Below are positions 1-64,000 of a stretch of DNA of 64,000 bases, piece by piece. A model generated the notes under the pieces. The model did not search any database. It saw only the letters and a program-made list of their open reading frames with translations, and had not been told where the DNA came from. The DNA comes from Alphaproteobacteria bacterium (GTDB lineage: Bacteria > Pseudomonadota > Alphaproteobacteria > GCA-2731375). The first letter of the stretch is position 1. The number at the start of each line of letters is the position of its first letter. The translations under genes were made by a program, and so were the position numbers. The DNA is taken from positions 1,664,001-1,728,000 of the forward strand of contig CBDDPY010000002.1 of NCBI GenBank assembly GCA_965232515.1, written 5' to 3'.

Positions 1-618
1 CTTCGCCTCGAGGTCCGGTCGCGGCCGCAGGTCGACGGTGAGCAGGCGCTGGCGCTCCAGTCCGCCGATGCGGCGATAGAGGAAGTCGCGGTCGTTGCGG
101 GGCTCGCCGGCGATGTACATCTGCGTCACCAGACGGTCAAAGCCATTGCCCAAAACAGCGAAGTGGATGTGCGGCGTGCGGCTGCCATAGGGCACCGGCT
201 TGATCGTGCGGAAGCGATAGCCGCCGTCGGCCGCGGTGATCGTCTCGCCATAGCCCTGGAAGTCCTCGTCCCGGCCGCCGCGGCGGGCGTCTGACGTGTG
301 GATGTAGCGGCCGTTGGCGTCGCACTGCCAGATCTCGACCCGTGCGCCGGCAATCGGGTTTCCGGCGGTATCGACCACGCGACCGAAGACATGGGTGATC
401 TCGCCGACGGCCTGCGCCGCACGGCCCTGCACGCGGACCAGATCGTTGTCAGTGTCGAGCGACAGGACGTTGGGGTAGAACGGCCCCGCCGACTGGCGCG
501 GCGTCGTCGGCAGCGCGGCCGCGAGGGGCGTTTTGGTGGCCGCGAGGGTCGCAAACGAACCAATCGTGCCGGCGATGAGGTAGCGGCGGCTTGCGTTAAT
601 TCGGACCATGATTGGCAT
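1..618 (-). CDS. Intradiol ring-cleavage dioxygenase (protocatechuate 3,4-dioxygenase beta-like) with Tat-like signal; runs off the window edge
   Basis: Manual minus-strand translation: MPIMVRINASRRYLIAG...GPFYP...VEIWQCDANGRYIH...YRFRTIKPVPYGSRTPHIHF...LVTQMY. The Tyr/Tyr/His-x-His Fe ligands are present. No stop inside the window. Alternative start at 609. Confidence 0.88.
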   Translation of the reverse strand, partial: MPIMVRINASRRYLIAGTIGSFATLAATKTPLAAALPTTPRQSAGPFYPNVLSLDTDNDLVRVQGRAAQAVGEITHVFGRVVDTAGNPIAGARVEIWQCDANGRYIHTSDARRGGRDEDFQGYGETITAADGGYRFRTIKPVPYGSRTPHIHFAVLGNGFDRLVTQMYIAGEPRNDRDFLYRRIGGLERQRLLTVDLRPRPDLEAK

Positions 619-728
619 GTGGCCGGAAGGGACCGCGGTTTCAAGTCCGGGCGAACGCGGTCGCGAGGACTTGAACGGCACGTCGAACATCGACAACATC
701 CGACCGTGCGTGGCGTGACAGGTGAGCG

Positions 729-1871
729 ATGGCGCAAGATCAATCCGACAACCGACAGGCCTTCCGGTTCTTCGACAACCGGGAAAAGTATCTGCTGTTC
801 GTCACTACCTGCAGCGAGAAATGGGCGGTCTCGGAACGGGTCGGCCGCGAACTGCTGCAACTGACGCCGAAACCGCCGGCGCTGAGACTGTTCGACGCCG
901 GCATGGGCGACGCCACGGTGCTGACCCGGGTGATGCGCGACATGCACTGCCGCTTTCCGACGGTGCCGTTCTTCGTGGTCTGCAAGGAAATCAGCATGGA
1001 GGACGTGCGGCTGAGCCTGGAGAAGATGGCCGACCGCTTCTTCGAGCATCCACAGACCGTGCTGGTCGTGACCAACATGTACTATTCGGAAGCGCCCTGG
1101 CTGCGACCGAACAAACGGGAGGCGGCGGATGCGCTGGAATGGTGGCCGATCCCGCTGCAGGGCAGCACGGCGCACGAATTCGACGCCCAGATCAAGGCGC
1201 TGCAGCCCTATCTCAGCGCCGGCTGGCAGACCCGGACCAGCGAGAAGACCGGCAATCCGCTCTATCAGAAGCCGGCCGTGATGGTGCTCTACCGCTCGGA
1301 CCAGCGCTTCGTCCTGGACCGCATCATGCCCGAGCCCGGCGGCATCGAGGCGAATTATGACCTCGTCATCGCCTCGCAGCCCTATCGCGCCCGGCTGCCG
1401 GCGGAGCTCAAGGTGCGCAATGTGCTGGCGCCGTTGTCGCGCGCCCTGGGCCCCGGTGGCCGCATGGTCGTCGTGCAGAGCACCGGTCGAGACCCCGGCA
1501 TGGAGATCATCAACCGCATCTGGCCGGACGAGCGGCCGTTCCGCACGCCGGCGCGGTCGCTGATCACGGCGCTCCGCGACAAGCTGAAAGACGAGATCCC
1601 CGACCTCAATTTCGGCGGCGATCACGACGAGCACGCGCTGTTCAAATATCATCTGCATGCGCTGCCAAACGAGATCGGCAGCAGCATCGGCACCTCGACG
1701 CTGCTGGCGGCCTGGAACGCGGCGATCTACGTGGCCCAGATCGACGACGGCCAGCTCGCCGAGGCGCTGGCCGACGGCCGCTATCTCGACGTGACGCAAG
1801 AGGTATTGCTAGAGCATGACGGTCTATGGTTCCTCGACGAGTCCTTCGTCGTCTCGCGGCCGGCTGCCTGA
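729..1871 (+). CDS. Conserved hypothetical protein, class I SAM-dependent methyltransferase-like
   Basis: 380 aa ORF with GC3-biased codons. LFDAGMGDA resembles SAM motif I, plus YDLVIASQ and ALGPGGRMVVV motifs. Confidence 0.7.
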   Translation: MAQDQSDNRQAFRFFDNREKYLLFVTTCSEKWAVSERVGRELLQLTPKPPALRLFDAGMGDATVLTRVMRDMHCRFPTVPFFVVCKEISMEDVRLSLEKMADRFFEHPQTVLVVTNMYYSEAPWLRPNKREAADALEWWPIPLQGSTAHEFDAQIKALQPYLSAGWQTRTSEKTGNPLYQKPAVMVLYRSDQRFVLDRIMPEPGGIEANYDLVIASQPYRARLPAELKVRNVLAPLSRALGPGGRMVVVQSTGRDPGMEIINRIWPDERPFRTPARSLITALRDKLKDEIPDLNFGGDHDEHALFKYHLHALPNEIGSSIGTSTLLAAWNAAIYVAQIDDGQLAEALADGRYLDVTQEVLLEHDGLWFLDESFVVSRPAA

Positions 1872-1874
1872 GCC

Positions 1875-2249
1875 ATGACCGGTCTAGGCAACCGTATCGT
1901 GCCCAGCCTGCTGGTGCGCGACATGACCGAAACCCGCCGCTTCTATGTCGACGGCCTCGGCTTCCGCGTCACCGGCAGCTATCCCGACGAAGAAACGCCG
2001 GCCTGGCTCGAGCTGACCCGCGACGGCGTCTCACTGCAGTTCTACGCCGAGCCGCCCGTCGGCACGCCCGACCGGCCGACATTCAGCGGCACGCTCTACC
2101 TCTATCCCGACGACGTGGCCGCGCTCGCCGACGAATTGCGCGACCGTGTGCCGTTCTCCTGGGGCCCTGAGGTCATGGACTACGGCATGCGCGAATTCGC
2201 CGTCCAGGACCCCAACGGCTACTACATCGCCTTTACAGAGCCGGCGTGA
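1875..2249 (+). CDS. VOC/glyoxalase-bleomycin resistance family protein
   Basis: PSLLVRDM..FYVDGLGF and YGMREFAVQDPNGYYIAF motifs. Confidence 0.88.
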   Translation: MTGLGNRIVPSLLVRDMTETRRFYVDGLGFRVTGSYPDEETPAWLELTRDGVSLQFYAEPPVGTPDRPTFSGTLYLYPDDVAALADELRDRVPFSWGPEVMDYGMREFAVQDPNGYYIAFTEPA

Positions 2250-2277
2250 CGGTCGCTCTCGACCATAACATCGCGTA

Positions 2278-2404
2278 GCCCTCACCCTCCCACGCGACTG
2301 CTGTCGCGTGGGTCCCTCCCTCTCCCGCAAGCGGGAGAGGGGTTGTTAGGCCGAAGCGGTGGCGGCCCCCTCTCCCGCTTGCGGGAGAGGGATGGGGTGA
2401 GGGC
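2278..2404. repeat. REP/REPIN-like palindromic element
   Basis: Terminal inverted repeat GCCCTCACCC/GGGTGAGGGC encloses CCCTCTCCCGCAAGCGGGAGAGGG (2318-2341), its reverse complement (2368-2391) and a hairpin at 2289-2312. Confidence 0.8.
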
Positions 2405-2479
2405 AAGTGGTGGTGATCGAACCGGCCTACCCATCCGATGAGTATTGACTGCATCGCGCTTGTCCGGCTTGCGTAGTTA

Positions 2480-2493
2480 TTTTAGGTTTAAAA
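2480..2493. promoter_or_regulatory. Candidate MarR operator
   Basis: AT-rich palindrome TTTTA-GGTT-TAAAA about 40 nt upstream of an operon that encodes a MarR regulator. Confidence 0.45.
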
Positions 2494-2530
2494 CTTCGCA
2501 GTCTGAAATATTCGGAATGCCGGGAAACCC

Positions 2531-3340
2531 ATGTCCGACCGAGCCCAATCCGTTGACGACACCGCCCTGCACCTTGCCGGACAGCACGCGCTGGTGACTG
2601 GCGGCGGGCGGGGGATTGGGGCGGCGATCGCGGTCGAGCTGGCGCGACTGGGTGCGGATCTGACGCTGACCGGACGCTCGGAAGCGCACCTCGACATCAC
2701 GGCGACCGAAATCAACGACCGCTACCAGGTCCGGGTCGCGATCTGTCCGATGGATATCTCGGTCGAGACAGCGGTGCGGGACACCGTAGCGTTCGCGGCC
2801 GAGAAGCTGGGGCCACCGACGATCCTGATCAACAATGCCGGCGTCGCGCCGGCCGGCCCGTTCGAGGACCTGGACCTGGAGATCTGGCGGCACGCCTTCA
2901 GCGTCAATGTCGAGGGCGTGTTCCTGTGTACGCACGCCGTCCTGAACGGCATGCGCGAGGCCGGCTGGGGCCGAATCGTCAACATCGCCTCGACCGCCGG
3001 CCTGACGGCCTATCCCCATGTCGCGGCCTATGTCGCCTCGAAGCACGCGGTGGTCGGGATGACCCGGGCGCTGGCGCTGGAGCTGGCCCGCACCGGCGTT
3101 ACCGTGAACGCGGTCTGCCCGGGCTACACCGAGACCGACATGGCGCAGGGCGCGATCGATAACCTCGTCGCCGCCGGCCGCTCGGAGGACGAGGCCCGCA
3201 AACTGTTGGCGAAGAAGAACCCGCAAGGCCGTCTGGTGCAGCCGGACGAGGTCGCGCAGGCCGTCGGCTGGCTCTGCCTGCCGAGCTCCGCGGCCGTCAC
3301 CGGCCAGGCCATCGCCGTCGCCGGCGGCGAAGTGATGTAG
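2531..3340 (+). CDS. SDR family NAD(P)-dependent oxidoreductase (abm-cluster type)
   Basis: TGGGRGIG, NNAG and YVASK motifs. Confidence 0.92.
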   Translation: MSDRAQSVDDTALHLAGQHALVTGGGRGIGAAIAVELARLGADLTLTGRSEAHLDITATEINDRYQVRVAICPMDISVETAVRDTVAFAAEKLGPPTILINNAGVAPAGPFEDLDLEIWRHAFSVNVEGVFLCTHAVLNGMREAGWGRIVNIASTAGLTAYPHVAAYVASKHAVVGMTRALALELARTGVTVNAVCPGYTETDMAQGAIDNLVAAGRSEDEARKLLAKKNPQGRLVQPDEVAQAVGWLCLPSSAAVTGQAIAVAGGEVM

Positions 3341-3353
3341 GCCCAGGCCCGCC

Positions 3354-3869
3354 ATGGACGATCCGACGCCATTGCAAACGAACGGCGCGCCGGACAAGGA
3401 AGCCGGCGTCCAGCACGAAGACAAGCTGGAGCTGCGCGTCTGGCTGCGCCTGTTGACCTGCGCCACCATGATCGAGCGCGAGGTGCGCGGCCGCCTGCGC
3501 CGCGATTTCGAGATCACGCTGCCGCGCTTCGACGTGCTGGCCCAGCTCGACCGCGCCACGGATGGCCTGACCATGGGCGAGCTGTCGGGCCGGCTGATGG
3601 TCTCGAACGGCAACATCACCGGGCTGATCGACCGGCTGGTGGCGGAAGGCCTGGTGACGCGGGCCGCCAAGCCCGGCGACCGGCGCAGCGTGCACGTGCG
3701 CCTGACCGACAAGGGCAAGCAGGCCTTCGACGCCATGACCCCGGCGCACGAGGCCTGGATCGACGAGATGCTGGCTGGCCTGTCGCGCCGCGAGATGGCC
3801 GAGCTCTACGACCTGCTGGCGCGGTTGAAATCCTCGGCGTCTCCCGCCGAGATGGAAACGGGTGACTGA
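3354..3869 (+). CDS. MarR family transcriptional regulator
   Basis: [32 protein letters not shown] and [10 protein letters not shown] motifs. TGATG overlap with the next gene. Confidence 0.93.
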
Positions 3870-5083
3870 TGGCGGATAAATCGTTTCTCGACTGGCCGTT
3901 CTTCGAAGACGGCCACCGGGCCTTGCATGTGGAGCTGGAGACCTGGGCGCGCGACAACCTGGCGCCGCTGGAGCACGGCGAGGACGCCGATGCGATCTGC
4001 CGCGAGATGGTGCGGCGGTTGGGCGACGGCGGCTGGCTTTCCTACGTGATCCCGCAGGCCTATGGCGGCATTTACGAACGGCTCGACGTGCGCTCGATCT
4101 GCCTCGCCCGCGAGGTGCTGGCGCGCACGGCGGGCGGCCTCGCCGACTTCGCCTTCGTCATGCAGGGGCTTGGCACCGGCGCGATCTCGCTGTTCGGCAG
4201 CGAGGAGATCAAACGCCGCTACCTGCCACCGGTCTGTGCCGGCGACCGCATCGCCGCCTTCGCCTTATCGGAGCCGCAGGCCGGTTCGGATGTCGCCAAC
4301 GTGTTGACCACGGCGCGCGAGGATGGCGACGACTTCGTGCTGGACGGTCAGAAGACCTGGATCTCGAACGGCGGCATCGCGCACCAATACGTGGTCTTCG
4401 CGCGCACCAGCGACGACGGTGCCAAGGGCTTGAGCGCCTTCGTCGTCGAGGCCGACACGCCGGGCCTGGAGATCACCGAGCGCATTGAGATCATTGCGCC
4501 GCATCCGATGGCGACGCTGACCTTCAAGGACTGCCGCGTGCCGAAGACGCATCTGTTGGGCGAGGTCGGCCAGGGCTTCAGGATCGCCATGACCAGCCTC
4601 GATATCTTCCGCACATCGGTGGGCGCGGCCGGCCTCGGCTTTTCAAGGCGAGCGCTCGACGAAGCGATCGGGCGCTGTCAGGAGCGCGAGGCCTTCGGCC
4701 AGAAGATCGCCGAGTTCCAGCTGGTGCAAGAAAAGCTCGCCGACATGGCGACCGATATCGACGCCAGCGCGCTGCTGATCTACCGCTCGGCCTGGACCAA
4801 AGATAGCGGCGCCGCGCGCGTCACCCGCGAGGCCTCGATGGCGAAGATGTATGCGACCGAGGCCGCGCAGCGCGTGGTCGACGCCGCCGTGCAGCTGTTC
4901 GGCGGCACGGGCGTGGTCGCGGGCGCGACGGTGGAACGCCTCTATCGCGAGGTCCGGGCCCTGCGGATCTACGAGGGCACGACGGAGATCAACAAGCTGG
5001 TGATCGCGCGCCAGACGCTGGCCGCGCAGGCCGAAGCCGCGGCCATGGAAAAGGCGCTCGACCGTGCCGGAGGCGCCCGATGA
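3869..5083 (+). CDS. Acyl-CoA dehydrogenase
   Basis: [20 protein letters not shown] and RIYEGTTE motifs. Confidence 0.94.
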
Positions 5084-6549
5084 AGCTGCTGGAACCGCTC
5101 GATATCAACGGCATGGTTCTGCCGAACCGCGTCATCGTGCCGGCCATGGTGACGCGGCTCTCGGGCGAGGACGGCTATGTCAACGACGACATCATCGACC
5201 GCTACGCGCGCTATGCCGAGGGGCATGTCGGGCTGATCGTCGTCGAGGCGACGGCGATCCACCAGTCGAAGTCGGGCCCGCTGCTGCGCCTGTCGGACGA
5301 CGCCTTCGTGCCGGGCCACCGCGAGCTGGTGAAGCGCGTGCACGACGCATCGGATTCGAAGGTCGTGCCGCAGATCATCCACTTCATGAAGATCGCGCGC
5401 TCCGGCTGGCGGCAGACCATCGAGATGCTGGAGCAGGCGGATATCGACAAGATCATCGCCGATTTCGGCACCGCCGCGGCGCGGGCGCGCGAGGCCGGCT
5501 ATGACGGCGTCGAGCTGCACTCGGCGCACGCCTATACCCTGTCGTCGTTCCTGTCGCGCCACAACAAGCGCCGCGACGGCTATACCGGCAAGACGCTGGA
5601 AGGCCGGCTGAAGATGTTCGGCCAGGTGATGACCGAGGTGCGCCGGCAGGTCGGCCACGACTGGCCGGTCGGCGTCCGGTTCCTGGCCGAGGAGGCGATC
5701 AAGGACGGCTACGCCCTGCCCGACTCCAAGCGCATCGCGCTGCGCATGGCGCAGATGGGCGCCGACTACATCTCGCTGTCGGTCGGCGGCAAGTTCGAGG
5801 ACGCCGTGCCCAAGCCCGGCCACCCGGTCTATCCCTATACCGGCTATTCCGGCGACCGCTGCATGCCAGGCGACTGGTATCCGGACCTGCCGCACGCACA
5901 CCTCGCCGCCGGCATCAAGCAGTACATCAACGCCAAGGGCTATGACGTGCCGGTGGTTTCGATCGGCAAGATCAACGATCCGCGGGAGGCCGAGAGCCTG
6001 CTGCAGGACGGCAAGGCCGACCTGATCGGCATGGCCCGCCAATTGCTGGCCGATCCGGACTGGCCGCGAAAAGTGGAGGAAGGCCGGCCGGACGAGATCC
6101 TGCATTGCATCTATTGCAACGTCTGCAAGCAGCTCGACGAGAACTTCAAGAAAGTCACCTGCTTCCTCTGGCCGAAGAACAACCTGCAGGCCCCGGCCGA
6201 CATCGCCGGCGCCGTGCACCCGACCTGGCCGGCGGGCGGCGCCGGGCTCAGCGCCGACGTCGTGGACGGCCGGATCAAGCTGGCCTGGAACAAGGCCGAG
6301 GGCGACGGCATCATCGGCTACGACGTCTATCGGGCCGAGGACGGCGAGGCCGAGACGTCCTGCATCGAGGCGGTGAAGAGCGCGAAATACGCCGACCGGC
6401 TGGTGCTGGGCGGCCTGACCTACCGCTACTATGTCCGCGCCTTCGACGCCCAGGGCCGCGCCAGCCCGCCGTCGAACGCCATCACCATAGAGATGCCGAT
6501 GCCCGACTTCGAGCCGAGCCTGCCAGACGGAGCCGTGGAACATGCCTGA
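5080..6549 (+). CDS. NADH:flavin oxidoreductase (Old Yellow Enzyme family) with [4Fe-4S] Cys motif and C-terminal fibronectin type III-like domain
   Basis: [32 protein letters not shown] and CIYCNVC-x11-C motifs. The tail IKLAW...GYDVYR...[14 protein letters not shown] has the FN3 pattern. ATGA overlap with the upstream gene. Confidence 0.88.
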
Positions 6550-8194
6550 GCCGAAGGCGCCGGGCGGCACGTCCGCCCACGTCGACACGTTCGCCGCCGA
6601 CCATCTGCCGCCGCAAGCCGAGTGGCCGCCGATGGACTACAGCCAGCCGGCGGAGCTGGCGAAGTACCCCGATCGCATGAACTGCGCCGCGTGGCTGCTG
6701 GACCGGCAGATCGAGAAGTTCGGCGAACGGCCGGTGCTGCGCACGCCGGACAGCATGTGGACCTATAACGAGCTGCACGACGTCGCCAACCGGATCGCCA
6801 ACGTGCTGGTCGACGAGCTGGGCGTCGAGCCGGGCAACCGGGTACTGATGCGGAGCCCGAACAATCCGATGTATGTCGCCTGCTGGTTCGCGGTGATGAA
6901 GGTGGGTGCCGTCGCGGTGGCGACCATGCCGCTGCTGCGCGCCCGCGAACTGACATACATTGCCGACCTGGCGCAAGTTAAGGTCGCCTTGTGCGACAAG
7001 CGCCTGGCCGAGGAAATGGAGATCACGGTCGAGAAGTCGGCGACGCTGAAGAAGGCGATCTATTTCAACGGCGACGACGCGGACGGTCTGGAAGCGCGGC
7101 TGTCGGACAAATCGGCGAGCTTCGACAATGTCGACACGGCGGCCGACGATGTCTGCCTGATCGCCTTCACCTCGGGCACCACCGGCCAGCCCAAGGGCTG
7201 CATGCATTTCCACCGCGACATCCTGGCGATCTGCGATACCTTCTCGCGCTACATCCTGCAGCCCGGGCCGGACGATATCTTCGCGGGCTCGCCGCCCATT
7301 GCCTTCACCTTCGGCCTGGGCGCGCTGGTCACCTTCCCCATGCATGCCGGCGCCTCGAGCCTGCTGATCGAGAGCTACACGCCAGATACCATGCTCGCCG
7401 CCATCGCCGAGCACGAGGTGAGCGTGCTGTTCACGGCGCCAACCATGTACCGGGCGCTGACGCCGCTCGCCGCAAAGCAGGAGCTGCCGAGCCTGAAGAA
7501 ATGCGTCTCGGCCGGCGAGAGCCTGCCGAAGCCGACCTGGGACGACTGGCACGCCGCCACCGGCATCCGGATCATTGACGGCATCGGCTCGACCGAACTG
7601 CTGCATATCTTCATCGCCTGCGCCGGCGACGACATCCGCCCGGGCGCGACCGGCAAGCCGATCCCGGGCTACGCGGCGACCATCGTGGACGACGCCGGCA
7701 ACGAGGTGCCCGACGACACGGTCGGACGCCTCGCCGTGCGCGGGCCGACGGGCTGCCGCTACATGTCGAACCCGGAGCGCCAGGCAACCTACGTGCGGAA
7801 CGGCTGGAACCTGACGGGCGATGCCTATCTGCGCGATGCCGACGGCTATTTCTGGTACCAGGCGCGGACCGACGACATGATCATTTCGGCCGGCTACAAC
7901 ATCGCCGGGCCGGAGGTGGAATCGGTCCTGATGGAACACCCGAGCGTCGCCGAATGTGCTGTTGTGGGCGCGCCGGACCCGGAGCGCGGCGAGATCGTCA
8001 AGGCTTTCGTGGTGCTGCGCGACGGCGCCGCGGCCAACGACGAAACCGCGAAGGCGCTGCAGGACCACGTCAAGGCGACCATCGCGCCCTACAAGTATCC
8101 GCGCGCCGTCGCCTTCCTCGACGCCCTGCCGAAGACCCAGACCGGCAAGATCCAGCGCTTCGTCCTGCGCGAGCAGGAAGCGGCCGCCAAGTGA
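6542..8194 (+). CDS. Aromatic acid-CoA ligase (2-aminobenzoate/benzoate-CoA ligase, AbmG-like)
   Basis: SAHVDTFA.DHLPP N-terminus, FTSGTTGQPKG, DGIGSTE, TGDAY and LPKTQTGKIQR motifs. Confidence 0.9.
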   Translation: MPEPKAPGGTSAHVDTFAADHLPPQAEWPPMDYSQPAELAKYPDRMNCAAWLLDRQIEKFGERPVLRTPDSMWTYNELHDVANRIANVLVDELGVEPGNRVLMRSPNNPMYVACWFAVMKVGAVAVATMPLLRARELTYIADLAQVKVALCDKRLAEEMEITVEKSATLKKAIYFNGDDADGLEARLSDKSASFDNVDTAADDVCLIAFTSGTTGQPKGCMHFHRDILAICDTFSRYILQPGPDDIFAGSPPIAFTFGLGALVTFPMHAGASSLLIESYTPDTMLAAIAEHEVSVLFTAPTMYRALTPLAAKQELPSLKKCVSAGESLPKPTWDDWHAATGIRIIDGIGSTELLHIFIACAGDDIRPGATGKPIPGYAATIVDDAGNEVPDDTVGRLAVRGPTGCRYMSNPERQATYVRNGWNLTGDAYLRDADGYFWYQARTDDMIISAGYNIAGPEVESVLMEHPSVAECAVVGAPDPERGEIVKAFVVLRDGAAANDETAKALQDHVKATIAPYKYPRAVAFLDALPKTQTGKIQRFVLREQEAAAK

Positions 8195-9210
8195 CGGCGG
8201 CGGCCGAAGCCGCCTGGCGGGCGGCGACACGGATGCATCACCGCTATCTGACCGGGTTGATCCTCTACACCCTGCAGAAGCGCGGCGAGGAAGCCGCGAC
8301 GGAACTGGTGTTCCGCACCTTCCGCGAGCAGCATCACGAGAAGTTCCTGCCCGGCCTGAAGCGGCTCGGCCTCGAGGGGCTGCCGCCGGCGGTGGCGGTG
8401 GGGCGGTATTTCTATCTGGCGAACGGCATGGGCGGCGTGAAGATGGAGCTGATGCCGGAATCCGAGACCAAGGTCTGGATCCGCTATCCGCCGCCGCGCT
8501 GGATTTGGGAGGGCGCGGCGATCTGCGCTGTGCCGACGCCGGTATCGCTCGCCTTCCCCCGCGCCTTCCACTCGCAGTGCGGCGTCAGCATGGGCGTGCC
8601 GAACCTGGGCTTCGTCTGCACCGCCGTCACCACCGACGGCGAGCCGGGCCTGGAAGGCTACTTCAAGATGTTTGACCGTGACCTGGCGGGCGACGAACGC
8701 CTGCAGTTCGCCCGCGGCGAGCCGAGCCCGGACTTCGATTCCGCCGCGGCGCCGGTCATCGACCTGACGCCGTCACAACGCGTGAAGTCGCGGCGGAACT
8801 ATGCGCTGCAGTTCGTGCGCACCATGCTGCCGATCGCCGTCGACATGTTCGGCCCCGATCTGCCGCGCGAGGCGGCCGTGCTGATCGGCATGCACCATGC
8901 CGAGGAAACGGCGGAGATACTTGAAAAAAATACCAATGATATCAATGGCTTTTCCGATTATTTTGCTGCGATGCTTGAGGGCAGCGGCGAGACCGTCGAG
9001 CGAGATGGTTCGGCGATCCGCATGCACGGCTGGCGGCTGATGCAGGACAAGCCGGACGTCACGGCCGGCGTGTTCGACGCCTGGCACGGCCTGTGGGAAG
9101 GCGCGCTAATGACCGCCAACCGGCGTCTCACCCTGCATATTGAGCAGCGCGCGGACCGCACTTCAGAACATTGGCAATGGCGCGTGGGTGACGCTGCCCG
9201 GCCGGTCTAG
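8191..9210 (+). CDS. Conserved hypothetical protein
   Basis: GTG start overlaps the ligase stop (GTGA). 339 aa with coding-like codon bias. The upstream extension to 7954 in the track overlaps the ligase and is not used. Confidence 0.75.
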   Translation: MTAAAEAAWRAATRMHHRYLTGLILYTLQKRGEEAATELVFRTFREQHHEKFLPGLKRLGLEGLPPAVAVGRYFYLANGMGGVKMELMPESETKVWIRYPPPRWIWEGAAICAVPTPVSLAFPRAFHSQCGVSMGVPNLGFVCTAVTTDGEPGLEGYFKMFDRDLAGDERLQFARGEPSPDFDSAAAPVIDLTPSQRVKSRRNYALQFVRTMLPIAVDMFGPDLPREAAVLIGMHHAEETAEILEKNTNDINGFSDYFAAMLEGSGETVERDGSAIRMHGWRLMQDKPDVTAGVFDAWHGLWEGALMTANRRLTLHIEQRADRTSEHWQWRVGDAARPV

Positions 9211-9797
9211 CGTTTGCTCCAGGCCAAGGCGTCCTCGAGGCGGTCGTCGCCCCAGAAGATCTCGCCGTCGACCGCGAATGTCGGCGAACCGAAGATGCCC
9301 AGCGCGCGGGCCGCGTCGGTCTCGTCCTCTAATCGTTGGACATTGTCGTCCGCGTTGGCGGCGGCGATGACGGCGGCCGGATCCTTGTCCAGAGACCGAA
9401 GCACGTGTTCGACGTTGTCGTCGACGCCGAGCGGCCGATCTTCAAGGAACCAGGCGCGATAGCTCGCCTTCGTGTAGTCGGGGCACCAGCCCTCCTTGGC
9501 CGCCAGCACGCCGACGCGGTTGGCAAGCAGATCGGGATCGACCGGATATTGCGGCTGGCCGCGGTATTCGAGGCCGTAGCCGGCCGCGCGGCGTTCCAGA
9601 TCGCGCCACATATAGGCCGCCTTCGCCGGCTTGGTGGCGAAGGGAATGTTGTCCATTTCCAGCATGATCGCGCGGACGTTGAACGGGCGCCAGTTGACAT
9701 TGACGCCAGCCTCCGCCGCCGCCTGCTCGATCCGCATGACGCTCAGGTAGGTGTAGGTGCTGCCGTAGAAAAAGAAGAAATCGATCGATGCGGACAT
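9207..9797 (-). CDS. 2-hydroxychromene-2-carboxylate isomerase / DsbA (GST-kappa-like) family protein
   Basis: IDFFFFYGSTYTY, YMWRDLER and GIFGSPTF.VDGEIFWGDDRL motifs. Confidence 0.9.
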   Translation of the reverse strand: MSASIDFFFFYGSTYTYLSVMRIEQAAAEAGVNVNWRPFNVRAIMLEMDNIPFATKPAKAAYMWRDLERRAAGYGLEYRGQPQYPVDPDLLANRVGVLAAKEGWCPDYTKASYRAWFLEDRPLGVDDNVEHVLRSLDKDPAAVIAAANADDNVQRLEDETDAARALGIFGSPTFAVDGEIFWGDDRLEDALAWSKR

Positions 9798-9851
9798 GAC
9801 GCGTCTCTCCTTTGTGCGGGCGATCTCCGACCGGTTGCCGCGTCGCGGACT

Positions 9852-10031
9852 CTACAGCGACTCGACGTCGGCGTCGGAGAATGCCCATTCAGTGGGTTCG
9901 TCGAGCTCGGCGAAGAACAGACGTTCGGCTTCGGCCATGGCCGCGTCCTCGTCGGGGGCGTTGACCTTGGCCACCCAATAGAGCTCGCCGCGCTTGAGGC
10001 TGGCTTTCAGGGTCACGTTGAACTTCGGCAT
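9852..10031 (-). CDS. Small acidic hypothetical protein (59 aa)
   Basis: MPKFNVTLKASLKRGELYWVAKVNAPDEDAAMAEAERLFFAELDEPTEWAFSDADVESL. It has coding-like codon usage and fills the gap between divergent genes. Confidence 0.65.
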   Translation of the reverse strand: MPKFNVTLKASLKRGELYWVAKVNAPDEDAAMAEAERLFFAELDEPTEWAFSDADVESL

Positions 10032-10111
10032 GGCCCCGCAGATACGCCAACCCGCGTGTCGGCGCAACCGTTCGATCTGATAGACTGCGCGGGAACAGGA
10101 CCTGGAGCACG

Positions 10112-11887
10112 ATGAATACGCATCTCAGCCTCGCCGACAAGGACGTCGCTATCCCGCCGGCCGACAGCCCGGTCGCACCCGATACACGCGGCATGAACTT
10201 CTATGCCGCGGACGCGTCGTTGCGCGGATTGCTGCCGCTCTATCTCGACGCAGAGACCTTGGGCCAGCTGGAACCGCATCTGCAGCGCATGGGCGAGCTG
10301 GCGGCGAACCGGCTGGAAGACCTGGCGATGACCGCGGACAAACACCCGCCTGTGCTGGTCCAGCGCACGCCGCGCGGCGAGGATCGGCAGAGCATCGAGT
10401 ACCACCCCGCCTATCGCGAGATGGAGCGGATCGCCTTTGGCGAATTCGCGCTGCACGCCATGAGCCACCGCGGCGGCGTGCTGGGCCGCGAGACGCCCTG
10501 GCCGGTGACAGCGAAATACGCGCTGTCCTACCTGTTCGTGCAGGCCGAATTCGGTCTGCTCTGCCCGGTGAGCATGACCGACACCGTCCATGGCCTGATT
10601 GCCAAGAACGGCCCGGACGTGCTGCGCGAAAGATATGGCGCGCCGATGCTGCGCCAGGACCTGAACGCGCTCTATCAGGGCGCCATGTTCATGACCGAGC
10701 GGCACGGCGGCTCGGATGTCGGGGCCAACCAGGTCGTGGCCCGGCAGGCGGCCGGCGAATGGCGGCTCTACGGCGACAAATGGTTCTGCTCGAACGTCGA
10801 CGCCGAGGTCACGGCGGTGCTGGCGCGGCCCGAGGGCGCCGGCCCGGGCACCAGGGGCCTGGGCCTGTTCCTGCTGCCGCGGCACCTGGACGACGGCCGG
10901 CCGAACCGCTATCGCATCGTGCGCCTGAAAGACAAGCTCGGCACACGGTCGATGGCGAGCGGCGAGGTCGTTCTGGAAGGCGCGACGGCCCATGTGATCG
11001 GCGAGATCGACCGCGGCATCCTGCAGATGATGGAAACCGTAAACGCCTCGCGCCTGTCGCAGAGCATGCGGGCCGCGGGCGTGATGCGCCGCTGCTGGCA
11101 CGATGCGCTGACCGTGGCGGGGCATCGGGTGGCCTGGGGCCGGCCCATCGCCGAGTTCCCGCTGCTGCGCCGGCAGTTGCTGAAGATCTTGCTGCCGGCC
11201 GAGGAATGCCTGTCGTTCCTGCTGTTCACCAGCCAGGCGCTGGACAAGGCCGAGGCAGGCGACGACGAAGCGGCGCAACTGCTGCGACTGGCGACGCCGC
11301 TGATCAAGTTCCGCAGCAACCGCGACCAGCGGCGCATCACCGGCGACGCGCTCGAGATCCGCGGCGGCAACGGCTATATCGAGGACTGGGCAAACCCGCG
11401 CCTGGTGCGCGACGGGCATCTGGGCGTGCTGTGGGAGGGCACCAGCAACATGGTCGCGCTCGACGCCATGCAGCGCGCCATCGCCAAGAAGGGTGCGCAC
11501 CGGGTGTTCCAGGCCGCGCTGCACGAACGGCTCGACGTCGCCGCCAAGATCCCGACGACCGTGCGCGACCGCCTGCGCGGCCATGTCGACCGCGCCGTCG
11601 CCTATGCCGAGCGCGTGGCCGGCCAGGGCGAGGCCGGCGAGGCGCAGGCGCGCAAGGCGTCGTCAGCGCTCTATCACGCCGCCAGCGCCGCCCTGCTCTG
11701 CTGGGAAGCGGCGATGCTGGACGATCCGAGGCGGTTGCTGCTCGCCGGGCTTGTCGACCGCTTCAAGCTGTCGCCGCAGGACCCGCTGAGCGACGACGAC
11801 GCGGCGCTGGAAACGGCCGCCGCCGCGACGCTGATCGACGGCGCGCCGACGACGCTGGCGGACGCCGCCGCGCTGATCGCGGGCTGA
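10112..11887 (+). CDS. AidB-like acyl-CoA dehydrogenase family protein
   Basis: EYHPAY, CPVSMTD, MFMTERHGGSDV, GDKWFCS, RLKDKLGTRSMASGE and WEGTSN motifs. Confidence 0.9.
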   Translation: MNTHLSLADKDVAIPPADSPVAPDTRGMNFYAADASLRGLLPLYLDAETLGQLEPHLQRMGELAANRLEDLAMTADKHPPVLVQRTPRGEDRQSIEYHPAYREMERIAFGEFALHAMSHRGGVLGRETPWPVTAKYALSYLFVQAEFGLLCPVSMTDTVHGLIAKNGPDVLRERYGAPMLRQDLNALYQGAMFMTERHGGSDVGANQVVARQAAGEWRLYGDKWFCSNVDAEVTAVLARPEGAGPGTRGLGLFLLPRHLDDGRPNRYRIVRLKDKLGTRSMASGEVVLEGATAHVIGEIDRGILQMMETVNASRLSQSMRAAGVMRRCWHDALTVAGHRVAWGRPIAEFPLLRRQLLKILLPAEECLSFLLFTSQALDKAEAGDDEAAQLLRLATPLIKFRSNRDQRRITGDALEIRGGNGYIEDWANPRLVRDGHLGVLWEGTSNMVALDAMQRAIAKKGAHRVFQAALHERLDVAAKIPTTVRDRLRGHVDRAVAYAERVAGQGEAGEAQARKASSALYHAASAALLCWEAAMLDDPRRLLLAGLVDRFKLSPQDPLSDDDAALETAAAATLIDGAPTTLADAAALIAG

Positions 11888-11890
11888 TCC

Positions 11891-12949
11891 ATGCAGAGCC
11901 CGGGCATGCGCGACCTGCCGCTGCTGCCGACCATGGGCGTCGGCAGCTATGCGACGCCGGGTTGGCTGTTTCCGGTGCGCGAGGCCATGGGCCAGGGTCG
12001 CCTCGGACCGGACGACATCACGGAGGCCTTCGAGGACGCAACCCGCATCGTCATCGCCGACCAGATCGAGGCCGGGGTCGACATCGTCTCGGACGGCGAG
12101 CTGCAGCGGCAGCGCTTCGTCTACGAGATGTATGACCGCATCACCGGCATCGACCGCCGGCCTTCGCCGCGCCGGTTGGGCGTGCCGGGCTACGACAAAG
12201 CGCCAAAGTTCGTCGCCAACGAGCGCCTGCGGGCGCCGAACGGCCTGGGCCTTGTGGACGAATTCAACGACCTGAAGCGCCTGGCGCCCGAAAGCCGCCT
12301 GAAGATCGCCTTCCCCGGCCCCCTCACCTTCGCCCGCAATATCCGGCCCGGCGCGGCTTATGGCGACGGCGACAGCGCCAATGCCGACCTGATGGCCGAC
12401 ATCGTCGCCATGGTGCGGGACGAGGTCGCCGCGCTCGCGATGGCCGGGGCCGAGTTGATCCAGATCGACGAGCCGGGCCTGACCAACCTGCCCGACTTCG
12501 TCACCATCGAGAACGCCGCCGCGCCGATCAACGCCGCCATCGACGGCTACGCCGAGCGCACGGCCGTGCATGTTTGCTATGGCAATAACGCCAGCCGGCC
12601 CTACGCCCGCCGCGATCTGGCGCGGCTGCTGCCGGCGATCCGGGCGCTGCAATCGCCATTGCTGTCGCTGGAGTTCGCCAACCGCGAGATGGCAGAGCTG
12701 GAACTTCTGGGCGAGCTGTCGGGCCGGTTCGAAATCGCCGCCGGCCTGGTCGACGTGAAGTCGTTCTACGAGGAAACACCGGAAGATATCGCCGCCCGCA
12801 TCCGTGCGACGCTCGAATATGTGCCGGCAGACCGGCTGTCGGTAACACCGGATTGCGGCTTCTCGGCCATCCCGCGCTGGCTCGCCCGGCACAAGATGCA
12901 GGCCATGGTTAACGGAACCTTGCTCGTGCGGGCCGAACTGACCGGCTGA
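11891..12949 (+). CDS. Cobalamin-independent methionine synthase II family (single-barrel MetE-like Zn thiol alkyltransferase)
   Basis: GVGSY, IVSDGE, FPGPLT, IQIDEP, HVCYGN and TPDCGF motifs carrying His/Cys/Cys Zn ligands. Alternative start at 11906. Confidence 0.88.
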   Translation: MQSPGMRDLPLLPTMGVGSYATPGWLFPVREAMGQGRLGPDDITEAFEDATRIVIADQIEAGVDIVSDGELQRQRFVYEMYDRITGIDRRPSPRRLGVPGYDKAPKFVANERLRAPNGLGLVDEFNDLKRLAPESRLKIAFPGPLTFARNIRPGAAYGDGDSANADLMADIVAMVRDEVAALAMAGAELIQIDEPGLTNLPDFVTIENAAAPINAAIDGYAERTAVHVCYGNNASRPYARRDLARLLPAIRALQSPLLSLEFANREMAELELLGELSGRFEIAAGLVDVKSFYEETPEDIAARIRATLEYVPADRLSVTPDCGFSAIPRWLARHKMQAMVNGTLLVRAELTG

Positions 12950-13002
12950 GCCGTTCCCGGCAAACCGCCTGTTAACCGGGCGCGTGGCAGACTGCCGAGT
13001 CC

Positions 13003-13779
13003 ATGAATGTACTGGCGACAACGGCGATCAGACCCACGGCCCCGGTCAGCACCCGGCCGGCCGCTCCTGCCGCTTTGCCTGACCCCAAGCCGACCGAGAC
13101 AGCCGCGCCCAGCGGTGACAAGGCGGGCGGCAAGGCGGCGAAGCCGTCGAACCTGCTGGACGTCAAGAGCCTGCTGACGGCCCAGGAGTCCGAGGCCGGC
13201 AAGAAGACCGGGGTCAACCAGGAGTTGACCGAGGAAGAGCAGAAGATCGTTTCCGAAATGAAGGCGCGCGACGCTGAGGTCCGCCGGCACGAGGAAGCGC
13301 ATGCCCGCACCGGCGGTCAATATGCGGGCTCGCCGAGCTACCAGTATGAGAAAGGCCCCGACGGCCGGCGCTACGCCGTGTCCGGCGAGGTGCCGATCGA
13401 CGTCGCGCCGGTTCCGGGCGATCCGGCGGCGACGATCCGCAAGATGGAGACCGTCAAGCGCGCGGCCCTGGCCCCGGCCGAGCCGTCGTCTCAGGACCGT
13501 TCGGTCGCCGCCAAGGCCGATCAGGAGAAGATGAAGGCCCGCGCCGAGCAGCTGAAGGAACGCCGCGAGGAGACCGCGGCGCAGAATGGCACCGGCAAGA
13601 CCGAGGCCGGCGATCCGGCTTCGCCGAACGCGGGCCCCACCGAACCGGCCACCGCCACGACATCGTCTGCCGGTCCGCAACAGCCCGACAGCGGCTTCAG
13701 CATTGCCGCCACGGCCTATTCCGCCGCCACCAGCACCACGACACAGCCTGTCCAGCAGCTCTTCGGCCTCGTCGCTTAG
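13003..13779 (+). CDS. SprA-related family protein (putative HExxH metalloprotease)
   Basis: RDAEVRRHEEAH, YEKGPDGRRYAVSGEVPID and AALAPAEPSSQDRSVAA motifs, with low-complexity flanks. Confidence 0.85.
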   Translation: MNVLATTAIRPTAPVSTRPAAPAALPDPKPTETAAPSGDKAGGKAAKPSNLLDVKSLLTAQESEAGKKTGVNQELTEEEQKIVSEMKARDAEVRRHEEAHARTGGQYAGSPSYQYEKGPDGRRYAVSGEVPIDVAPVPGDPAATIRKMETVKRAALAPAEPSSQDRSVAAKADQEKMKARAEQLKERREETAAQNGTGKTEAGDPASPNAGPTEPATATTSSAGPQQPDSGFSIAATAYSAATSTTTQPVQQLFGLVA

Positions 13780-13937
13780 TCTTTCGTGATGGCCCGTTGA
13801 TCTTGGCGCTTCGCCGGGACCGGCGTGCGGTCGGTAGCGCTCGACTGGATCTGACCACTCGGGCGGCCGAATAAGGTCACAGGTTGGCCAAGGATGCGCG
13901 CGATAGGCTCATCGCCAGTCCAGAAAGGAAGCGACCG

Positions 13938-14423
13938 ATGAAGAAACTCGTCATTGTTGCGGTCGTTGCCGGTCTGATCGGCTTCGTCGCCGGCAACGCC
14001 TTCTGGTATCTCTTCAGCCCGCTGTGGATCGATGTCGTCGTGGACGAGCGGGCCAGCGCCGCCGCGACCGCAAAGGCGCTGGCGACAGGCAATTTCGTCG
14101 ATGCCGACAGCGCCCATAGCGGCAAGGGCATTGCGACGATTTACGAAAGCGAAACGGGCGAGCGTCTGCTGCGTCTGACGGAGTTCGAGGTGACCAACGG
14201 ACCCGCCTTGGAGGTCTGGCTGGTAACCGCCGAAGCACCAACCTCATCCGACAGCGTCAAGGCCGGCGAATGGCTGTCGCTCGGCAAGCTGAAGGGCAAT
14301 ATCGGGGATCAGAACTACGACATCCCCACCGATGCCGATTTGTCCCGCTATCGCGCGGTCGTTATCTGGTGCGAGCAGTTCGGCGTGCTGTTCTCGCCGG
14401 CCACCTTGAGCCCGGCAAGCTAG
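13938..14423 (+). CDS. DM13 domain-containing exported protein
   Basis: Signal-like MKKLVIV.., H.GKG.A, NGPAL.VWL, LGKLKGNIGDQNYDIP and VIWCEQFGVLF motifs. AAGGA RBS upstream. Confidence 0.9.
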   Translation: MKKLVIVAVVAGLIGFVAGNAFWYLFSPLWIDVVVDERASAAATAKALATGNFVDADSAHSGKGIATIYESETGERLLRLTEFEVTNGPALEVWLVTAEAPTSSDSVKAGEWLSLGKLKGNIGDQNYDIPTDADLSRYRAVVIWCEQFGVLFSPATLSPAS

Positions 14424-14432
14424 CCCAACAGC

Positions 14433-15368
14433 TCAACTCGGCGGCCGTGGGGCGCCGGCCGACGCGGCGCGGGTGGCGTTGAGCCTGGCTTCGCGGTAGG
14501 CGATGTAGGTGGTGCTGGCGAAGATCGTCAGGCCGCCGATCCAGGTGAACAGCTCCGGCACCTCTGCGAAGATGAAGAAGCCGAGGGCGCTGGCCCAGAT
14601 CAGCCGGGTGAAGTCGAGCGGCAGCACTGCCGTGGCGTCGGCGAGCTTGAAGGCCTGCGCCATCGCGACATGCGCGATACTGCCGACCGCGCCCATCAGC
14701 AGCAGCCAGGCATATTCCTCGGCCGTCGGCCATTGCCAGACGAAGACGGCCGGAATCAGCGACAGGGGCGTCATGAACAGGCCCATGTAAGCGGTGATTG
14801 TCAGGCTGGAATCGGTCCGCGACAGCACCTTGATGACGAGCATGGCGCAGGCCCAGATCGCCGATGAGGTCAGCACCAGGATCGCGCCGGTGTCGAGCGT
14901 GACCAGGCCCGGCCGGATGATGATCAGCGCGCCGATAAAGCCGACGATAAGCGCCGTGATGCGCCGCAGGCGCAGACGCTCGCCCAGAAAGATGACGGCG
15001 CCGATGGTGGCGAACAGCGGCGCCGTGAAGCTCATGGCCGAGATCTTGGCGAGCGGCGAGATGCTGACGGCGGTGAAGAACATCAGCATGGCGCAAATCT
15101 GAATGGCGCTGCGCAGCAGATGCAGCGGCAGATTTTCGGTCCGGAACACGGACAGGCCATGACGCACGAAGAACGGCGCCAGGACGACCAGGCCGAAGAA
15201 GTTACGGAAGAAGGCGATCTCGAACGGGTGCAGGTCGCTTGCCGTGTGCTTGATGATCGCGTGCATGCCGGAAAAGCCCAGCGTCGACACGACGATCAGC
15301 AGCATCGCCCGCGGCGTCGGCGGGATACGGTTCGACTGTGTTTTGAGGAACGACAACAGAGAGGACAT
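14433..15368 (-). CDS. EamA/DMT family transporter
   Basis: About ten hydrophobic segments. FFRNFFG, FTAPLF and LPLDFTRL motifs. Confidence 0.9.
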   Translation of the reverse strand: MSSLLSFLKTQSNRIPPTPRAMLLIVVSTLGFSGMHAIIKHTASDLHPFEIAFFRNFFGLVVLAPFFVRHGLSVFRTENLPLHLLRSAIQICAMLMFFTAVSISPLAKISAMSFTAPLFATIGAVIFLGERLRLRRITALIVGFIGALIIIRPGLVTLDTGAILVLTSSAIWACAMLVIKVLSRTDSSLTITAYMGLFMTPLSLIPAVFVWQWPTAEEYAWLLLMGAVGSIAHVAMAQAFKLADATAVLPLDFTRLIWASALGFFIFAEVPELFTWIGGLTIFASTTYIAYREARLNATRAASAGAPRPPS

Positions 15369-15419
15369 CTGCCGGCAACATAGCCGTCTCGACCTCGGGA
15401 CCGCAATCGCGGTTCGCCG

Positions 15420-16841
15420 TCAGGTTCCCGAAACGGGCAAAACGACGCGGGCCAGCAGGCCGCCGCCGGGTGCGTCGGCGAGGGTTATGTCGCCGCCATG
15501 CCGGCGGGTAATGGCGCGCACCACGGCGAGGCCGAGTCCGGTGCCGCCGGTCTCGCGGCTGCGCGAGCCCTCCAGGCGGAAGAACGGCGTGAAGACCTTC
15601 TCGCGCATGTCGACCGGGATGCCGGGGCCACGGTCGGCGACCGTCACCTCGACGCGATCGTCGTGGCCAGTCAGCCCGACCTTGGCCTCGCTGCCGTAGC
15701 GCACGGCGTTGTCGATCAGGTTGGCGAAGGCCCGGCGCAAGGCCGTCGGCCGGCCTTCGAAGGTCAGCCGGTCGGGGCCGTCATAGGCTACCGCCTGGCC
15801 GGCGTCGGCGAGATCGTCGCACAGGCTCTGCAGCAGGCTGGCGATGTCAAAGCGCGTACGCGGCTCCTCGGCCGCGTCGTCGCGCGCGAACGACAGGGTC
15901 GCGTCCAGCATCGACTGCATCTCGTCCAAGTCGTTCAGCGCCTTACGCTGCTGCTCGTCGTCCTCGATGAACTCGGCGCGCAGGCGCAGACGCGTGAGCA
16001 TTGTGCGCAGGTCGTGCGAGATCGCCGCCAGCATCAGGGTGCGGTCGTCGACAAAGCGGCGCAGCCGTTCCTGCATGCGGTTGAAGGCGCGCGTGGCCCG
16101 TCTCAGCTCGCGGCTACCGTGCTCGGGCAGCGGCGTTGCCCGGACGTCGAGACCGAGCCGGTCGGCGGCCTCGGTAAAACGCCGCAGCGGCCGGGTCAGC
16201 CGGTGGGCCGCCCAGATCGAGATCAACACGATCAGTCCCACCATCGCCGCCAGCCAGATCAACGCCGGCCAGCCCCGGCGGATCGGTCGGTCATGGCGCG
16301 CCGTGAACACCAGCCAGCTGCCGTCGGACTGGCCGACCGAGACCAGGACGCCGCCCCGCCATCGCGGCAAGTCGTGCGTCTGCGGCGGCATCACGTCGTC
16401 CAGCGAGTCGCGCCAGCCGGCCAGGACCTGAATCTCAACCGGACGGTCGCCGAGCGGTTGCAGCAGCCGACTCAAGTGTCGCCGAATCCGTTGTTCGAAC
16501 CGGCGCTCCTCGCCGATGCGCGGCGGCGGCGCCGGCAGGAACTGTACCTGCAGCAAGGGGCCGTTCAAGGCCCGCAACAGGCGCGGTCGCTCGGCCACCG
16601 GTGTCGTTTCGGCCAGTTCGACAATGGCGATGACACGGTCGGCGGCCTGCTGCGCCGTCCGGTTGACGAACGCCGTGCGCCGTTCGGACCAGTCGAAAGC
16701 CTCGTGCGCAACGATGATGGCGATCAGGCCGAGCACGATAATGACGGCGACGCGGCCCGCGATTCCGCTGGGCCATAGTCGGAAGGCCCGTCGGAAGGGG
16801 CGCTGGAAGCGGCCCCGCGTGTCGGTCTCCTCCGTCGTCAT
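15420..16841 (-). CDS. Sensor histidine kinase (EnvZ-like, HAMP domain)
   Basis: Two TM segments and a HAMP domain. H-box AISHDLRT, N-box NLIDNAVRY, DRGPG and GTGLGL motifs. Confidence 0.94.
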   Translation of the reverse strand: MTTEETDTRGRFQRPFRRAFRLWPSGIAGRVAVIIVLGLIAIIVAHEAFDWSERRTAFVNRTAQQAADRVIAIVELAETTPVAERPRLLRALNGPLLQVQFLPAPPPRIGEERRFEQRIRRHLSRLLQPLGDRPVEIQVLAGWRDSLDDVMPPQTHDLPRWRGGVLVSVGQSDGSWLVFTARHDRPIRRGWPALIWLAAMVGLIVLISIWAAHRLTRPLRRFTEAADRLGLDVRATPLPEHGSRELRRATRAFNRMQERLRRFVDDRTLMLAAISHDLRTMLTRLRLRAEFIEDDEQQRKALNDLDEMQSMLDATLSFARDDAAEEPRTRFDIASLLQSLCDDLADAGQAVAYDGPDRLTFEGRPTALRRAFANLIDNAVRYGSEAKVGLTGHDDRVEVTVADRGPGIPVDMREKVFTPFFRLEGSRSRETGGTGLGLAVVRAITRRHGGDITLADAPGGGLLARVVLPVSGT

Positions 16842-17557
16842 CGCCGCGCCACCTCGCAGGTGAAGATGTAGCCGCCGCCGCGCACGGTCTTGATCATCGC
16901 CGGCTCGCGCGGGTCCACCTCGATCTTGCGGCGCAGGCGGCTGAGCTGAACGTCGATGCTGCGGTCGAACGGCACCGCCGCACGGCCGCGGGTCAGGTCC
17001 AACAACTGCTCGCGGCTGAGCACACGTTTGGGGTGCGCGGCGAAGGCCGCCAGCAGGTCGAACTCGCCGCCGGTCAGCGGCACCAGCACGTCGTCGGGCG
17101 AGCGCAGTTCGCGCCGCGCCAAGTCGAGACGCCAGCCGTCGAACGACAGCACCTCGTCGTCGGCGGGCTCGTCGGTGCGCGGCGCGGCGCCGGTCCGGCG
17201 CAGCACCGCCTTGATCCGGGCCAGAAGCTCACGCGGATTGAAGGGCTTGGCCAGATAGTCGTCGGCGCCCATTTCCAGGCCGATGATGCGGTCAGTCTCC
17301 TCGCCGATCGCCGTCAGCATGATCACCGGCAGGTTCGAGTCGGCGCGCAGCCTCCGGCAGAGGCTGAGCCCGTCCTCGCCCGGCAGCATCAGGTCGAGCA
17401 CGACGAGGTCGAAGCGGCCGTCGGTCAGCGTCTGCATCATCGCCCGGCCGTCGGCGGCCGTGTCGACCCGGTAGCCGTGCTTGGTCAGGAAACGGGCCAC
17501 GAGATCGCGGATCTCGCGGTCGTCGTCGACGACCAGGATATGCGGGCTGCGGCTCAT
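16838..17557 (-). CDS. OmpR family response regulator
   Basis: ILVVDDD, LDLMLPG, KPF, DRSIDVQLSRLRRK and KTVRGGGY motifs. Start placed at ATG 17557. ATGA overlap with the kinase. Confidence 0.95.
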   Translation of the reverse strand: MSRSPHILVVDDDREIRDLVARFLTKHGYRVDTAADGRAMMQTLTDGRFDLVVLDLMLPGEDGLSLCRRLRADSNLPVIMLTAIGEETDRIIGLEMGADDYLAKPFNPRELLARIKAVLRRTGAAPRTDEPADDEVLSFDGWRLDLARRELRSPDDVLVPLTGGEFDLLAAFAAHPKRVLSREQLLDLTRGRAAVPFDRSIDVQLSRLRRKIEVDPREPAMIKTVRGGGYIFTCEVARR

Positions 17558-17597
17558 GGCGGGGATTATAGGGAGCGGCTGTCGCCCTGCTTGGGAA

Positions 17598-17681
17598 TTT
17601 TGTAACGCAATGTTGCAGAAGCCCGGCCTGCAATCGGACGTTACCAAACGCCGGATTCCGGGACATGCGCGCGTTACAAAC
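17598..17681. promoter_or_regulatory. Candidate OmpR-family binding repeats in divergent promoter region
   Basis: TGTAAC and TGTTGC lie 10 bp apart (17601, 17611). GTTACCAAA (17640) and GTTACAAA (17673) occur in the opposite orientation. Confidence 0.4.
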
Positions 17682-17746
17682 GGGTCTTAGGTCTTGGGTC
17701 AAGGCGCCGGCTCGGCGCCGAACAACGACCAACAAGGAGATCTGAC

Positions 17747-18277
17747 ATGACCCGCAAGCGTCTTCTCGGTTTCGCCGGCGCCGCCGCCATCGGCCTCGCC
17801 GTCACCGTGACCGCGATCTACGTGGCGCCGTCGGACCTGGCGGCGCAGACCGCCGAGGTCGTCGCCGCGACGCCCGCGTTCTTCGGCAGCCGGCATGGCG
17901 GCTGGCGCGGCCATCACGGTGGCCGTGGCATGGCCCGGCTGTGCAGCGATGCCCGCGACGAAGGCCTGAACCGCGCGATCTCGTTCGTGGAAGGCATCAT
18001 GGCCTTCACGCCGCCGCAGGAGGAAGCCTGGGCCAAGCTGGCCACCTCGCTGCGCGCCGGCAGCGACTCGATCGGCGAGGCCTGCGGCGACATGCGCGCG
18101 GCCGGCCGGCCGGACACTGCACCGGAACGCCTGGCACGGCTCGCCAGCATGATGACCACGGGCGTCTCGATCATCGAGCAGGTCCGACCCGATTTCGACG
18201 CCTTCTATGCGACGTTGTCTGAGAAGCAGCAAAAGGCCCTCGACGACCTGATGCAGCATCGCGGCCGCCGCAGCTAG
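17747..18277 (+). CDS. Spy/CpxP (LTXXQ-motif) family periplasmic protein
   Basis: Signal peptide, FTPPQ..AW and LSEKQ motifs, a Gly/His-rich segment and two Cys. AAGGAG RBS upstream. Confidence 0.85.
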   Translation: MTRKRLLGFAGAAAIGLAVTVTAIYVAPSDLAAQTAEVVAATPAFFGSRHGGWRGHHGGRGMARLCSDARDEGLNRAISFVEGIMAFTPPQEEAWAKLATSLRAGSDSIGEACGDMRAAGRPDTAPERLARLASMMTTGVSIIEQVRPDFDAFYATLSEKQQKALDDLMQHRGRRS

Positions 18278-18286
18278 GCCGAAGCA

Positions 18287-18313
18287 CCCGCCGCGGTACA
18301 GCGCCGCGGCGGG
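18287..18313 (+). terminator. GC-rich hairpin after the Spy-like gene (weak terminator or mRNA stabiliser)
   Basis: CCCGCCGCGG-N7-CCGCGGCGGG with a poor U tract. Confidence 0.45.
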
Positions 18314-18341
18314 CATCCTTCCATCTTTCGAGGGGTCCGAC

Positions 18342-18827
18342 ATGACGATGTCAACGATGGCGCGGCGCAGCGACGACAACCCCAACGTTGTCGCGCGGCC
18401 GCCCTACCTGTTTCTGGGCGCCATCGCGATCGGCGCAGCCATCGACTTCTTCTGGCCGGTGCCGATGTTTCCGAACATCCTGCAGCTTGCCGTCGGTTTG
18501 CCGCTGATCGGCGCCGGTTTTGCCATCATGATCGCCGCGATGCGACGGTTCAGCCGGGCCGGCACCAACGTGCCGACCTATCTGCCGACCCGGGCGCTGG
18601 TGAAAAGCGGACCCTACCGTTACTCCCGCAACCCGATCTATGTGGCGCTGGCGCTGATCCATGCCGGTATCGGCTTCAGCGCCGACAGCATCTGGGTGCT
18701 GGCGATGCTGCTGCCGGTGCTGCCGGTGATCCGCTGGGGCGTGGTCGCGCGCGAAGAGCGGTATCTCACAGACAAGTTCGGCGACGAATACCAACGCTAC
18801 AAAGCGGCCGTGCCGCGCTGGTTCTGA
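18342..18827 (+). CDS. Isoprenylcysteine carboxylmethyltransferase/PEMT family membrane protein
   Basis: LVKSGPYRYSRNPIY, EERYL..KFGDEY..Y...VPRW motifs. Confidence 0.92.
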   Translation: MTMSTMARRSDDNPNVVARPPYLFLGAIAIGAAIDFFWPVPMFPNILQLAVGLPLIGAGFAIMIAAMRRFSRAGTNVPTYLPTRALVKSGPYRYSRNPIYVALALIHAGIGFSADSIWVLAMLLPVLPVIRWGVVAREERYLTDKFGDEYQRYKAAVPRWF

Positions 18828-18857
18828 CCGCGGTCCAGACAAGGGAGGCAAAGGACC

Positions 18858-19562
18858 ATGCTGCAAGCAATCGCCGCGCCCTGGTTCGACAAATCCAGCC
18901 TGCATGCGCGCTACCGTTTTCTGCAGAGCGGCCTGTGGGAAGGTCTGCATGGCCGTCGCCGCCGCACGGCGTTCCAGGTCCGCGAGGCGGCCGTGATGTT
19001 CGCGGACCTTCGTGGCTTCACGCAAATGGCCGAATATCTCCCGCCCCGCGATGTCGTGGCCCTGCTCCAGGGTTTCTATGGTCGCATGTCAGACATCGTC
19101 GCCCGTCATGGCGGCAGCGTTGAGGCCTTTTTGGGCGACGGTCTGATGGCGACCTTCGGCGACGATGACGGCCGGCGCGCGGCGGCGAACGCATTGAGCT
19201 GCGCCGACGCCGCCTTCGCCGCCATCGCCACATGGAATGACGAACGCACGGCCATGGCGCTGCCCCGGGTGCGTCTGTCGGTCGGTCTGCACCATGGCGA
19301 CGTGGTGCTGAGCGACGTCACCGGCGAGCGCCATGCCGGCGTCAAGGCGCTGGGCGACGTCGTCAATGTCGCCAGCCGTCTCGAGAAGCTGACCCGCGAG
19401 CTCGATTGCTGCGCCGTCATCAGCGACGATCTGGTGCGCGCGGCGCGCCATCATGCCCCGCAGCAGGTGGCGCTGGCGCTGGCGGACTTCAGCCGGATCG
19501 ACGGCCAGCATCTGCGCGGCCGCGACCGGGCGCTCGACGTCTGGGTGCTGCCGGCAGGATAG
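18858..19562 (+). CDS. Class III adenylate/guanylate cyclase domain protein with non-canonical specificity residues
   Basis: FADLRGFT, FLGDGLMA, GLHHG, GDVVNVASRLE and LRGR motifs. GGAGG/AAGGA RBS upstream. Confidence 0.87.
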   Translation: MLQAIAAPWFDKSSLHARYRFLQSGLWEGLHGRRRRTAFQVREAAVMFADLRGFTQMAEYLPPRDVVALLQGFYGRMSDIVARHGGSVEAFLGDGLMATFGDDDGRRAAANALSCADAAFAAIATWNDERTAMALPRVRLSVGLHHGDVVLSDVTGERHAGVKALGDVVNVASRLEKLTRELDCCAVISDDLVRAARHHAPQQVALALADFSRIDGQHLRGRDRALDVWVLPAG

Positions 19563-19626
19563 CTCGACGCGATCCTCTCGCCTTGTCATGCTGGTGCCGA
19601 CGGACGGGCCAGAGGGGAGAGACGAC

Positions 19627-20301
19627 ATGCCATTGAACTATCTTGAGGACACGCCGCCGGTGACCGATGCGCTGCGCGCGGCCGTGGTCGAGGACTTGCC
19701 GGAGATCGACGACATCACCGACGTCGAGCTGCGGACCAAGGTGATCGAGGCCTGGGCGACGGCACTCGCCGGCTCCAGCTTCGACCGCATTACCGACATT
19801 CCCGGCGCCGGCAACCCGAACGATTTCGTGCTGAAGCGCGGCAGTCAGGCCGATCACCTGCGCGGCGTCGCGCATTTCGCCACCATGATGGTGGACGAGT
19901 TCCGACGCACGCACCCGGAAGCCGAGGTCAACCGCGACGTGGTGCTGGCCGGCGCGCTGTGTCACGACGTCGGCAAGGCCTGGGAGTTCGATCCGGTGAA
20001 CCAGGCGCGCTGGCGGGACGATCCGTCACGCGCCGGACAGCCGTCGCTGCGGCACTCGGTGTTCGGCGTGCATATCTGCCTCAGCGTCGGCCTGCCCGAG
20101 GAGATCGCGCATATCGCGCTCGGCCACTCGATGGAGGGCCAGCACATCGGGCTCAGCACCGAATGCACGATCGTGCGCCACGCCGACCATACCTGGTGGC
20201 TGACCGCCTGCTCGCTCGGCCTGCTGCAGCCGGACACCATCGCGCATGCCGGTCCGACCATGCGTCCCCGCCGCCTGCCCAACGAACCGCGGGCGGCCTG
20301 A
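19627..20301 (+). CDS. HD-domain metal-dependent phosphohydrolase
   Basis: DHLRGV, ALCHDVGK, RHS, GHS and HAD motifs. GAGGGGAGA RBS precedes ATG 19627. Confidence 0.87.
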   Translation: MPLNYLEDTPPVTDALRAAVVEDLPEIDDITDVELRTKVIEAWATALAGSSFDRITDIPGAGNPNDFVLKRGSQADHLRGVAHFATMMVDEFRRTHPEAEVNRDVVLAGALCHDVGKAWEFDPVNQARWRDDPSRAGQPSLRHSVFGVHICLSVGLPEEIAHIALGHSMEGQHIGLSTECTIVRHADHTWWLTACSLGLLQPDTIAHAGPTMRPRRLPNEPRAA

Positions 20302-20306
20302 GACGG

Positions 20307-21119
20307 CTAAAACCGCTTGTCGCTGTCGAGCACGTCGCCGGGCTTGAGCGTGGGCCGGCGGCGGAGCTCCTCGTAGTAGGGCGTGAAGTCCGGCGCCGTC
20401 GCCTCGAACAGCTGATCGAAGCTGTCGATGACGAAATAGCTCTCCTGGTAGTCGTCGATGCGGTAGTTCGTCTGCATGATGCGCAGCAGATCGAATCCGA
20501 GCCGGTTCGGCTTCGGGTCCTCCAGGCAGTAGATCGACTCGCCCTTGGACGAGACGATGCCGGCGCCGTAGATGCGCATGCCTTCTGATGTGTTGATCAG
20601 GCCGAATTCGACGGTGTACCAGTAGAGCCTGGCGAGATAATTCAGGGCGTTCAGGCCCAACGCCTTCAGGCCGCCCTTGCCGTAGGCCTCCATGTAGTCG
20701 CCGAACACCGGATTGGCCAGCATCGGCACATGGCCGTAGATGTCGTGGAAGGCGTCCGGCTCCTGCAGATAGTCCATCTGCTCCGGCTTGCGGATCCACC
20801 ATGTCACCGGAAAGCGCCTGTTGGCGAGGTAGTGGAAAAACACGTCGTCCGGCACCAAGCCCTCGACGGCGATGATGCGCCAGCCGGTCTCGCCCTCGAG
20901 AACGTCGCTGAGACGCTCATAGTCGGGAATGCCGTCGGCGGCGACGCCGAGCGTCTCGAGCCCGTCGAGGAATTCCTGGCAGGCCCGGCCGGGCAGCAAC
21001 TTCGCCTGGCGCTGGAACAGCGTGCGCCAGGTGGCGTGCTCGGTTTCGGTGTAGGCGTTCCAATCCTGCTTGACGATAAAGTCGTCGGGATCGGTCGACA
21101 GCTTGACCTCCGCGTGCAT
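20307..21119 (-). CDS. phhA: Phenylalanine 4-monooxygenase
   Basis: YLQEPDAFHDIYGHVPML, LARLYWYTVEFGL and YGAGIVSSKGE motifs. Confidence 0.95.
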   Translation of the reverse strand: MHAEVKLSTDPDDFIVKQDWNAYTETEHATWRTLFQRQAKLLPGRACQEFLDGLETLGVAADGIPDYERLSDVLEGETGWRIIAVEGLVPDDVFFHYLANRRFPVTWWIRKPEQMDYLQEPDAFHDIYGHVPMLANPVFGDYMEAYGKGGLKALGLNALNYLARLYWYTVEFGLINTSEGMRIYGAGIVSSKGESIYCLEDPKPNRLGFDLLRIMQTNYRIDDYQESYFVIDSFDQLFEATAPDFTPYYEELRRRPTLKPGDVLDSDKRF

Positions 21120-21239
21120 GGCATCGGTCTCCTTCGAAGCGATGATCGCCGGGCGTTTCAGGTCCCGGCCGTTTCGCCTAATGTAAGCTGGGAGTGGTTA
21201 ATTTGCAGCCACGAAGCGTTGGCGCACGGGAGGATGACG

Positions 21240-21695
21240 ATGGCCGGCTTTAAGATCTTGGCAACCAATCACACGAGCTTCACGGTGAGCGATCTCGACC
21301 GGTCGATCGGCTTTTTCACGCAAGCGCTTGGCTTCGAGCTGCTGAGCCGGGCGCCGCGCGATCCGGCCGCGATCCGGCAGATCACCGGCGTGTCCGGGGC
21401 CGAGATGGAGGTCGCCTTCGTGCAGGGCCCCGGCCATCGAATCGAGCTGATCCAGTATCTGGCGCCGGCCGACAAGGGCCGGGTCGAATCGCGTCCCTGC
21501 GACACCGGCTTCGCCCATATCGCCTACGACGTCGACAACATCGAGGGCGCGATCGCGGCGGCCGCCGACCACGACGTCCAGCCCATCGGCGCGCCCTACG
21601 TGATCGATCAGGGCCCGAACACCGGCTGCCGCGTCGCCTACCTCCGCGACCCCGACGGAATCACGGTGGAGTTCATCGAGAAGAAGGCAGCATAG
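21240..21695 (+). CDS. VOC family protein (methylmalonyl-CoA epimerase/glyoxalase-like)
   Basis: NHTSFTVSDLDRSI.FF, IELIQY, HIAYDV and YLRDPDGITVE motifs. GGGAGG RBS upstream. Confidence 0.9.
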   Translation: MAGFKILATNHTSFTVSDLDRSIGFFTQALGFELLSRAPRDPAAIRQITGVSGAEMEVAFVQGPGHRIELIQYLAPADKGRVESRPCDTGFAHIAYDVDNIEGAIAAAADHDVQPIGAPYVIDQGPNTGCRVAYLRDPDGITVEFIEKKAA

Positions 21696-21720
21696 TCCGC
21701 GGCAATCGCACCGCGCGACG

Positions 21721-21821
21721 CTTCGAGACGCCCGCTGACGCGGGCTCCTCAGCGTGAGGGCTATTCGTGGAAAACGCTCAACCTCAGCCTGAGGAGCGGT
21801 CCGAAAGGCCGCGTCTCGAAG
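21721..21821. repeat. REP/RIME-like palindromic element
   Basis: CTTCGAGACG...CTCCTCAGCGTGAGG...CCTCAGCCTGAGGAG...CGTCTCGAAG inverted structure between convergent genes. Confidence 0.75.
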
Positions 21822-21835
21822 GCGGCAACGGGCAC

Positions 21836-21866
21836 AAAAAAGCCCGCGCCGGAGTCCGGCGCGGGC
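21836..21866 (-). terminator. Intrinsic terminator of the TRAP SBP gene
   Basis: GCCCGCGCCGGA/TCCGGCGCGGGC stem followed by T6 on the minus strand. Confidence 0.85.
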
Positions 21867-21887
21867 CTCTCTGTTGGCGTATCCGCG

Positions 21888-22991
21888 TCAGCCGTACTTG
21901 AACGGCAGCGAGCGCGCGTTCCAGAACGCCTGGTCGGCGATCTTCGCCCAGCCGATCGACTTCGTGCGGTAGGCGATGAAGCTGTCGTAGACCTTCTGGG
22001 TCATGGCATCGTCGGCCGCCGCTTCCTTGACGACCTCGCCGGAGACCCGGCCGATCTCGGCCATCAGCTCGTCCGGGAACTTCTTCAGCTGTACGCCGTG
22101 CTTCTTCACCAGGACGTCCAGCGAATTGGCGTTCTGGGTGTTGAAGTCGGCGTATTCCTTCCAGGCCTGGGCCTGGATCACGGCGTCCAGCATGGCCTGC
22201 TGATCGGACGGCAGGCTCTTCCAGACGTCGAGGTTGAACAGCACCTCGCCCGAGGTTCCCGGCTCATGGAAACCCGGCCAGTAGTAGTTCTTGGCGACCT
22301 TGTAGAAGCCGAAGGCCAGGTCGTTCCACGGACCGACCCATTCGGTCGCGTCGATGGCGCCGGATTGCAGCGCCGGGAAGATCTCGCCGCCTGGCAGGTT
22401 GACGGCCGCGGCGCCGATCCGGCGCAGCACTTCGCCGCCCAGACCCGGCATGCGGATCTTCAGGCCCTTCATGTCCTCAAGGCTGTTGATCTCCTTGCGG
22501 AACCAACCGCCCATCTGGACGCCGGTGCTGCCGCGCAGGAACGGCTTCAGGTTGAAGCCGGCCGCCAGCTCGTCCCACAGCTCCTGGCCGCCGCCGGCAT
22601 AGATCCAGCCGGCATGCTCGGTGCCGGTCAGACCGAACGGCACTGCGGTGAAGAAGTTGAAGGCCTTGGACTTGCCCTGCCAGTAGTAGGCCGCCGAGTG
22701 GCTCATATCCGCCGTGCCGCTGGAGACGGCATCGAAGCTCTCGAACGGCGGCACCAGCTCGCCGGCGGCGAAGACCTTGATCTTCAGCTTGCCCTCGGAC
22801 ATGGCCTCGACCCGCGCGGCCAGATCCTCGGCCGCGGTGCCCAGACCCGGGAACCGCTTCGGCCATGTGGTGACCATTTTCAATTCCCGCGTGCCCTGCG
22901 CGATGGCCGGCGTCGGGAATGTTGACGCGGCGGCGGCCGCGCCGGCGACACCGGTGACGGCGGCGCCTCTTAGGAATAAGCGACGTTTCAT
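21888..22991 (-). CDS. TRAP transporter substrate-binding protein (TakP-like, monocarboxylate/2-oxoacid) with Tat signal
   Basis: MKRRLFLRG signal, VTTWP, YYWQGK, QMGGWF, GLKIRMPG, EWVGPWND and PGFHEPG motifs. Confidence 0.92.
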   Translation of the reverse strand: MKRRLFLRGAAVTGVAGAAAAASTFPTPAIAQGTRELKMVTTWPKRFPGLGTAAEDLAARVEAMSEGKLKIKVFAAGELVPPFESFDAVSSGTADMSHSAAYYWQGKSKAFNFFTAVPFGLTGTEHAGWIYAGGGQELWDELAAGFNLKPFLRGSTGVQMGGWFRKEINSLEDMKGLKIRMPGLGGEVLRRIGAAAVNLPGGEIFPALQSGAIDATEWVGPWNDLAFGFYKVAKNYYWPGFHEPGTSGEVLFNLDVWKSLPSDQQAMLDAVIQAQAWKEYADFNTQNANSLDVLVKKHGVQLKKFPDELMAEIGRVSGEVVKEAAADDAMTQKVYDSFIAYRTKSIGWAKIADQAFWNARSLPFKYG

Positions 22992-23255
22992 TATTTCAAT
23001 TCCCCGTTGACGGTTTTCCCAGATGTCAGCGTCGAACCACCGATGCCATTTCGCCATGACGGCTGCGACACCACCCCTCCGGCGCGCAGCTTAACCTTGC
23101 CGTCACATAGGTGCAATGCAACGTCACGCATTCATTTGATCGAAAATTCCATACTTGCCGGCGATCCTCGCGCGCCTATGATCGCCCACGGCGGCAGGCC
23201 CGTCACCGCGGCCTTTCGCCGCGTTTCGCCGACAACGTGAAAGGTTCGCCCCGGC

Positions 23256-24254
23256 ATGAAGCTTGTTCTCAGAGGGTCCTATCCTGACGGGCACCTGGAC
23301 TATATCCGGCAGCAGCTGACATCGGACTGGCGCATCGAACCCGTCGATCCGGAGGACGACAAAGCGGCCTTCGCCGCGGCGCTCGCGGATGCCGACGCGG
23401 TCGTCGCCATGGGCTGGTCGGCGGGGCAGCCGGCGGCGCCCAATCTGCGCCTGCTGCAATTACCGGGCGCCGGATACGATCGCATCGATTTCACGGCCGT
23501 GCCGCCAAACGCCACCGTGTGCAACGTCTTCGAGCATGAGATCGGTATCGCCGAATACGTGCTTGCCGGCATCCTGCAGTGGGAGACCTGGTTCATGCGC
23601 CTGCACAACGGGATGCGGCAGGGCAGCTGGCGGGACAGCCTGTTTACGCGGGGACCGACGCATGGCGAACTGTTCGGCAAGACCATCGGCATCGTCGGCT
23701 ACGGCCGGATCGGCCAGGAGGTGGCGAAGCGCGCCAAGGCCTTCGGCGTGACCGTCCGGGCCTGCACCCGGTCACCGCGGAAGCGCGACGACAACGTCGA
23801 CCGGATCGCGGGCATGGACGGGCTCGACGCCATGCTGCCGGACTGCGACTACCTGCTGATCGCCTGTCCGCTGCTGAAATCGACCCGCGGGCTGATGGAC
23901 ACGCGCCGCTTCGGCCTGATGAAAGACAGCGCCGTGATCATCAACGTGGCGCGCGGCGAGGTGATCGACGAGGACGTGCTCTACGCCGCCTGCCGCGACC
24001 GCACGATCGGCGGCGCTATCATCGACACCTGGTACAACTACCCGGGCAGCCGCGACCCCGACGCCGTGACCTACCCCTCCAGGCACCCGTTCCAGGAACT
24101 GGAAAATGTCTTCATGTCGCCGCATTCGGCCGGCTGGACGACGGGCCTCTGGCCACGTCGCTGGAAGGTGATCGCCGAGAACATGAACCGGCTGGCCCGC
24201 GGCGAGGATCTACTGAACAAGCTCTACGAGCCCGGCGGCGCCCCGCCGGAGTGA
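23256..24254 (+). CDS. D-isomer-specific 2-hydroxyacid dehydrogenase
   Basis: GAGYD, GIVGYGRIG, INVARG and SPHSAG motifs. Confidence 0.92.
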   Translation: MKLVLRGSYPDGHLDYIRQQLTSDWRIEPVDPEDDKAAFAAALADADAVVAMGWSAGQPAAPNLRLLQLPGAGYDRIDFTAVPPNATVCNVFEHEIGIAEYVLAGILQWETWFMRLHNGMRQGSWRDSLFTRGPTHGELFGKTIGIVGYGRIGQEVAKRAKAFGVTVRACTRSPRKRDDNVDRIAGMDGLDAMLPDCDYLLIACPLLKSTRGLMDTRRFGLMKDSAVIINVARGEVIDEDVLYAACRDRTIGGAIIDTWYNYPGSRDPDAVTYPSRHPFQELENVFMSPHSAGWTTGLWPRRWKVIAENMNRLARGEDLLNKLYEPGGAPPE

Positions 24255-24267
24255 GGCACTGTTATTG

Positions 24268-24334
24268 GTCATCCTGGCGAAGGCCAGGATCCACCGCTGA
24301 ATCAGATTTGGATGCTGGCCTGCGCCAGCATGAC
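24268..24334. repeat. REP-like palindromic doublet (GTCAT...ATGAC type)
   Basis: GTCATCCTGGCGAAGGCCAGGATCCA ... TGGATGCTGGCCTGCGCCAGCATGAC between convergent genes. Confidence 0.75.
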
Positions 24335-24372
24335 AAACGGGTGCAGGTGGCTCGGGTGTTCTTTGGCTGCCC

Positions 24373-25158
24373 TCACCGCGCCTTGGCGGCGGCCATGCCG
24401 AGATGCATGCCGGCGTCGCAGATCAGGACCTCGCCGGTAATGTTGCGGCTGCCGGCGAGCAGCATCACCGCGGCTTCCGCCATGTCCTCGGGCGTGCCGG
24501 CGCGGCGCAACGGCGCGCGGGTTTCGAGCGCCTTGAGCTGGGCGTTGTAGGCCTCGTCGCCCATGCCCTGCCGCAGCCATTCGCCCTGCACGAAGCCGGG
24601 GCAAAGGGCGTTGACCTTGATGTCGGGGCCGAGCGCGCGGGCGAGCGACAGCGTCATGGTGTTGACCGCGCCCTTCGACGCCGCATAAGCGACCGAACTG
24701 CCGACGCCCATGACCGCGGCGATCGAGGAGATATTGACGACGGAGCCGCCGCCCGAGGCCCGCATATGATCGGCGCAGGCCCGGATCATCTGATAGCCGC
24801 CGACCACGTTGACGCCGAAGATCCGCTGGAAGTCCTCGGCCTGGAGACCCTCCAGGTTGTCATGCGCATTGAACGTCGTGGTGCCGGCGTTATTGACCAG
24901 GCCGTCGAGCCGGCCCCAGCGGTCGAAAGCCGTGTCGGCGAGACGCCGGCAATCGGCGTCCGAGGCAACGTCGGCCTGCACCACCAGCGTCTCCGCGCCG
25001 GCCGCCTCGCAGGCCTCGGCGACGGCCTTGGCGGCGGCCTCGCTGCGGCTGTAGTTGATGACCACGTTGGCGCCACGGCCAGCCAGCAGCTTCACCGTCG
25101 CGGCCCCGATGCCGCTTGACGATCCGGTCACGATGACGGTCCAGTCCTTGACGTCCAC
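24373..25158 (-). CDS. SDR family oxidoreductase
   Basis: TGSSSGIG, NNAG and YAASK motifs. GTG start at 25158 with AGGGGA RBS. Confidence 0.92.
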   Translation of the reverse strand: MDVKDWTVIVTGSSSGIGAATVKLLAGRGANVVINYSRSEAAAKAVAEACEAAGAETLVVQADVASDADCRRLADTAFDRWGRLDGLVNNAGTTTFNAHDNLEGLQAEDFQRIFGVNVVGGYQMIRACADHMRASGGGSVVNISSIAAVMGVGSSVAYAASKGAVNTMTLSLARALGPDIKVNALCPGFVQGEWLRQGMGDEAYNAQLKALETRAPLRRAGTPEDMAEAAVMLLAGSRNITGEVLICDAGMHLGMAAAKAR

Positions 25159-25269
25159 CTGCAATCCCCTTCCCTGAAATCGACTGCGTGACCCTAATCG
25201 GCCGGGCGTTTCCAACCAACCACGAAGTTGGTTGCCGTCGGCCAGCCGGGGCACTAAGTTCCCCGCGCC

Positions 25270-26004
25270 ATGACCTATTGCGTTGGAATTCTCGTCGACG
25301 ACGGGCTTGTATTCGTCTCGGATTCGCGGACCAATGCCGGCGTCGACCAGGTCGCCACCTTCCGCAAGACCATCACCTATCACCGGCCGGACGACCGGGC
25401 GATCGTGCTGCTGACGTCGGGCAATCTGTCGATCACGCAGTCGGTCGAGACCCTGCTGCGGCGCGCCATCGAGGCCGAGGACGAGAGCCGCAGCCTGATG
25501 CAGGTGCGCTCGCTGTTCGACGGCGCGCGGGCGGTCGGCGGCGCCCTGCGCGAGATCTACGAATACGACGGCAAGCACCTGGAAGCCCACAACACCGATT
25601 TCAATGCCGGCCTGATCCTGGGCGGACAGATCAAGGGCCAGCCGCCGCGGCTGTTCCAGATCTACGCCGCCGGCAATTTCATCGAGGCGACGACGGAAAC
25701 GACCTTCTTTCAGACCGGCGAAACGAAATACGGCAAGCCGGTGCTGGACCGCCTGATCAGCCGGGATACCAGCCTGACGACGGCGGCGAAATGCGCGCTC
25801 GTCTCCTTCGATTCGACCATGCGCAGCAACGTCTCCGTCGGCATGCCGCTGGATTTGACCTGCTACCGCAGCGATTCCTACGAATTCGGCGTGACCGAGC
25901 GGATCGACGAGACCTCAGCCTATTTCAACATGATCCACAACGAGTGGTCGGCCGGCCTGGGACGGGTATTCAACGAGGTGCCCGACCCGGAATGGGAGAT
26001 CTAA
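25270..26004 (+). CDS. Anbu / proteasome-type Ntn-hydrolase peptidase
   Basis: N-terminal Thr nucleophile MTYCVG, SDSRTNAGVD, GETKYGKP.LDR and DSTMRSN.SVG motifs. Confidence 0.92.
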   Translation: MTYCVGILVDDGLVFVSDSRTNAGVDQVATFRKTITYHRPDDRAIVLLTSGNLSITQSVETLLRRAIEAEDESRSLMQVRSLFDGARAVGGALREIYEYDGKHLEAHNTDFNAGLILGGQIKGQPPRLFQIYAAGNFIEATTETTFFQTGETKYGKPVLDRLISRDTSLTTAAKCALVSFDSTMRSNVSVGMPLDLTCYRSDSYEFGVTERIDETSAYFNMIHNEWSAGLGRVFNEVPDPEWEI

Positions 26005-26139
26005 GGTCACCGGCCCGAATTCGGAAATATGTGGGCAGCCAAACAATTGCTTCAGGGCGGGTCCCGGTTTCGCTAAGATCGCGCCCAGCTTCGGCTTGCC
26101 GGGGAGGCGGCCGACCATCCGTCTGGGAGGAGGATTTTT

Positions 26140-27306
26140 ATGAAGAAGAAACTCGTCGGACTAGTGTCCGCGTTGGCGCTGTTGGCGACGCCGTCGCTCG
26201 CCGCGGATACGGTCAAGGTTGGCTTTATCGTGACCCTGTCGGGGCCGGCCGGCATCATCGGCAAGCACATGAAGGACGCCTTCGAACTTGGGCTCGAGCA
26301 TGTCGGCGGCAAGATCGGCGGCCTGGAGACCGAGGTCATCTTTGGCGACGATCAGCGTAAGCCGGATGTCGCCAAGCAACTGGTTGACAAGATGATCAAA
26401 CGCGACCGCGTCCAGTTCGTGACCGGCATCATCTGGTCGAACCTGATGATGGCGATCCATGGCCCCGTCACGCGCTCGGATACCTTCCTGATCAGCTCCA
26501 ATGCCGGCCCCTCGCCGATCGCCGGCAAGCGCTGCTCGGAGAACTTCTTCTCGGTGTCCTGGCAGAACGACCAGACGCCCGAGGCGATGGGCAAGTACCT
26601 GCAGGACAAGGGCATCGACAATGTCTACCTGATGGCGCCGAACTACCAGGCTGGCAAGGACATGCTCGCCGGCGTGCAGCGCTACTATAAGGGCAAGGTC
26701 GCCGGCCAGGTTTTCACCAAGCTGGGCCAGCAGGACTATTCGGCCGAACTGTCGACGCTGCGCGCGGCCAAACCCGACGCCGTTTTCGTCTTCCTGCCGG
26801 GCGGCATGGGCATCAACTTCGTCAAGCAGTACGCCCAGGCCGGCTTGAAAGACTCGATCCCGCTCTACACCGCCTTCACCGCCGACGCCGTGACCCTGCC
26901 GGCGCAGAAGGACGCGGCGCTGGGCGTGCTGGGCACCCAGACCTGGAGCCCCGACCTCGGCAACCCCGTGAACAAGCGCTTCGTCGAGGATTTCAAAGCG
27001 AAGTACGGCTACATCCCGTCGTTCTACGCCGCCCAGGCCTATGACACCGTGCGCTTCCTCGACGCCGCCGTCGCTAAGGTCGGCAATGTCAGCGACCGCG
27101 ACGCGCTGCGCGCGGCCATGCGGTCGGGCGACTTCCCGAACACCCGGGGCTCGATCAAGTTCAATAACAACCACTTCCCGATCCAGAACTTCTACATGCG
27201 CGAAGTGGTCAAGCAGGACGACGGCAGCTTCACCACGAAGATCCAGGGCATCGTCTTCCCGGCCTATGGCGACAGCTATGCCAAAGACTGCAAGATGAGC
27301 TGGTAG
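26140..27306 (+). CDS. ABC transporter substrate-binding protein (Liv/HAAT family, aromatic-acid type)
   Basis: Signal peptide, DDQRKPD, SNAGPSPIAG, SWQNDQ and APNYQAGKD motifs. Confidence 0.92.
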   Translation: MKKKLVGLVSALALLATPSLAADTVKVGFIVTLSGPAGIIGKHMKDAFELGLEHVGGKIGGLETEVIFGDDQRKPDVAKQLVDKMIKRDRVQFVTGIIWSNLMMAIHGPVTRSDTFLISSNAGPSPIAGKRCSENFFSVSWQNDQTPEAMGKYLQDKGIDNVYLMAPNYQAGKDMLAGVQRYYKGKVAGQVFTKLGQQDYSAELSTLRAAKPDAVFVFLPGGMGINFVKQYAQAGLKDSIPLYTAFTADAVTLPAQKDAALGVLGTQTWSPDLGNPVNKRFVEDFKAKYGYIPSFYAAQAYDTVRFLDAAVAKVGNVSDRDALRAAMRSGDFPNTRGSIKFNNNHFPIQNFYMREVVKQDDGSFTTKIQGIVFPAYGDSYAKDCKMSW

Positions 27307-27326
27307 ACCTGATGGTCTGACGCTGG

Positions 27327-27360
27327 ACGGGGACGCCGAAAGGGCGTCCCCGTTTCTGTT
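27327..27360 (+). terminator. Hairpin after the SBP gene (terminator or differential-stability element)
   Basis: ACGGGGACGCC-GAAAG-GGCGTCCCCGT followed by TTCTGTT. Confidence 0.65.
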
Positions 27361-27404
27361 GGCGGCCCGGCGCCGCGCAGCCTACGACGAGGAAACATTC
27401 CGAT

Positions 27405-28328
27405 ATGGACGGCTTGCTGCTGCTGGAGCAGACGTTCAACGGCCTGCAGTTCGGCGTCATGCTGTTCCTGATGGCGGCCGGGCTGACGCTCGTGTTCGGC
27501 ATCATGGACATGGTCAACCTGGCGCACGGCTCGCTGTATATGGTCGGCGCCTATATCGCGACGACCTTCACCCAGTGGACCGACTCGTTCGTGCTCGGCA
27601 TCCTGCTGGCCGTGCCGGCGACGGCGCTCGTCGGCATTGTCGTTGAAGTGGTGGTGCTGCGGACGCTCTACGACCGCGACCACCTGGACCAGGTGCTGGC
27701 CACCTTCGGGCTGATCCTGTTCTTCAACGAGCTGGTGCGTATCGTCTGGGGACCGGCGGCGCTGTTTTCGGACATCCCCGCTTTCCTGCAGGGCCAGGTC
27801 GAAATCATCCCCGGGGCCCCCTACCCGGCCTATCGCCTGGCGATCATCGGCGTCGGCCTGGCGGTGGCGCTGGCGCTCTACCTGATCGTCAGCCGCACCC
27901 GCATGGGCATGCTGATCCGCGCCGGCGCCAGCAACCGTGAAATGGCCGGCGCACTGGGTGTGAACATCAAGCTGCTGTTCACGCTGGTCTTCGGCCTCGG
28001 CGCCGCCTTTGCGGGCCTCGCCGGCATGATGACCGGGCCGATCACCACGGTCGAGCCGGGCATGGGCGATCCGATCCTGATCCTGGCCTTCGTCGTCATC
28101 ATCATCGGCGGGATCGGCTCCGTGCGCGGCGCCTTCGTGGCGGCGATCCTGGTCGGCCTGGTCGATACCATCGGCCGGGCCTTCCTGCCGCAGTTCTTCC
28201 GCCTGTTCGTCGCCGACTCGACGGCAGACGCGGTCGGGCCGGCCGTGGCCTCGATGCTGATCTACATTCTGATGGCCGCGGTCCTGTTCTTCCGCCCCCA
28301 GGGCCTGTTCCCGGCCCGGACCGGCTGA
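27405..28328 (+). CDS. HAAT ABC transporter permease (LivH-like)
   Basis: AAGLTLVFG..MVNLAHG, IIGGIGS and RPQGLF motifs. Confidence 0.93.
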   Translation: MDGLLLLEQTFNGLQFGVMLFLMAAGLTLVFGIMDMVNLAHGSLYMVGAYIATTFTQWTDSFVLGILLAVPATALVGIVVEVVVLRTLYDRDHLDQVLATFGLILFFNELVRIVWGPAALFSDIPAFLQGQVEIIPGAPYPAYRLAIIGVGLAVALALYLIVSRTRMGMLIRAGASNREMAGALGVNIKLLFTLVFGLGAAFAGLAGMMTGPITTVEPGMGDPILILAFVVIIIGGIGSVRGAFVAAILVGLVDTIGRAFLPQFFRLFVADSTADAVGPAVASMLIYILMAAVLFFRPQGLFPARTG

Positions 28329-28336
28329 GCCCGAAC

Positions 28337-29311
28337 ATGCAAATCCTGCGACAGCCCCGTATTCTGGCGCAATTGATCCTGCTGGCGCTGCTGGCAGCCG
28401 TGCCGCCAATCATGACGGCGATCGACGAGCCCTTCTACACCAGCCTGTTCACCCGGATCATGATCTTCGCCATCGCCGCGGCCAGCCTGGATCTGATCCT
28501 GGGCTTTGGCGGCATGGTCAGCTTCGGTCACGCCGCCTATATCGGCGTCGGCGCCTATTCCGTCGGTATCCTGAGCTTCTATGGGGTCGACAACGGCTTT
28601 ATTCAGTTTCCGCTGGCGGTCCTGCTGTCGGCGGTGTTCGCCACCGTGATCGGCGCCATCTGCATCCGCACATCGGGCGTCTATTTCATCATGATCACGC
28701 TCGCCTTCGCGCAGATGCTGTACTTCCTCGGCATCAGCCTGGAGGAATATGGCGGCGACGACGGCATGCCGGTTTACCGCAGCGAGTTCGGCGGCCTGAT
28801 CGACCTCTACGACGCCAACCATCTCTATTACCTGGTTTTCGCCGTGCTCGCCGCGACGCTCTATTTCGGTCACCGCCTGGTCAATTCCCGTTTCGGCATG
28901 GTCGTGCGCGGCATGAAATCGAACAGCCTGCGCATGAGCGCCGTCGGCTACCCGGTCTATCGCTACCGGCTGGCCGCCTATGTGATCTCGGGCACGATGT
29001 GCGGCGTCGCCGGCGCGCTGTTCGCCAACTGGTCCGAGTTCGTCAGCCCGGACATCATGCATTGGGTGCGGTCGGGCGACCTGATCATCATGGTCATCGT
29101 CGGCGGCATGGGCACGCTGTTCGGACCGGTATTGGGCGCCACCGCCTTCCTGCTGATGGAAGAATACCTGCCGGAAATCATCGAAGGCGCGGCGCCGGGC
29201 GCCGGCGAGCACTGGCATTTCGTGTTCGGCCCGATCCTGATCCTGATCGTGCTGTTCGCCAAGGGCGGCATCTTCGGCCTTTTCGCCGGCCGGGAGCGGT
29301 CCGATGACTGA
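28337..29311 (+). CDS. HAAT ABC transporter permease (LivM-like)
   Basis: GMVSFGHA, YFIMITLAFAQ and VGGMGTLFGP motifs. Confidence 0.93.
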   Translation: MQILRQPRILAQLILLALLAAVPPIMTAIDEPFYTSLFTRIMIFAIAAASLDLILGFGGMVSFGHAAYIGVGAYSVGILSFYGVDNGFIQFPLAVLLSAVFATVIGAICIRTSGVYFIMITLAFAQMLYFLGISLEEYGGDDGMPVYRSEFGGLIDLYDANHLYYLVFAVLAATLYFGHRLVNSRFGMVVRGMKSNSLRMSAVGYPVYRYRLAAYVISGTMCGVAGALFANWSEFVSPDIMHWVRSGDLIIMVIVGGMGTLFGPVLGATAFLLMEEYLPEIIEGAAPGAGEHWHFVFGPILILIVLFAKGGIFGLFAGRERSDD

Positions 29312-30059
29312 GCCGATGCTGGAGGTCGAGGGTCTGGTCAAACGCTTCGGCGGCCTGACTGCGACGGACGACCTGAGCCTGACCGTCACCGTCGGCGAGA
29401 TCCACGCCATCATCGGCCCGAACGGCGCCGGCAAGACCACGTTGATCGCCCAGCTCTCCGGCGACCTGACGCCCGACGACGGCCGCATCCGCTTCGCTGG
29501 CCGGGACATCACCGGGCTGCGATCGGACGAACGCTCGCATCTGGGCCTGGCGCGGTCGTTCCAGATCACCAGCATTTTTCCCGACTTCTCGGCGCTCGAC
29601 AACGTGGCGCTTGCCGTGCAGGCACATGCCGGTCACTCGTTCCGCTTCTGGTCGCGGGCGCGCCGAGACGGGGCCCTGCGGACGCCGGCGATGGCGGCGC
29701 TCGACGAGGTCGGCCTGGCGGACCGCGCCGGGATCACCGCGGCCAATCTGAGCCATGGCGAGCAGCGGCAGCTGGAAATCGCCATGGCGCTGGCGACCGG
29801 GCCAGAGCTGTTGCTGCTGGACGAGCCGATGGCCGGCATGGGCGTGGACGAGTCGGCACGTATGATCGAGCTGTTGCAGGGCCTCAAAGGCCGCCACACG
29901 ATCGTGCTGATCGAGCATGACATGGACGCGGTGTTCGCGCTGGCCGATCGGATCACGGTGCTGGTCTACGGCCGCGCCATCGCCACCGGCGCGCCGGCTG
30001 AGATCCGCGCCAACGCCGAGGTCCGGCAGGCCTATCTGGGGGACGATCATGGCGACTGA
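29304..30059 (+). CDS. ABC transporter ATP-binding protein (LivG-like)
   Basis: GPNGAGKTT, LSHGEQRQLE, LLLLDEP and IEHD motifs. Confidence 0.94.
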   Translation: MTEPMLEVEGLVKRFGGLTATDDLSLTVTVGEIHAIIGPNGAGKTTLIAQLSGDLTPDDGRIRFAGRDITGLRSDERSHLGLARSFQITSIFPDFSALDNVALAVQAHAGHSFRFWSRARRDGALRTPAMAALDEVGLADRAGITAANLSHGEQRQLEIAMALATGPELLLLDEPMAGMGVDESARMIELLQGLKGRHTIVLIEHDMDAVFALADRITVLVYGRAIATGAPAEIRANAEVRQAYLGDDHGD

Positions 30060-30077
30060 GCGGACCGATGGTTAACG

Positions 30078-30779
<702 letters not shown>

Positions 30780-30866
30780 CGGAATCCTAATTGCCGAGAC
30801 ATACGCGTGGTACGTGCTGGCAGTTGCGCAAAAAACTGTGACTTCAATCCCACTATTCGGATTCCC

Positions 30867-30882
30867 TTAACATCATTTTTAC
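30867..30882 (+). promoter_or_regulatory. Candidate CtrA box
   Basis: TTAA-CATCATT-TTTAC, one mismatch from TTAA-N7-TTAAC, upstream of a diguanylate cyclase. Confidence 0.4.
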
Positions 30883-30969
30883 GGCACGAATTCTAGTGTG
30901 GGCGGCAGAGGGCAGCGCGTATGGCGGCCGTTTCGAAAAGGCGCCAACGCTAGGACTCGGGATCTCACC

Positions 30970-32022
30970 GTGGAACAACAGGTCAGCGTCGAACAAGCCG
31001 CGAAATTCGCCGAAAAGGCACATGAGGCCATGTATCAGCATGGCGTGCCGCCGACGCCATCGAATTTCGCCGTCTGGTACCACTATCATTCCGGACGGTT
31101 TCCGGACCTGACCCGCACGATCGAGATCCATCTCGCCAATAAGCGGTCATTCGACGCGGCCCTGAACCGTGAGTTGCATGACCGGTTTTTCGGCTCGGAA
31201 AACGAAGCCAACAACATCCGGCAGATCAGCTCCCAGATCGAAAGCACATTGGGGGACGTGCTGGACCGTATGGGTGAAGTCGGCGCCGACACCGATCGCT
31301 ACGGCAGCATCCTGGCCGAGGTCAGCAGCGAGATCGACGGAGCCGACAGCAGCGGTATCCAGAAGATCGTCGCCAAGCTGGTTGCCGAGACACAGCGCAT
31401 GGCGGACCAGAACGACGCCCTGAAAGGCAAGCTGGAAAGCTCGTCGCTGGAGATCAATCAGCTGCGCGAAGATCTGGCGAACGTCCGACAGGAGTCGCTG
31501 ACGGACGCGCTGACCGGCATCGCCAACCGCAAGATGTTCGACGCCACGCTGCAAGAATGCGCCGACGGCGCCCTGCAGAACGCCGAGCCGCTGTCGCTGA
31601 TGCTGCTCGATATCGATCACTTCAAGAAGTTCAACGACAACTTCGGCCACCAGCTCGGCGACAAGGTGCTGCAGCTCGTGGCGCATACGCTGACCCAATG
31701 CGTGAAGGGCCGCGACCTGCCGGCGCGTTATGGCGGCGAGGAGTTCGCCGTCATCCTGCCACGGACCAGCCTCGAGGACGCGACGACGCTGGCCGATCAG
31801 GTCCGCCTGTCGGTTGCGCAACGCAAGATCGTGCGCAAAAGCACCGGCCAGGACCTGGGCACCATCACCATGTCGATCGGCGTCTCGGCCTATGTCCCGG
31901 GCGAAGACCTCGACGGTCTGGTCAAGCGCGCCGACGAAGCGCTTTACGCGGCCAAGAACGCCGGCCGCAATCGGGTGATGACGCAGGCCGCCGACACAAA
32001 CGTCACGTCCATCGCCGGCTGA
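30970..32022 (+). CDS. Cytoplasmic GGDEF diguanylate cyclase
   Basis: PTP.NF.VWY N-domain, coiled coil, TDALTG, DIDHFK and ARYGGEEF motifs. The I-site reads KxxD. GTG start at 30970 is inferred. Confidence 0.92.
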   Translation: MEQQVSVEQAAKFAEKAHEAMYQHGVPPTPSNFAVWYHYHSGRFPDLTRTIEIHLANKRSFDAALNRELHDRFFGSENEANNIRQISSQIESTLGDVLDRMGEVGADTDRYGSILAEVSSEIDGADSSGIQKIVAKLVAETQRMADQNDALKGKLESSSLEINQLREDLANVRQESLTDALTGIANRKMFDATLQECADGALQNAEPLSLMLLDIDHFKKFNDNFGHQLGDKVLQLVAHTLTQCVKGRDLPARYGGEEFAVILPRTSLEDATTLADQVRLSVAQRKIVRKSTGQDLGTITMSIGVSAYVPGEDLDGLVKRADEALYAAKNAGRNRVMTQAADTNVTSIAG

Positions 32023-32133
32023 CGACAGCCCACAAACATCCCCTTCCAGCGTTTTCGGCGCTTCGGGCTTGCCCCGACGCGGGCGTCTGCCGCATGCTTG
32101 CGGCCACGCCATCAACAGCCGGAAACGAAGAAA

Positions 32134-32844
32134 ATGACCGAGGGACCTGTCGACCCCGCCGTCCTGGATGCGCTTCGCAAGCTGGACACGCCCACCGTCT
32201 GCAACGCGCTCGAAATCACCTCGCCCGAGCGTCGAGGCCATGGCTACACCGTGGAACCGCTGGTCTGCGCCCGAAGCGACCTGCCGCCGATCGTGGGCTA
32301 CGCCCGCACCGCGACGATCCGGGCCATGCAGCCGAGCCATGACGATGCAGAGACGGCGAAAGCCAAACGCCTCGCCTACTACACCCATGTCGCCGAGGGT
32401 CCCGGTCCGACGATCACCGTGATCCAGGACCTTGACGGCGGCCGCATCGGCTACGGCGCTTTCTGGGGCGAGGTGAACAGCAACATCCATAAGGGCCTCG
32501 GCTGCCTCGGCGTGGTGACGGACGGCAGCATCCGCGACCTCGAAGACATCGCCGACGGCTTCCAGCTCCTGGCCGGCCGCGTCGGCCCGTCACATGCGCA
32601 CGTGCATCTCGTGGACGTCGGCGGCGCCGTGAACGTGGCCGGCATGCTGGTCAGCCCCGGCGATCTGATCCATGCCGACAGGCACGGCGCCGTCGTGATC
32701 CCGGCCAACGCGGCCGCCGAAGTGCCGGCCGCGGCCGAGCTGATCTCGCGGCGCGAGGCCGTCATCCTGGAAGCCGCCAAAAGCCCCGATTTCAACATCG
32801 AGAAGCTGAAGCAGGCGATGGCCGACCAGGCCGAAATCCACTGA
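32134..32844 (+). CDS. RraA/HMG-aldolase family protein
   Basis: DTPTVCNALE, FWGEVN, TDGSIRD and GDLIHADRHG motifs. Confidence 0.88.
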   Translation: MTEGPVDPAVLDALRKLDTPTVCNALEITSPERRGHGYTVEPLVCARSDLPPIVGYARTATIRAMQPSHDDAETAKAKRLAYYTHVAEGPGPTITVIQDLDGGRIGYGAFWGEVNSNIHKGLGCLGVVTDGSIRDLEDIADGFQLLAGRVGPSHAHVHLVDVGGAVNVAGMLVSPGDLIHADRHGAVVIPANAAAEVPAAAELISRREAVILEAAKSPDFNIEKLKQAMADQAEIH

Positions 32845-32860
32845 CGGGGACCGCGCTGAT

Positions 32861-33646
32861 ATGACGGAACAATCGGAGACGGCGGTCCTGGTCAGCCGGC
32901 CGGCGGCCTTTGTCACGCAGCTTCAGATCAACCGGCCGAAGGCCATGAACGCGCTGAACGGCGCCGTGCTGGGCGGCATCGCCGCGGCGCTGGCCGATGC
33001 CGTCGACGACGACGAGGTGCGCTGCGTCGTGCTGACCGGCGACCAGCGGGCCTTCGCGGCCGGCGCCGATATCAAGGAGATGCCAACCCGCACGCCGGCC
33101 ACCGTGCTGACCGACAAGCGCGGCGAGCACTGGCACGCCGTCGCCAGCTTCCCGAAGCCGATCATCGCGGCCGTGAACGGTTATGCCTTGGGCGGCGGCT
33201 GCGAGCTCGCCATGTCGTGCGACATCATCGTCGCCGGCGAGAACGCCATGTTCGGCCAGCCGGAGGTCAATCTCGGCATCATCGCCGGCGCCGGCGGTAC
33301 GCAGCGGCTGGTCAAGGCGGTCGGCAAGTCCGTCGCCATGAAGATGCTGCTGGCCTCCGAATTCATCGACGCCGACACGGCGCTGGCCTCGGGACTGGTG
33401 GCCGATGTGGTCGCCCCGGAATTGACCCTGGAACGGGCCGTGGCGCTGGCCGAGACCATCGCCGCGAAGGCGCCGCTGGCCGTGCGGCTGACGAAGCAGG
33501 CCGTGCTGCGCTCGTTCGACGTCAGCATCGAGGCCGGGCTGCAGTTCGAGCGCAATTGCTCGGCCGCCCTGTTCGGCACCGAGGACCGCCTGGAAGGCGT
33601 CACCGCCTTCATCGAGAAGCGCAAGGCCGATTTCAAGAACCGCTGA
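32861..33646 (+). CDS. paaF: Enoyl-CoA hydratase (2,3-dehydroadipyl-CoA hydratase-like)
   Basis: AFAAGADIKE, GGGCEL and QPEVNLG motifs (both catalytic Glu), in paa context. Confidence 0.78.
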   Translation: MTEQSETAVLVSRPAAFVTQLQINRPKAMNALNGAVLGGIAAALADAVDDDEVRCVVLTGDQRAFAAGADIKEMPTRTPATVLTDKRGEHWHAVASFPKPIIAAVNGYALGGGCELAMSCDIIVAGENAMFGQPEVNLGIIAGAGGTQRLVKAVGKSVAMKMLLASEFIDADTALASGLVADVVAPELTLERAVALAETIAAKAPLAVRLTKQAVLRSFDVSIEAGLQFERNCSAALFGTEDRLEGVTAFIEKRKADFKNR

Positions 33647-33669
33647 GCCGGCGTCGAGGGAGGAAACCG

Positions 33670-34473
33670 ATGAGCTACGAGACCATCACGCTGGAGAAGA
33701 CCGACGGCGTCGCCCGGCTGACGCTGAACCGGCCGGACAAGATGAATGCGCTGAGCCGCGACATGGTCGGCGAGCTGAGCGACGCCATCAAGCATATCGC
33801 CCGCGACAAGGAAATCCGGGCCGTGCTGATGACGGGCAATGGTCGCGGCTTCTGCGCCGGCGCCGATCTGGCCGAAGGCATGATGCGGAACGACGGCAAC
33901 GTCGATCTGGGCAAGCAGGTCGCCGACGGCATGGAGCGCCTGCACAACCGGCTGGTCCGGGCGCTGGCCAAGCTGGAGAAGCCCGTCGTCGCGGCGGTGA
34001 ACGGCGCCGCCGCCGGCGGCGGCATGAGCCTGGCGCTGACTGCCGATATCGTGATTGCCGCCAAATCGGCCTATTTCGTGCTGGTCTTCGGCCCCAATCT
34101 CGGCATCGTGCCTGATATGGGCGCGTCCTGGCTGACGCCGCGGCTGATCGGCGACGCCCGCGCCCGCGGCATGGCGCTGACCGGCGAGCGCATCCCGGCC
34201 GAGCAGGCCGCCGAGTGGGGCATGATCTGGAAAGCGGTCGACGATGACGCGCTGCTGGACGAGGCGCAGACGCTGGCGGCGAAACTGGCGGCCGGCCCGA
34301 CCCTCGGCTTCGGCCTGATCAAGCGCGCGCTGCTGGCCTCGGGCCAGAACAGCCTCGACGCCCAACTCGACATGGAGCGGGACATGCAGAACATCGCCGC
34401 GCGCAGCCATGATTTCACCGAGGGCGTCGCCGCCTTCGTCGCCAAGCGGCCGCCGGCCTTCAAGGGACATTGA
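33670..34473 (+). CDS. paaG: 1,2-epoxyphenylacetyl-CoA isomerase-like crotonase
   Basis: FCAGADL, NGAAAGGG, LGIVPDMG (catalytic Asp) and WGMIWKAVDD motifs. GGAGG RBS upstream. Confidence 0.85.
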   Translation: MSYETITLEKTDGVARLTLNRPDKMNALSRDMVGELSDAIKHIARDKEIRAVLMTGNGRGFCAGADLAEGMMRNDGNVDLGKQVADGMERLHNRLVRALAKLEKPVVAAVNGAAAGGGMSLALTADIVIAAKSAYFVLVFGPNLGIVPDMGASWLTPRLIGDARARGMALTGERIPAEQAAEWGMIWKAVDDDALLDEAQTLAAKLAAGPTLGFGLIKRALLASGQNSLDAQLDMERDMQNIAARSHDFTEGVAAFVAKRPPAFKGH

Positions 34474-34483
34474 GTTCAGCCGC

Positions 34484-34942
34484 ATGAACGAGATGTCGGA
34501 CGCCATCGCGCTGGAGATCGCGACCAAGGCCGGCGACGCCATGTACGACCGCGATTACGCGGCCCAGGCGCTCGGCATCAAGCTGGAGGAGATCCGTCCC
34601 GGCTTTGCCCGGATGAGCATGACCGTACGCGACGACATGGTGAACGGCCACGATATGTGCCATGGCGGGTTCACGTTCACGCTCGCCGACACCACGCTCG
34701 CCTATGCCAGCAATTCCTACAACGCCGTCGCCGTCGCCCAGACCGCAACCATTACCTTCACCTCGCCCGGTCGCCGCGGTGAAGTGCTGACCGCGGTCAG
34801 CGAGGAGCGCAGCCACGGCGGCCGCACCGGCATCTACGACGTCGTCGTCACCGGCGAGGACGGCCGCGCAATCGCCCACTTCCGCGGCATCACCCAGCGC
34901 ATCAAGGGCGAGGTGGTGACCGGGCTGCCGGTCTCGCAATAG
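34484..34942 (+). CDS. paaI: Hydroxyphenylacetyl-CoA thioesterase
   Basis: MVNGHDMCHGGFTFTLADT hot-dog motif and GIYDV. Confidence 0.9.
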   Translation: MNEMSDAIALEIATKAGDAMYDRDYAAQALGIKLEEIRPGFARMSMTVRDDMVNGHDMCHGGFTFTLADTTLAYASNSYNAVAVAQTATITFTSPGRRGEVLTAVSEERSHGGRTGIYDVVVTGEDGRAIAHFRGITQRIKGEVVTGLPVSQ

Positions 34943-35019
34943 ACACATGCGGGGCGACGGAATGTCGCGGCGACTGAAACAATCGCGACGTCGACGTCGC
35001 GAGTCGACCCGCTTAGATA

Positions 35020-35033
35020 CTATCGACCGTTAG
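35020..35033. promoter_or_regulatory. Candidate PaaR (TetR)-like operator
   Basis: CTATCGACCGTTAG, 40 nt upstream of paaK, is one mismatch from the CNAACNNNCGTTNG consensus as I recall it. Confidence 0.35.
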
Positions 35034-35073
35034 ATCACCACCCTCTAATAGGCAACCGGACCGATCGCAAAAA

Positions 35074-36396
35074 ATGACCAAGCAACGGCGAAACGCCCCT
35101 CCGGACACGAACCTGCTCGACCCGATCGAAACCGCCAGCCGCGACGAGATCGCCGCCCTGCAGCTTTCGCGACTGCAAAAGACGCTGGCGCATGCCTATG
35201 CCAACGTGCCGCACTACCGTCAGAGCTTCGATGCCGCCGGCGTGCATCCCGACGACTGCAAGGCGCTGTCGGATTTGGCCAGGTTCCCGTTCCTGGCCAA
35301 GGACGATCTGCGCCGGCATTACCCCTTCGGCCTGTTCGCCGTGCCCCGCGAGCAGGTGGTCCGCGTGCACGCTTCGTCCGGCACCACCGGCCTGCCCACC
35401 GTCGTCGGCTACACAGCCAACGACATTGAGATCTGGTCCGAGGTCATGGCGCGCTCGATCCGCGCCGCCGGCGGCCGGCCCGGCGATCTCGTCCATGTCG
35501 CCTACGGCTACGGCCTGTTCACCGGCGGGTTGGGCGCGCATTACGGCGCCGAAAAACTCGGCTGCACCGTGGTGCCGATGTCGGGCGGCCAGACCGAGAA
35601 ACAGGTCCAGTTGATCAACGACTTCGGGCCGGCGATCATCATGGTGACACCGTCTTACATGCTGGCCATCGCGGACGCGTTCGAGGCGCAGAATATCGAT
35701 CCGGCGACCTCGTCGCTGCTGGTCGGCATTCACGGCGCCGAACCCTGGACCGAGAGCATGCGGACCGAGATCGAAGCCCGCTTCGACATGGACGCGGTCG
35801 ACATCTACGGCCTGTCGGAGGTGATGGGCCCTGGCGTCGCCAACGAATGCGTCGAGACCAAGGACGGCCTGCATATCTGGGAGGACCATTTCTATCCCGA
35901 GATCATCGATCCGGCGACCGGCGCGCCGGTGGCCGACGGCGAACACGGCGAGATGGTCTGGACCAGCCTGACGAAAGAAGCCTTCCCGGTGGTGCGCTAT
36001 CGCAGCCGCGACCTCACCCGCCTGCTGCCGGGCACGGCGCGCTCGATGCGACGCATGGAGAAGATCACTGGCCGCTCGGACGACATGCTGATCATCCGCG
36101 GCGTCAACGTGTTCCCGACGCAGATCGAGGAAATCGTGCTGAAGGACGACCGGCTGTCGCCGCACTACCTGCTGGAGGTCCGGCGCGAGAAGACGCTGGA
36201 CGAGCTCGACGTTCTGGTCGAATGCCGGCCGGAATTCGCCGCCAATGGCGACCGCGAAAGCGCCGCGGCCGAGCTGCGGCATCACATCAAATCGCTGGTC
36301 GGCGTCACCGCGCGGGTGCAGATCGTCGATCCCGACAGCATCGAACGATCGATGGGCAAGGCCGTACGCGTCGTCGACCTGCGGCCGAAATCGTAA
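35074..36396 (+). CDS. paaK: Phenylacetate-CoA ligase
   Basis: HASSGTTG.PT, YGYGLFTGGLGAHYG, DIYGLSE and GRSDDMLIIRGVNVFP motifs. Confidence 0.95.
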   Translation: MTKQRRNAPPDTNLLDPIETASRDEIAALQLSRLQKTLAHAYANVPHYRQSFDAAGVHPDDCKALSDLARFPFLAKDDLRRHYPFGLFAVPREQVVRVHASSGTTGLPTVVGYTANDIEIWSEVMARSIRAAGGRPGDLVHVAYGYGLFTGGLGAHYGAEKLGCTVVPMSGGQTEKQVQLINDFGPAIIMVTPSYMLAIADAFEAQNIDPATSSLLVGIHGAEPWTESMRTEIEARFDMDAVDIYGLSEVMGPGVANECVETKDGLHIWEDHFYPEIIDPATGAPVADGEHGEMVWTSLTKEAFPVVRYRSRDLTRLLPGTARSMRRMEKITGRSDDMLIIRGVNVFPTQIEEIVLKDDRLSPHYLLEVRREKTLDELDVLVECRPEFAANGDRESAAAELRHHIKSLVGVTARVQIVDPDSIERSMGKAVRVVDLRPKS

Positions 36397-36401
36397 CCGG
36401 A

Positions 36402-36887
36402 CTAACGACCGAACAGACGGGCGAGGAAGCCGCCGCCGCGGCGTTTCGCCAGATATTGCTGGTGATAGTCCTCGGCAAGCCAGAACGGCCCAACGGCCGA
36501 GATTTCGGTGACGACCTCGCCGCGATGCGCGCCGGACTCCCGCTGCGTCGCCTTCGATGACCGCGCCGCGGCCTCCTGCTCGGCATCGTGATAGAAGATC
36601 GCCGAGCGGTACTGCGTGCCGACGTCGAAACCTTGGCGGTTCAATTGCGCCGGGTCGTGCGAGTCCCAGAACACGTCCAGCAGCTCATCATAGGTGATCC
36701 GGTTCGGGTCGTACGCGACGCGCACGACCTCGGCATGACCGGTCGCACCGCCGCAGACGTCCTCGTAAGTCGGGTTCTCGAAATGGCCGCCGGCGTAGCC
36801 GACTGATGTCGACGTCACGCCCGTGAGTCCGCTGAAGGCCTGCTCGACACCCCAGAAACAGCCCGCGGCAAAGGTCGCTTCCGCCAT
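36402..36887 (-). CDS. msrA: Peptide-methionine (S)-S-oxide reductase
   Basis: [20 protein letters not shown] and AEDYHQQY motifs. Confidence 0.95.
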
Positions 36888-36927
36888 GTTTTGTTTCCCT
36901 TCTCAATGTGCCTTCGGCGGCGAGTCA

Positions 36928-37746
36928 TCAAGGTCCGACGAATTCCTCCAGGAAGGCAAGCTGAATGTCGGCGCTGCCGAATGCCGACAGATTGTTGTGA
37001 CCTGCCAGCAGCAGGAACACGCCGCGCTTCGGTTCCGGCGCCGCCGCCAGCAGCCGCCGCCCTTGCGCCACGGGCACGATGCGGTCGCGCTCGCCATGCA
37101 CGATCAGAACCGGCGCGGTAATGCCGACGATGTGCCGGATGGAATCGAAACGGTCCTCGGCCAGCGTCTCCACCGGCAGCAGCGGATAATGGTAGCGGCC
37201 GGCATCGATGACCGAGGTAAACGGCGCCTCCAGGATCAGCGCCGCCACGCGATGGTTTGCGGCTAGCTGGACCGCGATGGCCGTGCCCAGCGACTCGCCG
37301 AACAGCACCAAGCGGTCCGACGGAACGCCCGCGTCGGCGAGATAGGCGAGGCCGGCGGCGCCGTCGGCCAGCAGGCCCGCCTCGGACGGCGTGCCCGGAT
37401 TGCCGCCATAACCCCGATAGCCGACCAGAAGCACGCCGTAGCCGGCGGCGCGGAATGGCCGCAGTTTAGGCACGCGGCCGGCGATATTGCCGGCGTTGCC
37501 GTGCAGGTAGACAATCGTCGGTCGGCCGTCCTCGGCCGCCGCGTGCCAAGCCGTGAGCGACAGGCCGTCCGTCGTCGTCAACTCCACCACGTCATAGGCC
37601 GTCGCGCCGATCTCGGCCGGCGTCGGCAGATTGTCGGCCGGAAAGTAGAGCAGCGCCCGTTGCAGGCAGCCGGCGACGAGCACGGGCGTGAGGGCGATCA
37701 CAAGAAGTCTTATTGCGCGCATCTGCGTCCACATCGGTGCGATCAA
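36928..37746 (-). CDS. Alpha/beta hydrolase (Bem46/ABHD13-like), probable lipoprotein
   Basis: LVAGC lipobox, HGNAGN, YRGYG, GESLG, HGERD and GHN motifs. Exact start uncertain. Confidence 0.88.
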   Translation of the reverse strand: MIAPMWTQMRAIRLLVIALTPVLVAGCLQRALLYFPADNLPTPAEIGATAYDVVELTTTDGLSLTAWHAAAEDGRPTIVYLHGNAGNIAGRVPKLRPFRAAGYGVLLVGYRGYGGNPGTPSEAGLLADGAAGLAYLADAGVPSDRLVLFGESLGTAIAVQLAANHRVAALILEAPFTSVIDAGRYHYPLLPVETLAEDRFDSIRHIVGITAPVLIVHGERDRIVPVAQGRRLLAAAPEPKRGVFLLLAGHNNLSAFGSADIQLAFLEEFVGP

Positions 37747-37774
37747 GATATGGGGACGCGACGGATCGCCAGCA

Positions 37775-37798
37775 AATTAGTTTCTACTGCAACTAATT
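37775..37798. promoter_or_regulatory. Palindromic operator candidate
   Basis: AATTAGTT-N8-AACTAATT upstream of the FAD monooxygenase. Confidence 0.55.
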
Positions 37799-37853
37799 AT
37801 GTTAGGATGGAAAAAAAGCCCGCGATCGCAACACCGGTTCGGAGGCAAGCCGG

Positions 37854-39527
37854 ATGCCAGCTTACGCCTATCCGCATTATGACGCCGTTCGCCCGCCCGA
37901 GCTCGACGGCGAAACCGTCCTGCACGACGTCGCCATCGTCGGTGGCGGTCCCGTCGGCCTGAGCCTGGCGCTGGATCTGGCGCAGCGGGGCCTGCGCACG
38001 GTCGTCCTGCAGTCGAGCAACACGCTGAGCGAGGGCAGCCGGGCGCTGTGCTGGTCGAAGCGGACGCTCGAGGTCCTGGACCGCTTCGGCGTCGCGCGAC
38101 CGATCGCCGAGCGCGGCTTCACCTGGAGCACGGGCCGGGTCTACGCCGGCGACCGGGAGGTCTATCACTTCGATCTGCAACCGGAACGCGACCAGCCCTT
38201 CCCCGCCTTCGTCAATCTGCAGCAATACTTCGCCGAGGAATATCTGGTCGACGCGGTCAAGCGCGCCGGTCAGTTAATCGAGCTGCGCTGGCAGAACAAG
38301 GCGACGGGTATCGAGCAGGACGACGAATGCGCCACGCTCAAGGTCGAGACGCCGCACGGCTACTACCAGCTGCGTAGCCGCTATGTCGTCGCCTGCGACG
38401 GCGCCAAGTCGACGATCCGGCGGGCCATGGGGCTCGGCTTCGAGGGCCGGGTGTTCGAGGACAATTTCCTGATCGCCGATGTCGACGTTGCCGGCGATGT
38501 CGGCGCCAAGGACCGGCGCTTCTGGTTCAACCCGAGCTTCGATCCGAGCGAGACGGCGCTCTGCCACGGTCAGGGCGACGGCATGTGGCGGGTCGATTTT
38601 CAGCTCGGCTGGGACGTGGACGTCGATGCCGAGATGCAGCCGGAAAAGGCGCTGCCACGGATCAAGGCGATGCTGGGCCGCGACGATGTCGAGGCGACCT
38701 GGATCAGCATCTATACCTTCCAGTGCCGCCGGGTCGAACGCTTCCGGCATGGGCGCGTGCTGTTCGCCGGCGACGCCGCGCACCAGGTCTCGCCGTTCGG
38801 CGCGCGCGGCGGCAACTCCGGCATCCAGGACGCGGAGAACCTGGCCTGGAAGCTGGCCCTGGTGATAGACGGCCGGGCGCCCGACGCGCTGCTGGACAGC
38901 TATCACGACGAACGCTCCTATGCGGCGGACGAGAACATCCGCATTACCAGCCGCACGGTCGATTTCATGACGGCGAAGACGCCGCTGCGCGCCCGCATGC
39001 GTCGGGCCGTGCTGGGCCTCGCCGAGAAGCACGAGTTCGCCCGCGCCCTGATCAATTCAGGCCGGCTGTCGACGCCGACGGTGCATGACCAGTCGCCGCT
39101 CAACAGCGACCATGGACTTGCCGGACCGGCGGCCCCCGGCGGCCCCTGCCCCAACCGGCAGCTCGCCGACGGCGGCTATCTGTTGGACCATCTCGGGCGC
39201 GGTCTGCGCTTCGAAGGGTTGTACGTTGCGGACGCCGTGCCGAGCAGCACCGAGCTTTCGGCCTTCAAGGCGCTGCAGGCCGCCGAGGTGCCGATCGACA
39301 CCATCGTTGTCGGCGTCGACGACGCCGAGGGCCTGCGCACGCTGCCGGACCCGGACGGCCGGATCGCCGCGGCGCTCGACGCCGGTCCGGGGCAATACAT
39401 CCTGTTGCGCCCCGATCAGCATGTCGCGGCGGTGCTGCCGCGGCTCGACCTGGAGCAGATTCACGCGGCGCTCGACCGGGCGCTGGCGAAGCAACCGCCA
39501 CCCGCATTGGCGCAGGCGGGAGAGTGA
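37854..39527 (+). CDS. FAD-dependent aromatic monooxygenase (MhpA/MhaA-like)
   Basis: VGGGPVG, ACDGAKS and FAGDAAH.VSPFGARGGNSG motifs, with a C-terminal LLRPDQHV thioredoxin-like domain. Confidence 0.9.
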   Translation: MPAYAYPHYDAVRPPELDGETVLHDVAIVGGGPVGLSLALDLAQRGLRTVVLQSSNTLSEGSRALCWSKRTLEVLDRFGVARPIAERGFTWSTGRVYAGDREVYHFDLQPERDQPFPAFVNLQQYFAEEYLVDAVKRAGQLIELRWQNKATGIEQDDECATLKVETPHGYYQLRSRYVVACDGAKSTIRRAMGLGFEGRVFEDNFLIADVDVAGDVGAKDRRFWFNPSFDPSETALCHGQGDGMWRVDFQLGWDVDVDAEMQPEKALPRIKAMLGRDDVEATWISIYTFQCRRVERFRHGRVLFAGDAAHQVSPFGARGGNSGIQDAENLAWKLALVIDGRAPDALLDSYHDERSYAADENIRITSRTVDFMTAKTPLRARMRRAVLGLAEKHEFARALINSGRLSTPTVHDQSPLNSDHGLAGPAAPGGPCPNRQLADGGYLLDHLGRGLRFEGLYVADAVPSSTELSAFKALQAAEVPIDTIVVGVDDAEGLRTLPDPDGRIAAALDAGPGQYILLRPDQHVAAVLPRLDLEQIHAALDRALAKQPPPALAQAGE

Positions 39528-39529
39528 TC

Positions 39530-39730
39530 ATGACCGAAACCATGCGATCCGAACTCAACATCGCCGATCCGGACGCCTTCTACGAGGCGCTGATACGCTG
39601 CCACGAGGGCCTGAGCGACGACGACAGCAACCTGCTGAACGCCCGGCTTGTATTGCTGCTCGCCAACCAGGTCGGCGACATGGATGTGCTCGATAAATGC
39701 CTCGCCGCCGCCCGCGACGGTCTGGACTAA
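39530..39730 (+). CDS. DUF2783 family small protein (MhaB-like coupling protein)
   Basis: NIADPDAFYEALI..H.GL...S...NARLVLLLANQVGD motif. GGGAG RBS upstream. Confidence 0.85.
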   Translation: MTETMRSELNIADPDAFYEALIRCHEGLSDDDSNLLNARLVLLLANQVGDMDVLDKCLAAARDGLD

Positions 39731-39834
39731 AGTTACGGGGACAGTATACTTATAGTTACGGCAACAGTATACTTATAGTTTCGGGGACAGTAACCTTAAT
39801 TCCGTTTCGAATTAAGGTTACTGTCCCCGGAACT
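39731..39834. repeat. 23-bp tandem repeats followed by a 26-bp-arm hairpin (MITE/REP-like remnant)
   Basis: AGTTACGGGGACAGTATACTTAT (39731) and AGTTACGGCAACAGTATACTTAT (39754), then AGTTTCGGGGACAGTAACCTTAATTC-N6-GAATTAAGGTTACTGTCCCCGGAACT. Confidence 0.85.
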
Positions 39835-39854
39835 GGCGGGCTCCGCAACTTCTG

Positions 39855-40223
39855 TCAATCCTTCTTGCGTTTCTTTTTCGGCGCCTTGGCGGATTCGGCG
39901 CGGAGCGCCACGTCGACGGAATTGCGGGCCCAGGCGAGGATGTCGTCTTCGTTGTCGGCAACCTCGTCCGGAACCCGGTAGTACGACATCACCGCGCGTT
40001 TGCCGCCTTTCGCCTCGTAGACGAAGGGACCGGCGGCCATGGCCTCGTAGTCGCCCCGGTTCCGGTCGTCAACCTTGAAATAGAGCTCGTCGTTCGAGAT
40101 CAGAGCGAACATCAGGCCGCGATAGAAGATGCCGACGCCGCCGAACATGCCCCGCGTCGTCACCTTGCCGACGGGCTGCAACAACTCCTCGACATAGGCG
40201 CGATATTCCTTCGAGTAGGCCAC
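39855..40223 (-). CDS. TfoX/Sxy N-terminal domain protein
   Basis: RGMFGGVGIF, FALI..DELYFKVD and MSYY.VP motifs. Confidence 0.9.
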   Translation of the reverse strand: MAYSKEYRAYVEELLQPVGKVTTRGMFGGVGIFYRGLMFALISNDELYFKVDDRNRGDYEAMAAGPFVYEAKGGKRAVMSYYRVPDEVADNEDDILAWARNSVDVALRAESAKAPKKKRKKD

Positions 40224-40265
40224 GCGAGCACTCCGCGAATTGCCAGACTTGATGCCTCCAAGTTT

Positions 40266-40337
40266 GTCATTGCCGGACTTGATCCGGCAATCCAGAAGCA
40301 GCGGCCCTGGATCGCCGGGTCAAGGCCCGGCGATGAC
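40266..40337. repeat. REP-like palindromic doublet (GTCAT...ATGAC type)
   Basis: GTCATTGCCGGACTTGATCCGGCAATCCAG ... CTGGATCGCCGGGTCAAGGCCCGGCGATGAC. Confidence 0.78.
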
Positions 40338-40371
40338 GATGTGGAAAGCGCGAGTGCTGGCGTCGCCGACG

Positions 40372-41226
40372 TCAGTGCTTGAGCTGGCCGATGGTCTGGT
40401 ACATCTCCGGGCGCCGCTGGTCCATCAGCGGGTAGCGGCGCTTGACCTCGTCGATGAAGCCGAGGTCGATCTGCGCCGTGGTCACGCCCTCCTCGTCCGA
40501 CGCCGTCGCCACCACCGTGCCCCAGGGATCGACGATCATCGAGCGGCCGACGAAGGCGATGCCCGACTTCGGCTCGACGCCGTACTGGCCTGAGGCGACG
40601 ACCCAACATTGGTTCTCGGTCGCCCGCGCCCTTAGGAAAAACTCCCAGTGGTCGAAACGCGGACTCAGGAACGCCGAGGCGCAGACGATGATCTGCGCGC
40701 CGTTCAGCGCCAGCTCGCGATAGACCTCGGGGAAACGCAGGTCCGAGCAGACCGAAACGCCAATCGGCGCCAGGTCGGTGTCGAAAACAGGCAGCTCGGC
40801 GCCGGCCTCGACCTTGTCGCTTTCGCGGATACCGCCCTTGATGTCGGTGCGGTCGGGCGCGTCGAACAAATGCGTCTTCCAGTACTTGCCGACGATGCGG
40901 CCCTCGGGATCGATGAGCGGCGAGGAGTTGTAAAAGAGATTGCCGGACTGCTCGTAGATCGAGCCGACCACGTACATGCCGTACTTGCGCGCCTTCTCGG
41001 CCAGCAGGTCCGTCACCGGCCCGGGGATCGGCTCGGCGATCTCGGTATAGGCCTTCTCGCTGCTGTAGCCGAGACCGGTCCAGACCTCGGGTAGCACCAC
41101 GAGCTCCGAGCCGCGATCGCCGGCGACGTCGAGGAAGCCGAGCATCTTCTCGACCGTGGCATCCTTCTCACCATCGACAGCCGTGATCTGCACGGCCGAG
41201 ACCGTCATCCCGCCATTCGTCGCCAT
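40372..41226 (-). CDS. Carbon-nitrogen hydrolase (nitrilase superfamily, Nit1-like amidase)
   Basis: E-K-C triad in LPE, KTHLFD and VCSDLRFPE. GGAGGAGG RBS upstream. Confidence 0.92.
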   Translation of the reverse strand: MATNGGMTVSAVQITAVDGEKDATVEKMLGFLDVAGDRGSELVVLPEVWTGLGYSSEKAYTEIAEPIPGPVTDLLAEKARKYGMYVVGSIYEQSGNLFYNSSPLIDPEGRIVGKYWKTHLFDAPDRTDIKGGIRESDKVEAGAELPVFDTDLAPIGVSVCSDLRFPEVYRELALNGAQIIVCASAFLSPRFDHWEFFLRARATENQCWVVASGQYGVEPKSGIAFVGRSMIVDPWGTVVATASDEEGVTTAQIDLGFIDEVKRRYPLMDQRRPEMYQTIGQLKH

Positions 41227-41254
41227 GCGCCTCCTCCCGAGCTTGCCGTGCGCC

Positions 41255-42205
41255 CTAGTCCTGCAAGGCTTTCCACATCTCAATGTCGCGCCTGGCGGTC
41301 CAGATGCGCGGATCGTAGGTGCCGGTTACCTCATCATAGCAACGGGTGATGTCGAACGGCATGCAGTGCTCGAAGATCGCCCAGTCGCCGAACTTGCGGC
41401 GCAGGTTCTTGACCGTCGAGTCGTAGGTGCCCTTCAGGTCCTTCTTGGCCTTGACGCCGCGCTCGACGTTGCGGCGCAGCGAGCGCAGGAAGTCCTCGGT
41501 GCCGGCGATCGCCTTTTCGCATTGCGCCGGTGTCTTCAGGGCATCGCCCCGGCCCGGCACCAGCCGGCGCGGCTTTAGCGCACGCACGGCCTTCAGCGTG
41601 TCCGGCCACTCGGTGATATAGGCGTCACCCGCATACGGCGTCGCGCCGTTCTCGACCAGGTCGCCCGAGAACAGGATCTTCTGCTTCGGCATCCAGGCGA
41701 CGATGTCGCCCTTGGTGTGGCCCTTGCCGAGATGCATGAGCTGCACCTCGACCTTGCCGAGCCAGATCGTCATCCGCTCCTTGAAGGTCATGGTCGGCCA
41801 GGTCAGGCCCGGCACCGACTCGACGGACTCGAACAGCCGGGGGAAGCGCTCGACCTCGGACTTGTAGTCCTGCTTGCCGCGCTCCTTGATGAGATCGAGC
41901 GTCATCTCCGAGCAGACGATGTGGTCGGCCTTGTAGGCAGACGCGCCGAGCACGCGGACGGCATGGTAGTGCGTCAGCACGACATATTTGATCGGCTTCT
42001 TGGTGACGCGGCGGACGCGCTTGATCAGGTCCTGCGCCGCGACCGGCGTCGAGCGCGTGTCGATGACCATGACGGCGTCGTCGCCGATGATCACACCCGA
42101 GGTCGGGTCGCCCTCCGCCGAGTAGCTGTAGGCGCCCTCGCCGATCTTCTCGAAGGTTACTTTCTTCGCCGCCATGTCGCCGCGCGACGCAAAGGCCTTG
42201 GCCAT
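41255..42205 (-). CDS. MBL-fold metallo-hydrolase
   Basis: LTHYHAVR variant motif, GHTKGD, FSGDLVE and LVPGRG motifs. Confidence 0.9.
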   Translation of the reverse strand: MAKAFASRGDMAAKKVTFEKIGEGAYSYSAEGDPTSGVIIGDDAVMVIDTRSTPVAAQDLIKRVRRVTKKPIKYVVLTHYHAVRVLGASAYKADHIVCSEMTLDLIKERGKQDYKSEVERFPRLFESVESVPGLTWPTMTFKERMTIWLGKVEVQLMHLGKGHTKGDIVAWMPKQKILFSGDLVENGATPYAGDAYITEWPDTLKAVRALKPRRLVPGRGDALKTPAQCEKAIAGTEDFLRSLRRNVERGVKAKKDLKGTYDSTVKNLRRKFGDWAIFEHCMPFDITRCYDEVTGTYDPRIWTARRDIEMWKALQD

Positions 42206-42319
42206 GTTGACTGTCCCCTGTCCCAGGTTTCCGAACGTTGGCCGGCAAGATAGTGGCGCAGGCCAAGCGAGACAAGCGAACCTGGAACGCGCCGTCGTCG
42301 GCTGCTAAGACTCTCGGCC

Positions 42320-43171
42320 ATGATCATCGCCCAGATTACCGACCTCCATGTCTCGACCGAGGGCAGCGCCTCCGACCGGCGCTACCGGACGGCCGAGCAT
42401 TTGCGCCACGCGGTCGCGCATCTGAACGGTCTCGATCCGCAACCCGACGTGGTGCTGGCGACCGGCGATCTGGTGAACGACGGCACAGCCGACGAGTATG
42501 CGCGCCTGAAGTCCATCCTCGACGACATCGCGGCGCCGCTGTTCCTGATCCCCGGCAATCACGACGACCGCGCCAATCTGCGGACGGCGTTTGCCGGACA
42601 CGATTACCTGCCGGCCGACGGCGACTTCCTGCATTACGTGGTGGACGGTCATCCCGTGCGCCTGATCGGGCTCGACACGCTGATCCCCGGCGATCATGGC
42701 GGGCGTCTCTGCGACGCGCGTCTCGCCTGGCTCGACGCACGGCTCGCCGAGGCGCCGTCGGCGCCGACATTGCTGTTCATGCACCACCCGCCGTTCCGCA
42801 CCGGCGTCAACAAGATGGACACCATGTCGCTCGACGGCCGTGACGGCTTCGGCGCGGTCCTGGAAGGTCATGGCCAGGTTCAAGCCGTCATCGCCGGTCA
42901 CGTGCACCGCCCGATGACGCGCCGCTTCCACGGCACGATTGCCGTGACCTGCCCGTCGACGGCGCACCAGATCGCGCTCGACCTGCGCGACGGCCACGAG
43001 CTCGGCGTCGTCATGGAGCCGCCGGCCTGCATGCTGCATACCTGGCTCGGACCCGACGACGGCCTAGTCAGCCACCAGAGCTATATCGGCGCGTTCCGCG
43101 GCGCCACGCTCTTTGACGGCGAACGCTGGCTCTATACCGACACGCCGCATCCATTCGACACATCCGACTGA
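42320..43171 (+). CDS. Calcineurin-like metallophosphoesterase (CpdA/GpdQ-like phosphodiesterase)
   Basis: DLH, TGDL, PGNHD, HHPP and GHVH motifs. Confidence 0.92.
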   Translation: MIIAQITDLHVSTEGSASDRRYRTAEHLRHAVAHLNGLDPQPDVVLATGDLVNDGTADEYARLKSILDDIAAPLFLIPGNHDDRANLRTAFAGHDYLPADGDFLHYVVDGHPVRLIGLDTLIPGDHGGRLCDARLAWLDARLAEAPSAPTLLFMHHPPFRTGVNKMDTMSLDGRDGFGAVLEGHGQVQAVIAGHVHRPMTRRFHGTIAVTCPSTAHQIALDLRDGHELGVVMEPPACMLHTWLGPDDGLVSHQSYIGAFRGATLFDGERWLYTDTPHPFDTSD

Positions 43172-43188
43172 CGGCCGCGACCGCCGCC

Positions 43189-44100
43189 ATGGCCGCCGAT
43201 CCCGCCGACGCGTCCCGCCCTGCCCGCCTGCCGGCCGCCGTCAGCATCGGTTTGTGGATGGCGGTCAGCGCGATCTGCTTCGCCGGCCTGGTCGGCCTGG
43301 TCCGGCATCTCTCGGCCGAGATGGACGTGTTCGTCATCAGCTTCTGGCGTAACGCGTTCGCCATCGCCACGATCCTGCCGCTGCTGCTGCGCGCCGGCGA
43401 AAGCGGCTTGCGCACGAAACGTCACGGCATGTTCCTGACCCGCTCGGCCTTCATGGTGGCGTCGTCGGTGGCGCTGTTCTTCTCAGTGGTCCTGATGCCG
43501 GTGGCCGAGGCGACGGCGCTCAGCTTCACCGCCCCGCTATTCTCGGTCGCGCTGGCTGTATTGGTGCTGCGCGAGAGCGTCGGGCCGCGCCGCTGGACCG
43601 CCATGGCGATCGGCTTCGCCGGCACGCTGATCATCCTGCGGCCGGGCCTGGCCGCCTTCGATCCGGTGGCGCTGCTGGTGCTGTTCTCGTCGGCCATGTT
43701 CGCGGCCGTCGTGGTGACCGGCAAGATCCTCGACCGCACCGAGACGCCGGCCCGGATCGTCGCCTATCTCAACATCTATTCGCTGCCGCTGTCGCTGATC
43801 CCGGCGCTGTTCGTCTGGCAGTGGCCGACCTGGGAGCAGTTCTCCTGGCTGGTGGCGCTGGGTCTGATGGCGAACGGCAACATGTACGGCATCGCACGCG
43901 CCATGCGGCTCGGCGACGCGTCGCTGGCCATGCCGTTCGACTTTCTGCGCCTGCCCTTCGTGGCGCTGGTCGGCTATCTTGCCTTCAGCGAGCTGCCCGA
44001 CATCTGGACCTGGGTGGGCGCGGCGGTGATCTTCGGCAGCGCCGCCTATATCGGTCACCGCGAAGCGCAAGCGGCGGCCGTCAAACGGGAGGAACGGTGA
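43189..44100 (+). CDS. EamA/DMT family transporter
   Basis: Hydrophobic segments with FWRNAF, FTAPLF and PFDFLRL motifs. Confidence 0.9.
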   Translation: MAADPADASRPARLPAAVSIGLWMAVSAICFAGLVGLVRHLSAEMDVFVISFWRNAFAIATILPLLLRAGESGLRTKRHGMFLTRSAFMVASSVALFFSVVLMPVAEATALSFTAPLFSVALAVLVLRESVGPRRWTAMAIGFAGTLIILRPGLAAFDPVALLVLFSSAMFAAVVVTGKILDRTETPARIVAYLNIYSLPLSLIPALFVWQWPTWEQFSWLVALGLMANGNMYGIARAMRLGDASLAMPFDFLRLPFVALVGYLAFSELPDIWTWVGAAVIFGSAAYIGHREAQAAAVKREER

Positions 44101-44101
44101 C

Positions 44102-44953
44102 ATGGCCTTCGAGCATATTCTCTACGACGTCGACGACGGCATCGCGACCATCACGCTGAACCGGCCCGACGTGCTGAATGCCTGGACGCGCCAGATGGAC
44201 GACGACGTGCGGCAGGCGATGTCAAACGCGACGGCCGACGACGACGTGCGTGTGGTGGTCCTGACCGGCGCCGGCCGCGGCTTCTGCGCCGGCGCCGACA
44301 TGGCGCTGCTGAACGACACAATCGAAGGGTCCGGCGGCGCCGCGGAACGGGCCCAGGCGTCGGCCCAGCAATCGGCGCTGGTGCGCGGCCCGGTGCCGGG
44401 CGGCATCGACCCCGGCCCCGACTTCCACCTGCGCTATACCTACTTTCCGACGGTGCCGAAGCCCGTCATCGCCGCCATCAACGGCCCCTGCGCCGGCCTG
44501 GGTCTGATCATGGCGCTCTATTGCGACCTGCGGTTCGCGGCCGACGGCGCCGTCTTCACGACGGCCTTCTCGCGGCGGGGCCTGATCGCCGAGCACGGCG
44601 TCGACTGGATCCTGCCCCAGCTCGTCGGCCTGCCGAACGCGCTCGATCTGTTGCTGTCGGGCCGCCGGTTCCATGCCGACGAAGCGCAGCGTCTTGGCAT
44701 GGTCAACCGGGTCGTCGCGCCCGACGATCTGATGGCCGAGGTGCGCGCCTATGCCGGCGAGCTCGCGACCATGGTGTCGCCGCGCTCGATGCGGGTGATG
44801 AAGGAGCAGCTCTACCGCACCCGCACCCAATCGCTGGGCCAGGCCATCGGCTTTGCCGTCAAGGAAATGGCGCAGAGCTTTCAGAGCGAGGACTTCAGGG
44901 AAGGCGTCGCCCACTACGTCGAGAAGCGCAGCCCCGCCTTCACCGGCCGCTGA
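44102..44953 (+). CDS. Enoyl-CoA hydratase/isomerase family protein
   Basis: FCAGAD, AINGPCAG, AFSRRGLIAEHG and DFREGV motifs. Confidence 0.92.
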   Translation: MAFEHILYDVDDGIATITLNRPDVLNAWTRQMDDDVRQAMSNATADDDVRVVVLTGAGRGFCAGADMALLNDTIEGSGGAAERAQASAQQSALVRGPVPGGIDPGPDFHLRYTYFPTVPKPVIAAINGPCAGLGLIMALYCDLRFAADGAVFTTAFSRRGLIAEHGVDWILPQLVGLPNALDLLLSGRRFHADEAQRLGMVNRVVAPDDLMAEVRAYAGELATMVSPRSMRVMKEQLYRTRTQSLGQAIGFAVKEMAQSFQSEDFREGVAHYVEKRSPAFTGR

Positions 44954-44962
44954 GCCACGACG

Positions 44963-45640
44963 TCAGGCCGAGAGGTTCAAACCCATGTCCCAGAACGACG
45001 CCTCCAGGCGGGTGGCCTGGGCAAAGGTCGTCTTCAGCGAGTCCAAGCGCGCCGGCGTCAGGCGGGCATCGGCCAATCGGTCGAGCTGGTCGACGGCGGC
45101 GCGGGCGACCTCCTGGTACTCGTCGCCGGCATACATGTCGATCCAGTCGGCATAAGGATTGCCGTCCTGTTTGGTTGCCGGATCGGCCGCCAGCGCCCGG
45201 CCGATCTCGCCGTAGCCGACAACGCAGGGCGCCAGCGCCACGGCCAGATCGAGCGCATCGCCCGACAGGCCACGCTCCAGCACGTAGCGCGTATAGGCCA
45301 TGGTCGCGGTCGCTTCCGGCAGCTTTTCCATCTCGGCTTCCGTCATGCCCCAGCCGGCGCAGTATTTGACGTGCAGCCCCATCTCGACATCGAGCAGGCC
45401 GCTGACCGTGGCCGCCGCAGCGCGCATGTCGGCAAGGTTGTCGGCCTTGTAGATCGCCAGCGCATAGGCGCGCGCGAAGTGGATCAGGAACAGATAGTCC
45501 TGGCCGAGATAGTGCCGGAAGCTGGCTTCCGGCAGCGTGCCGGCGCCGAGCTGCTTGACGAACTCGTGCTCGCAATAGGCGCGCCAGTCCTCGGCGCAGG
45601 CTTCGCGCAACTGCCCGAACAGCGCGTTGGCGGCAGTCAT
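44963..45640 (-). CDS. tenA: Thiaminase II / aminopyrimidine aminohydrolase
   Basis: [16 protein letters not shown] (catalytic Cys), WIDMY and LEASFW motifs. Confidence 0.9.
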
Positions 45641-45972
45641 GACAGCAGCATGTTGCGGGTGGCGGCCGGCAGCCGCACGGTCAGGCCGTCCAGCGCCTCG
45701 GTCATGCGGATCTGACAGCCGAGCCGCGAGGTCTGGGTCAGGCCGAAGGCGAGATCGAGCATGTCCTCTTCCTCCTCGCTCGCCTCGTCCAGCTTGTCGA
45801 AATGGGCCGGCTCGACGATGACGTGGCAGGTCGAGCAGGCGAGGCTGCCCTCGCAGGCGCCCTCGATATCGATGTCGTTGCGGTGCGCGATTTCGAGCAC
45901 CGACAGGCCGACCGGCGCATCGACCTCATGGCGCTCCTGTCCGTCAGCGCTGACGAAAATCAACTTCGGCAT
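45637..45972 (-). CDS. fdx: 2Fe-2S ferredoxin (adrenodoxin/ISC type)
   Basis: [20 protein letters not shown] and SRLGCQ motifs. Confidence 0.93.
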
Positions 45973-46002
45973 GAAACGAGACTCCAAACGGCGCGCCGAC
46001 GT

Positions 46003-47136
46003 TCAGGCGGCGTCGGCACGGTCGCCGAGGCGGCTGTATAGCTCTTCCCAAACGGCGACGAAACGGTCGATCTCGGCCGGCGTCGTGTTCCAGCCCAGGC
46101 TGACGCGGATCGCCGTCATGGCCTCGTCCCGGTCGGCGGCCATGGCCTCCAGCACATGGCTGGCGGCGACCTTGCCCGACGAGCAGGCCGAGCCGGCGCT
46201 AACCGCGATGCCGGCAAGGTCGAACGACATGACCTGAGTCTCCGACGATACGCCCGGCATGGTCAGGCAAGACGTGTTCGGCAGTCGCTCAACGCCGCCG
46301 CCATAGATCCGCAAACCGGGGGCAATGGCGCGCAACCGCCGCTCCATGTCGTCGCGCTGCGCGGCGAGGCCGGCATAGTTGGACAGCCCCGCCTTGGCGA
46401 GACGGGCGGCAACACCGAAACCGGCGATGCCGGCAACGTTCTCAGTGCCGGACCGGCGGCCCATTTCCTGACCGCCGCCGATGATCTGTGCGGCCACCAG
46501 AAAGTCCTGCCGCATGACCAGCGCACCGACGCCCTGCGGCCCGCCGATCTTGTGCGCCGCCAGAGTCAGCAGATCGACGTCCAGTTCGTTCATATCGAGC
46601 GGGATCTTCCCGGCCGCCTGCACGCCGTCGCAATGCACCATGGCATCGTGCGCATGGGCGATGCGCGCAATCTCGGCCACCGGCTGAATGACGCCGGTCT
46701 CGTTGTTGGCCAGCATGATCGAAACCAGGCACGGCTTTTCAGCGGCGGCGATCGCACGCTCAAGGCCGGCAAGATCTACCAGCCCCTCGGCATCGACGGA
46801 CAGGATCACGGCCTCCGGATCCTGCATCACCGCCGGCGCCAGGACAGCCCCATGCTCGGTGCCGGAGACGATCAGGTGGCGATCGCCGAAGCCTTTGAGG
46901 GCCAGATTGTTCGCCTCGGTACCGCCGCCAGTGAAGATGACGTTTTCGGGCTTGGCGCCGACCAGCGCCGCAACCTCGGCCCGCGCCGTCTCCACGACCT
47001 TTCGAGCCGCCTGGCCGGCGCGATGCACGGACGAGGCATTGCCCACCGTCGACATCACCCGCGTCACCATGTCGATGACATCTGGCCGCGCCGGCGCGGT
47101 GGCGTTGTAGTCGAGATAAATCGGATCGTCCGCCAT
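46003..47136 (-). CDS. iscS: Cysteine desulfurase (IscS/NifS, group I)
   Basis: YLDYNAT, GNASS.H, ANNETG, AHKIGGP and SAGSACSSG motifs. Confidence 0.9.
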   Translation of the reverse strand: MADDPIYLDYNATAPARPDVIDMVTRVMSTVGNASSVHRAGQAARKVVETARAEVAALVGAKPENVIFTGGGTEANNLALKGFGDRHLIVSGTEHGAVLAPAVMQDPEAVILSVDAEGLVDLAGLERAIAAAEKPCLVSIMLANNETGVIQPVAEIARIAHAHDAMVHCDGVQAAGKIPLDMNELDVDLLTLAAHKIGGPQGVGALVMRQDFLVAAQIIGGGQEMGRRSGTENVAGIAGFGVAARLAKAGLSNYAGLAAQRDDMERRLRAIAPGLRIYGGGVERLPNTSCLTMPGVSSETQVMSFDLAGIAVSAGSACSSGKVAASHVLEAMAADRDEAMTAIRVSLGWNTTPAEIDRFVAVWEELYSRLGDRADAA

Positions 47137-47156
47137 GTCGTCGTGCTCCAAAGCGA

Positions 47157-47657
47157 CTAGTGGCGCAGGGCCGGATCGGGCCATTCCTCGGTGGGGCCGG
47201 CGGCCTTGGCCGGACGCGGTGCCGAGATCAGGCCGCTGCTGCCCAGCACCCGGCGCGCGACGACATCGTCGAGCGTCACCGAACTGAGGAACAGATAGAT
47301 TTGGTTGCCCAGCTCTTCCCACAGGTCGTGGGTCAGGCAGCGCTTCTTGTCCGTGCGGCAGCCCTGCGGCGACCCGGGCATGCAGCGGGTGGCGCGCAGC
47401 GGCTCGTCGACCGCGAGCACGATATCGGAGATCCGGGTCTCGGCCGCCGGCCGCGCCAGCAGATAACCGCCGCCGGGCCCGCGCACACTGTTCACCAGAC
47501 CGCCGCGCCGCAGCCGGCCGAACAATTGCTCCAAGTAGGACAGCGACAGTTCCTGCCGGTCGGCAATGTCCTGCAGCGTCACCGGCTTACCGTTGTCGTG
47601 GGCCGCGAGGTCGACCATGGCCATGACGGCATAGCGGGCTTTGCTGCTGAGCTTCAT
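47157..47657 (-). CDS. iscR: Rrf2 family Fe-S cluster regulator
   Basis: MKLSSKARYAV, SYLEQLF..L, SVRGPGGGY motifs and C..C..C.TH ligands. Confidence 0.9.
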   Translation of the reverse strand: MKLSSKARYAVMAMVDLAAHDNGKPVTLQDIADRQELSLSYLEQLFGRLRRGGLVNSVRGPGGGYLLARPAAETRISDIVLAVDEPLRATRCMPGSPQGCRTDKKRCLTHDLWEELGNQIYLFLSSVTLDDVVARRVLGSSGLISAPRPAKAAGPTEEWPDPALRH

Positions 47658-47667
47658 GTCGCGCCTG

Positions 47668-48450
47668 TCAGTTCTTGGTTTCCGGACAGTCCGCCTCGTC
47701 GTCGCATTCGTCGACGTCGGCGTCGGCCTCCAGCTCGCTGCTCAGCCCCCAGGCCTGGTCGCGCTCGGCGAGCTGACGCTCCAGCTCTTCGACCCGCATG
47801 GACAGGCTCTGTACCTTGTCGAGCAGGGCGTCCGCGACGCGTTGCACCGGATCCGGCAAATCAGCGCGCGTGCCATAGGCGTCGAACCGGCGCTCGGCTC
47901 CCTCGTCCGCGGACGGCCGGGCCCGGACGATCTTGGCCGGAATGCCTACTACGGTCGCGCCTTCCGGGATCTCCTTCAGCACGACGGAATTCGCACCGAC
48001 GCGGGCGCCCTTGCCGACCTTGATCGGGCCGAGGATCTGCGCACCGGAACCGACGATCACCTCGTCGTCCAACGTCGGGTGCCGCTTCTGGTTAACCTGC
48101 GAGGCGCTGTCGATCGACGGCGCGATGCCGCCCAGCGTGACGTCATGGTAAAGGGTGACGTCGCGGCCGACTTCGGCAGTCTCGCCGATCACCACGCCGA
48201 GGCCGTGGTCGATGAAAAATCCCCGGCCGATCTTGGCGCCGGGATGGATCTCGATGCCGGTCAGGATACGCCCGATCAACGACCAGAACCGGCTCAACAG
48301 CTTGAACCGCTTGAGCCAGAGCCAGTGCGAGCTGCGATAAAAGACAACGGCGTGGAAACCCGGATAGGTCAGGATCACCTCGAGTTTGGAGCGGGCCGCC
48401 GGGTCGCGCTCCAAGCACGCCGCCAAGTCCGCCTTCAGAACGTCGAACAT
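47668..48450 (-). CDS. cysE: Serine O-acetyltransferase
   Basis: [28 protein letters not shown] and KRHP motifs. Alternative start at 48459. Confidence 0.95.
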
Positions 48451-48577
48451 TGAACCCATTCCCCTCTTGCCACTTGACAAGCGTGATATTCTGTCCGTCT
48501 CCGGCAGGCGTTGACGTGACGTTGAAGGGCAACGCCATTGCCGCCGGACGGCATTTTCACATGTTAAGTTAGATAAG

Positions 48578-48602
48578 ATACCCGAGTAAATTGGTCAACT
48601 TT
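48578..48602 (-). promoter_or_regulatory. IscR type-1 binding site
   Basis: Minus-strand AAAGTTGACCAATTTACTCGGGTAT closely resembles the type-1 IscR operator and lies upstream of cysE-iscR. Confidence 0.75.
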
Positions 48603-48721
48603 GCGAGCCGGACGCCAGATGAGCAGCAGCATTGCGGTGGCTGCATGGCGAAACAAGGCTTTTCGACGGAAAACTCGGGCTGAAGAGGGCGCGACCGCAT
48701 GGGCACTGGAGCAACAAACGC

Positions 48722-49372
48722 ATGCCGGAAGTGATTTTCAACGGACCTTCGGGACGGCTCGAGGGCCGTTATCAACAGGGTGAGGATCCGACCTCGCCGA
48801 TCGCCTTGGTTCTGCACCCGCACCCGCAATACGGCGGGACGATGAACAACAAGGTGGTCTACAGCCTGTATCAGATATTTGCCGTTCGGAAATTCGCCGT
48901 GCTGCGCTTCAACTTCCGCGGTGTCGGCCGCAGCCAGGGGACTTATGACGGCGGCACCGGCGAGCTGTCGGACGCGGCCGCGGCGCTCGACTGGCTGCAG
49001 ACCATCGCGCCAAACGCGCGCGGCTGCTGGATCGCCGGCTTCTCGTTCGGCGCCTGGATCTCGATGCAGCTGCTGATGCGCCGCCCTGAAATCAGCGGAT
49101 TCATCTCGGTCTCGCCGCCGGCCAACATCTTCGATTTCTCGTTCCTGGCGCCCTGCCCCTCGTCGGGCCTGATGCTGCACGGCACCGAGGACGATCTGGT
49201 CCCGCCGGACGATGTCCGAAAACTGGCCGACAAGCTGTCGCAGCAACGCGGCATCACCGTCGACTACCAAACGATTTCCGGCGCCAGCCATTTCTACGAC
49301 AACAAGCTGGACGAGATGACCGAGGCCGTCGGCGCCTATCTCGACGCGGCGATGGAGAAAGCCGCGGCCTAA
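48722..49372 (+). CDS. Alpha/beta hydrolase conserved divergently from isc/cysE
   Basis: MPEVIFNGPSGRLEGRY, HPHPQYGGTMNN, FNFRGVGRS and GFSFG motifs. Confidence 0.92.
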   Translation: MPEVIFNGPSGRLEGRYQQGEDPTSPIALVLHPHPQYGGTMNNKVVYSLYQIFAVRKFAVLRFNFRGVGRSQGTYDGGTGELSDAAAALDWLQTIAPNARGCWIAGFSFGAWISMQLLMRRPEISGFISVSPPANIFDFSFLAPCPSSGLMLHGTEDDLVPPDDVRKLADKLSQQRGITVDYQTISGASHFYDNKLDEMTEAVGAYLDAAMEKAAA

Positions 49373-50442
49373 GCCGCCGGGCAGTGCAAGCGGCCGCCGG
49401 TGACGGCGGCGGCGACGCCGGTCGTTGACGGCAGGCTGAGCGGCAGGCCGCGCAGGGACCGTACCGCGAGAAACGCAAACGCCTCAGCCTCGATGGCATC
49501 GCCGCGCCAGCCCACGGTCTCAACCGGCTCGACACTGCCCAGAAGACGTCGTAACGCGGCCATCAGGGTCGGATTGTGCCGCCCTCCACCCGTGACCAGC
49601 CAACGGCGCGGCGGTTCGGGCAAATGCGCCATGGCGTCGGCGACGGTCCGGGCGGTGAACTCGGTCAAGGTCGCGGCGCCATCCGCGGCCGATAGCCCGC
49701 GCGCCGGCATGATCGAGAAATCGTCCCGATCCAGCGACTTGGGCGGCGGCGCCGCGAAATAGGGATGGTCGAGCATGGCCGTCAGCACGTCCTCATGCAG
49801 CGCACCCCCTGCCGCGAGCCGGCCGTCGATATCCATGGTCTGGTCGCTATGCTCGGCGACCCAGTCGTCCACCAGCGCGTTGCCGGGACCGGTGTCGAAG
49901 GCGATCAGCTGGCCGTCCGCGCCGATCCAGGTGAGGTTGGCGACACCGCCGACATTCAGCACGGCGACCGGCCGTTCGACCGCCGCCGCGCGGGCGGCGT
50001 GATAGAGCGGCGCGAAGGGCGCCCCCTGCCCGCCGGCGGCAACGTCGGCACTGCGGAAATCGTCCACGACACGGATGCCGGTCAACTCGGCAAGCAGCGC
50101 TCCATCGCCGATCTGCCAGGTCCGACCGGCATCGGGGCGGTGCAGAACCGTGTGTCCGTGAAATCCAATAACATCAATGTTTTCAGCGTTTAATCCGGAT
50201 TTCTTCAACAATTCTTCAATCGCGCCAGCGTGGGCGCGCGTGATCGCCTCCGCAACGCCCTCGATATCGCCGACACCGCCCAGGACGCCGCGCAACCGGC
50301 CGCGCAATGCCGGCCCATAGGGCACGCTGGCGAAGGTGCCGACCTCGGCGACCGTCTCGCCGTCGGTGCGCAGCCAAGCGGCGTCGATGCCATCCATCGA
50401 CGTGCCGCTCATCAGACCGATCGCCGTCCGTACCTCGCTCAT
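49369..50442 (-). CDS. anmK: Anhydro-N-acetylmuramic acid kinase
   Basis: IGLMSGTSMDGID, GGQGAP, FDTGPGN, PKSLDR and EAEAFAFLA motifs. Confidence 0.95.
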   Translation of the reverse strand: MSEVRTAIGLMSGTSMDGIDAAWLRTDGETVAEVGTFASVPYGPALRGRLRGVLGGVGDIEGVAEAITRAHAGAIEELLKKSGLNAENIDVIGFHGHTVLHRPDAGRTWQIGDGALLAELTGIRVVDDFRSADVAAGGQGAPFAPLYHAARAAAVERPVAVLNVGGVANLTWIGADGQLIAFDTGPGNALVDDWVAEHSDQTMDIDGRLAAGGALHEDVLTAMLDHPYFAAPPPKSLDRDDFSIMPARGLSAADGAATLTEFTARTVADAMAHLPEPPRRWLVTGGGRHNPTLMAALRRLLGSVEPVETVGWRGDAIEAEAFAFLAVRSLRGLPLSLPSTTGVAAAVTGGRLHCPAA

Positions 50443-50539
50443 GCGCTTACCGCCTTGGCGACGTTGTCCGCCGCCCCCTTCTCGTGCTAGATGACGCCGC
50501 CGCACCGGCGACCCTCACAACAGACGTAGCAGCAGTGCC

Positions 50540-51793
50540 ATGACGGCCGTTAAATCCGAGTTTCTGCGCATCATTCAGACGCGCGAGCACTTCCACCAGG
50601 CGACCGATCTGGACGCCCTCGACGCGCGCGCCGCCGACGGCCGGATCGTCGGCTATATCGGATTCGACGCCACGGCGCCCAGCCTTCATATCGGCAACCT
50701 GCTGCAGGTGCTGAAGCTGCGTATCCTGCAGCAGACCGGGCACAAGCCGATCGCGCTGATCGGCGGCGGCACCACCAAGGTCGGCGATCCGTCCGGCAAG
50801 GACGACATGCGCAAGCTGATCAGCGAGCAGGACATCGCCCACAACGTGGCACGAATTCGCGACGTCTTGAAGCGCTTCCTGACCTTCGGCGACGGGCCGA
50901 CGGACGCCATGCTGGTGGACAATGCCGAATGGCTCGACCGGCTGGAATACATCCCCTTTCTGCGCGACTACGGCCGGCATTTTTCGGTCAATCGCATGCT
51001 CAGCTTCGACTCGGTGAAGCTGCGCCTCGACCGCGAACACCCGCTCAGCTTCCTGGAGTTCAACTACATGATCCTCCAGGCCTACGATTTTCTGGAGCTG
51101 AGCCGGCGCTACGACTGCGTGCTGCAGATGGGCGGATCGGACCAGTGGGGCAACATCGTCAACGGGGTCGAGCTCGGCCGCCGGGTCGACAACCGCACGC
51201 TGTTCGGCCTGACCTCGCCGCTGCTGACGACCTCGTCCGGCGCCAAGATGGGCAAAACGGCGCAGGGCGCGGTCTGGCTCAGCGCCGACATGCTGTCGCC
51301 CTACGATTACTGGCAATACTGGCGCAATACCGAGGACGCCGATGTCGGCAAGTTCATGCGGCTGTTCACGGACCTGCCGTTGGACGAAATCGCCCGCATC
51401 GAAGCGCTGGAGGGCGCCGAGATCAACGAGGCGAAAAAGCTGCTGGCGACCGAAGCCACGCGCATGGCGCACGGCGACGAGGCCGCCTCGGCCGCGGCCG
51501 AGACCGCGCGCCGCACCTTCGAGGAGGGCGCCAGCGGCGCGGCACTGCCGACCATCGAGGTGCCGGAAGCCGATCTCGCCGCCGGGGTGCCCTTGTTCGC
51601 GCTGCTGACACGGGTCGGTCTGACCCCGTCGAACAGCGAGGCGCGGCGGCTGATCAAGGGCCAGGGCGCGCGCCTGAACGACAACGTCGTCGCGGATGAG
51701 AAATACAATGTCTCGCTGGAGGACCTGAACTCGGAAGGCATGCTGAAGCTGAGCGCGGGCAAGAAACGCCATGCCCTGGTGCGTCCGGCTTAG
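50540..51793 (+). CDS. tyrS: Tyrosine-tRNA ligase
   Basis: [22 protein letters not shown] and KMGKT motifs, with a C-terminal S4 domain. Confidence 0.97.
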
Positions 51794-51817
51794 TGTCGAG
51801 ACCGCAAGAACTCGGCA

Positions 51818-54800
51818 CTAATTATGCTGCGCTTCTTCGGGAAGGACCGGTGAGCGGTCGTCGCCGGGGGCCGGGTCCTGAAGCACCTCCAGAATTCGCC
51901 TGAGGATGCCCGGTGCGAGCGCCGAGAGCGGGTTGACCGAGACCTCTGGCTCGTTCAGATCGCCCTCGACCTTGTAGGTGGCGGCGAACACGCCCTCGCC
52001 CTCGCGGCCGACGAACAGATCGCCCAACAGCGGCACCCGGCCCAGCACCGAATTGATGGTGTAGGACGGCACGACGGTGCCTCGCAGATTGACGTCGTCC
52101 TCCGGCCGGTCGATCTCGCCTGACAGCGTCAGGCCCAGAGCGGGTCCGACGGCCCGCGAGTCGCCGATCGTCAGCTTCTCCGGCGTCAGCTCGAACGGCG
52201 CGTCGAGGCGCGTGAACTGGATGCCCTCGCCTGTCACCAGATCGCGGATGCCGGTCCACGATCCCAACGTCAGGATCCGGGTCAGGATCGGCGCGTTGAC
52301 GATGCGGAAATTCGCCGCCTGCAACCGGCCGACGGTCGGCAGTTCCTTGTTCTCGGGAATGGTCATGGTCAGACGGATCTCGCCGCCGACCGCGCCATCG
52401 AAAATCCCGGCTTCGCGGACGACGCCGCCGGCATCCGACGAGGTCACCGAGAGCTCGCGAAAGCCATTGCGCGGAATCAGCAGCCAGCGGACCGCCGGCC
52501 CGTCGTTCAGGCGCCCCGTGGCGACCAATGACTGCCATTCGCCATCCTGGCGCACCGCATCAGCGGCCGCGTCGGCAATGCTCAGCTTGTCGGAGATGAT
52601 CAGGGTGGCGAAACGCCCACGCAGCTGCAGGGAGTCGTTCTCCATCAGCTCGCCGGCGCCCTCCTCCAGCGACTCGATATAGGGCCGCAGATCGAGGCGC
52701 GCACCGCCGGCGGCGACATCGATCAGGCCGTCCTCGCGCACGTTCACCTCGGCGCTGAGGTCGCTGCCGTTGGCCCGAATGCGGTCGAGGCGCACCTGTT
52801 GCAGCACGAAGTCGGGACCGAAGCGAACAGCGCCTGCGGCCTCGAATTCCTGCGCCGCCATTGCGAACCGCTCGATGTTGAAGGCGCCGTCCGGCTCGGA
52901 CGCAAAGGCAAAGGTCAACTGCGCCGGCATCCCGGCCGGCTTGCGCCACTTGAGTTCGGTCAACGTGACCTCTGCTCCGACGAGATCGGCGGTGCCGGTG
53001 GCGCGGAACCGGTCGTTCGGCTCCTCGGACAGTTGCAGCGAAACCTCGACGGGGCCGACGACATAGCTATCGGTCGCCAAGCCGAGCGCCGCGCGCTGCG
53101 CCGTATCGAGCGTCGCCGCCAATCCATAACGATCGACGGAGGTGTCGTCGGCCTGGTCGAAATCGCGCCGCCAGGTCAGCGATATCGGCACGCCGTTCAG
53201 CGCCAGGGTTCCGGCGGCGTCGAGACCGGTCCGGTCGACTTTCAGAGCCAGGTCGCCGGCGCTGACGGCGAAGCGTCCGAATATTTCCGGCAGACCGAAA
53301 TCCGTCAGGCGCGCATCCGCCGAGAACTGCACGTCGGCAAGCTCCAGATCCTTCGACAACGGGAACCGGAACCGCACGCCGGTCGCCGTGCCGCCCGCGA
53401 CGCTATTCGGCTCGATGCCGAGCGCGCTCGAAAATCCCAAGGGCTCTCGGTCCAGCAGGGTAAGCGCGGCCACGGCCGGTCCGCTGGCGACGAATTCGAT
53501 GTCCGCCGGCGGTGTTTTTATTCCGAGTTCGGTAATGCCCAGACGCCCCCGCGTCAGCACCAGCTCGCCCACCCTGCCCTCGGTAAGCGTCAGATCGAAA
53601 TCCGTCATCGTGAGGCGCGCGCTGCCGATGGCATCGGTCATGGTCGGCAGGCGGCTCCAATAAGTCGCGGACACGCCGGTGAAATCGAAATCGAGGACGA
53701 CCATCTCCGGCCGCTTGGCGTCGGCGTCCAGCTCGCCGGGCCTGATGTCGATCTCGACATGGCCCCGGTTGACGACGCCGTCGGCGATATTTCCGGTTAC
53801 CCAGTCTCGCGCGTTTTCCTCGAAGCCGGGCGGCCAGTAGGTGGCGAGGTGATCGAGCTTCAAGCCGGCGAAATCGCCGCTCGCCCGCAAACCGAGGCCG
53901 GCGTCGCTGCGGCTCATTGCGCCGGTCAACCGCGCCGTGAAGCCATCGCCGAAGTCGATCTGCAGATCGTCCAGGTTCGCCGTCGACAATCCGTCCGCCG
54001 CCTGACCGACCGCGCGCAGCGACGCGAAGCGCAGTTCGGGCAGGCCGACGTCCGGCAAGCGCAGCACGCCTGTCGCGGCGGTCAGATCGAAGCCGAGACG
54101 GTCGATCGCGAAATCGGCGGTCAGTTCCACGGCCAGGGTGCCGGACACCGGCGCGTCGACGTCCTGCAGCGGCTCAAGCTCCGGCAACGGCAGCGCGGCG
54201 GCAAGCGCCGACGGCCGCATCTCGGATACCCGGACATTCAGCTCCGGCCGACTGCCATCGGCCGGATAGAGCGCGCCGATGCCCAGGAACGCCTGCTGGC
54301 CATCGAGGTCCAGCTGCCCGGCGAATTCGATCAACACGCCGTCGGCGCTCCGGCTTGCCGTCAGGTTCGAGCCGGACGACCGTAGGCTGGCGCCGCTTTG
54401 CCGATCCTCGATGCTCAAGTCGGCGTCGCGCACGCTGACCCGCTCAAGGCTGGCGCCGAATGCCGTGCTGTCGCCGCGAATGGCGCGGCCAAACGGGTCA
54501 TCGTCGCCATAGCGCGATGCATCGGCCGCGCTGAACCCCAGGTTGACGCGGCCGTCAGCCTCGCGCACCAGCACCATCTGCGGCGCGATCAACTCGAGGC
54601 TGGTCGGCACCAGATCGGCGTAGAGCAGCGCCTCGCCCTGCAATCCGACCGACATTTGCGGCACTTCCGCCAGCAGGTTGTTGTCCGGATCGAACACCCG
54701 CACGCCGACCACGCGAACGTCCAGCGTGTTGTCCCAGCCTTCCCAGGTGAGTTGTGTCGAGTCGACGCGGATGCTGAACGGGGCGACCGCCGCGTTCAGC

Positions 54801-54967
54801 TCATCCTGCAGATAGGGCGTCAGATAGCCCAGCGAAATCGGCCCCCGCGCCAGCAACAGCGCGAGCAGGCCAAACAGCACGATCAGGCCGGTCAGAACCG
54901 CGGTCGCACAATGCGCGACAAAACTGCTGGCGTGCTTGATCAATGTACTTTGCCGTCTGTTCGCCAT
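51818..54967 (-). CDS. AsmA-like / YhdP (DUF3971) family protein
   Basis: N-terminal TM followed by GPISL, a beta-rich body, and a C-terminal GTVVP.Y.INS.LG.VP...VNPLSALAPG motif. Start uncertain. Confidence 0.88.
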   Translation of the reverse strand: MANRRQSTLIKHASSFVAHCATAVLTGLIVLFGLLALLLARGPISLGYLTPYLQDELNAAVAPFSIRVDSTQLTWEGWDNTLDVRVVGVRVFDPDNNLLAEVPQMSVGLQGEALLYADLVPTSLELIAPQMVLVREADGRVNLGFSAADASRYGDDDPFGRAIRGDSTAFGASLERVSVRDADLSIEDRQSGASLRSSGSNLTASRSADGVLIEFAGQLDLDGQQAFLGIGALYPADGSRPELNVRVSEMRPSALAAALPLPELEPLQDVDAPVSGTLAVELTADFAIDRLGFDLTAATGVLRLPDVGLPELRFASLRAVGQAADGLSTANLDDLQIDFGDGFTARLTGAMSRSDAGLGLRASGDFAGLKLDHLATYWPPGFEENARDWVTGNIADGVVNRGHVEIDIRPGELDADAKRPEMVVLDFDFTGVSATYWSRLPTMTDAIGSARLTMTDFDLTLTEGRVGELVLTRGRLGITELGIKTPPADIEFVASGPAVAALTLLDREPLGFSSALGIEPNSVAGGTATGVRFRFPLSKDLELADVQFSADARLTDFGLPEIFGRFAVSAGDLALKVDRTGLDAAGTLALNGVPISLTWRRDFDQADDTSVDRYGLAATLDTAQRAALGLATDSYVVGPVEVSLQLSEEPNDRFRATGTADLVGAEVTLTELKWRKPAGMPAQLTFAFASEPDGAFNIERFAMAAQEFEAAGAVRFGPDFVLQQVRLDRIRANGSDLSAEVNVREDGLIDVAAGGARLDLRPYIESLEEGAGELMENDSLQLRGRFATLIISDKLSIADAAADAVRQDGEWQSLVATGRLNDGPAVRWLLIPRNGFRELSVTSSDAGGVVREAGIFDGAVGGEIRLTMTIPENKELPTVGRLQAANFRIVNAPILTRILTLGSWTGIRDLVTGEGIQFTRLDAPFELTPEKLTIGDSRAVGPALGLTLSGEIDRPEDDVNLRGTVVPSYTINSVLGRVPLLGDLFVGREGEGVFAATYKVEGDLNEPEVSVNPLSALAPGILRRILEVLQDPAPGDDRSPVLPEEAQHN

Positions 54968-55180
54968 CGAGGCGCAAAACCGCGCGGTGGCATGGGGCGG
55001 TCGCGTCTTTTGATGTCGTTTGCCGGCCGCTGCAATTCAATTAACGGCGACCACGTCGCGGCCGGATCTTCGCAACGGCGCGCTCTCCTGCTAAATCGGA
55101 CTGGATCTCGACCCGCGCAAGACCAGTTATTGCAGGGGATGTATTCCCGCGAATTTCGAACCGGACAGAGGAGTGTCAAC

Positions 55181-55651
55181 ATGAGCCAGGGACCAGCCAT
55201 CGGTGACAAGGCGCCCGATTTCAGCATGCCGACAGACGGCGGCGGCAACGTTTCGCTGAGCGAGCTTAAAGGCAAACCGGTCGTCCTCTATTTCTATCCG
55301 AAGGACGATACGCCCGGCTGCACGAAAGAGGCCATCGCCTTCTCGGAACAGCTGAAGGACTTCAACAAGGCCGGCGCCGTCATTATCGGCACGTCGGCGG
55401 ACACCGTCGCCAAGCATGACAAGTTCAAGGCCAAGCACGGCCTCAACATTTTGCTCGCCTCCGACGAAGACACGAAGGTCTGCGAGGCATATGGCGTCTG
55501 GGTCGAAAAGAACATGTACGGCAAGAAGTATATGGGTATCGAGCGGGCGACCTATCTGATCGATCCGGACGGAAAAGTCGCGCAGGTCTGGCGCAAGGTG
55601 AAGGTGCCCGGCCACAGCGATGCCGTGCTGGAGGCGGTTCAGGCCCTATAG
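55181..55651 (+). CDS. bcp: Peroxiredoxin Q / bacterioferritin comigratory protein
   Basis: VLYFYPKDDTPGCTKEA and YGKKYMGIER motifs. GAGGAG RBS upstream. Confidence 0.95.
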   Translation: MSQGPAIGDKAPDFSMPTDGGGNVSLSELKGKPVVLYFYPKDDTPGCTKEAIAFSEQLKDFNKAGAVIIGTSADTVAKHDKFKAKHGLNILLASDEDTKVCEAYGVWVEKNMYGKKYMGIERATYLIDPDGKVAQVWRKVKVPGHSDAVLEAVQAL

Positions 55652-55666
55652 CGCCAAAGCCGCGGC

Positions 55667-56464
55667 ATGCCAACCCTCACCGATCTGGCGGTCGGCGTTC
55701 TGACCACGGCCGACGCGGCGGCGAAAGCCGCCGCAAGCCGTGCCGCAGCGGCCGCCTGGCGCTCGGGCACAGTCAGCGGTATCGGCGACCGGCGGCCGCC
55801 GGCCCGGCCGGCGCGGCCGGCGCGACCGGAACTGCGCCGGCCCGCCGAAATGCCGAAGCGCTCGACCGGCGCGCTGCCGGGACGGATCGCGCTGCTGCAC
55901 GCCGTCGCCCATATCGAGCTCAACGCCATCGACCTTGCCTGGGATCTGCTGGCGCGGTTCGCCGACGACGATATGCCGCGGGCCTTCGTCGACGACTGGG
56001 TCGCGGTCGGCGACGATGAAGCCCGGCATTTTCGCCTGCTCGCCGACCGGCTGTCGGACCTAGGGGCGGCTTACGGCGACTTGCCCGCCCATGACGGACT
56101 CTGGCAGTCGGCGACGGCCACGGCCGACGACCTTGCCGCCCGGCTTGCGGTCGTGCCGATGGTACTGGAGGCCCGGGGCCTTGACGTCACGCCCGCCATG
56201 ATTGAGCGGCTGACCAATGCGGGCGACCAAGACAGCGCCGATATCCTGAAAATCATCTACCGAGAGGAAGTTGGCCATGTGGCGGCTGGCCAGCGGTGGT
56301 TCGAATGGCTTTGCCAACGACGAAACCTCGAGCCCGAAACAACCTGGAAACGATTGGTTAACCAATACTTTGCTAACAATCTTAAACCACCTTTTAACCA
56401 TGCCGCCCGCAGCAAAGCTGGCATGTCGCGCAATTATTACGAGAATTTGGGACAAATAGAGTGA
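55667..56464 (+). CDS. Ferritin-like DUF455 protein
   Basis: HAVAHIELNAIDLA, DEARHF, EARGLDVTP and EEVGHV motifs. Confidence 0.92.
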   Translation: MPTLTDLAVGVLTTADAAAKAAASRAAAAAWRSGTVSGIGDRRPPARPARPARPELRRPAEMPKRSTGALPGRIALLHAVAHIELNAIDLAWDLLARFADDDMPRAFVDDWVAVGDDEARHFRLLADRLSDLGAAYGDLPAHDGLWQSATATADDLAARLAVVPMVLEARGLDVTPAMIERLTNAGDQDSADILKIIYREEVGHVAAGQRWFEWLCQRRNLEPETTWKRLVNQYFANNLKPPFNHAARSKAGMSRNYYENLGQIE

Positions 56465-56581
56465 CACACAATTGCCACCGCCGGTTCAGGATTCTTTTAT
56501 TGCAATCACCGTATGAGTCCGTTGCAATAATCGCCGGCCGTCAGTGAATACTGACATTCATTACCAATTGGGGGGCCATCA

Positions 56582-58126
56582 GTGGCTGATCTGCGTGTCG
56601 TTACGTCACGAGTAGGCCCCACCGTCACTCGCCTGAAGCGTGTGTTCCGCCATTGGGCCGATCGGCTGTTTCCGGACCGGCAGATCTTCCTGCGCACGCA
56701 TGGCGAGGTCCGCTTTATCGAGATGTCGCAACGCCGGCAGATCGCACTGGCCGGCGTCGTTGCCTCTGCCCTCGTCTGGCTGCTCGTATCCTCCGTTCTT
56801 GTTCTTTGGAACGGCGCTATCATCGCCGACCAAAATCAGCGGCTGGAGGCAATGGCGACGGCCTACGATCAGCTCTCGGCCAATATGCGCGACAATCAGG
56901 CGCAGCTGTTCGCCACGACGGAAATGCTTGAAGGCAAACATCAGGATCTGCGCAGCCTGATGTCGCAAAGACTGGCGCTGAAGAATGCACTGTCCGATAT
57001 CTCGAAAGCGTTGGAAGAAACGTCGCAAGAACGTGACAACGCGCTGGGCGAACAAGCGGATCTGCGCGCAGAGTTGAATAATCTGGAGCGCCGGCTCCGC
57101 AACGCCCTCGGCGAGCGCAGCGAGCTCGCCCGGTCTCTCACGGCAACCGAAAACTCGCTCTACATTTCGCTGCATGCGGTCGACGAGTCCTGGCATAGCG
57201 GGCTGGCGCTGGCGGCGCAGGTCAAACAGCTGCAACAGATGCTAACCGGCCTCGAGGACCGCAAGGCGGCGCTGGAACGGTCGCTTGCCAGCACAGAACT
57301 GATTGTCGACGTCATCGCCCGTGAGCGCGACGAAGCCCGCGACAACCACAACACCATGCAACGCCGCATCGCCGAGCTGGAAGGCCGGCTGGGCGACCTT
57401 CGGCGATCACAGATTGTCCTGATCGGGCGCATCGCCGAGCAGACCGATACGAACATCGACGGTCTGGAATCCGTCATTCGGACGACGGGACTGAATATCG
57501 ATCAGGTGCTGCACCGCATGACACTGGGCGAAGAAGGCATCGGCGGTCCGCTGATCGAACCGCCCGACCTGATGCGCAGCGGCGACGAATTCGATGGACT
57601 GGCGGTCGCGCCAACGCCGCGCCGAGAGCGCGGCTTCGCCGGCCGGTTGGCGCGCCTCGAAGGCCGGCTCGAGCGGTGGTCGACATTGAACCAGGTGCTG
57701 GGCCAGTTGCCGTTGACGACGCCGGTCGATCATTTCCATGTCTCCAGCCGCTTCGGCAAACGCCGCGATCCGTTCACCAAGCGTTGGGCGGTGCATGAAG
57801 GTATCGATCTCTCCGGGCCGCCGCGGGCGCCGGTCTACAGCACGGCGCCCGGCGAAGTGACCTTCGTCGGCTGGAAAGGTTCGTTCGGACGCCTGGTCGA
57901 AATCACACACGGCAACGGCGTCACCACACGATACGGGCATCTCAGAAAGATTCTTGTTAAAAAGGGGCAGCAGGTAGCGTTTCGGGAAAAGATCGGACTC
58001 ATGGGGACCTCGGGCCGCAGTACCGGCACCCACGTTCATTACGAAATACGTTACGATGGGGCGCCCCTCGATCCGGCGAAATTCATCAAGGCGGGAAGAT
58101 ATGTTTTCAAAGACGGAAAAGACTGA
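56582..58126 (+). CDS. M23 peptidoglycan endopeptidase with DUF5930-like N-terminus, TM and coiled coil (LmdC-like)
   Basis: FPDRQIFLR N-terminus, HEGID and TGTHVHYE Zn motifs. Confidence 0.9.
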   Translation: MADLRVVTSRVGPTVTRLKRVFRHWADRLFPDRQIFLRTHGEVRFIEMSQRRQIALAGVVASALVWLLVSSVLVLWNGAIIADQNQRLEAMATAYDQLSANMRDNQAQLFATTEMLEGKHQDLRSLMSQRLALKNALSDISKALEETSQERDNALGEQADLRAELNNLERRLRNALGERSELARSLTATENSLYISLHAVDESWHSGLALAAQVKQLQQMLTGLEDRKAALERSLASTELIVDVIARERDEARDNHNTMQRRIAELEGRLGDLRRSQIVLIGRIAEQTDTNIDGLESVIRTTGLNIDQVLHRMTLGEEGIGGPLIEPPDLMRSGDEFDGLAVAPTPRRERGFAGRLARLEGRLERWSTLNQVLGQLPLTTPVDHFHVSSRFGKRRDPFTKRWAVHEGIDLSGPPRAPVYSTAPGEVTFVGWKGSFGRLVEITHGNGVTTRYGHLRKILVKKGQQVAFREKIGLMGTSGRSTGTHVHYEIRYDGAPLDPAKFIKAGRYVFKDGKD

Positions 58127-58634
58127 CAAACAAGCCGCGACACCGGCGCCACAGCCGGCGCAGGGCCAAACGCAGCAACCGAAGCCGAGCGCACAACCAC
58201 GTACCGGAAACGGCGCGGCGCCGCCGTCGCTGATCAGCAGCAATCTGCAGGTCGTCGGCAATCTGAAGACCGAAGGCGAGATTCAGATCGACGGCGTGAT
58301 CGACGGCGACGTCGCTTGCGGCAAGCTGATGATCGGCGAGCGCGCCACCGTCAACGGCGAGGTCGTGGCCGACAATGTGGAGGTACGCGGCACGGTCGAA
58401 GGCCGTATTCGCGGCAAAACGGTGCTGCTGGCGAAATCGGCCCGCGTCACCGGCGACATCTGGCACGACAGTCTGTCGATCGAGGCCGGCGCCTATCTCG
58501 ACGGACATTGCAAGCGCAATGACTCGGCGACGGCGGCGCAGCCCGCGGCGGCTGCCAGCGCGCCACGGCCCGATGCGGCCGCGTCGGCGGGCAACCGGGA
58601 AGCGGCAAAAGCCGCGGCCACGGCCGGCCACTGA
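58101..58634 (+). CDS. Bactofilin (polymer-forming cytoskeletal protein)
   Basis: MFSK N-terminus, Pro/Gln linker and PSLIS..L.V.G...IDG beta-helix repeats. Overlaps the M23 gene by 26 nt. Confidence 0.93.
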   Translation: MFSKTEKTDKQAATPAPQPAQGQTQQPKPSAQPRTGNGAAPPSLISSNLQVVGNLKTEGEIQIDGVIDGDVACGKLMIGERATVNGEVVADNVEVRGTVEGRIRGKTVLLAKSARVTGDIWHDSLSIEAGAYLDGHCKRNDSATAAQPAAAASAPRPDAAASAGNREAAKAAATAGH

Positions 58635-58641
58635 CCGTCTG

Positions 58642-58676
58642 AACGCCGGCGCGTTGCGGCGCGCCGGCGTTTCCTT
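58642..58676 (+). terminator. Hairpin terminator after bactofilin
   Basis: AACGCCGGCGCG-N6-CGCGCCGGCGTT followed by TCCTT, between convergent genes. Confidence 0.65.
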
Positions 58677-58749
58677 CCGTCAATGGGCGGACTGGCGCGA
58701 CACCAACCACGCGGCAGATGTCCGCGCGGCCAAGTAAACCGCGCGCCGA

Positions 58750-59881
58750 TTACGATTCGGCGTCGGCGGCGGAATTGCCGTCGCCGCCCAGACGCGATGC
58801 CAGCGAGGCCTCGAGAAAGACGTCGAGGTCGCCGTCCAGAACGCGCTGGGCGTCGCCGCGCTCGACTTGCGTGCGCAGATCCTTGACCATCTGATAGGGG
58901 TGCAGCACGTAAGACCGGATCTGGTGACCCCAGCCGATATCGGTCTTCTGCGCCTCGATTTCCTGCTTTTCCGCTTCGCGCTTCTGCAGCTCGTCTTCAT
59001 AGAGGCGGGCGCGCAGCATCTTCATGGCCGTCGCCTTGTTCTTGTGCTGCGACCGCTCCTTCTGACACTGCACGACGATGCCGGTCGGTTCGTGCGTGAT
59101 GCGGACGGCGCTGTCGGTCCGGTTCACGTGCTGGCCGCCTGCGCCGGAGGCGCGATAGGTGTCGATGCGCAGATCCTTCTCCTGGATGTCGATGTCGATA
59201 TCGTCCTCGACCTCGGGATAGACCCAGACGCTGGCGAAGCTGGTATGCCGACGGGCGGCCGAGTCGAACGGCGAGATCCGCACCAGCCGATGCACGCCAC
59301 TCTCGGTTTTCAGCCAGCCATAAGCGTTCTCGCCGCTGATTTGCAGCGTGGCCGATTTCAGCCCCGCCTCTTCCCCCGGACTTTCCTCGATCAGGCCGAT
59401 CTTCAGGCCGCGCTGTTCGGCCCAGCGGCTGTACATGCGTAACAGCATCTCGGCCCAGTCCTGGGACTCGGTGCCACCCGCTCCAGCATGAATTTCCAGA
59501 TAGCAGTTGTTGGCGTCGGCTTCGCCGCTGAGCAGGCTTTCGAGCTGACGCTTGGCCGCGACCGCCTGCAGGGCCATGAGCTGCGCTTCGGCTTCGGTGA
59601 CGACCTCGGCGTCATCCTCGGCCTCGCCCAGCTCGATCAGGCCGACCGTATCCTCGAATTCAGACTCCAAGGCTCGGTAGGTCGCGATCGCGCTCTCCAG
59701 CCGCGTCCGCTCGCGCATCAGACCCTGTGCGCGTTCCTGGTCGTTCCAGAGATCGGGATCTTCGATAAGGCTATTCAGCTCTTCCAGGCGTTTAAGGGCG
59801 ACATCCCAGTCAAAGATGCCTCCTCAGGAGAGCCAGCGACTGCCGGATCTCCTCGGCGATGGCCTGCATTTCTGCACGCAT
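58750..59881 (-). CDS. prfB: Peptide chain release factor 2 with programmed +1 frameshift
   Basis: The first 23 codons from ATG 59881 end in AGG AGG CAT CTT TGA C (59824-59809). The +1 frame continues DWD... and carries the SPF and GGQ motifs. Confidence 0.97.
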
Positions 59882-59990
59882 AGCAACCTCAAATCATCAA
59901 CATACGAAACCGAGGCGGCGCCCCGAATCCAAACGGCCGGCGATATAGCACATTATGGCGCGCGACGTGAGCCGCCTGTGCGGCGGCGCG

Positions 59991-62426
59991 CTAGTAGAGT
60001 CCGCCGACGCCGGCCTGGGGCGTGCTGCCGCCGTCGGTCAGCGGCGCGGCGCCACCATCCAGGACGGTCTGCTGTCCGCTTGGCTCGGTGCCCGGCTTGA
60101 AGGCTTCCAGAATGACATTCCGGTCGCCTGACGTGGCCGGCACGCCCGTGCGCGAGTCGACCCGGACCAGGCGAATACCCGGTGGGATACGGAAGGGAAT
60201 GGCCGGCTGTTCCGCCAACGCCCCGGCCATGAAATCCCGGAAGATCGGCGAAGCGACCGAGGTGCCGGTCTCGCGCCGCCCCAGCGTCCGTGGCGTGTCG
60301 AAACCGACAAAGACGCCGACCGCGAGGTCAGGCGCAAATCCCATGAACCAGGTATCCCGGGACTCGTTGGTGGTGCCGGTCTTGCCGGCGAGCGGCTTGC
60401 CGACGGCCGCGACACGCCGGCCGGTACCGCGTTCGACCGCACCGCGCAGCATCGACACGACCTGATAGGCCGTGGCCGACGTGACCACCTGCGTCCGCGT
60501 ATCCGGCACCTCGGGCTCGGCCTGGAATTGCCAAACCGCGCCGACGCAGCCGGGACAAGGGCGTTCGTCGTGGCGGTAGACCGTCCCGCCGCGCCGGTCC
60601 TGGATCCGGTCGATCAGGGTCGGCGTCACCGACTTGCCGCCATTCACCAGGATCGCATACGCCGAGGTCAGCCGGAGCAGTGTCGTTTCCGCCGCGCCCA
60701 GCGCCATCGGCAGCAGCAGCGGCATATCGTCGACGACGCCGAAACGGCGGGCATAGTCGGCCACCGTTTCCATGCCGATATACTGTGCCAGCCGCACCGT
60801 CATGAGATTGCGCGATTTCTCAATGCCGAGCCGCAAGGTGCTGGGGCCGTAGAATTTTCGCGTGTAGTTCGCCGGCTTCCACTTGCCGAGCGCCGGGCCC
60901 TGATCGACCACGAGCGGCGCGTCGAGAACCAGGCTCGACGGCGTGAATTCATGGTCGAGGGCGGCCGCATAGACGATCGGCTTGAACGCCGAGCCCGGCT
61001 GCCGCTGGGCCTGGGTCGCCCGGTTGAACTCGCTGTTGCCGAAAGAATAGCCGCCGACCATGGCCAACACCCGGCCCGTATGCGGATCCATGGCCACGAG
61101 CCCACCGTTGATGTCGGGGATCTGCTCCAGCCGGTAGCCATTCTCGACATAGCTTTCGGCGTCCTTGGGGATCGGCGAGACGGCGACGACGTCGCCCACG
61201 GCCAGCACCTGATCGGGGCGCTTGATCTTCGCGCCGAGGGTCTGGCCCTTCTTCCAGGCCCGCGCCCATGTCAGTTCCGCCAGCGGAATGACGCCGCGGA
61301 CGTCGTTGGCGAAGCCGATCTCGGCGGCCTGCCCGTCCGTGCCCAGCACCACGCCCATGTACCAGTCGCCGATATCGGTCGGCACCGGCACGTCGCGAAG
61401 CGCCTGAATGGGATCCTTGTCCGGCGCCACCCGGTCCAGCGGTCCACGCCAGCCATGCCGGCGGTCATAGGCGCGAAGGCCGGACCGCAGTACGCGCTCG
61501 GCGATCTCCTGAAGCCGCGGCTCCAGGGTCGTCCGCACCGACAGGCCGCCTTCATAGAGCTGCGACTCGCCGTAACGATTGACCAGCTCTCGACGCACTT
61601 CCTCGGCGAAATACGCTGCCTCGACGGTGCGTGTGCGGTCGGGCCGGCGCACCGCAACCGGCGTTGCTTTCGCGGCAGCCATATCGGCGGTGGAAATGAC
61701 GTCGTTTTCGTGCATCTGCGTCAGCACCCAGTCCCGACGCGCCAGCGCCGCCTTCGGGCGCCGCAGGGGATGGTAGTTGTTGGGCGCTTTCGGTAGAGCC
61801 GCCAGGAACGCGGCCTCCTCCAGGGCCAGCTCGTCGAGCGGCTTGTTGAAGTAGTTCAGGGCCGCCGCGGCGACGCCGTAGCTGCCGAACCCCAGATAGA
61901 TCTCGTTCAGATACAGCTCCAGGATCCGGTCCTTCTCGAAGGCATGCTCGATGCGGAAGGCCAGAATCGCCTCTTTCAGCTTGCGGGTGACGCTGACCTC
62001 GCTGCTCAGCAGGAAGTTCTTTGCCACTTGCTGGGTAATCGTCGAGGCGCCGACGGGCCGCCGGTCCGTGCCGTAGTTGCGCAGGTTGCGCACCATGGCA
62101 GACGCAATGCCCATAAAATCCACGCCCGGATGGCTGTAGAACGTCTTGTCTTCGGCCGACAGAAAAGCCTCGATAACCTGTCGCGGAATCGCCGCGATCG
62201 GCACGAACAGCCGGCGTTCGCGTGCATATTCGGTAATCAGGCTGCCGTCGGCGGCATGCACGCGTGTCATGACCGGCGGGCGATAGTCCGCCAGCTGCCG
62301 GTAGTCCGGCAGATCGCGGCCATAGTGCCAGAGAACGAAAAGCGTGCCGCCGGCACCCATCAGGGCCAGCAGCAATGCGCCCGAAACGATGAAACTAAGA
62401 GCCCTCAACATGTCTGCGCCGGACAT
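59991..62426 (-). CDS. mrcA: Penicillin-binding protein 1A
   Basis: Transglycosylase AEDKTF and GASTITQQ motifs, and transpeptidase SAFK, SRN and KTG motifs. Alternative start at 62411. Confidence 0.95.
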   Translation of the reverse strand: MSGADMLRALSFIVSGALLLALMGAGGTLFVLWHYGRDLPDYRQLADYRPPVMTRVHAADGSLITEYARERRLFVPIAAIPRQVIEAFLSAEDKTFYSHPGVDFMGIASAMVRNLRNYGTDRRPVGASTITQQVAKNFLLSSEVSVTRKLKEAILAFRIEHAFEKDRILELYLNEIYLGFGSYGVAAAALNYFNKPLDELALEEAAFLAALPKAPNNYHPLRRPKAALARRDWVLTQMHENDVISTADMAAAKATPVAVRRPDRTRTVEAAYFAEEVRRELVNRYGESQLYEGGLSVRTTLEPRLQEIAERVLRSGLRAYDRRHGWRGPLDRVAPDKDPIQALRDVPVPTDIGDWYMGVVLGTDGQAAEIGFANDVRGVIPLAELTWARAWKKGQTLGAKIKRPDQVLAVGDVVAVSPIPKDAESYVENGYRLEQIPDINGGLVAMDPHTGRVLAMVGGYSFGNSEFNRATQAQRQPGSAFKPIVYAAALDHEFTPSSLVLDAPLVVDQGPALGKWKPANYTRKFYGPSTLRLGIEKSRNLMTVRLAQYIGMETVADYARRFGVVDDMPLLLPMALGAAETTLLRLTSAYAILVNGGKSVTPTLIDRIQDRRGGTVYRHDERPCPGCVGAVWQFQAEPEVPDTRTQVVTSATAYQVVSMLRGAVERGTGRRVAAVGKPLAGKTGTTNESRDTWFMGFAPDLAVGVFVGFDTPRTLGRRETGTSVASPIFRDFMAGALAEQPAIPFRIPPGIRLVRVDSRTGVPATSGDRNVILEAFKPGTEPSGQQTVLDGGAAPLTDGGSTPQAGVGGLY

Positions 62427-62495
62427 CTCCTTGGCGAGCCGGTTATGTTTTGGTTATGCACTATGAATATGTCGTTTATAAGGCCTCTGACTATC

Positions 62496-63671
62496 TCACT
62501 TTGCGAGATTCCTGAAATACGCGTCCACGGCGTCCGAAATGGCGTTGACAATCTCGGTCCGCCCCCGCGCCGACTTCAGACGCGCCTCCTCGCGCGGATT
62601 GGACAAATAGCCCAGTTCGACCAGGACGGACGGCACGTCGGGCGCCTTTAGCACCCGGAATCCGGCGAATCGGTGCGGTTTACGCCGCACCCGAACGCCC
62701 TGTGACCGCATAGTCGAGACCAGAACGCCGGCGAAACGCGACGAAAAGTTCTTGGTTTCTCGCTGCGCCAGATCGATCAGGATCGACGCCACCTCCTGAT
62801 CCTGCACGCTCAGGTCGATGCCGGCGATGACGTCGGATTTGTTCTCCTTGGCGGCAAGGGCCGCGGCCTCGGCGTCGGAGGCGGTCTCGGACAGCGTATA
62901 GACGGCGCCGCCGGAAAACCGGGGATCGGCGATGGCGTCGGCATGCAACGACATGAACAGGTCGGCATCGGCGTCGCGCGCGATCTGCACCCGCTCCTGC
63001 AGCGGCAGGAAGATATCCCGGTCCCGGGTCAGCACGACCCGATAGCGCTTCCGCAGGACCTTGGCCAGCGCCTTGGCATAGGTGAGCGTGACCGCCTTTT
63101 CATAGCCCCCTGAAGCACCGGTGGTGCCCGGATCGACACCGCCGTGCCCGGCATCGATAACCACCACCTTCTTGTCGCCGGCGCGCGGCTTCGGCCGCAG
63201 CAACGCGCCGGCGGTCGGTGTCGTCACGGGCTTCGGCGGCGCCAGCGCCGCCAGGAAGCTGGCGCGGTCGGTCTCGACCAGATCGATCACGAAGCGGTAT
63301 CTGTGCCCCTGTCTGGGGGGCAGTATCGTTGCCCATTTGACGCGAACCGGCCGCTTCAAATCGAGCACGACCCGGCTGTTGCCGGGCCGAAACAGACCGA
63401 ACCGCAAACGCGTGATCAGGCCTGCGGTCCGGTTGCCGACCGTCGAGGGCACCTGCCAGTCCAAATCGGGCAGATCGATGACGACCCGATACGGGTCGGA
63501 CAGCGTGAAGATGTTGTACTGAACCGACCGGTCGAGATCGACGACAAGGCGGGTCTTATCGGGATGAATACCGGTTCGGACGCCGGTGACGACGGCGTCG
63601 GCGGCGACGGCAGCCCATGCCGGTACCAGAACGACCGTGGCTACCCCGATCAGATACAGCAAACCGCGCAT
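62496..63671 (-). CDS. amiC: N-acetylmuramoyl-L-alanine amidase with AMIN domain
   Basis: Signal peptide, PYRVVIDL (AMIN), DAGHGG.DPG, SLHAD and VELGYLSN motifs. Confidence 0.9.
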   Translation of the reverse strand: MRGLLYLIGVATVVLVPAWAAVAADAVVTGVRTGIHPDKTRLVVDLDRSVQYNIFTLSDPYRVVIDLPDLDWQVPSTVGNRTAGLITRLRFGLFRPGNSRVVLDLKRPVRVKWATILPPRQGHRYRFVIDLVETDRASFLAALAPPKPVTTPTAGALLRPKPRAGDKKVVVIDAGHGGVDPGTTGASGGYEKAVTLTYAKALAKVLRKRYRVVLTRDRDIFLPLQERVQIARDADADLFMSLHADAIADPRFSGGAVYTLSETASDAEAAALAAKENKSDVIAGIDLSVQDQEVASILIDLAQRETKNFSSRFAGVLVSTMRSQGVRVRRKPHRFAGFRVLKAPDVPSVLVELGYLSNPREEARLKSARGRTEIVNAISDAVDAYFRNLAK

Positions 63672-63770
63672 GGAACATCTAGTGTGACTGAAAATACGCT
63701 TGCACCATATATGACATCGATGTTTCTGTCGCCTAGTGGCAAATCCGACCCGATGACGACAGAAAAGCGT

Positions 63771-63800
63771 TTGTCGAAGCGCAATACCAGAGGTTAGAAT
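63771..63800 (+). promoter_or_regulatory. Candidate sigma70 promoter for a gene beyond the window
   Basis: TTGTCG-N18-TAGAAT, followed by a hairpin GGTTGA-N8-TCAACC. Confidence 0.35.
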
Positions 63801-64000
63801 GCCCACGAAGTAACTCCGCAGTCAGTTTGGTTGAAAAATTTCTCAACCAGCGGCTTTTCGACGGGGCGCTGGGTAGTGCAGACGAGGGCTCTGGTTCCAG
63901 CTAACCGCCGTTGGGCTTAAGACAACGCGAATTGGTGAAGAAACTCGAAGCCGCGTCCCGTTTAATCGGGCTTGTGGCGTTCTTCGGCATCCCCTTCCTG

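What the first reader, a model, noticed from the sequence alone, without database searches (positions are those of the whole stretch)
5080..6549. Old Yellow Enzyme-[4Fe-4S]-fibronectin III fusion
Seen: an OYE barrel (HSAHAY) followed by CIYCNVC-x11-C, then a ~80 aa domain at about 6247-6492 with the FN3 pattern (L.W, GYDVYR, YRYYVRA, S.PS). There is no signal peptide. Known: Fe-S-bearing OYEs such as 2,4-dienoyl-CoA reductase continue into an FAD/NAD(P)H domain, and bacterial FN3 domains occur mostly in secreted hydrolases. Inference: FN3 occupies the place of the electron-input domain and may dock a partner such as the coupled ACAD, ligase, ETF or ferredoxin.
Basis: partly seen in the sequence, partly recalled or inferred. 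Interest (0 to 1): 0.7.

Follow-up and report, generated by a model that had tools for sequence, protein, structure and literature searches.

The report
Iron-sulfur flavoenzyme with fibronectin-III tail
This gene encodes a real, widely conserved but unstudied bacterial enzyme in which a flavin barrel and an iron-sulfur site are followed by a small fibronectin-type-III domain instead of the usual electron-input module, and it belongs to gene clusters for breaking down anthranilate-like aromatic acids.

Summary
Observation confirmed. ORF 5080-6549 (+), 489 aa, has a YqjM/FadH-like Old Yellow Enzyme barrel (HSAHAY), an invariant CxxCxxCx11C motif and a true seven-strand FN3 domain (tail model pLDDT 92; best fold matches all FN3). 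It is no chimera: the best 120 homologues and the 80 genome loci kept share the architecture, but only 1 of 120 carries an fn3 annotation.

Context is new. The gene sits in a conserved cassette, SDR-MarR-(ECH)-(ACAD)-OYE-aryl-CoA ligase. The same cassette flanks 2-aminobenzoyl-CoA monooxygenase/reductase (ACMR) in other Pseudomonadota. All 13 sampled genomes with this enzyme also encode ACMR (42 of 287 without it), and in two ACMR lies in the same cluster. A three-cysteine sister family without FN3 fills the same slot.

A homodimer model passes its controls (0.58 against 0.00). In it the FN3 of one subunit clasps the barrel of the other, so FN3 looks like a subunit clamp rather than a redox-partner dock. 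The substrate, the electron donor and the conserved C-terminal His-Ala end remain open.

This scan noted the same architecture before in another genome (e1-2504129). I found no paper describing it. Interest is moderate: a new variant of a known kind.

The parts
5080..6549 (+). Whole ORF, 489 aa plus stop: OYE barrel, 4-Cys motif, linker, FN3, C-terminal tail
5080..6105 (+). Old Yellow Enzyme (FMN) TIM barrel, residues 1-342
   Evidence: Pfam PF00724 E 5e-48. PDB sequence hits are YqjM-type OYEs at E 6e-33 and FadH 1ps9 at E 6e-31. Foldseek best hit is 1ps9.
5518..5535 (+). HSAHAY, the H-x-x-H-x-Y substrate-binding and proton-donor motif of YqjM-type OYEs
   Evidence: Aligned to HAAHGY of 9iuv. 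Present as H.AHAY in 120 of 120 homologues.
5791..5895 (+). Family-specific insert loop (residues 238-272, KFEDA...[14 protein letters not shown]), almost invariant but low confidence in the monomer model
   Evidence: Invariant columns. pLDDT 43-56. Residues 254-259 and 266-274 lie in the predicted dimer interface. Shared with the sister family.
6106..6162 (+). C343-x2-C346-x2-C349-x11-C361, the putative [4Fe-4S] binding motif
   Evidence: Present in 120 of 120 homologues. Aligns within the FadH match.
6163..6219 (+). Linker (residues 362-380) holding the invariant FLWPK and the A of QAP
6220..6504 (+). Fibronectin type III domain (residues 381-475; strands 391-471)
   Evidence: Residues 396-398, 421, 440-445 and 474-479 contact the other subunit in the dimer model.
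6505..6546 (+). Flexible C-terminal tail (residues 476-489) ending in His-Ala
   Evidence: 63 of 120 homologues end in HA and 93 of 120 have H[AVG] in the last four residues. The tail after the last strand is mostly 22-24 residues long. pLDDT about 52.
2531..3340 (+). SDR dehydrogenase of the conserved cassette
   Evidence: Pfam. Present in 61 of 64 loci.
3354..3869 (+). MarR-family regulator of the cassette
   Evidence: Pfam. Present in 60 of 64 loci.
3869..5083 (+). Acyl-CoA dehydrogenase; its stop overlaps the OYE start
   Evidence: Pfam. Present in 44 of 64 loci. Nearest solved relatives are 5jsc and 5idu at E 1e-145.
6542..8194 (+). Aryl-acid CoA ligase (benzoate-CoA ligase family); its start overlaps the OYE end
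   Evidence: TIGR02262 scores 386 bits against a cut-off of 375. Best solved relative is anthranilate-CoA ligase 4wv3 at E 1e-91. Present in 71 of 74 loci.
26140..30779 (+). Branched-chain-type ABC transporter. Its binding protein is the best own-genome match (56% identity) of the one that follows the ligase in relatives.
   Evidence: 21 of 63 loci have it directly after the ligase

Best explanation
The gene encodes a cytoplasmic, probably homodimeric FMN/[4Fe-4S] flavoenzyme of the Old Yellow Enzyme family. It keeps the ene-reductase active site of YqjM-type enzymes and the Fe-S motif of FadH-type enzymes, but a fibronectin-III domain stands where the FAD/NAD(P)H module would be. In the dimer model the FN3 and the short MPxP stretch after it reach across and clasp helices on the barrel of the partner subunit. 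FN3 therefore most likely acts as a subunit clamp and not as an electron-input domain. The enzyme is an accessory redox step of the CoA-dependent aerobic pathway for 2-aminobenzoate-like (or salicylate-like) aromatic acids. That pathway starts with an aryl-CoA ligase and the ACMR monooxygenase/reductase. The enzyme most likely reduces, or in the reverse direction desaturates, a C=C bond of an aryl-derived or alicyclic CoA thioester made in that pathway. Electrons would reach or leave the FMN through the Fe-S cluster from a carrier encoded elsewhere, or come directly from NAD(P)H at the FMN.

Shown: the architecture, its conservation, the cassette, and the genomic link to ACMR. Predicted by models: the dimer and the FN3 contacts. 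Inferred: cofactors, substrate class, direction and electron source.
For: Cassette: ligase in 71 of 74 loci, SDR in 61 of 64, MarR in 60 of 64, ACAD in 44 of 64, ECH in 43 of 64.

The same gene set lies beside ACMR. In 20 ACMR loci picked from the 58 places, homologues of the ECH (19 of 20, 61-75% identity), ACAD (17 of 20, 49-62%), MarR (17 of 20) and ligase (15 of 20, 50-58%) lie within 9 kb.

Co-occurrence in one class sample of 300 genomes: 13 of 13 genomes with the FN3 enzyme have ACMR over its cut-off, against 42 of 287 without it. Fisher p is 7e-11 if genomes are treated as independent, which they are not.

In L118 and L119 the order is ACMR, SDR, MarR, ECH, ACAD, OYE-FN3, ligase in one cluster.

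Dimer: ipSAE 0.58, 0.69 and 0.57 (median 0.58), best of 3 controls 0.00. The runs share at least 87% of contacts and the partner pLDDT is at least 88. The mark was reached by 20 of 30 proteins solved as pairs of one chain and by 1 of 23 solved as single chains, and these counts hold only roughly because my own alignment was used. The least-error contacts are FN3 residues 440-445 and 396-398 with residues 171-175 and 221-225 of the other copy.

Ligase kinship to anthranilate and benzoate CoA ligases.
Against: No cofactor, substrate or oligomeric state has been measured.

Solved YqjM-type OYEs are oligomers, so the barrel-barrel part of the dimer pass may be remembered likeness. Only the FN3 contacts cannot be.

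A cis packing of FN3 on its own barrel is not excluded, because I could not read model coordinates.

Conserved residues are not clearly enriched in the FN3 side of the interface: by my own reading, 6 of 15 interface residues are at least 90% conserved, against about 34 of 100 in the domain.

Many ACMR clusters work without any such OYE: none of the 20 loci has one, and 33 of 55 ACMR-positive genomes in the sample have neither OYE type. Its step is therefore optional.

No redox partner gene is conserved nearby.

In this genome ACMR lies 1.25 Mb away, without the cassette.

The genomes compared are related, so the co-occurrence statistic overstates.
Confidence: 0.5

Rival explanations
1. The FN3 is a docking platform that recruits an external electron carrier or a cassette enzyme (ETF, ferredoxin or flavodoxin, the ACAD or the ligase) to the Fe-S cluster.
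For: An Fe-S cluster without its own NAD(P)H/FAD module needs some partner. The short form of BilR is a precedent for a barrel-only OYE with a separately encoded flavodoxin-like BilS and a MarR regulator (PMC10769871, passages read). A conserved charged patch on the FN3 (R418, E430-K433) is not explained by the dimer contacts. Overlapping stop and start codons with the ACAD and the ligase suggest co-translation.
Against: No ETF gene lies in any of 80 loci and a ferredoxin lies near in 1 of 80. The genome has a single ETF pair about 3.6 Mb away. The ACAD is missing from 20 of 64 loci. The sister family fills the same slot without FN3. The dimer model uses the FN3 for subunit contacts.
Confidence: 0.2
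2. The enzyme runs as a dehydrogenase, like trimethylamine dehydrogenase. A CoA-thioester intermediate is oxidised at the FMN, and the electrons leave through the Fe-S cluster to the housekeeping ETF and the respiratory chain. This concerns direction only and is compatible with the FN3 clamp.
For: The cysteine spacing C-x2-C-x2-C-x11-C and the missing NAD(P)H module fit an enzyme that passes electrons to an outside acceptor. TMADH is among the sequence and fold matches. The hosts are aerobes with ACADs that already feed ETF. That TMADH passes electrons to ETF is recalled, not taken from a call.
Against: The H-x-x-H-x-Y site is that of reductive YqjM-type OYEs. The best matches are reductases: YqjM-type OYEs by sequence, and FadH (1ps9), YqjM-type OYEs and NCR by fold. 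No ETF gene is linked.
Confidence: 0.25
3. The FN3 is a passive leftover or cap. It packs on its own barrel, merely shields the surface and the Fe-S site exposed by loss of the FAD domain, and has no binding role. The enzyme takes NAD(P)H directly at the FMN like a classical OYE.
For: The monomer model already gives pTM 0.86 with a confidently folded FN3. The classical OYE active site is intact. The sister family manages without FN3.
Against: The FN3 is kept at 41-86% identity across 45 tails, with an invariant linker (P381, W383) and a tail of fixed length ending in His-Ala. That speaks for selection on more than bulk. The dimer model's most confident contacts are FN3 in trans.
Confidence: 0.15
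4. The fusion is an artefact: an assembly chimera, a frameshift fusion or a decaying gene.
For: None was found.
Against: The same 480-500 aa architecture occurs in complete chromosomes and cultured isolates, including Oceanibacterium hippocampi, Ferrovibrio xuzhouensis, Marinibaculum pumilum and Kordiimonadales IMCC3096. It also occurs in the best 120 homologues. GC3 is 0.92 across the ORF.
Confidence: 0.01

Closest known systems
[quoted passage not shown]
   Same: OYE barrel followed by a four-cysteine Fe-S motif. 1ps9 is the best fold match: E 3e-27, 413 aligned columns, 28% identity. The sequence match covers residues 3-378. The substrates are CoA thioesters.
   Different: Those enzymes are about 660-720 aa and continue into FAD and NAD(P)H domains. 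In a published survey, 96% of 2-enoate reductases have an FAD domain (PMC11759058, passages read). This protein ends at 489 aa with an FN3. Its active-site motif is the YqjM-type H-x-x-H-x-Y.
YqjM / thermophilic-like Old Yellow Enzymes (1Z41, 3GR7, 5NUX, 9IUV)
   Same: These are the best sequence matches in the PDB, at E 6e-33 to 3e-27. HAAHGY aligns with HSAHAY, and the ARxLLxDP phosphate-binding segment aligns too. From recall, they are oligomers that exchange C-terminal elements between subunits.
   Different: They have no Fe-S motif, no FN3 and no 28-residue insert after strand 6. They take NAD(P)H directly.
Short-form bilirubin reductase BilR with BilS (flavodoxin-like) and BilQ (MarR)
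   Same: It is a barrel-only OYE of the FadH lineage without its own NADPH module, encoded next to a MarR regulator. The electron carrier is encoded separately (PMC10769871, passages). The NCBIfam BilR N-domain model matches residues 109-362.
   Different: The score is 149 bits against a cut-off of 425. The defining HGDR motif is absent; by my own positional inference, not a direct alignment to BilR, HAYT (residues 150-153) stands there. There is no BilS-like neighbour and no FN3 in BilR. The hosts are aerobic Alphaproteobacteria, not gut anaerobes.
2-Aminobenzoyl-CoA monooxygenase/reductase (ACMR; NCBIfam PRK08255, also named salicylyl-CoA 5-hydroxylase/oxidoreductase) and its gene cluster
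   Same: It sits in the same pathway cassette: aryl-CoA ligase, MarR, enoyl-CoA hydratase PRK08258, ACAD, SDR and an ABC binding protein. Its C-terminal half is also an OYE barrel. It always co-occurs with the FN3 enzyme in the genomes sampled.
   Different: ACMR is a 770-aa fusion of an FAD monooxygenase with an OYE and has no Fe-S motif. Its OYE half is only about 28% identical to this protein. The FN3 enzyme is an extra gene, not a replacement.
Uncharacterised sister OYE family of Alphaproteobacteria (L092-L095, L120)
   Same: It is 41-48% identical over residues 67-375 and shares the YPYTG.SG..CMP insert. It fills the same slot between ACAD and ligase next to ACMR. All 9 genomes that have it also have ACMR.
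   Different: Its motif is C-x5-C-x11-C, with three cysteines and Thr at the second position, so it may hold a different cluster. An extra insert lies in the barrel. The protein ends about 40 residues after the motif, without FN3.
Trimethylamine dehydrogenase (2TMD, 1DJN)
   Same: It has an OYE barrel plus [4Fe-4S] with a similar cysteine spacing and is a fold and sequence match. From recall, it is a homodimer whose C-terminal residues embrace the partner subunit and which passes electrons to ETF.
   Different: It is 729 aa with vestigial nucleotide-binding domains, uses amine substrates and has covalently bound FMN. It has no FN3.

Membership tests
Old Yellow Enzyme family (Pfam PF00724, Oxidored_FMN) | TIM-barrel domain matching the family profile above the curated cut-off | tested here: met
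   164.5 bits against a cut-off of 27. Fold matches to 1ps9, 3gr7 and 1z41 at E 1e-24 to 3e-27.
Old Yellow Enzyme family (Pfam PF00724, Oxidored_FMN) | Substrate-binding His/His(Asn) pair and proton-donor Tyr (H-x-x-H/N-x-Y) | tested here: met
   H147, H150 and Y152 align to HAAHGY of 9iuv. Kept in 120 of 120 homologues.
Old Yellow Enzyme family (Pfam PF00724, Oxidored_FMN) | Bound FMN and ene-reductase activity | not testable with these tools
   Needs purified protein.
FadH / 2-enoate reductase / NCR type Fe-S flavoenzymes | Four-cysteine [4Fe-4S] motif directly after the barrel | tested here: met
   C343, C346, C349 and C361 in 120 of 120 homologues. Cluster binding itself was not measured.
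FadH / 2-enoate reductase / NCR type Fe-S flavoenzymes | C-terminal FAD and NAD(P)H binding domains (Pyr_redox_2 type), total length about 650-720 aa | tested here: not met
   The ORF ends at 489 aa and has no Pyr_redox hit. Residues 381-475 are FN3. The homologues are 474-552 aa. Forms longer than 856 aa were not searched.
Fibronectin type III domain (Pfam PF00041) | Profile match above the gathering score | tested here: not met
   15.4 bits against a cut-off of 25, E 0.023, tail alone. Only 1 of 120 homologues has a precomputed PF00041 hit.
Fibronectin type III domain (Pfam PF00041) | A seven-strand beta-sandwich of about 90 residues superposing on solved FN3 domains | tested here: met
   pLDDT 92.4 with seven strands. 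The fold hits listed are FN3 domains or FN3-containing proteins, with TM up to 0.88.
Fibronectin type III domain (Pfam PF00041) | Sequence kinship to bona fide FN3 repeats, with the core Trp (strand B) and Tyr (strands C and F) | tested here: met
   phmmer finds 23,884 hits, typically about 30-40% identical. 5 of 5 scanned are Pfam fn3. W403, Y414, Y448 and Y450 are conserved.
Bilirubin reductase BilR (short form) | NCBIfam equivalog score and the HGDR motif | tested here: not met
   149 bits against a cut-off of 425. The motif is defined in PMC10769871. By positional inference the sequence has HAYT there, not HGDR.
ACMR (PRK08255) | N-terminal FAD monooxygenase fused to an OYE, score over 1078 bits | tested here: not met
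   136 bits, OYE half only. The true ACMR of this genome lies at C2:2917494-2919776 and scores 1161 bits.

The most novel reading that the evidence does not exclude
The FN3-clamped dimer is a self-contained electron relay. Its Fe-S clusters take electrons not from NAD(P)H but from the cassette's own acyl-CoA dehydrogenase or from ETF. Oxidation of one CoA-thioester intermediate would then pay for reduction of another, or for reductive removal of the ring substituent of an ortho-substituted benzoyl-CoA. On this reading it is the unidentified extra step that lets these Alphaproteobacteria run the oxygen-dependent aminobenzoyl-CoA pathway with less NADH or at low oxygen. It would be a new type of NAD(P)H-independent ene-reductase with a cytoplasmic FN3 as an architectural element.
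Probability: 0.1. Interest if true: 0.75.

Novelty: new variant of a known kind. Interest (0 to 1): 0.55.

Why it matters
Fe-S Old Yellow Enzymes are studied as biocatalysts and as key steps in breaking down aromatic compounds, bile acids and bilirubin. Nearly all known ones carry their own FAD/NAD(P)H module. This family shows a third solution besides the fused module and a separate flavodoxin: a small cytoplasmic FN3 domain that appears to hold a dimer together, with the Fe-S cluster left to talk to an unknown partner.

The genomic link to ACMR also gives a concrete handle on an old gap. [quoted passage not shown] The family is hidden in databases as a plain 'NADH:flavin oxidoreductase', because the FN3 falls below Pfam's threshold.

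Tried and rejected
1. The tail is not visible to Pfam in the whole protein. Its identity had to be settled by fold and by phmmer.

2. The tail-only search of the 1.84-billion-protein library was swamped by giant multi-FN3 proteins. The best 150 are all 757-7068 aa. It therefore could not tell me which other enzymes carry a similar single FN3.

3. I rejected this because ACMR is present in this genome and in all 13 other carriers sampled.

4. I looked for a conserved ETF or ferredoxin neighbour and found none. The window itself has no ETF, and its only 2Fe-2S ferredoxin sits in an Fe-S assembly cluster 39 kb away.

5. The PRK08258-type hydratase that relatives keep between MarR and ACAD is missing from this cassette. 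Its best own-genome match (74% identity) lies at C2:5998127-5998930 in a cyclohexanecarboxylate-like cluster. Whether it serves this cassette is open.

6. Only a homodimer was sent to complex prediction. OYE with ACAD, ligase, ETF or ACMR was not tested.

7. Literature: four searches pairing OYE, ene-reductase or aminobenzoyl-CoA terms with FN3 or architecture terms gave nothing relevant. The 2-enoate reductase survey does not mention fibronectin or truncated forms in its main text; I did not open its supplements.

8. The primary paper on the Azoarcus abm clusters (PMC95408) is not held. The composition of those clusters is recalled and is checked here only indirectly, through.

9. Proteins longer than 856 aa or shorter than 268 aa were not searched for fused or split forms.
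Full report
**What is there.** The window is 66% G+C. ORF 5080-6549 on the + strand encodes 489 residues with third-position G+C of 0.92. Its ATG overlaps the stop of an upstream acyl-CoA dehydrogenase (ATGA). Its last 8 nt overlap the start of a downstream AMP-forming ligase. HSAHAY is residues 147-152. CIYCNVC-x11-C is residues 343-361. The tail motifs lie in residues 401-465.

**The barrel and the Fe-S motif.** Pfam finds only Oxidored_FMN, at E 5e-48. [quoted passage not shown] Trimethylamine and histamine dehydrogenases and naphthoyl-CoA reductase follow further down. In the printed alignment HSAHAY pairs with HAAHGY, and [13 protein letters not shown] pairs with FLARELLRNPYWP. A full-length AlphaFold model built from 120 homologues has mean pLDDT 85.2 and pTM 0.86. 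Its best fold match is 1PS9: E 3e-27, 413 columns, 28% identity. The four cysteines and the H..H.Y motif are in 120 of 120 homologues. A nearly invariant 35-residue insert (residues 238-272, KFEDA...[14 protein letters not shown]) is modelled with low confidence.

**The tail is a real FN3.** Pfam fn3 is sub-threshold and seen only when the tail is scanned alone: 15.4 bits, cut-off 25. A model of residues 378-489 from 45 tails (41-86% identical to the window's) has pLDDT 92.4 and seven strands. Its best PDB fold matches are FN3 domains or FN3-containing proteins. They include myomesin My4, the FN3 of Bacillus circulans chitinase A1 (TM 0.88 on the target, rmsd 1.6), titin, integrin beta4, cytokine receptors and the FN3 of POMGNT2. 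phmmer of the tail against 1.84 billion representatives gives 23,884 hits at E<=0.001. Giant proteins with up to 42 matched repeats lead the list. Five of five that I scanned are Pfam fn3, three of them with CBM96 and rhamnogalacturonan-lyase domains. The N-terminus aligns from residue 3 with the start of cytoplasmic OYEs, which leaves no room for a signal peptide.

**Not a chimera, and common.**
- The best 120 of 7,655 database hits are 474-552 aa, 71-100% identical and cover 96-100% of the query. Only one carries a precomputed fn3 annotation. The names given are 'NADH:flavin oxidoreductase' or '2,4-dienoyl-CoA reductase-like'.
- In one genome per species, 283 stretches encode a relative. All of the best 80 loci contain the tail; one is cut by a contig end and one is partly masked. 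They include complete chromosomes and cultured isolates.
- In an even sample of 300 genomes of the class, 13 have an orthologue at 67-77% identity. Twelve include the tail, and the thirteenth is cut by its contig end.
- Nine further genomes have a sister protein that is 41-48% identical over residues 67-375. In the four I read, the motif is C-x5-C-x11-C (three cysteines), and the protein ends about 40 residues later without FN3.
- The FN3 is therefore an addition specific to one clade.

**Gene context.** Mapping the window's neighbours on the 80 loci gives a conserved cassette, counted only where the locus reaches far enough: ligase directly downstream in 71 of 74, SDR in 61 of 64, MarR in 60 of 64, ACAD in 44 of 64, an enoyl-CoA hydratase between MarR and ACAD in 43 of 64, and an ABC binding protein after the ligase in 21 of 63. 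The commonest order is SDR-MarR-ECH-ACAD-OYE-ligase (41 of 64), then SDR-MarR-OYE-ligase (16 of 64). This window lacks the hydratase. The best own-genome match to the relatives' hydratase lies 4.3 Mb away, and the match to their transporter is at 26140-30779 of the window. The ligase passes the benzoate-CoA ligase family cut-off (386 bits against 375), and its nearest solved relative is an anthranilate-CoA ligase. The relatives' hydratase is NCBIfam PRK08258.

**Link to the aminobenzoyl-CoA pathway.**
- The genome does encode a full ACMR (PRK08255, 1161 bits, cut-off 1078). It lies 1.25 Mb away and has none of the cassette beside it.
- I took 20 ACMR loci in long contigs out of the 58 places found in 401 genomes of the phylum. 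ACMR is flanked within 9 kb by close homologues of this cassette: hydratase in 19 of 20 (61-75% identity), ACAD in 17 of 20 (49-62%), MarR in 17 of 20 and ligase in 15 of 20 (50-58%), often with the SDR and the binding protein. None of the 20 has the extra OYE.
- All 13 sampled carriers of the FN3 enzyme have an ACMR over the cut-off. In the same 300-genome sample ACMR occurs in 55, which leaves 42 of 287 non-carriers.
- All 9 carriers of the sister OYE are ACMR-positive too. Either OYE is thus found in 22 of 55 ACMR-positive genomes and in 0 of 245 ACMR-negative ones.
- Fisher p-values are 7e-11 and 1e-18, but they overstate because genomes are related, although the 13 come from 12 families.
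- In two carriers everything is in one cluster: ACMR-SDR-MarR-ECH-ACAD-OYE(FN3)-ligase in L118, and the same set with ACMR after the ligase in L119. In L120 the sister OYE sits in the same slot, with ACMR after the ligase.
- The Fe-S OYE is therefore an added, optional member of the ACMR pathway and not its substitute.
[quoted passage not shown] ACMR makes aromatic 5-hydroxyanthraniloyl-CoA when NADH is limiting (PMC3534580, passages).

**What the FN3 does.** No ETF gene lies in any of the 80 loci, and a 2Fe-2S ferredoxin lies near in one. The genome's only ETF pair is about 3.6 Mb away. A homodimer prediction with the 120-row alignment scored ipSAE 0.58, 0.69 and 0.57 (median 0.58) against 0.00 for the best of three controls. 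The runs share at least 87% of contacts, and the partner pLDDT is at least 88. In calibration the mark was reached by 20 of 30 proteins solved as pairs of one chain and by 1 of 23 solved as single chains, and these counts hold only roughly because my own alignment was used. The model supports binding; it does not show it. The contacts with the least expected error are FN3 residues 396-398 and 440-445, plus residues 474-479 just after the domain, against residues 171-186 and 206-226 of the other copy. Barrel-barrel contacts include the conserved insert (254-259, 266-274). The cysteine motif is not among the confident contacts. Solved OYEs are often oligomers, so the barrel part may be remembered likeness; no FN3-bearing OYE appeared among the PDB matches. 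Several barrel residues in the contact are conserved in this family (T172, L173, G175, L221, R222, Q225) and differ in the sister family. That is mild support by inference. I could not read coordinates, so a cis arrangement is not excluded.

**Unexplained.**
- The 22-24-residue tail after the FN3 varies in sequence but has a fixed length. It ends in His-Ala in 63 of 120 homologues and has H[AVG] in the last four residues in 93 of 120. It is not placed with confidence in either model.
- A conserved FN3 patch (R418, E430-K433) is outside the dimer contacts.
- The electron source, the direction of the reaction and the substrate are unknown.

**Comparison and novelty.** The protein passes the OYE tests and the Fe-S motif test. 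It fails the defining C-terminal FAD/NAD(P)H domains of FadH-type enzymes. It is not BilR: 149 bits against 425, and no HGDR motif. It is not ACMR. Short BilR with its separate flavodoxin-like BilS and MarR BilQ is the nearest precedent for a barrel-only Fe-S-lineage OYE (PMC10769871, passages). A survey of 2-enoate reductases reports an FAD domain in 96% and does not mention fibronectin (PMC11759058, passages; supplements not opened). Searches of the held library found no description of an OYE with FN3 or of an OYE in the aminobenzoyl-CoA pathway. This scan noted the same architecture before in another genome and reached a similar reading (e1-2504129). I rate it a new variant of a known kind, of moderate interest.

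Noticed in passing
window 8194-9210 (+): A 338-aa ORF directly after the ligase has no Pfam or NCBIfam match. Among the 80 related loci it is conserved only in the closest one (L001, 83% identity), so it is not part of the conserved cassette.
   Followed up: partly
window 729-1871 (+): A 380-aa ORF with coding-like composition (GC3 0.87) has no Pfam or NCBIfam match. It lies upstream of a glyoxalase-family gene (1875-2249).
   Followed up: no
window 9207-9797 (-); L090:7117-7713; L120:1236-1823: A DsbA-like (thioredoxin-fold, PF01323) gene recurs near these clusters. One lies downstream of the cassette here. A 35%-identical paralogue lies next to this genome's lone ACMR. A 65%-identical one lies upstream of the sister-OYE cassette in another genome.
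   Followed up: partly
L092:1346-2971, L093, L094, L095, L120:7125-8441: A sister OYE family has three cysteines (C-x5-C-x11-C, Thr at the second position), an extra barrel insert and no FN3. It sits in the same ACAD-OYE-ligase slot next to ACMR. It may hold a 3Fe-4S cluster or an unusually ligated one.
   Followed up: partly
window 5791-5895: A 35-residue insert in the barrel (KFEDA...[14 protein letters not shown], including invariant C261) is almost invariant in 120 homologues. It is shared with the sister family, yet it is modelled with pLDDT 43-56 in the monomer. It becomes part of the predicted dimer interface.
   Followed up: partly
window 6505-6546: The C-terminal tail has a fixed length and variable sequence. 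It ends in His-Ala (63 of 120) or a similar polar-plus-small pair. This looks like a tethered plug or recognition tag. Its target is unknown.
   Followed up: partly
G000:C2:5994837-6005613 (L089): A second CoA-ester cluster holds the PRK08258 hydratase (74% identical to the relatives' cassette hydratase), a cyclohexanecarboxylate-CoA-ligase-like gene (687 bits, below its cut-off of 792), a BadH-like SDR, an ABC transporter and a thiolase-like gene.
   Followed up: partly
G000:C2:2917494-2919776 (L090:9494-11833): This genome's ACMR stands apart from any ligase, ECH or ACAD cassette. All 20 other ACMR loci examined have cassette genes within 9 kb.
   Followed up: partly
protein P0003 (homologue, 552 aa): One homologue carries a 66-residue cysteine-rich N-terminal extension before the normal MKLLEPL start. 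It may be a mis-called start or a fused small zinc-ribbon-like ORF.
   Followed up: no
window 32861-36396 (+): Downstream of the ABC transporter lie two enoyl-CoA hydratase ORFs (32861-33646 and the overlapping 33217-34473), a 4HBT thioesterase and a PaaK-type (AMP-binding_C_2) ligase. This is another aromatic-acid CoA module in the same window.
   Followed up: no
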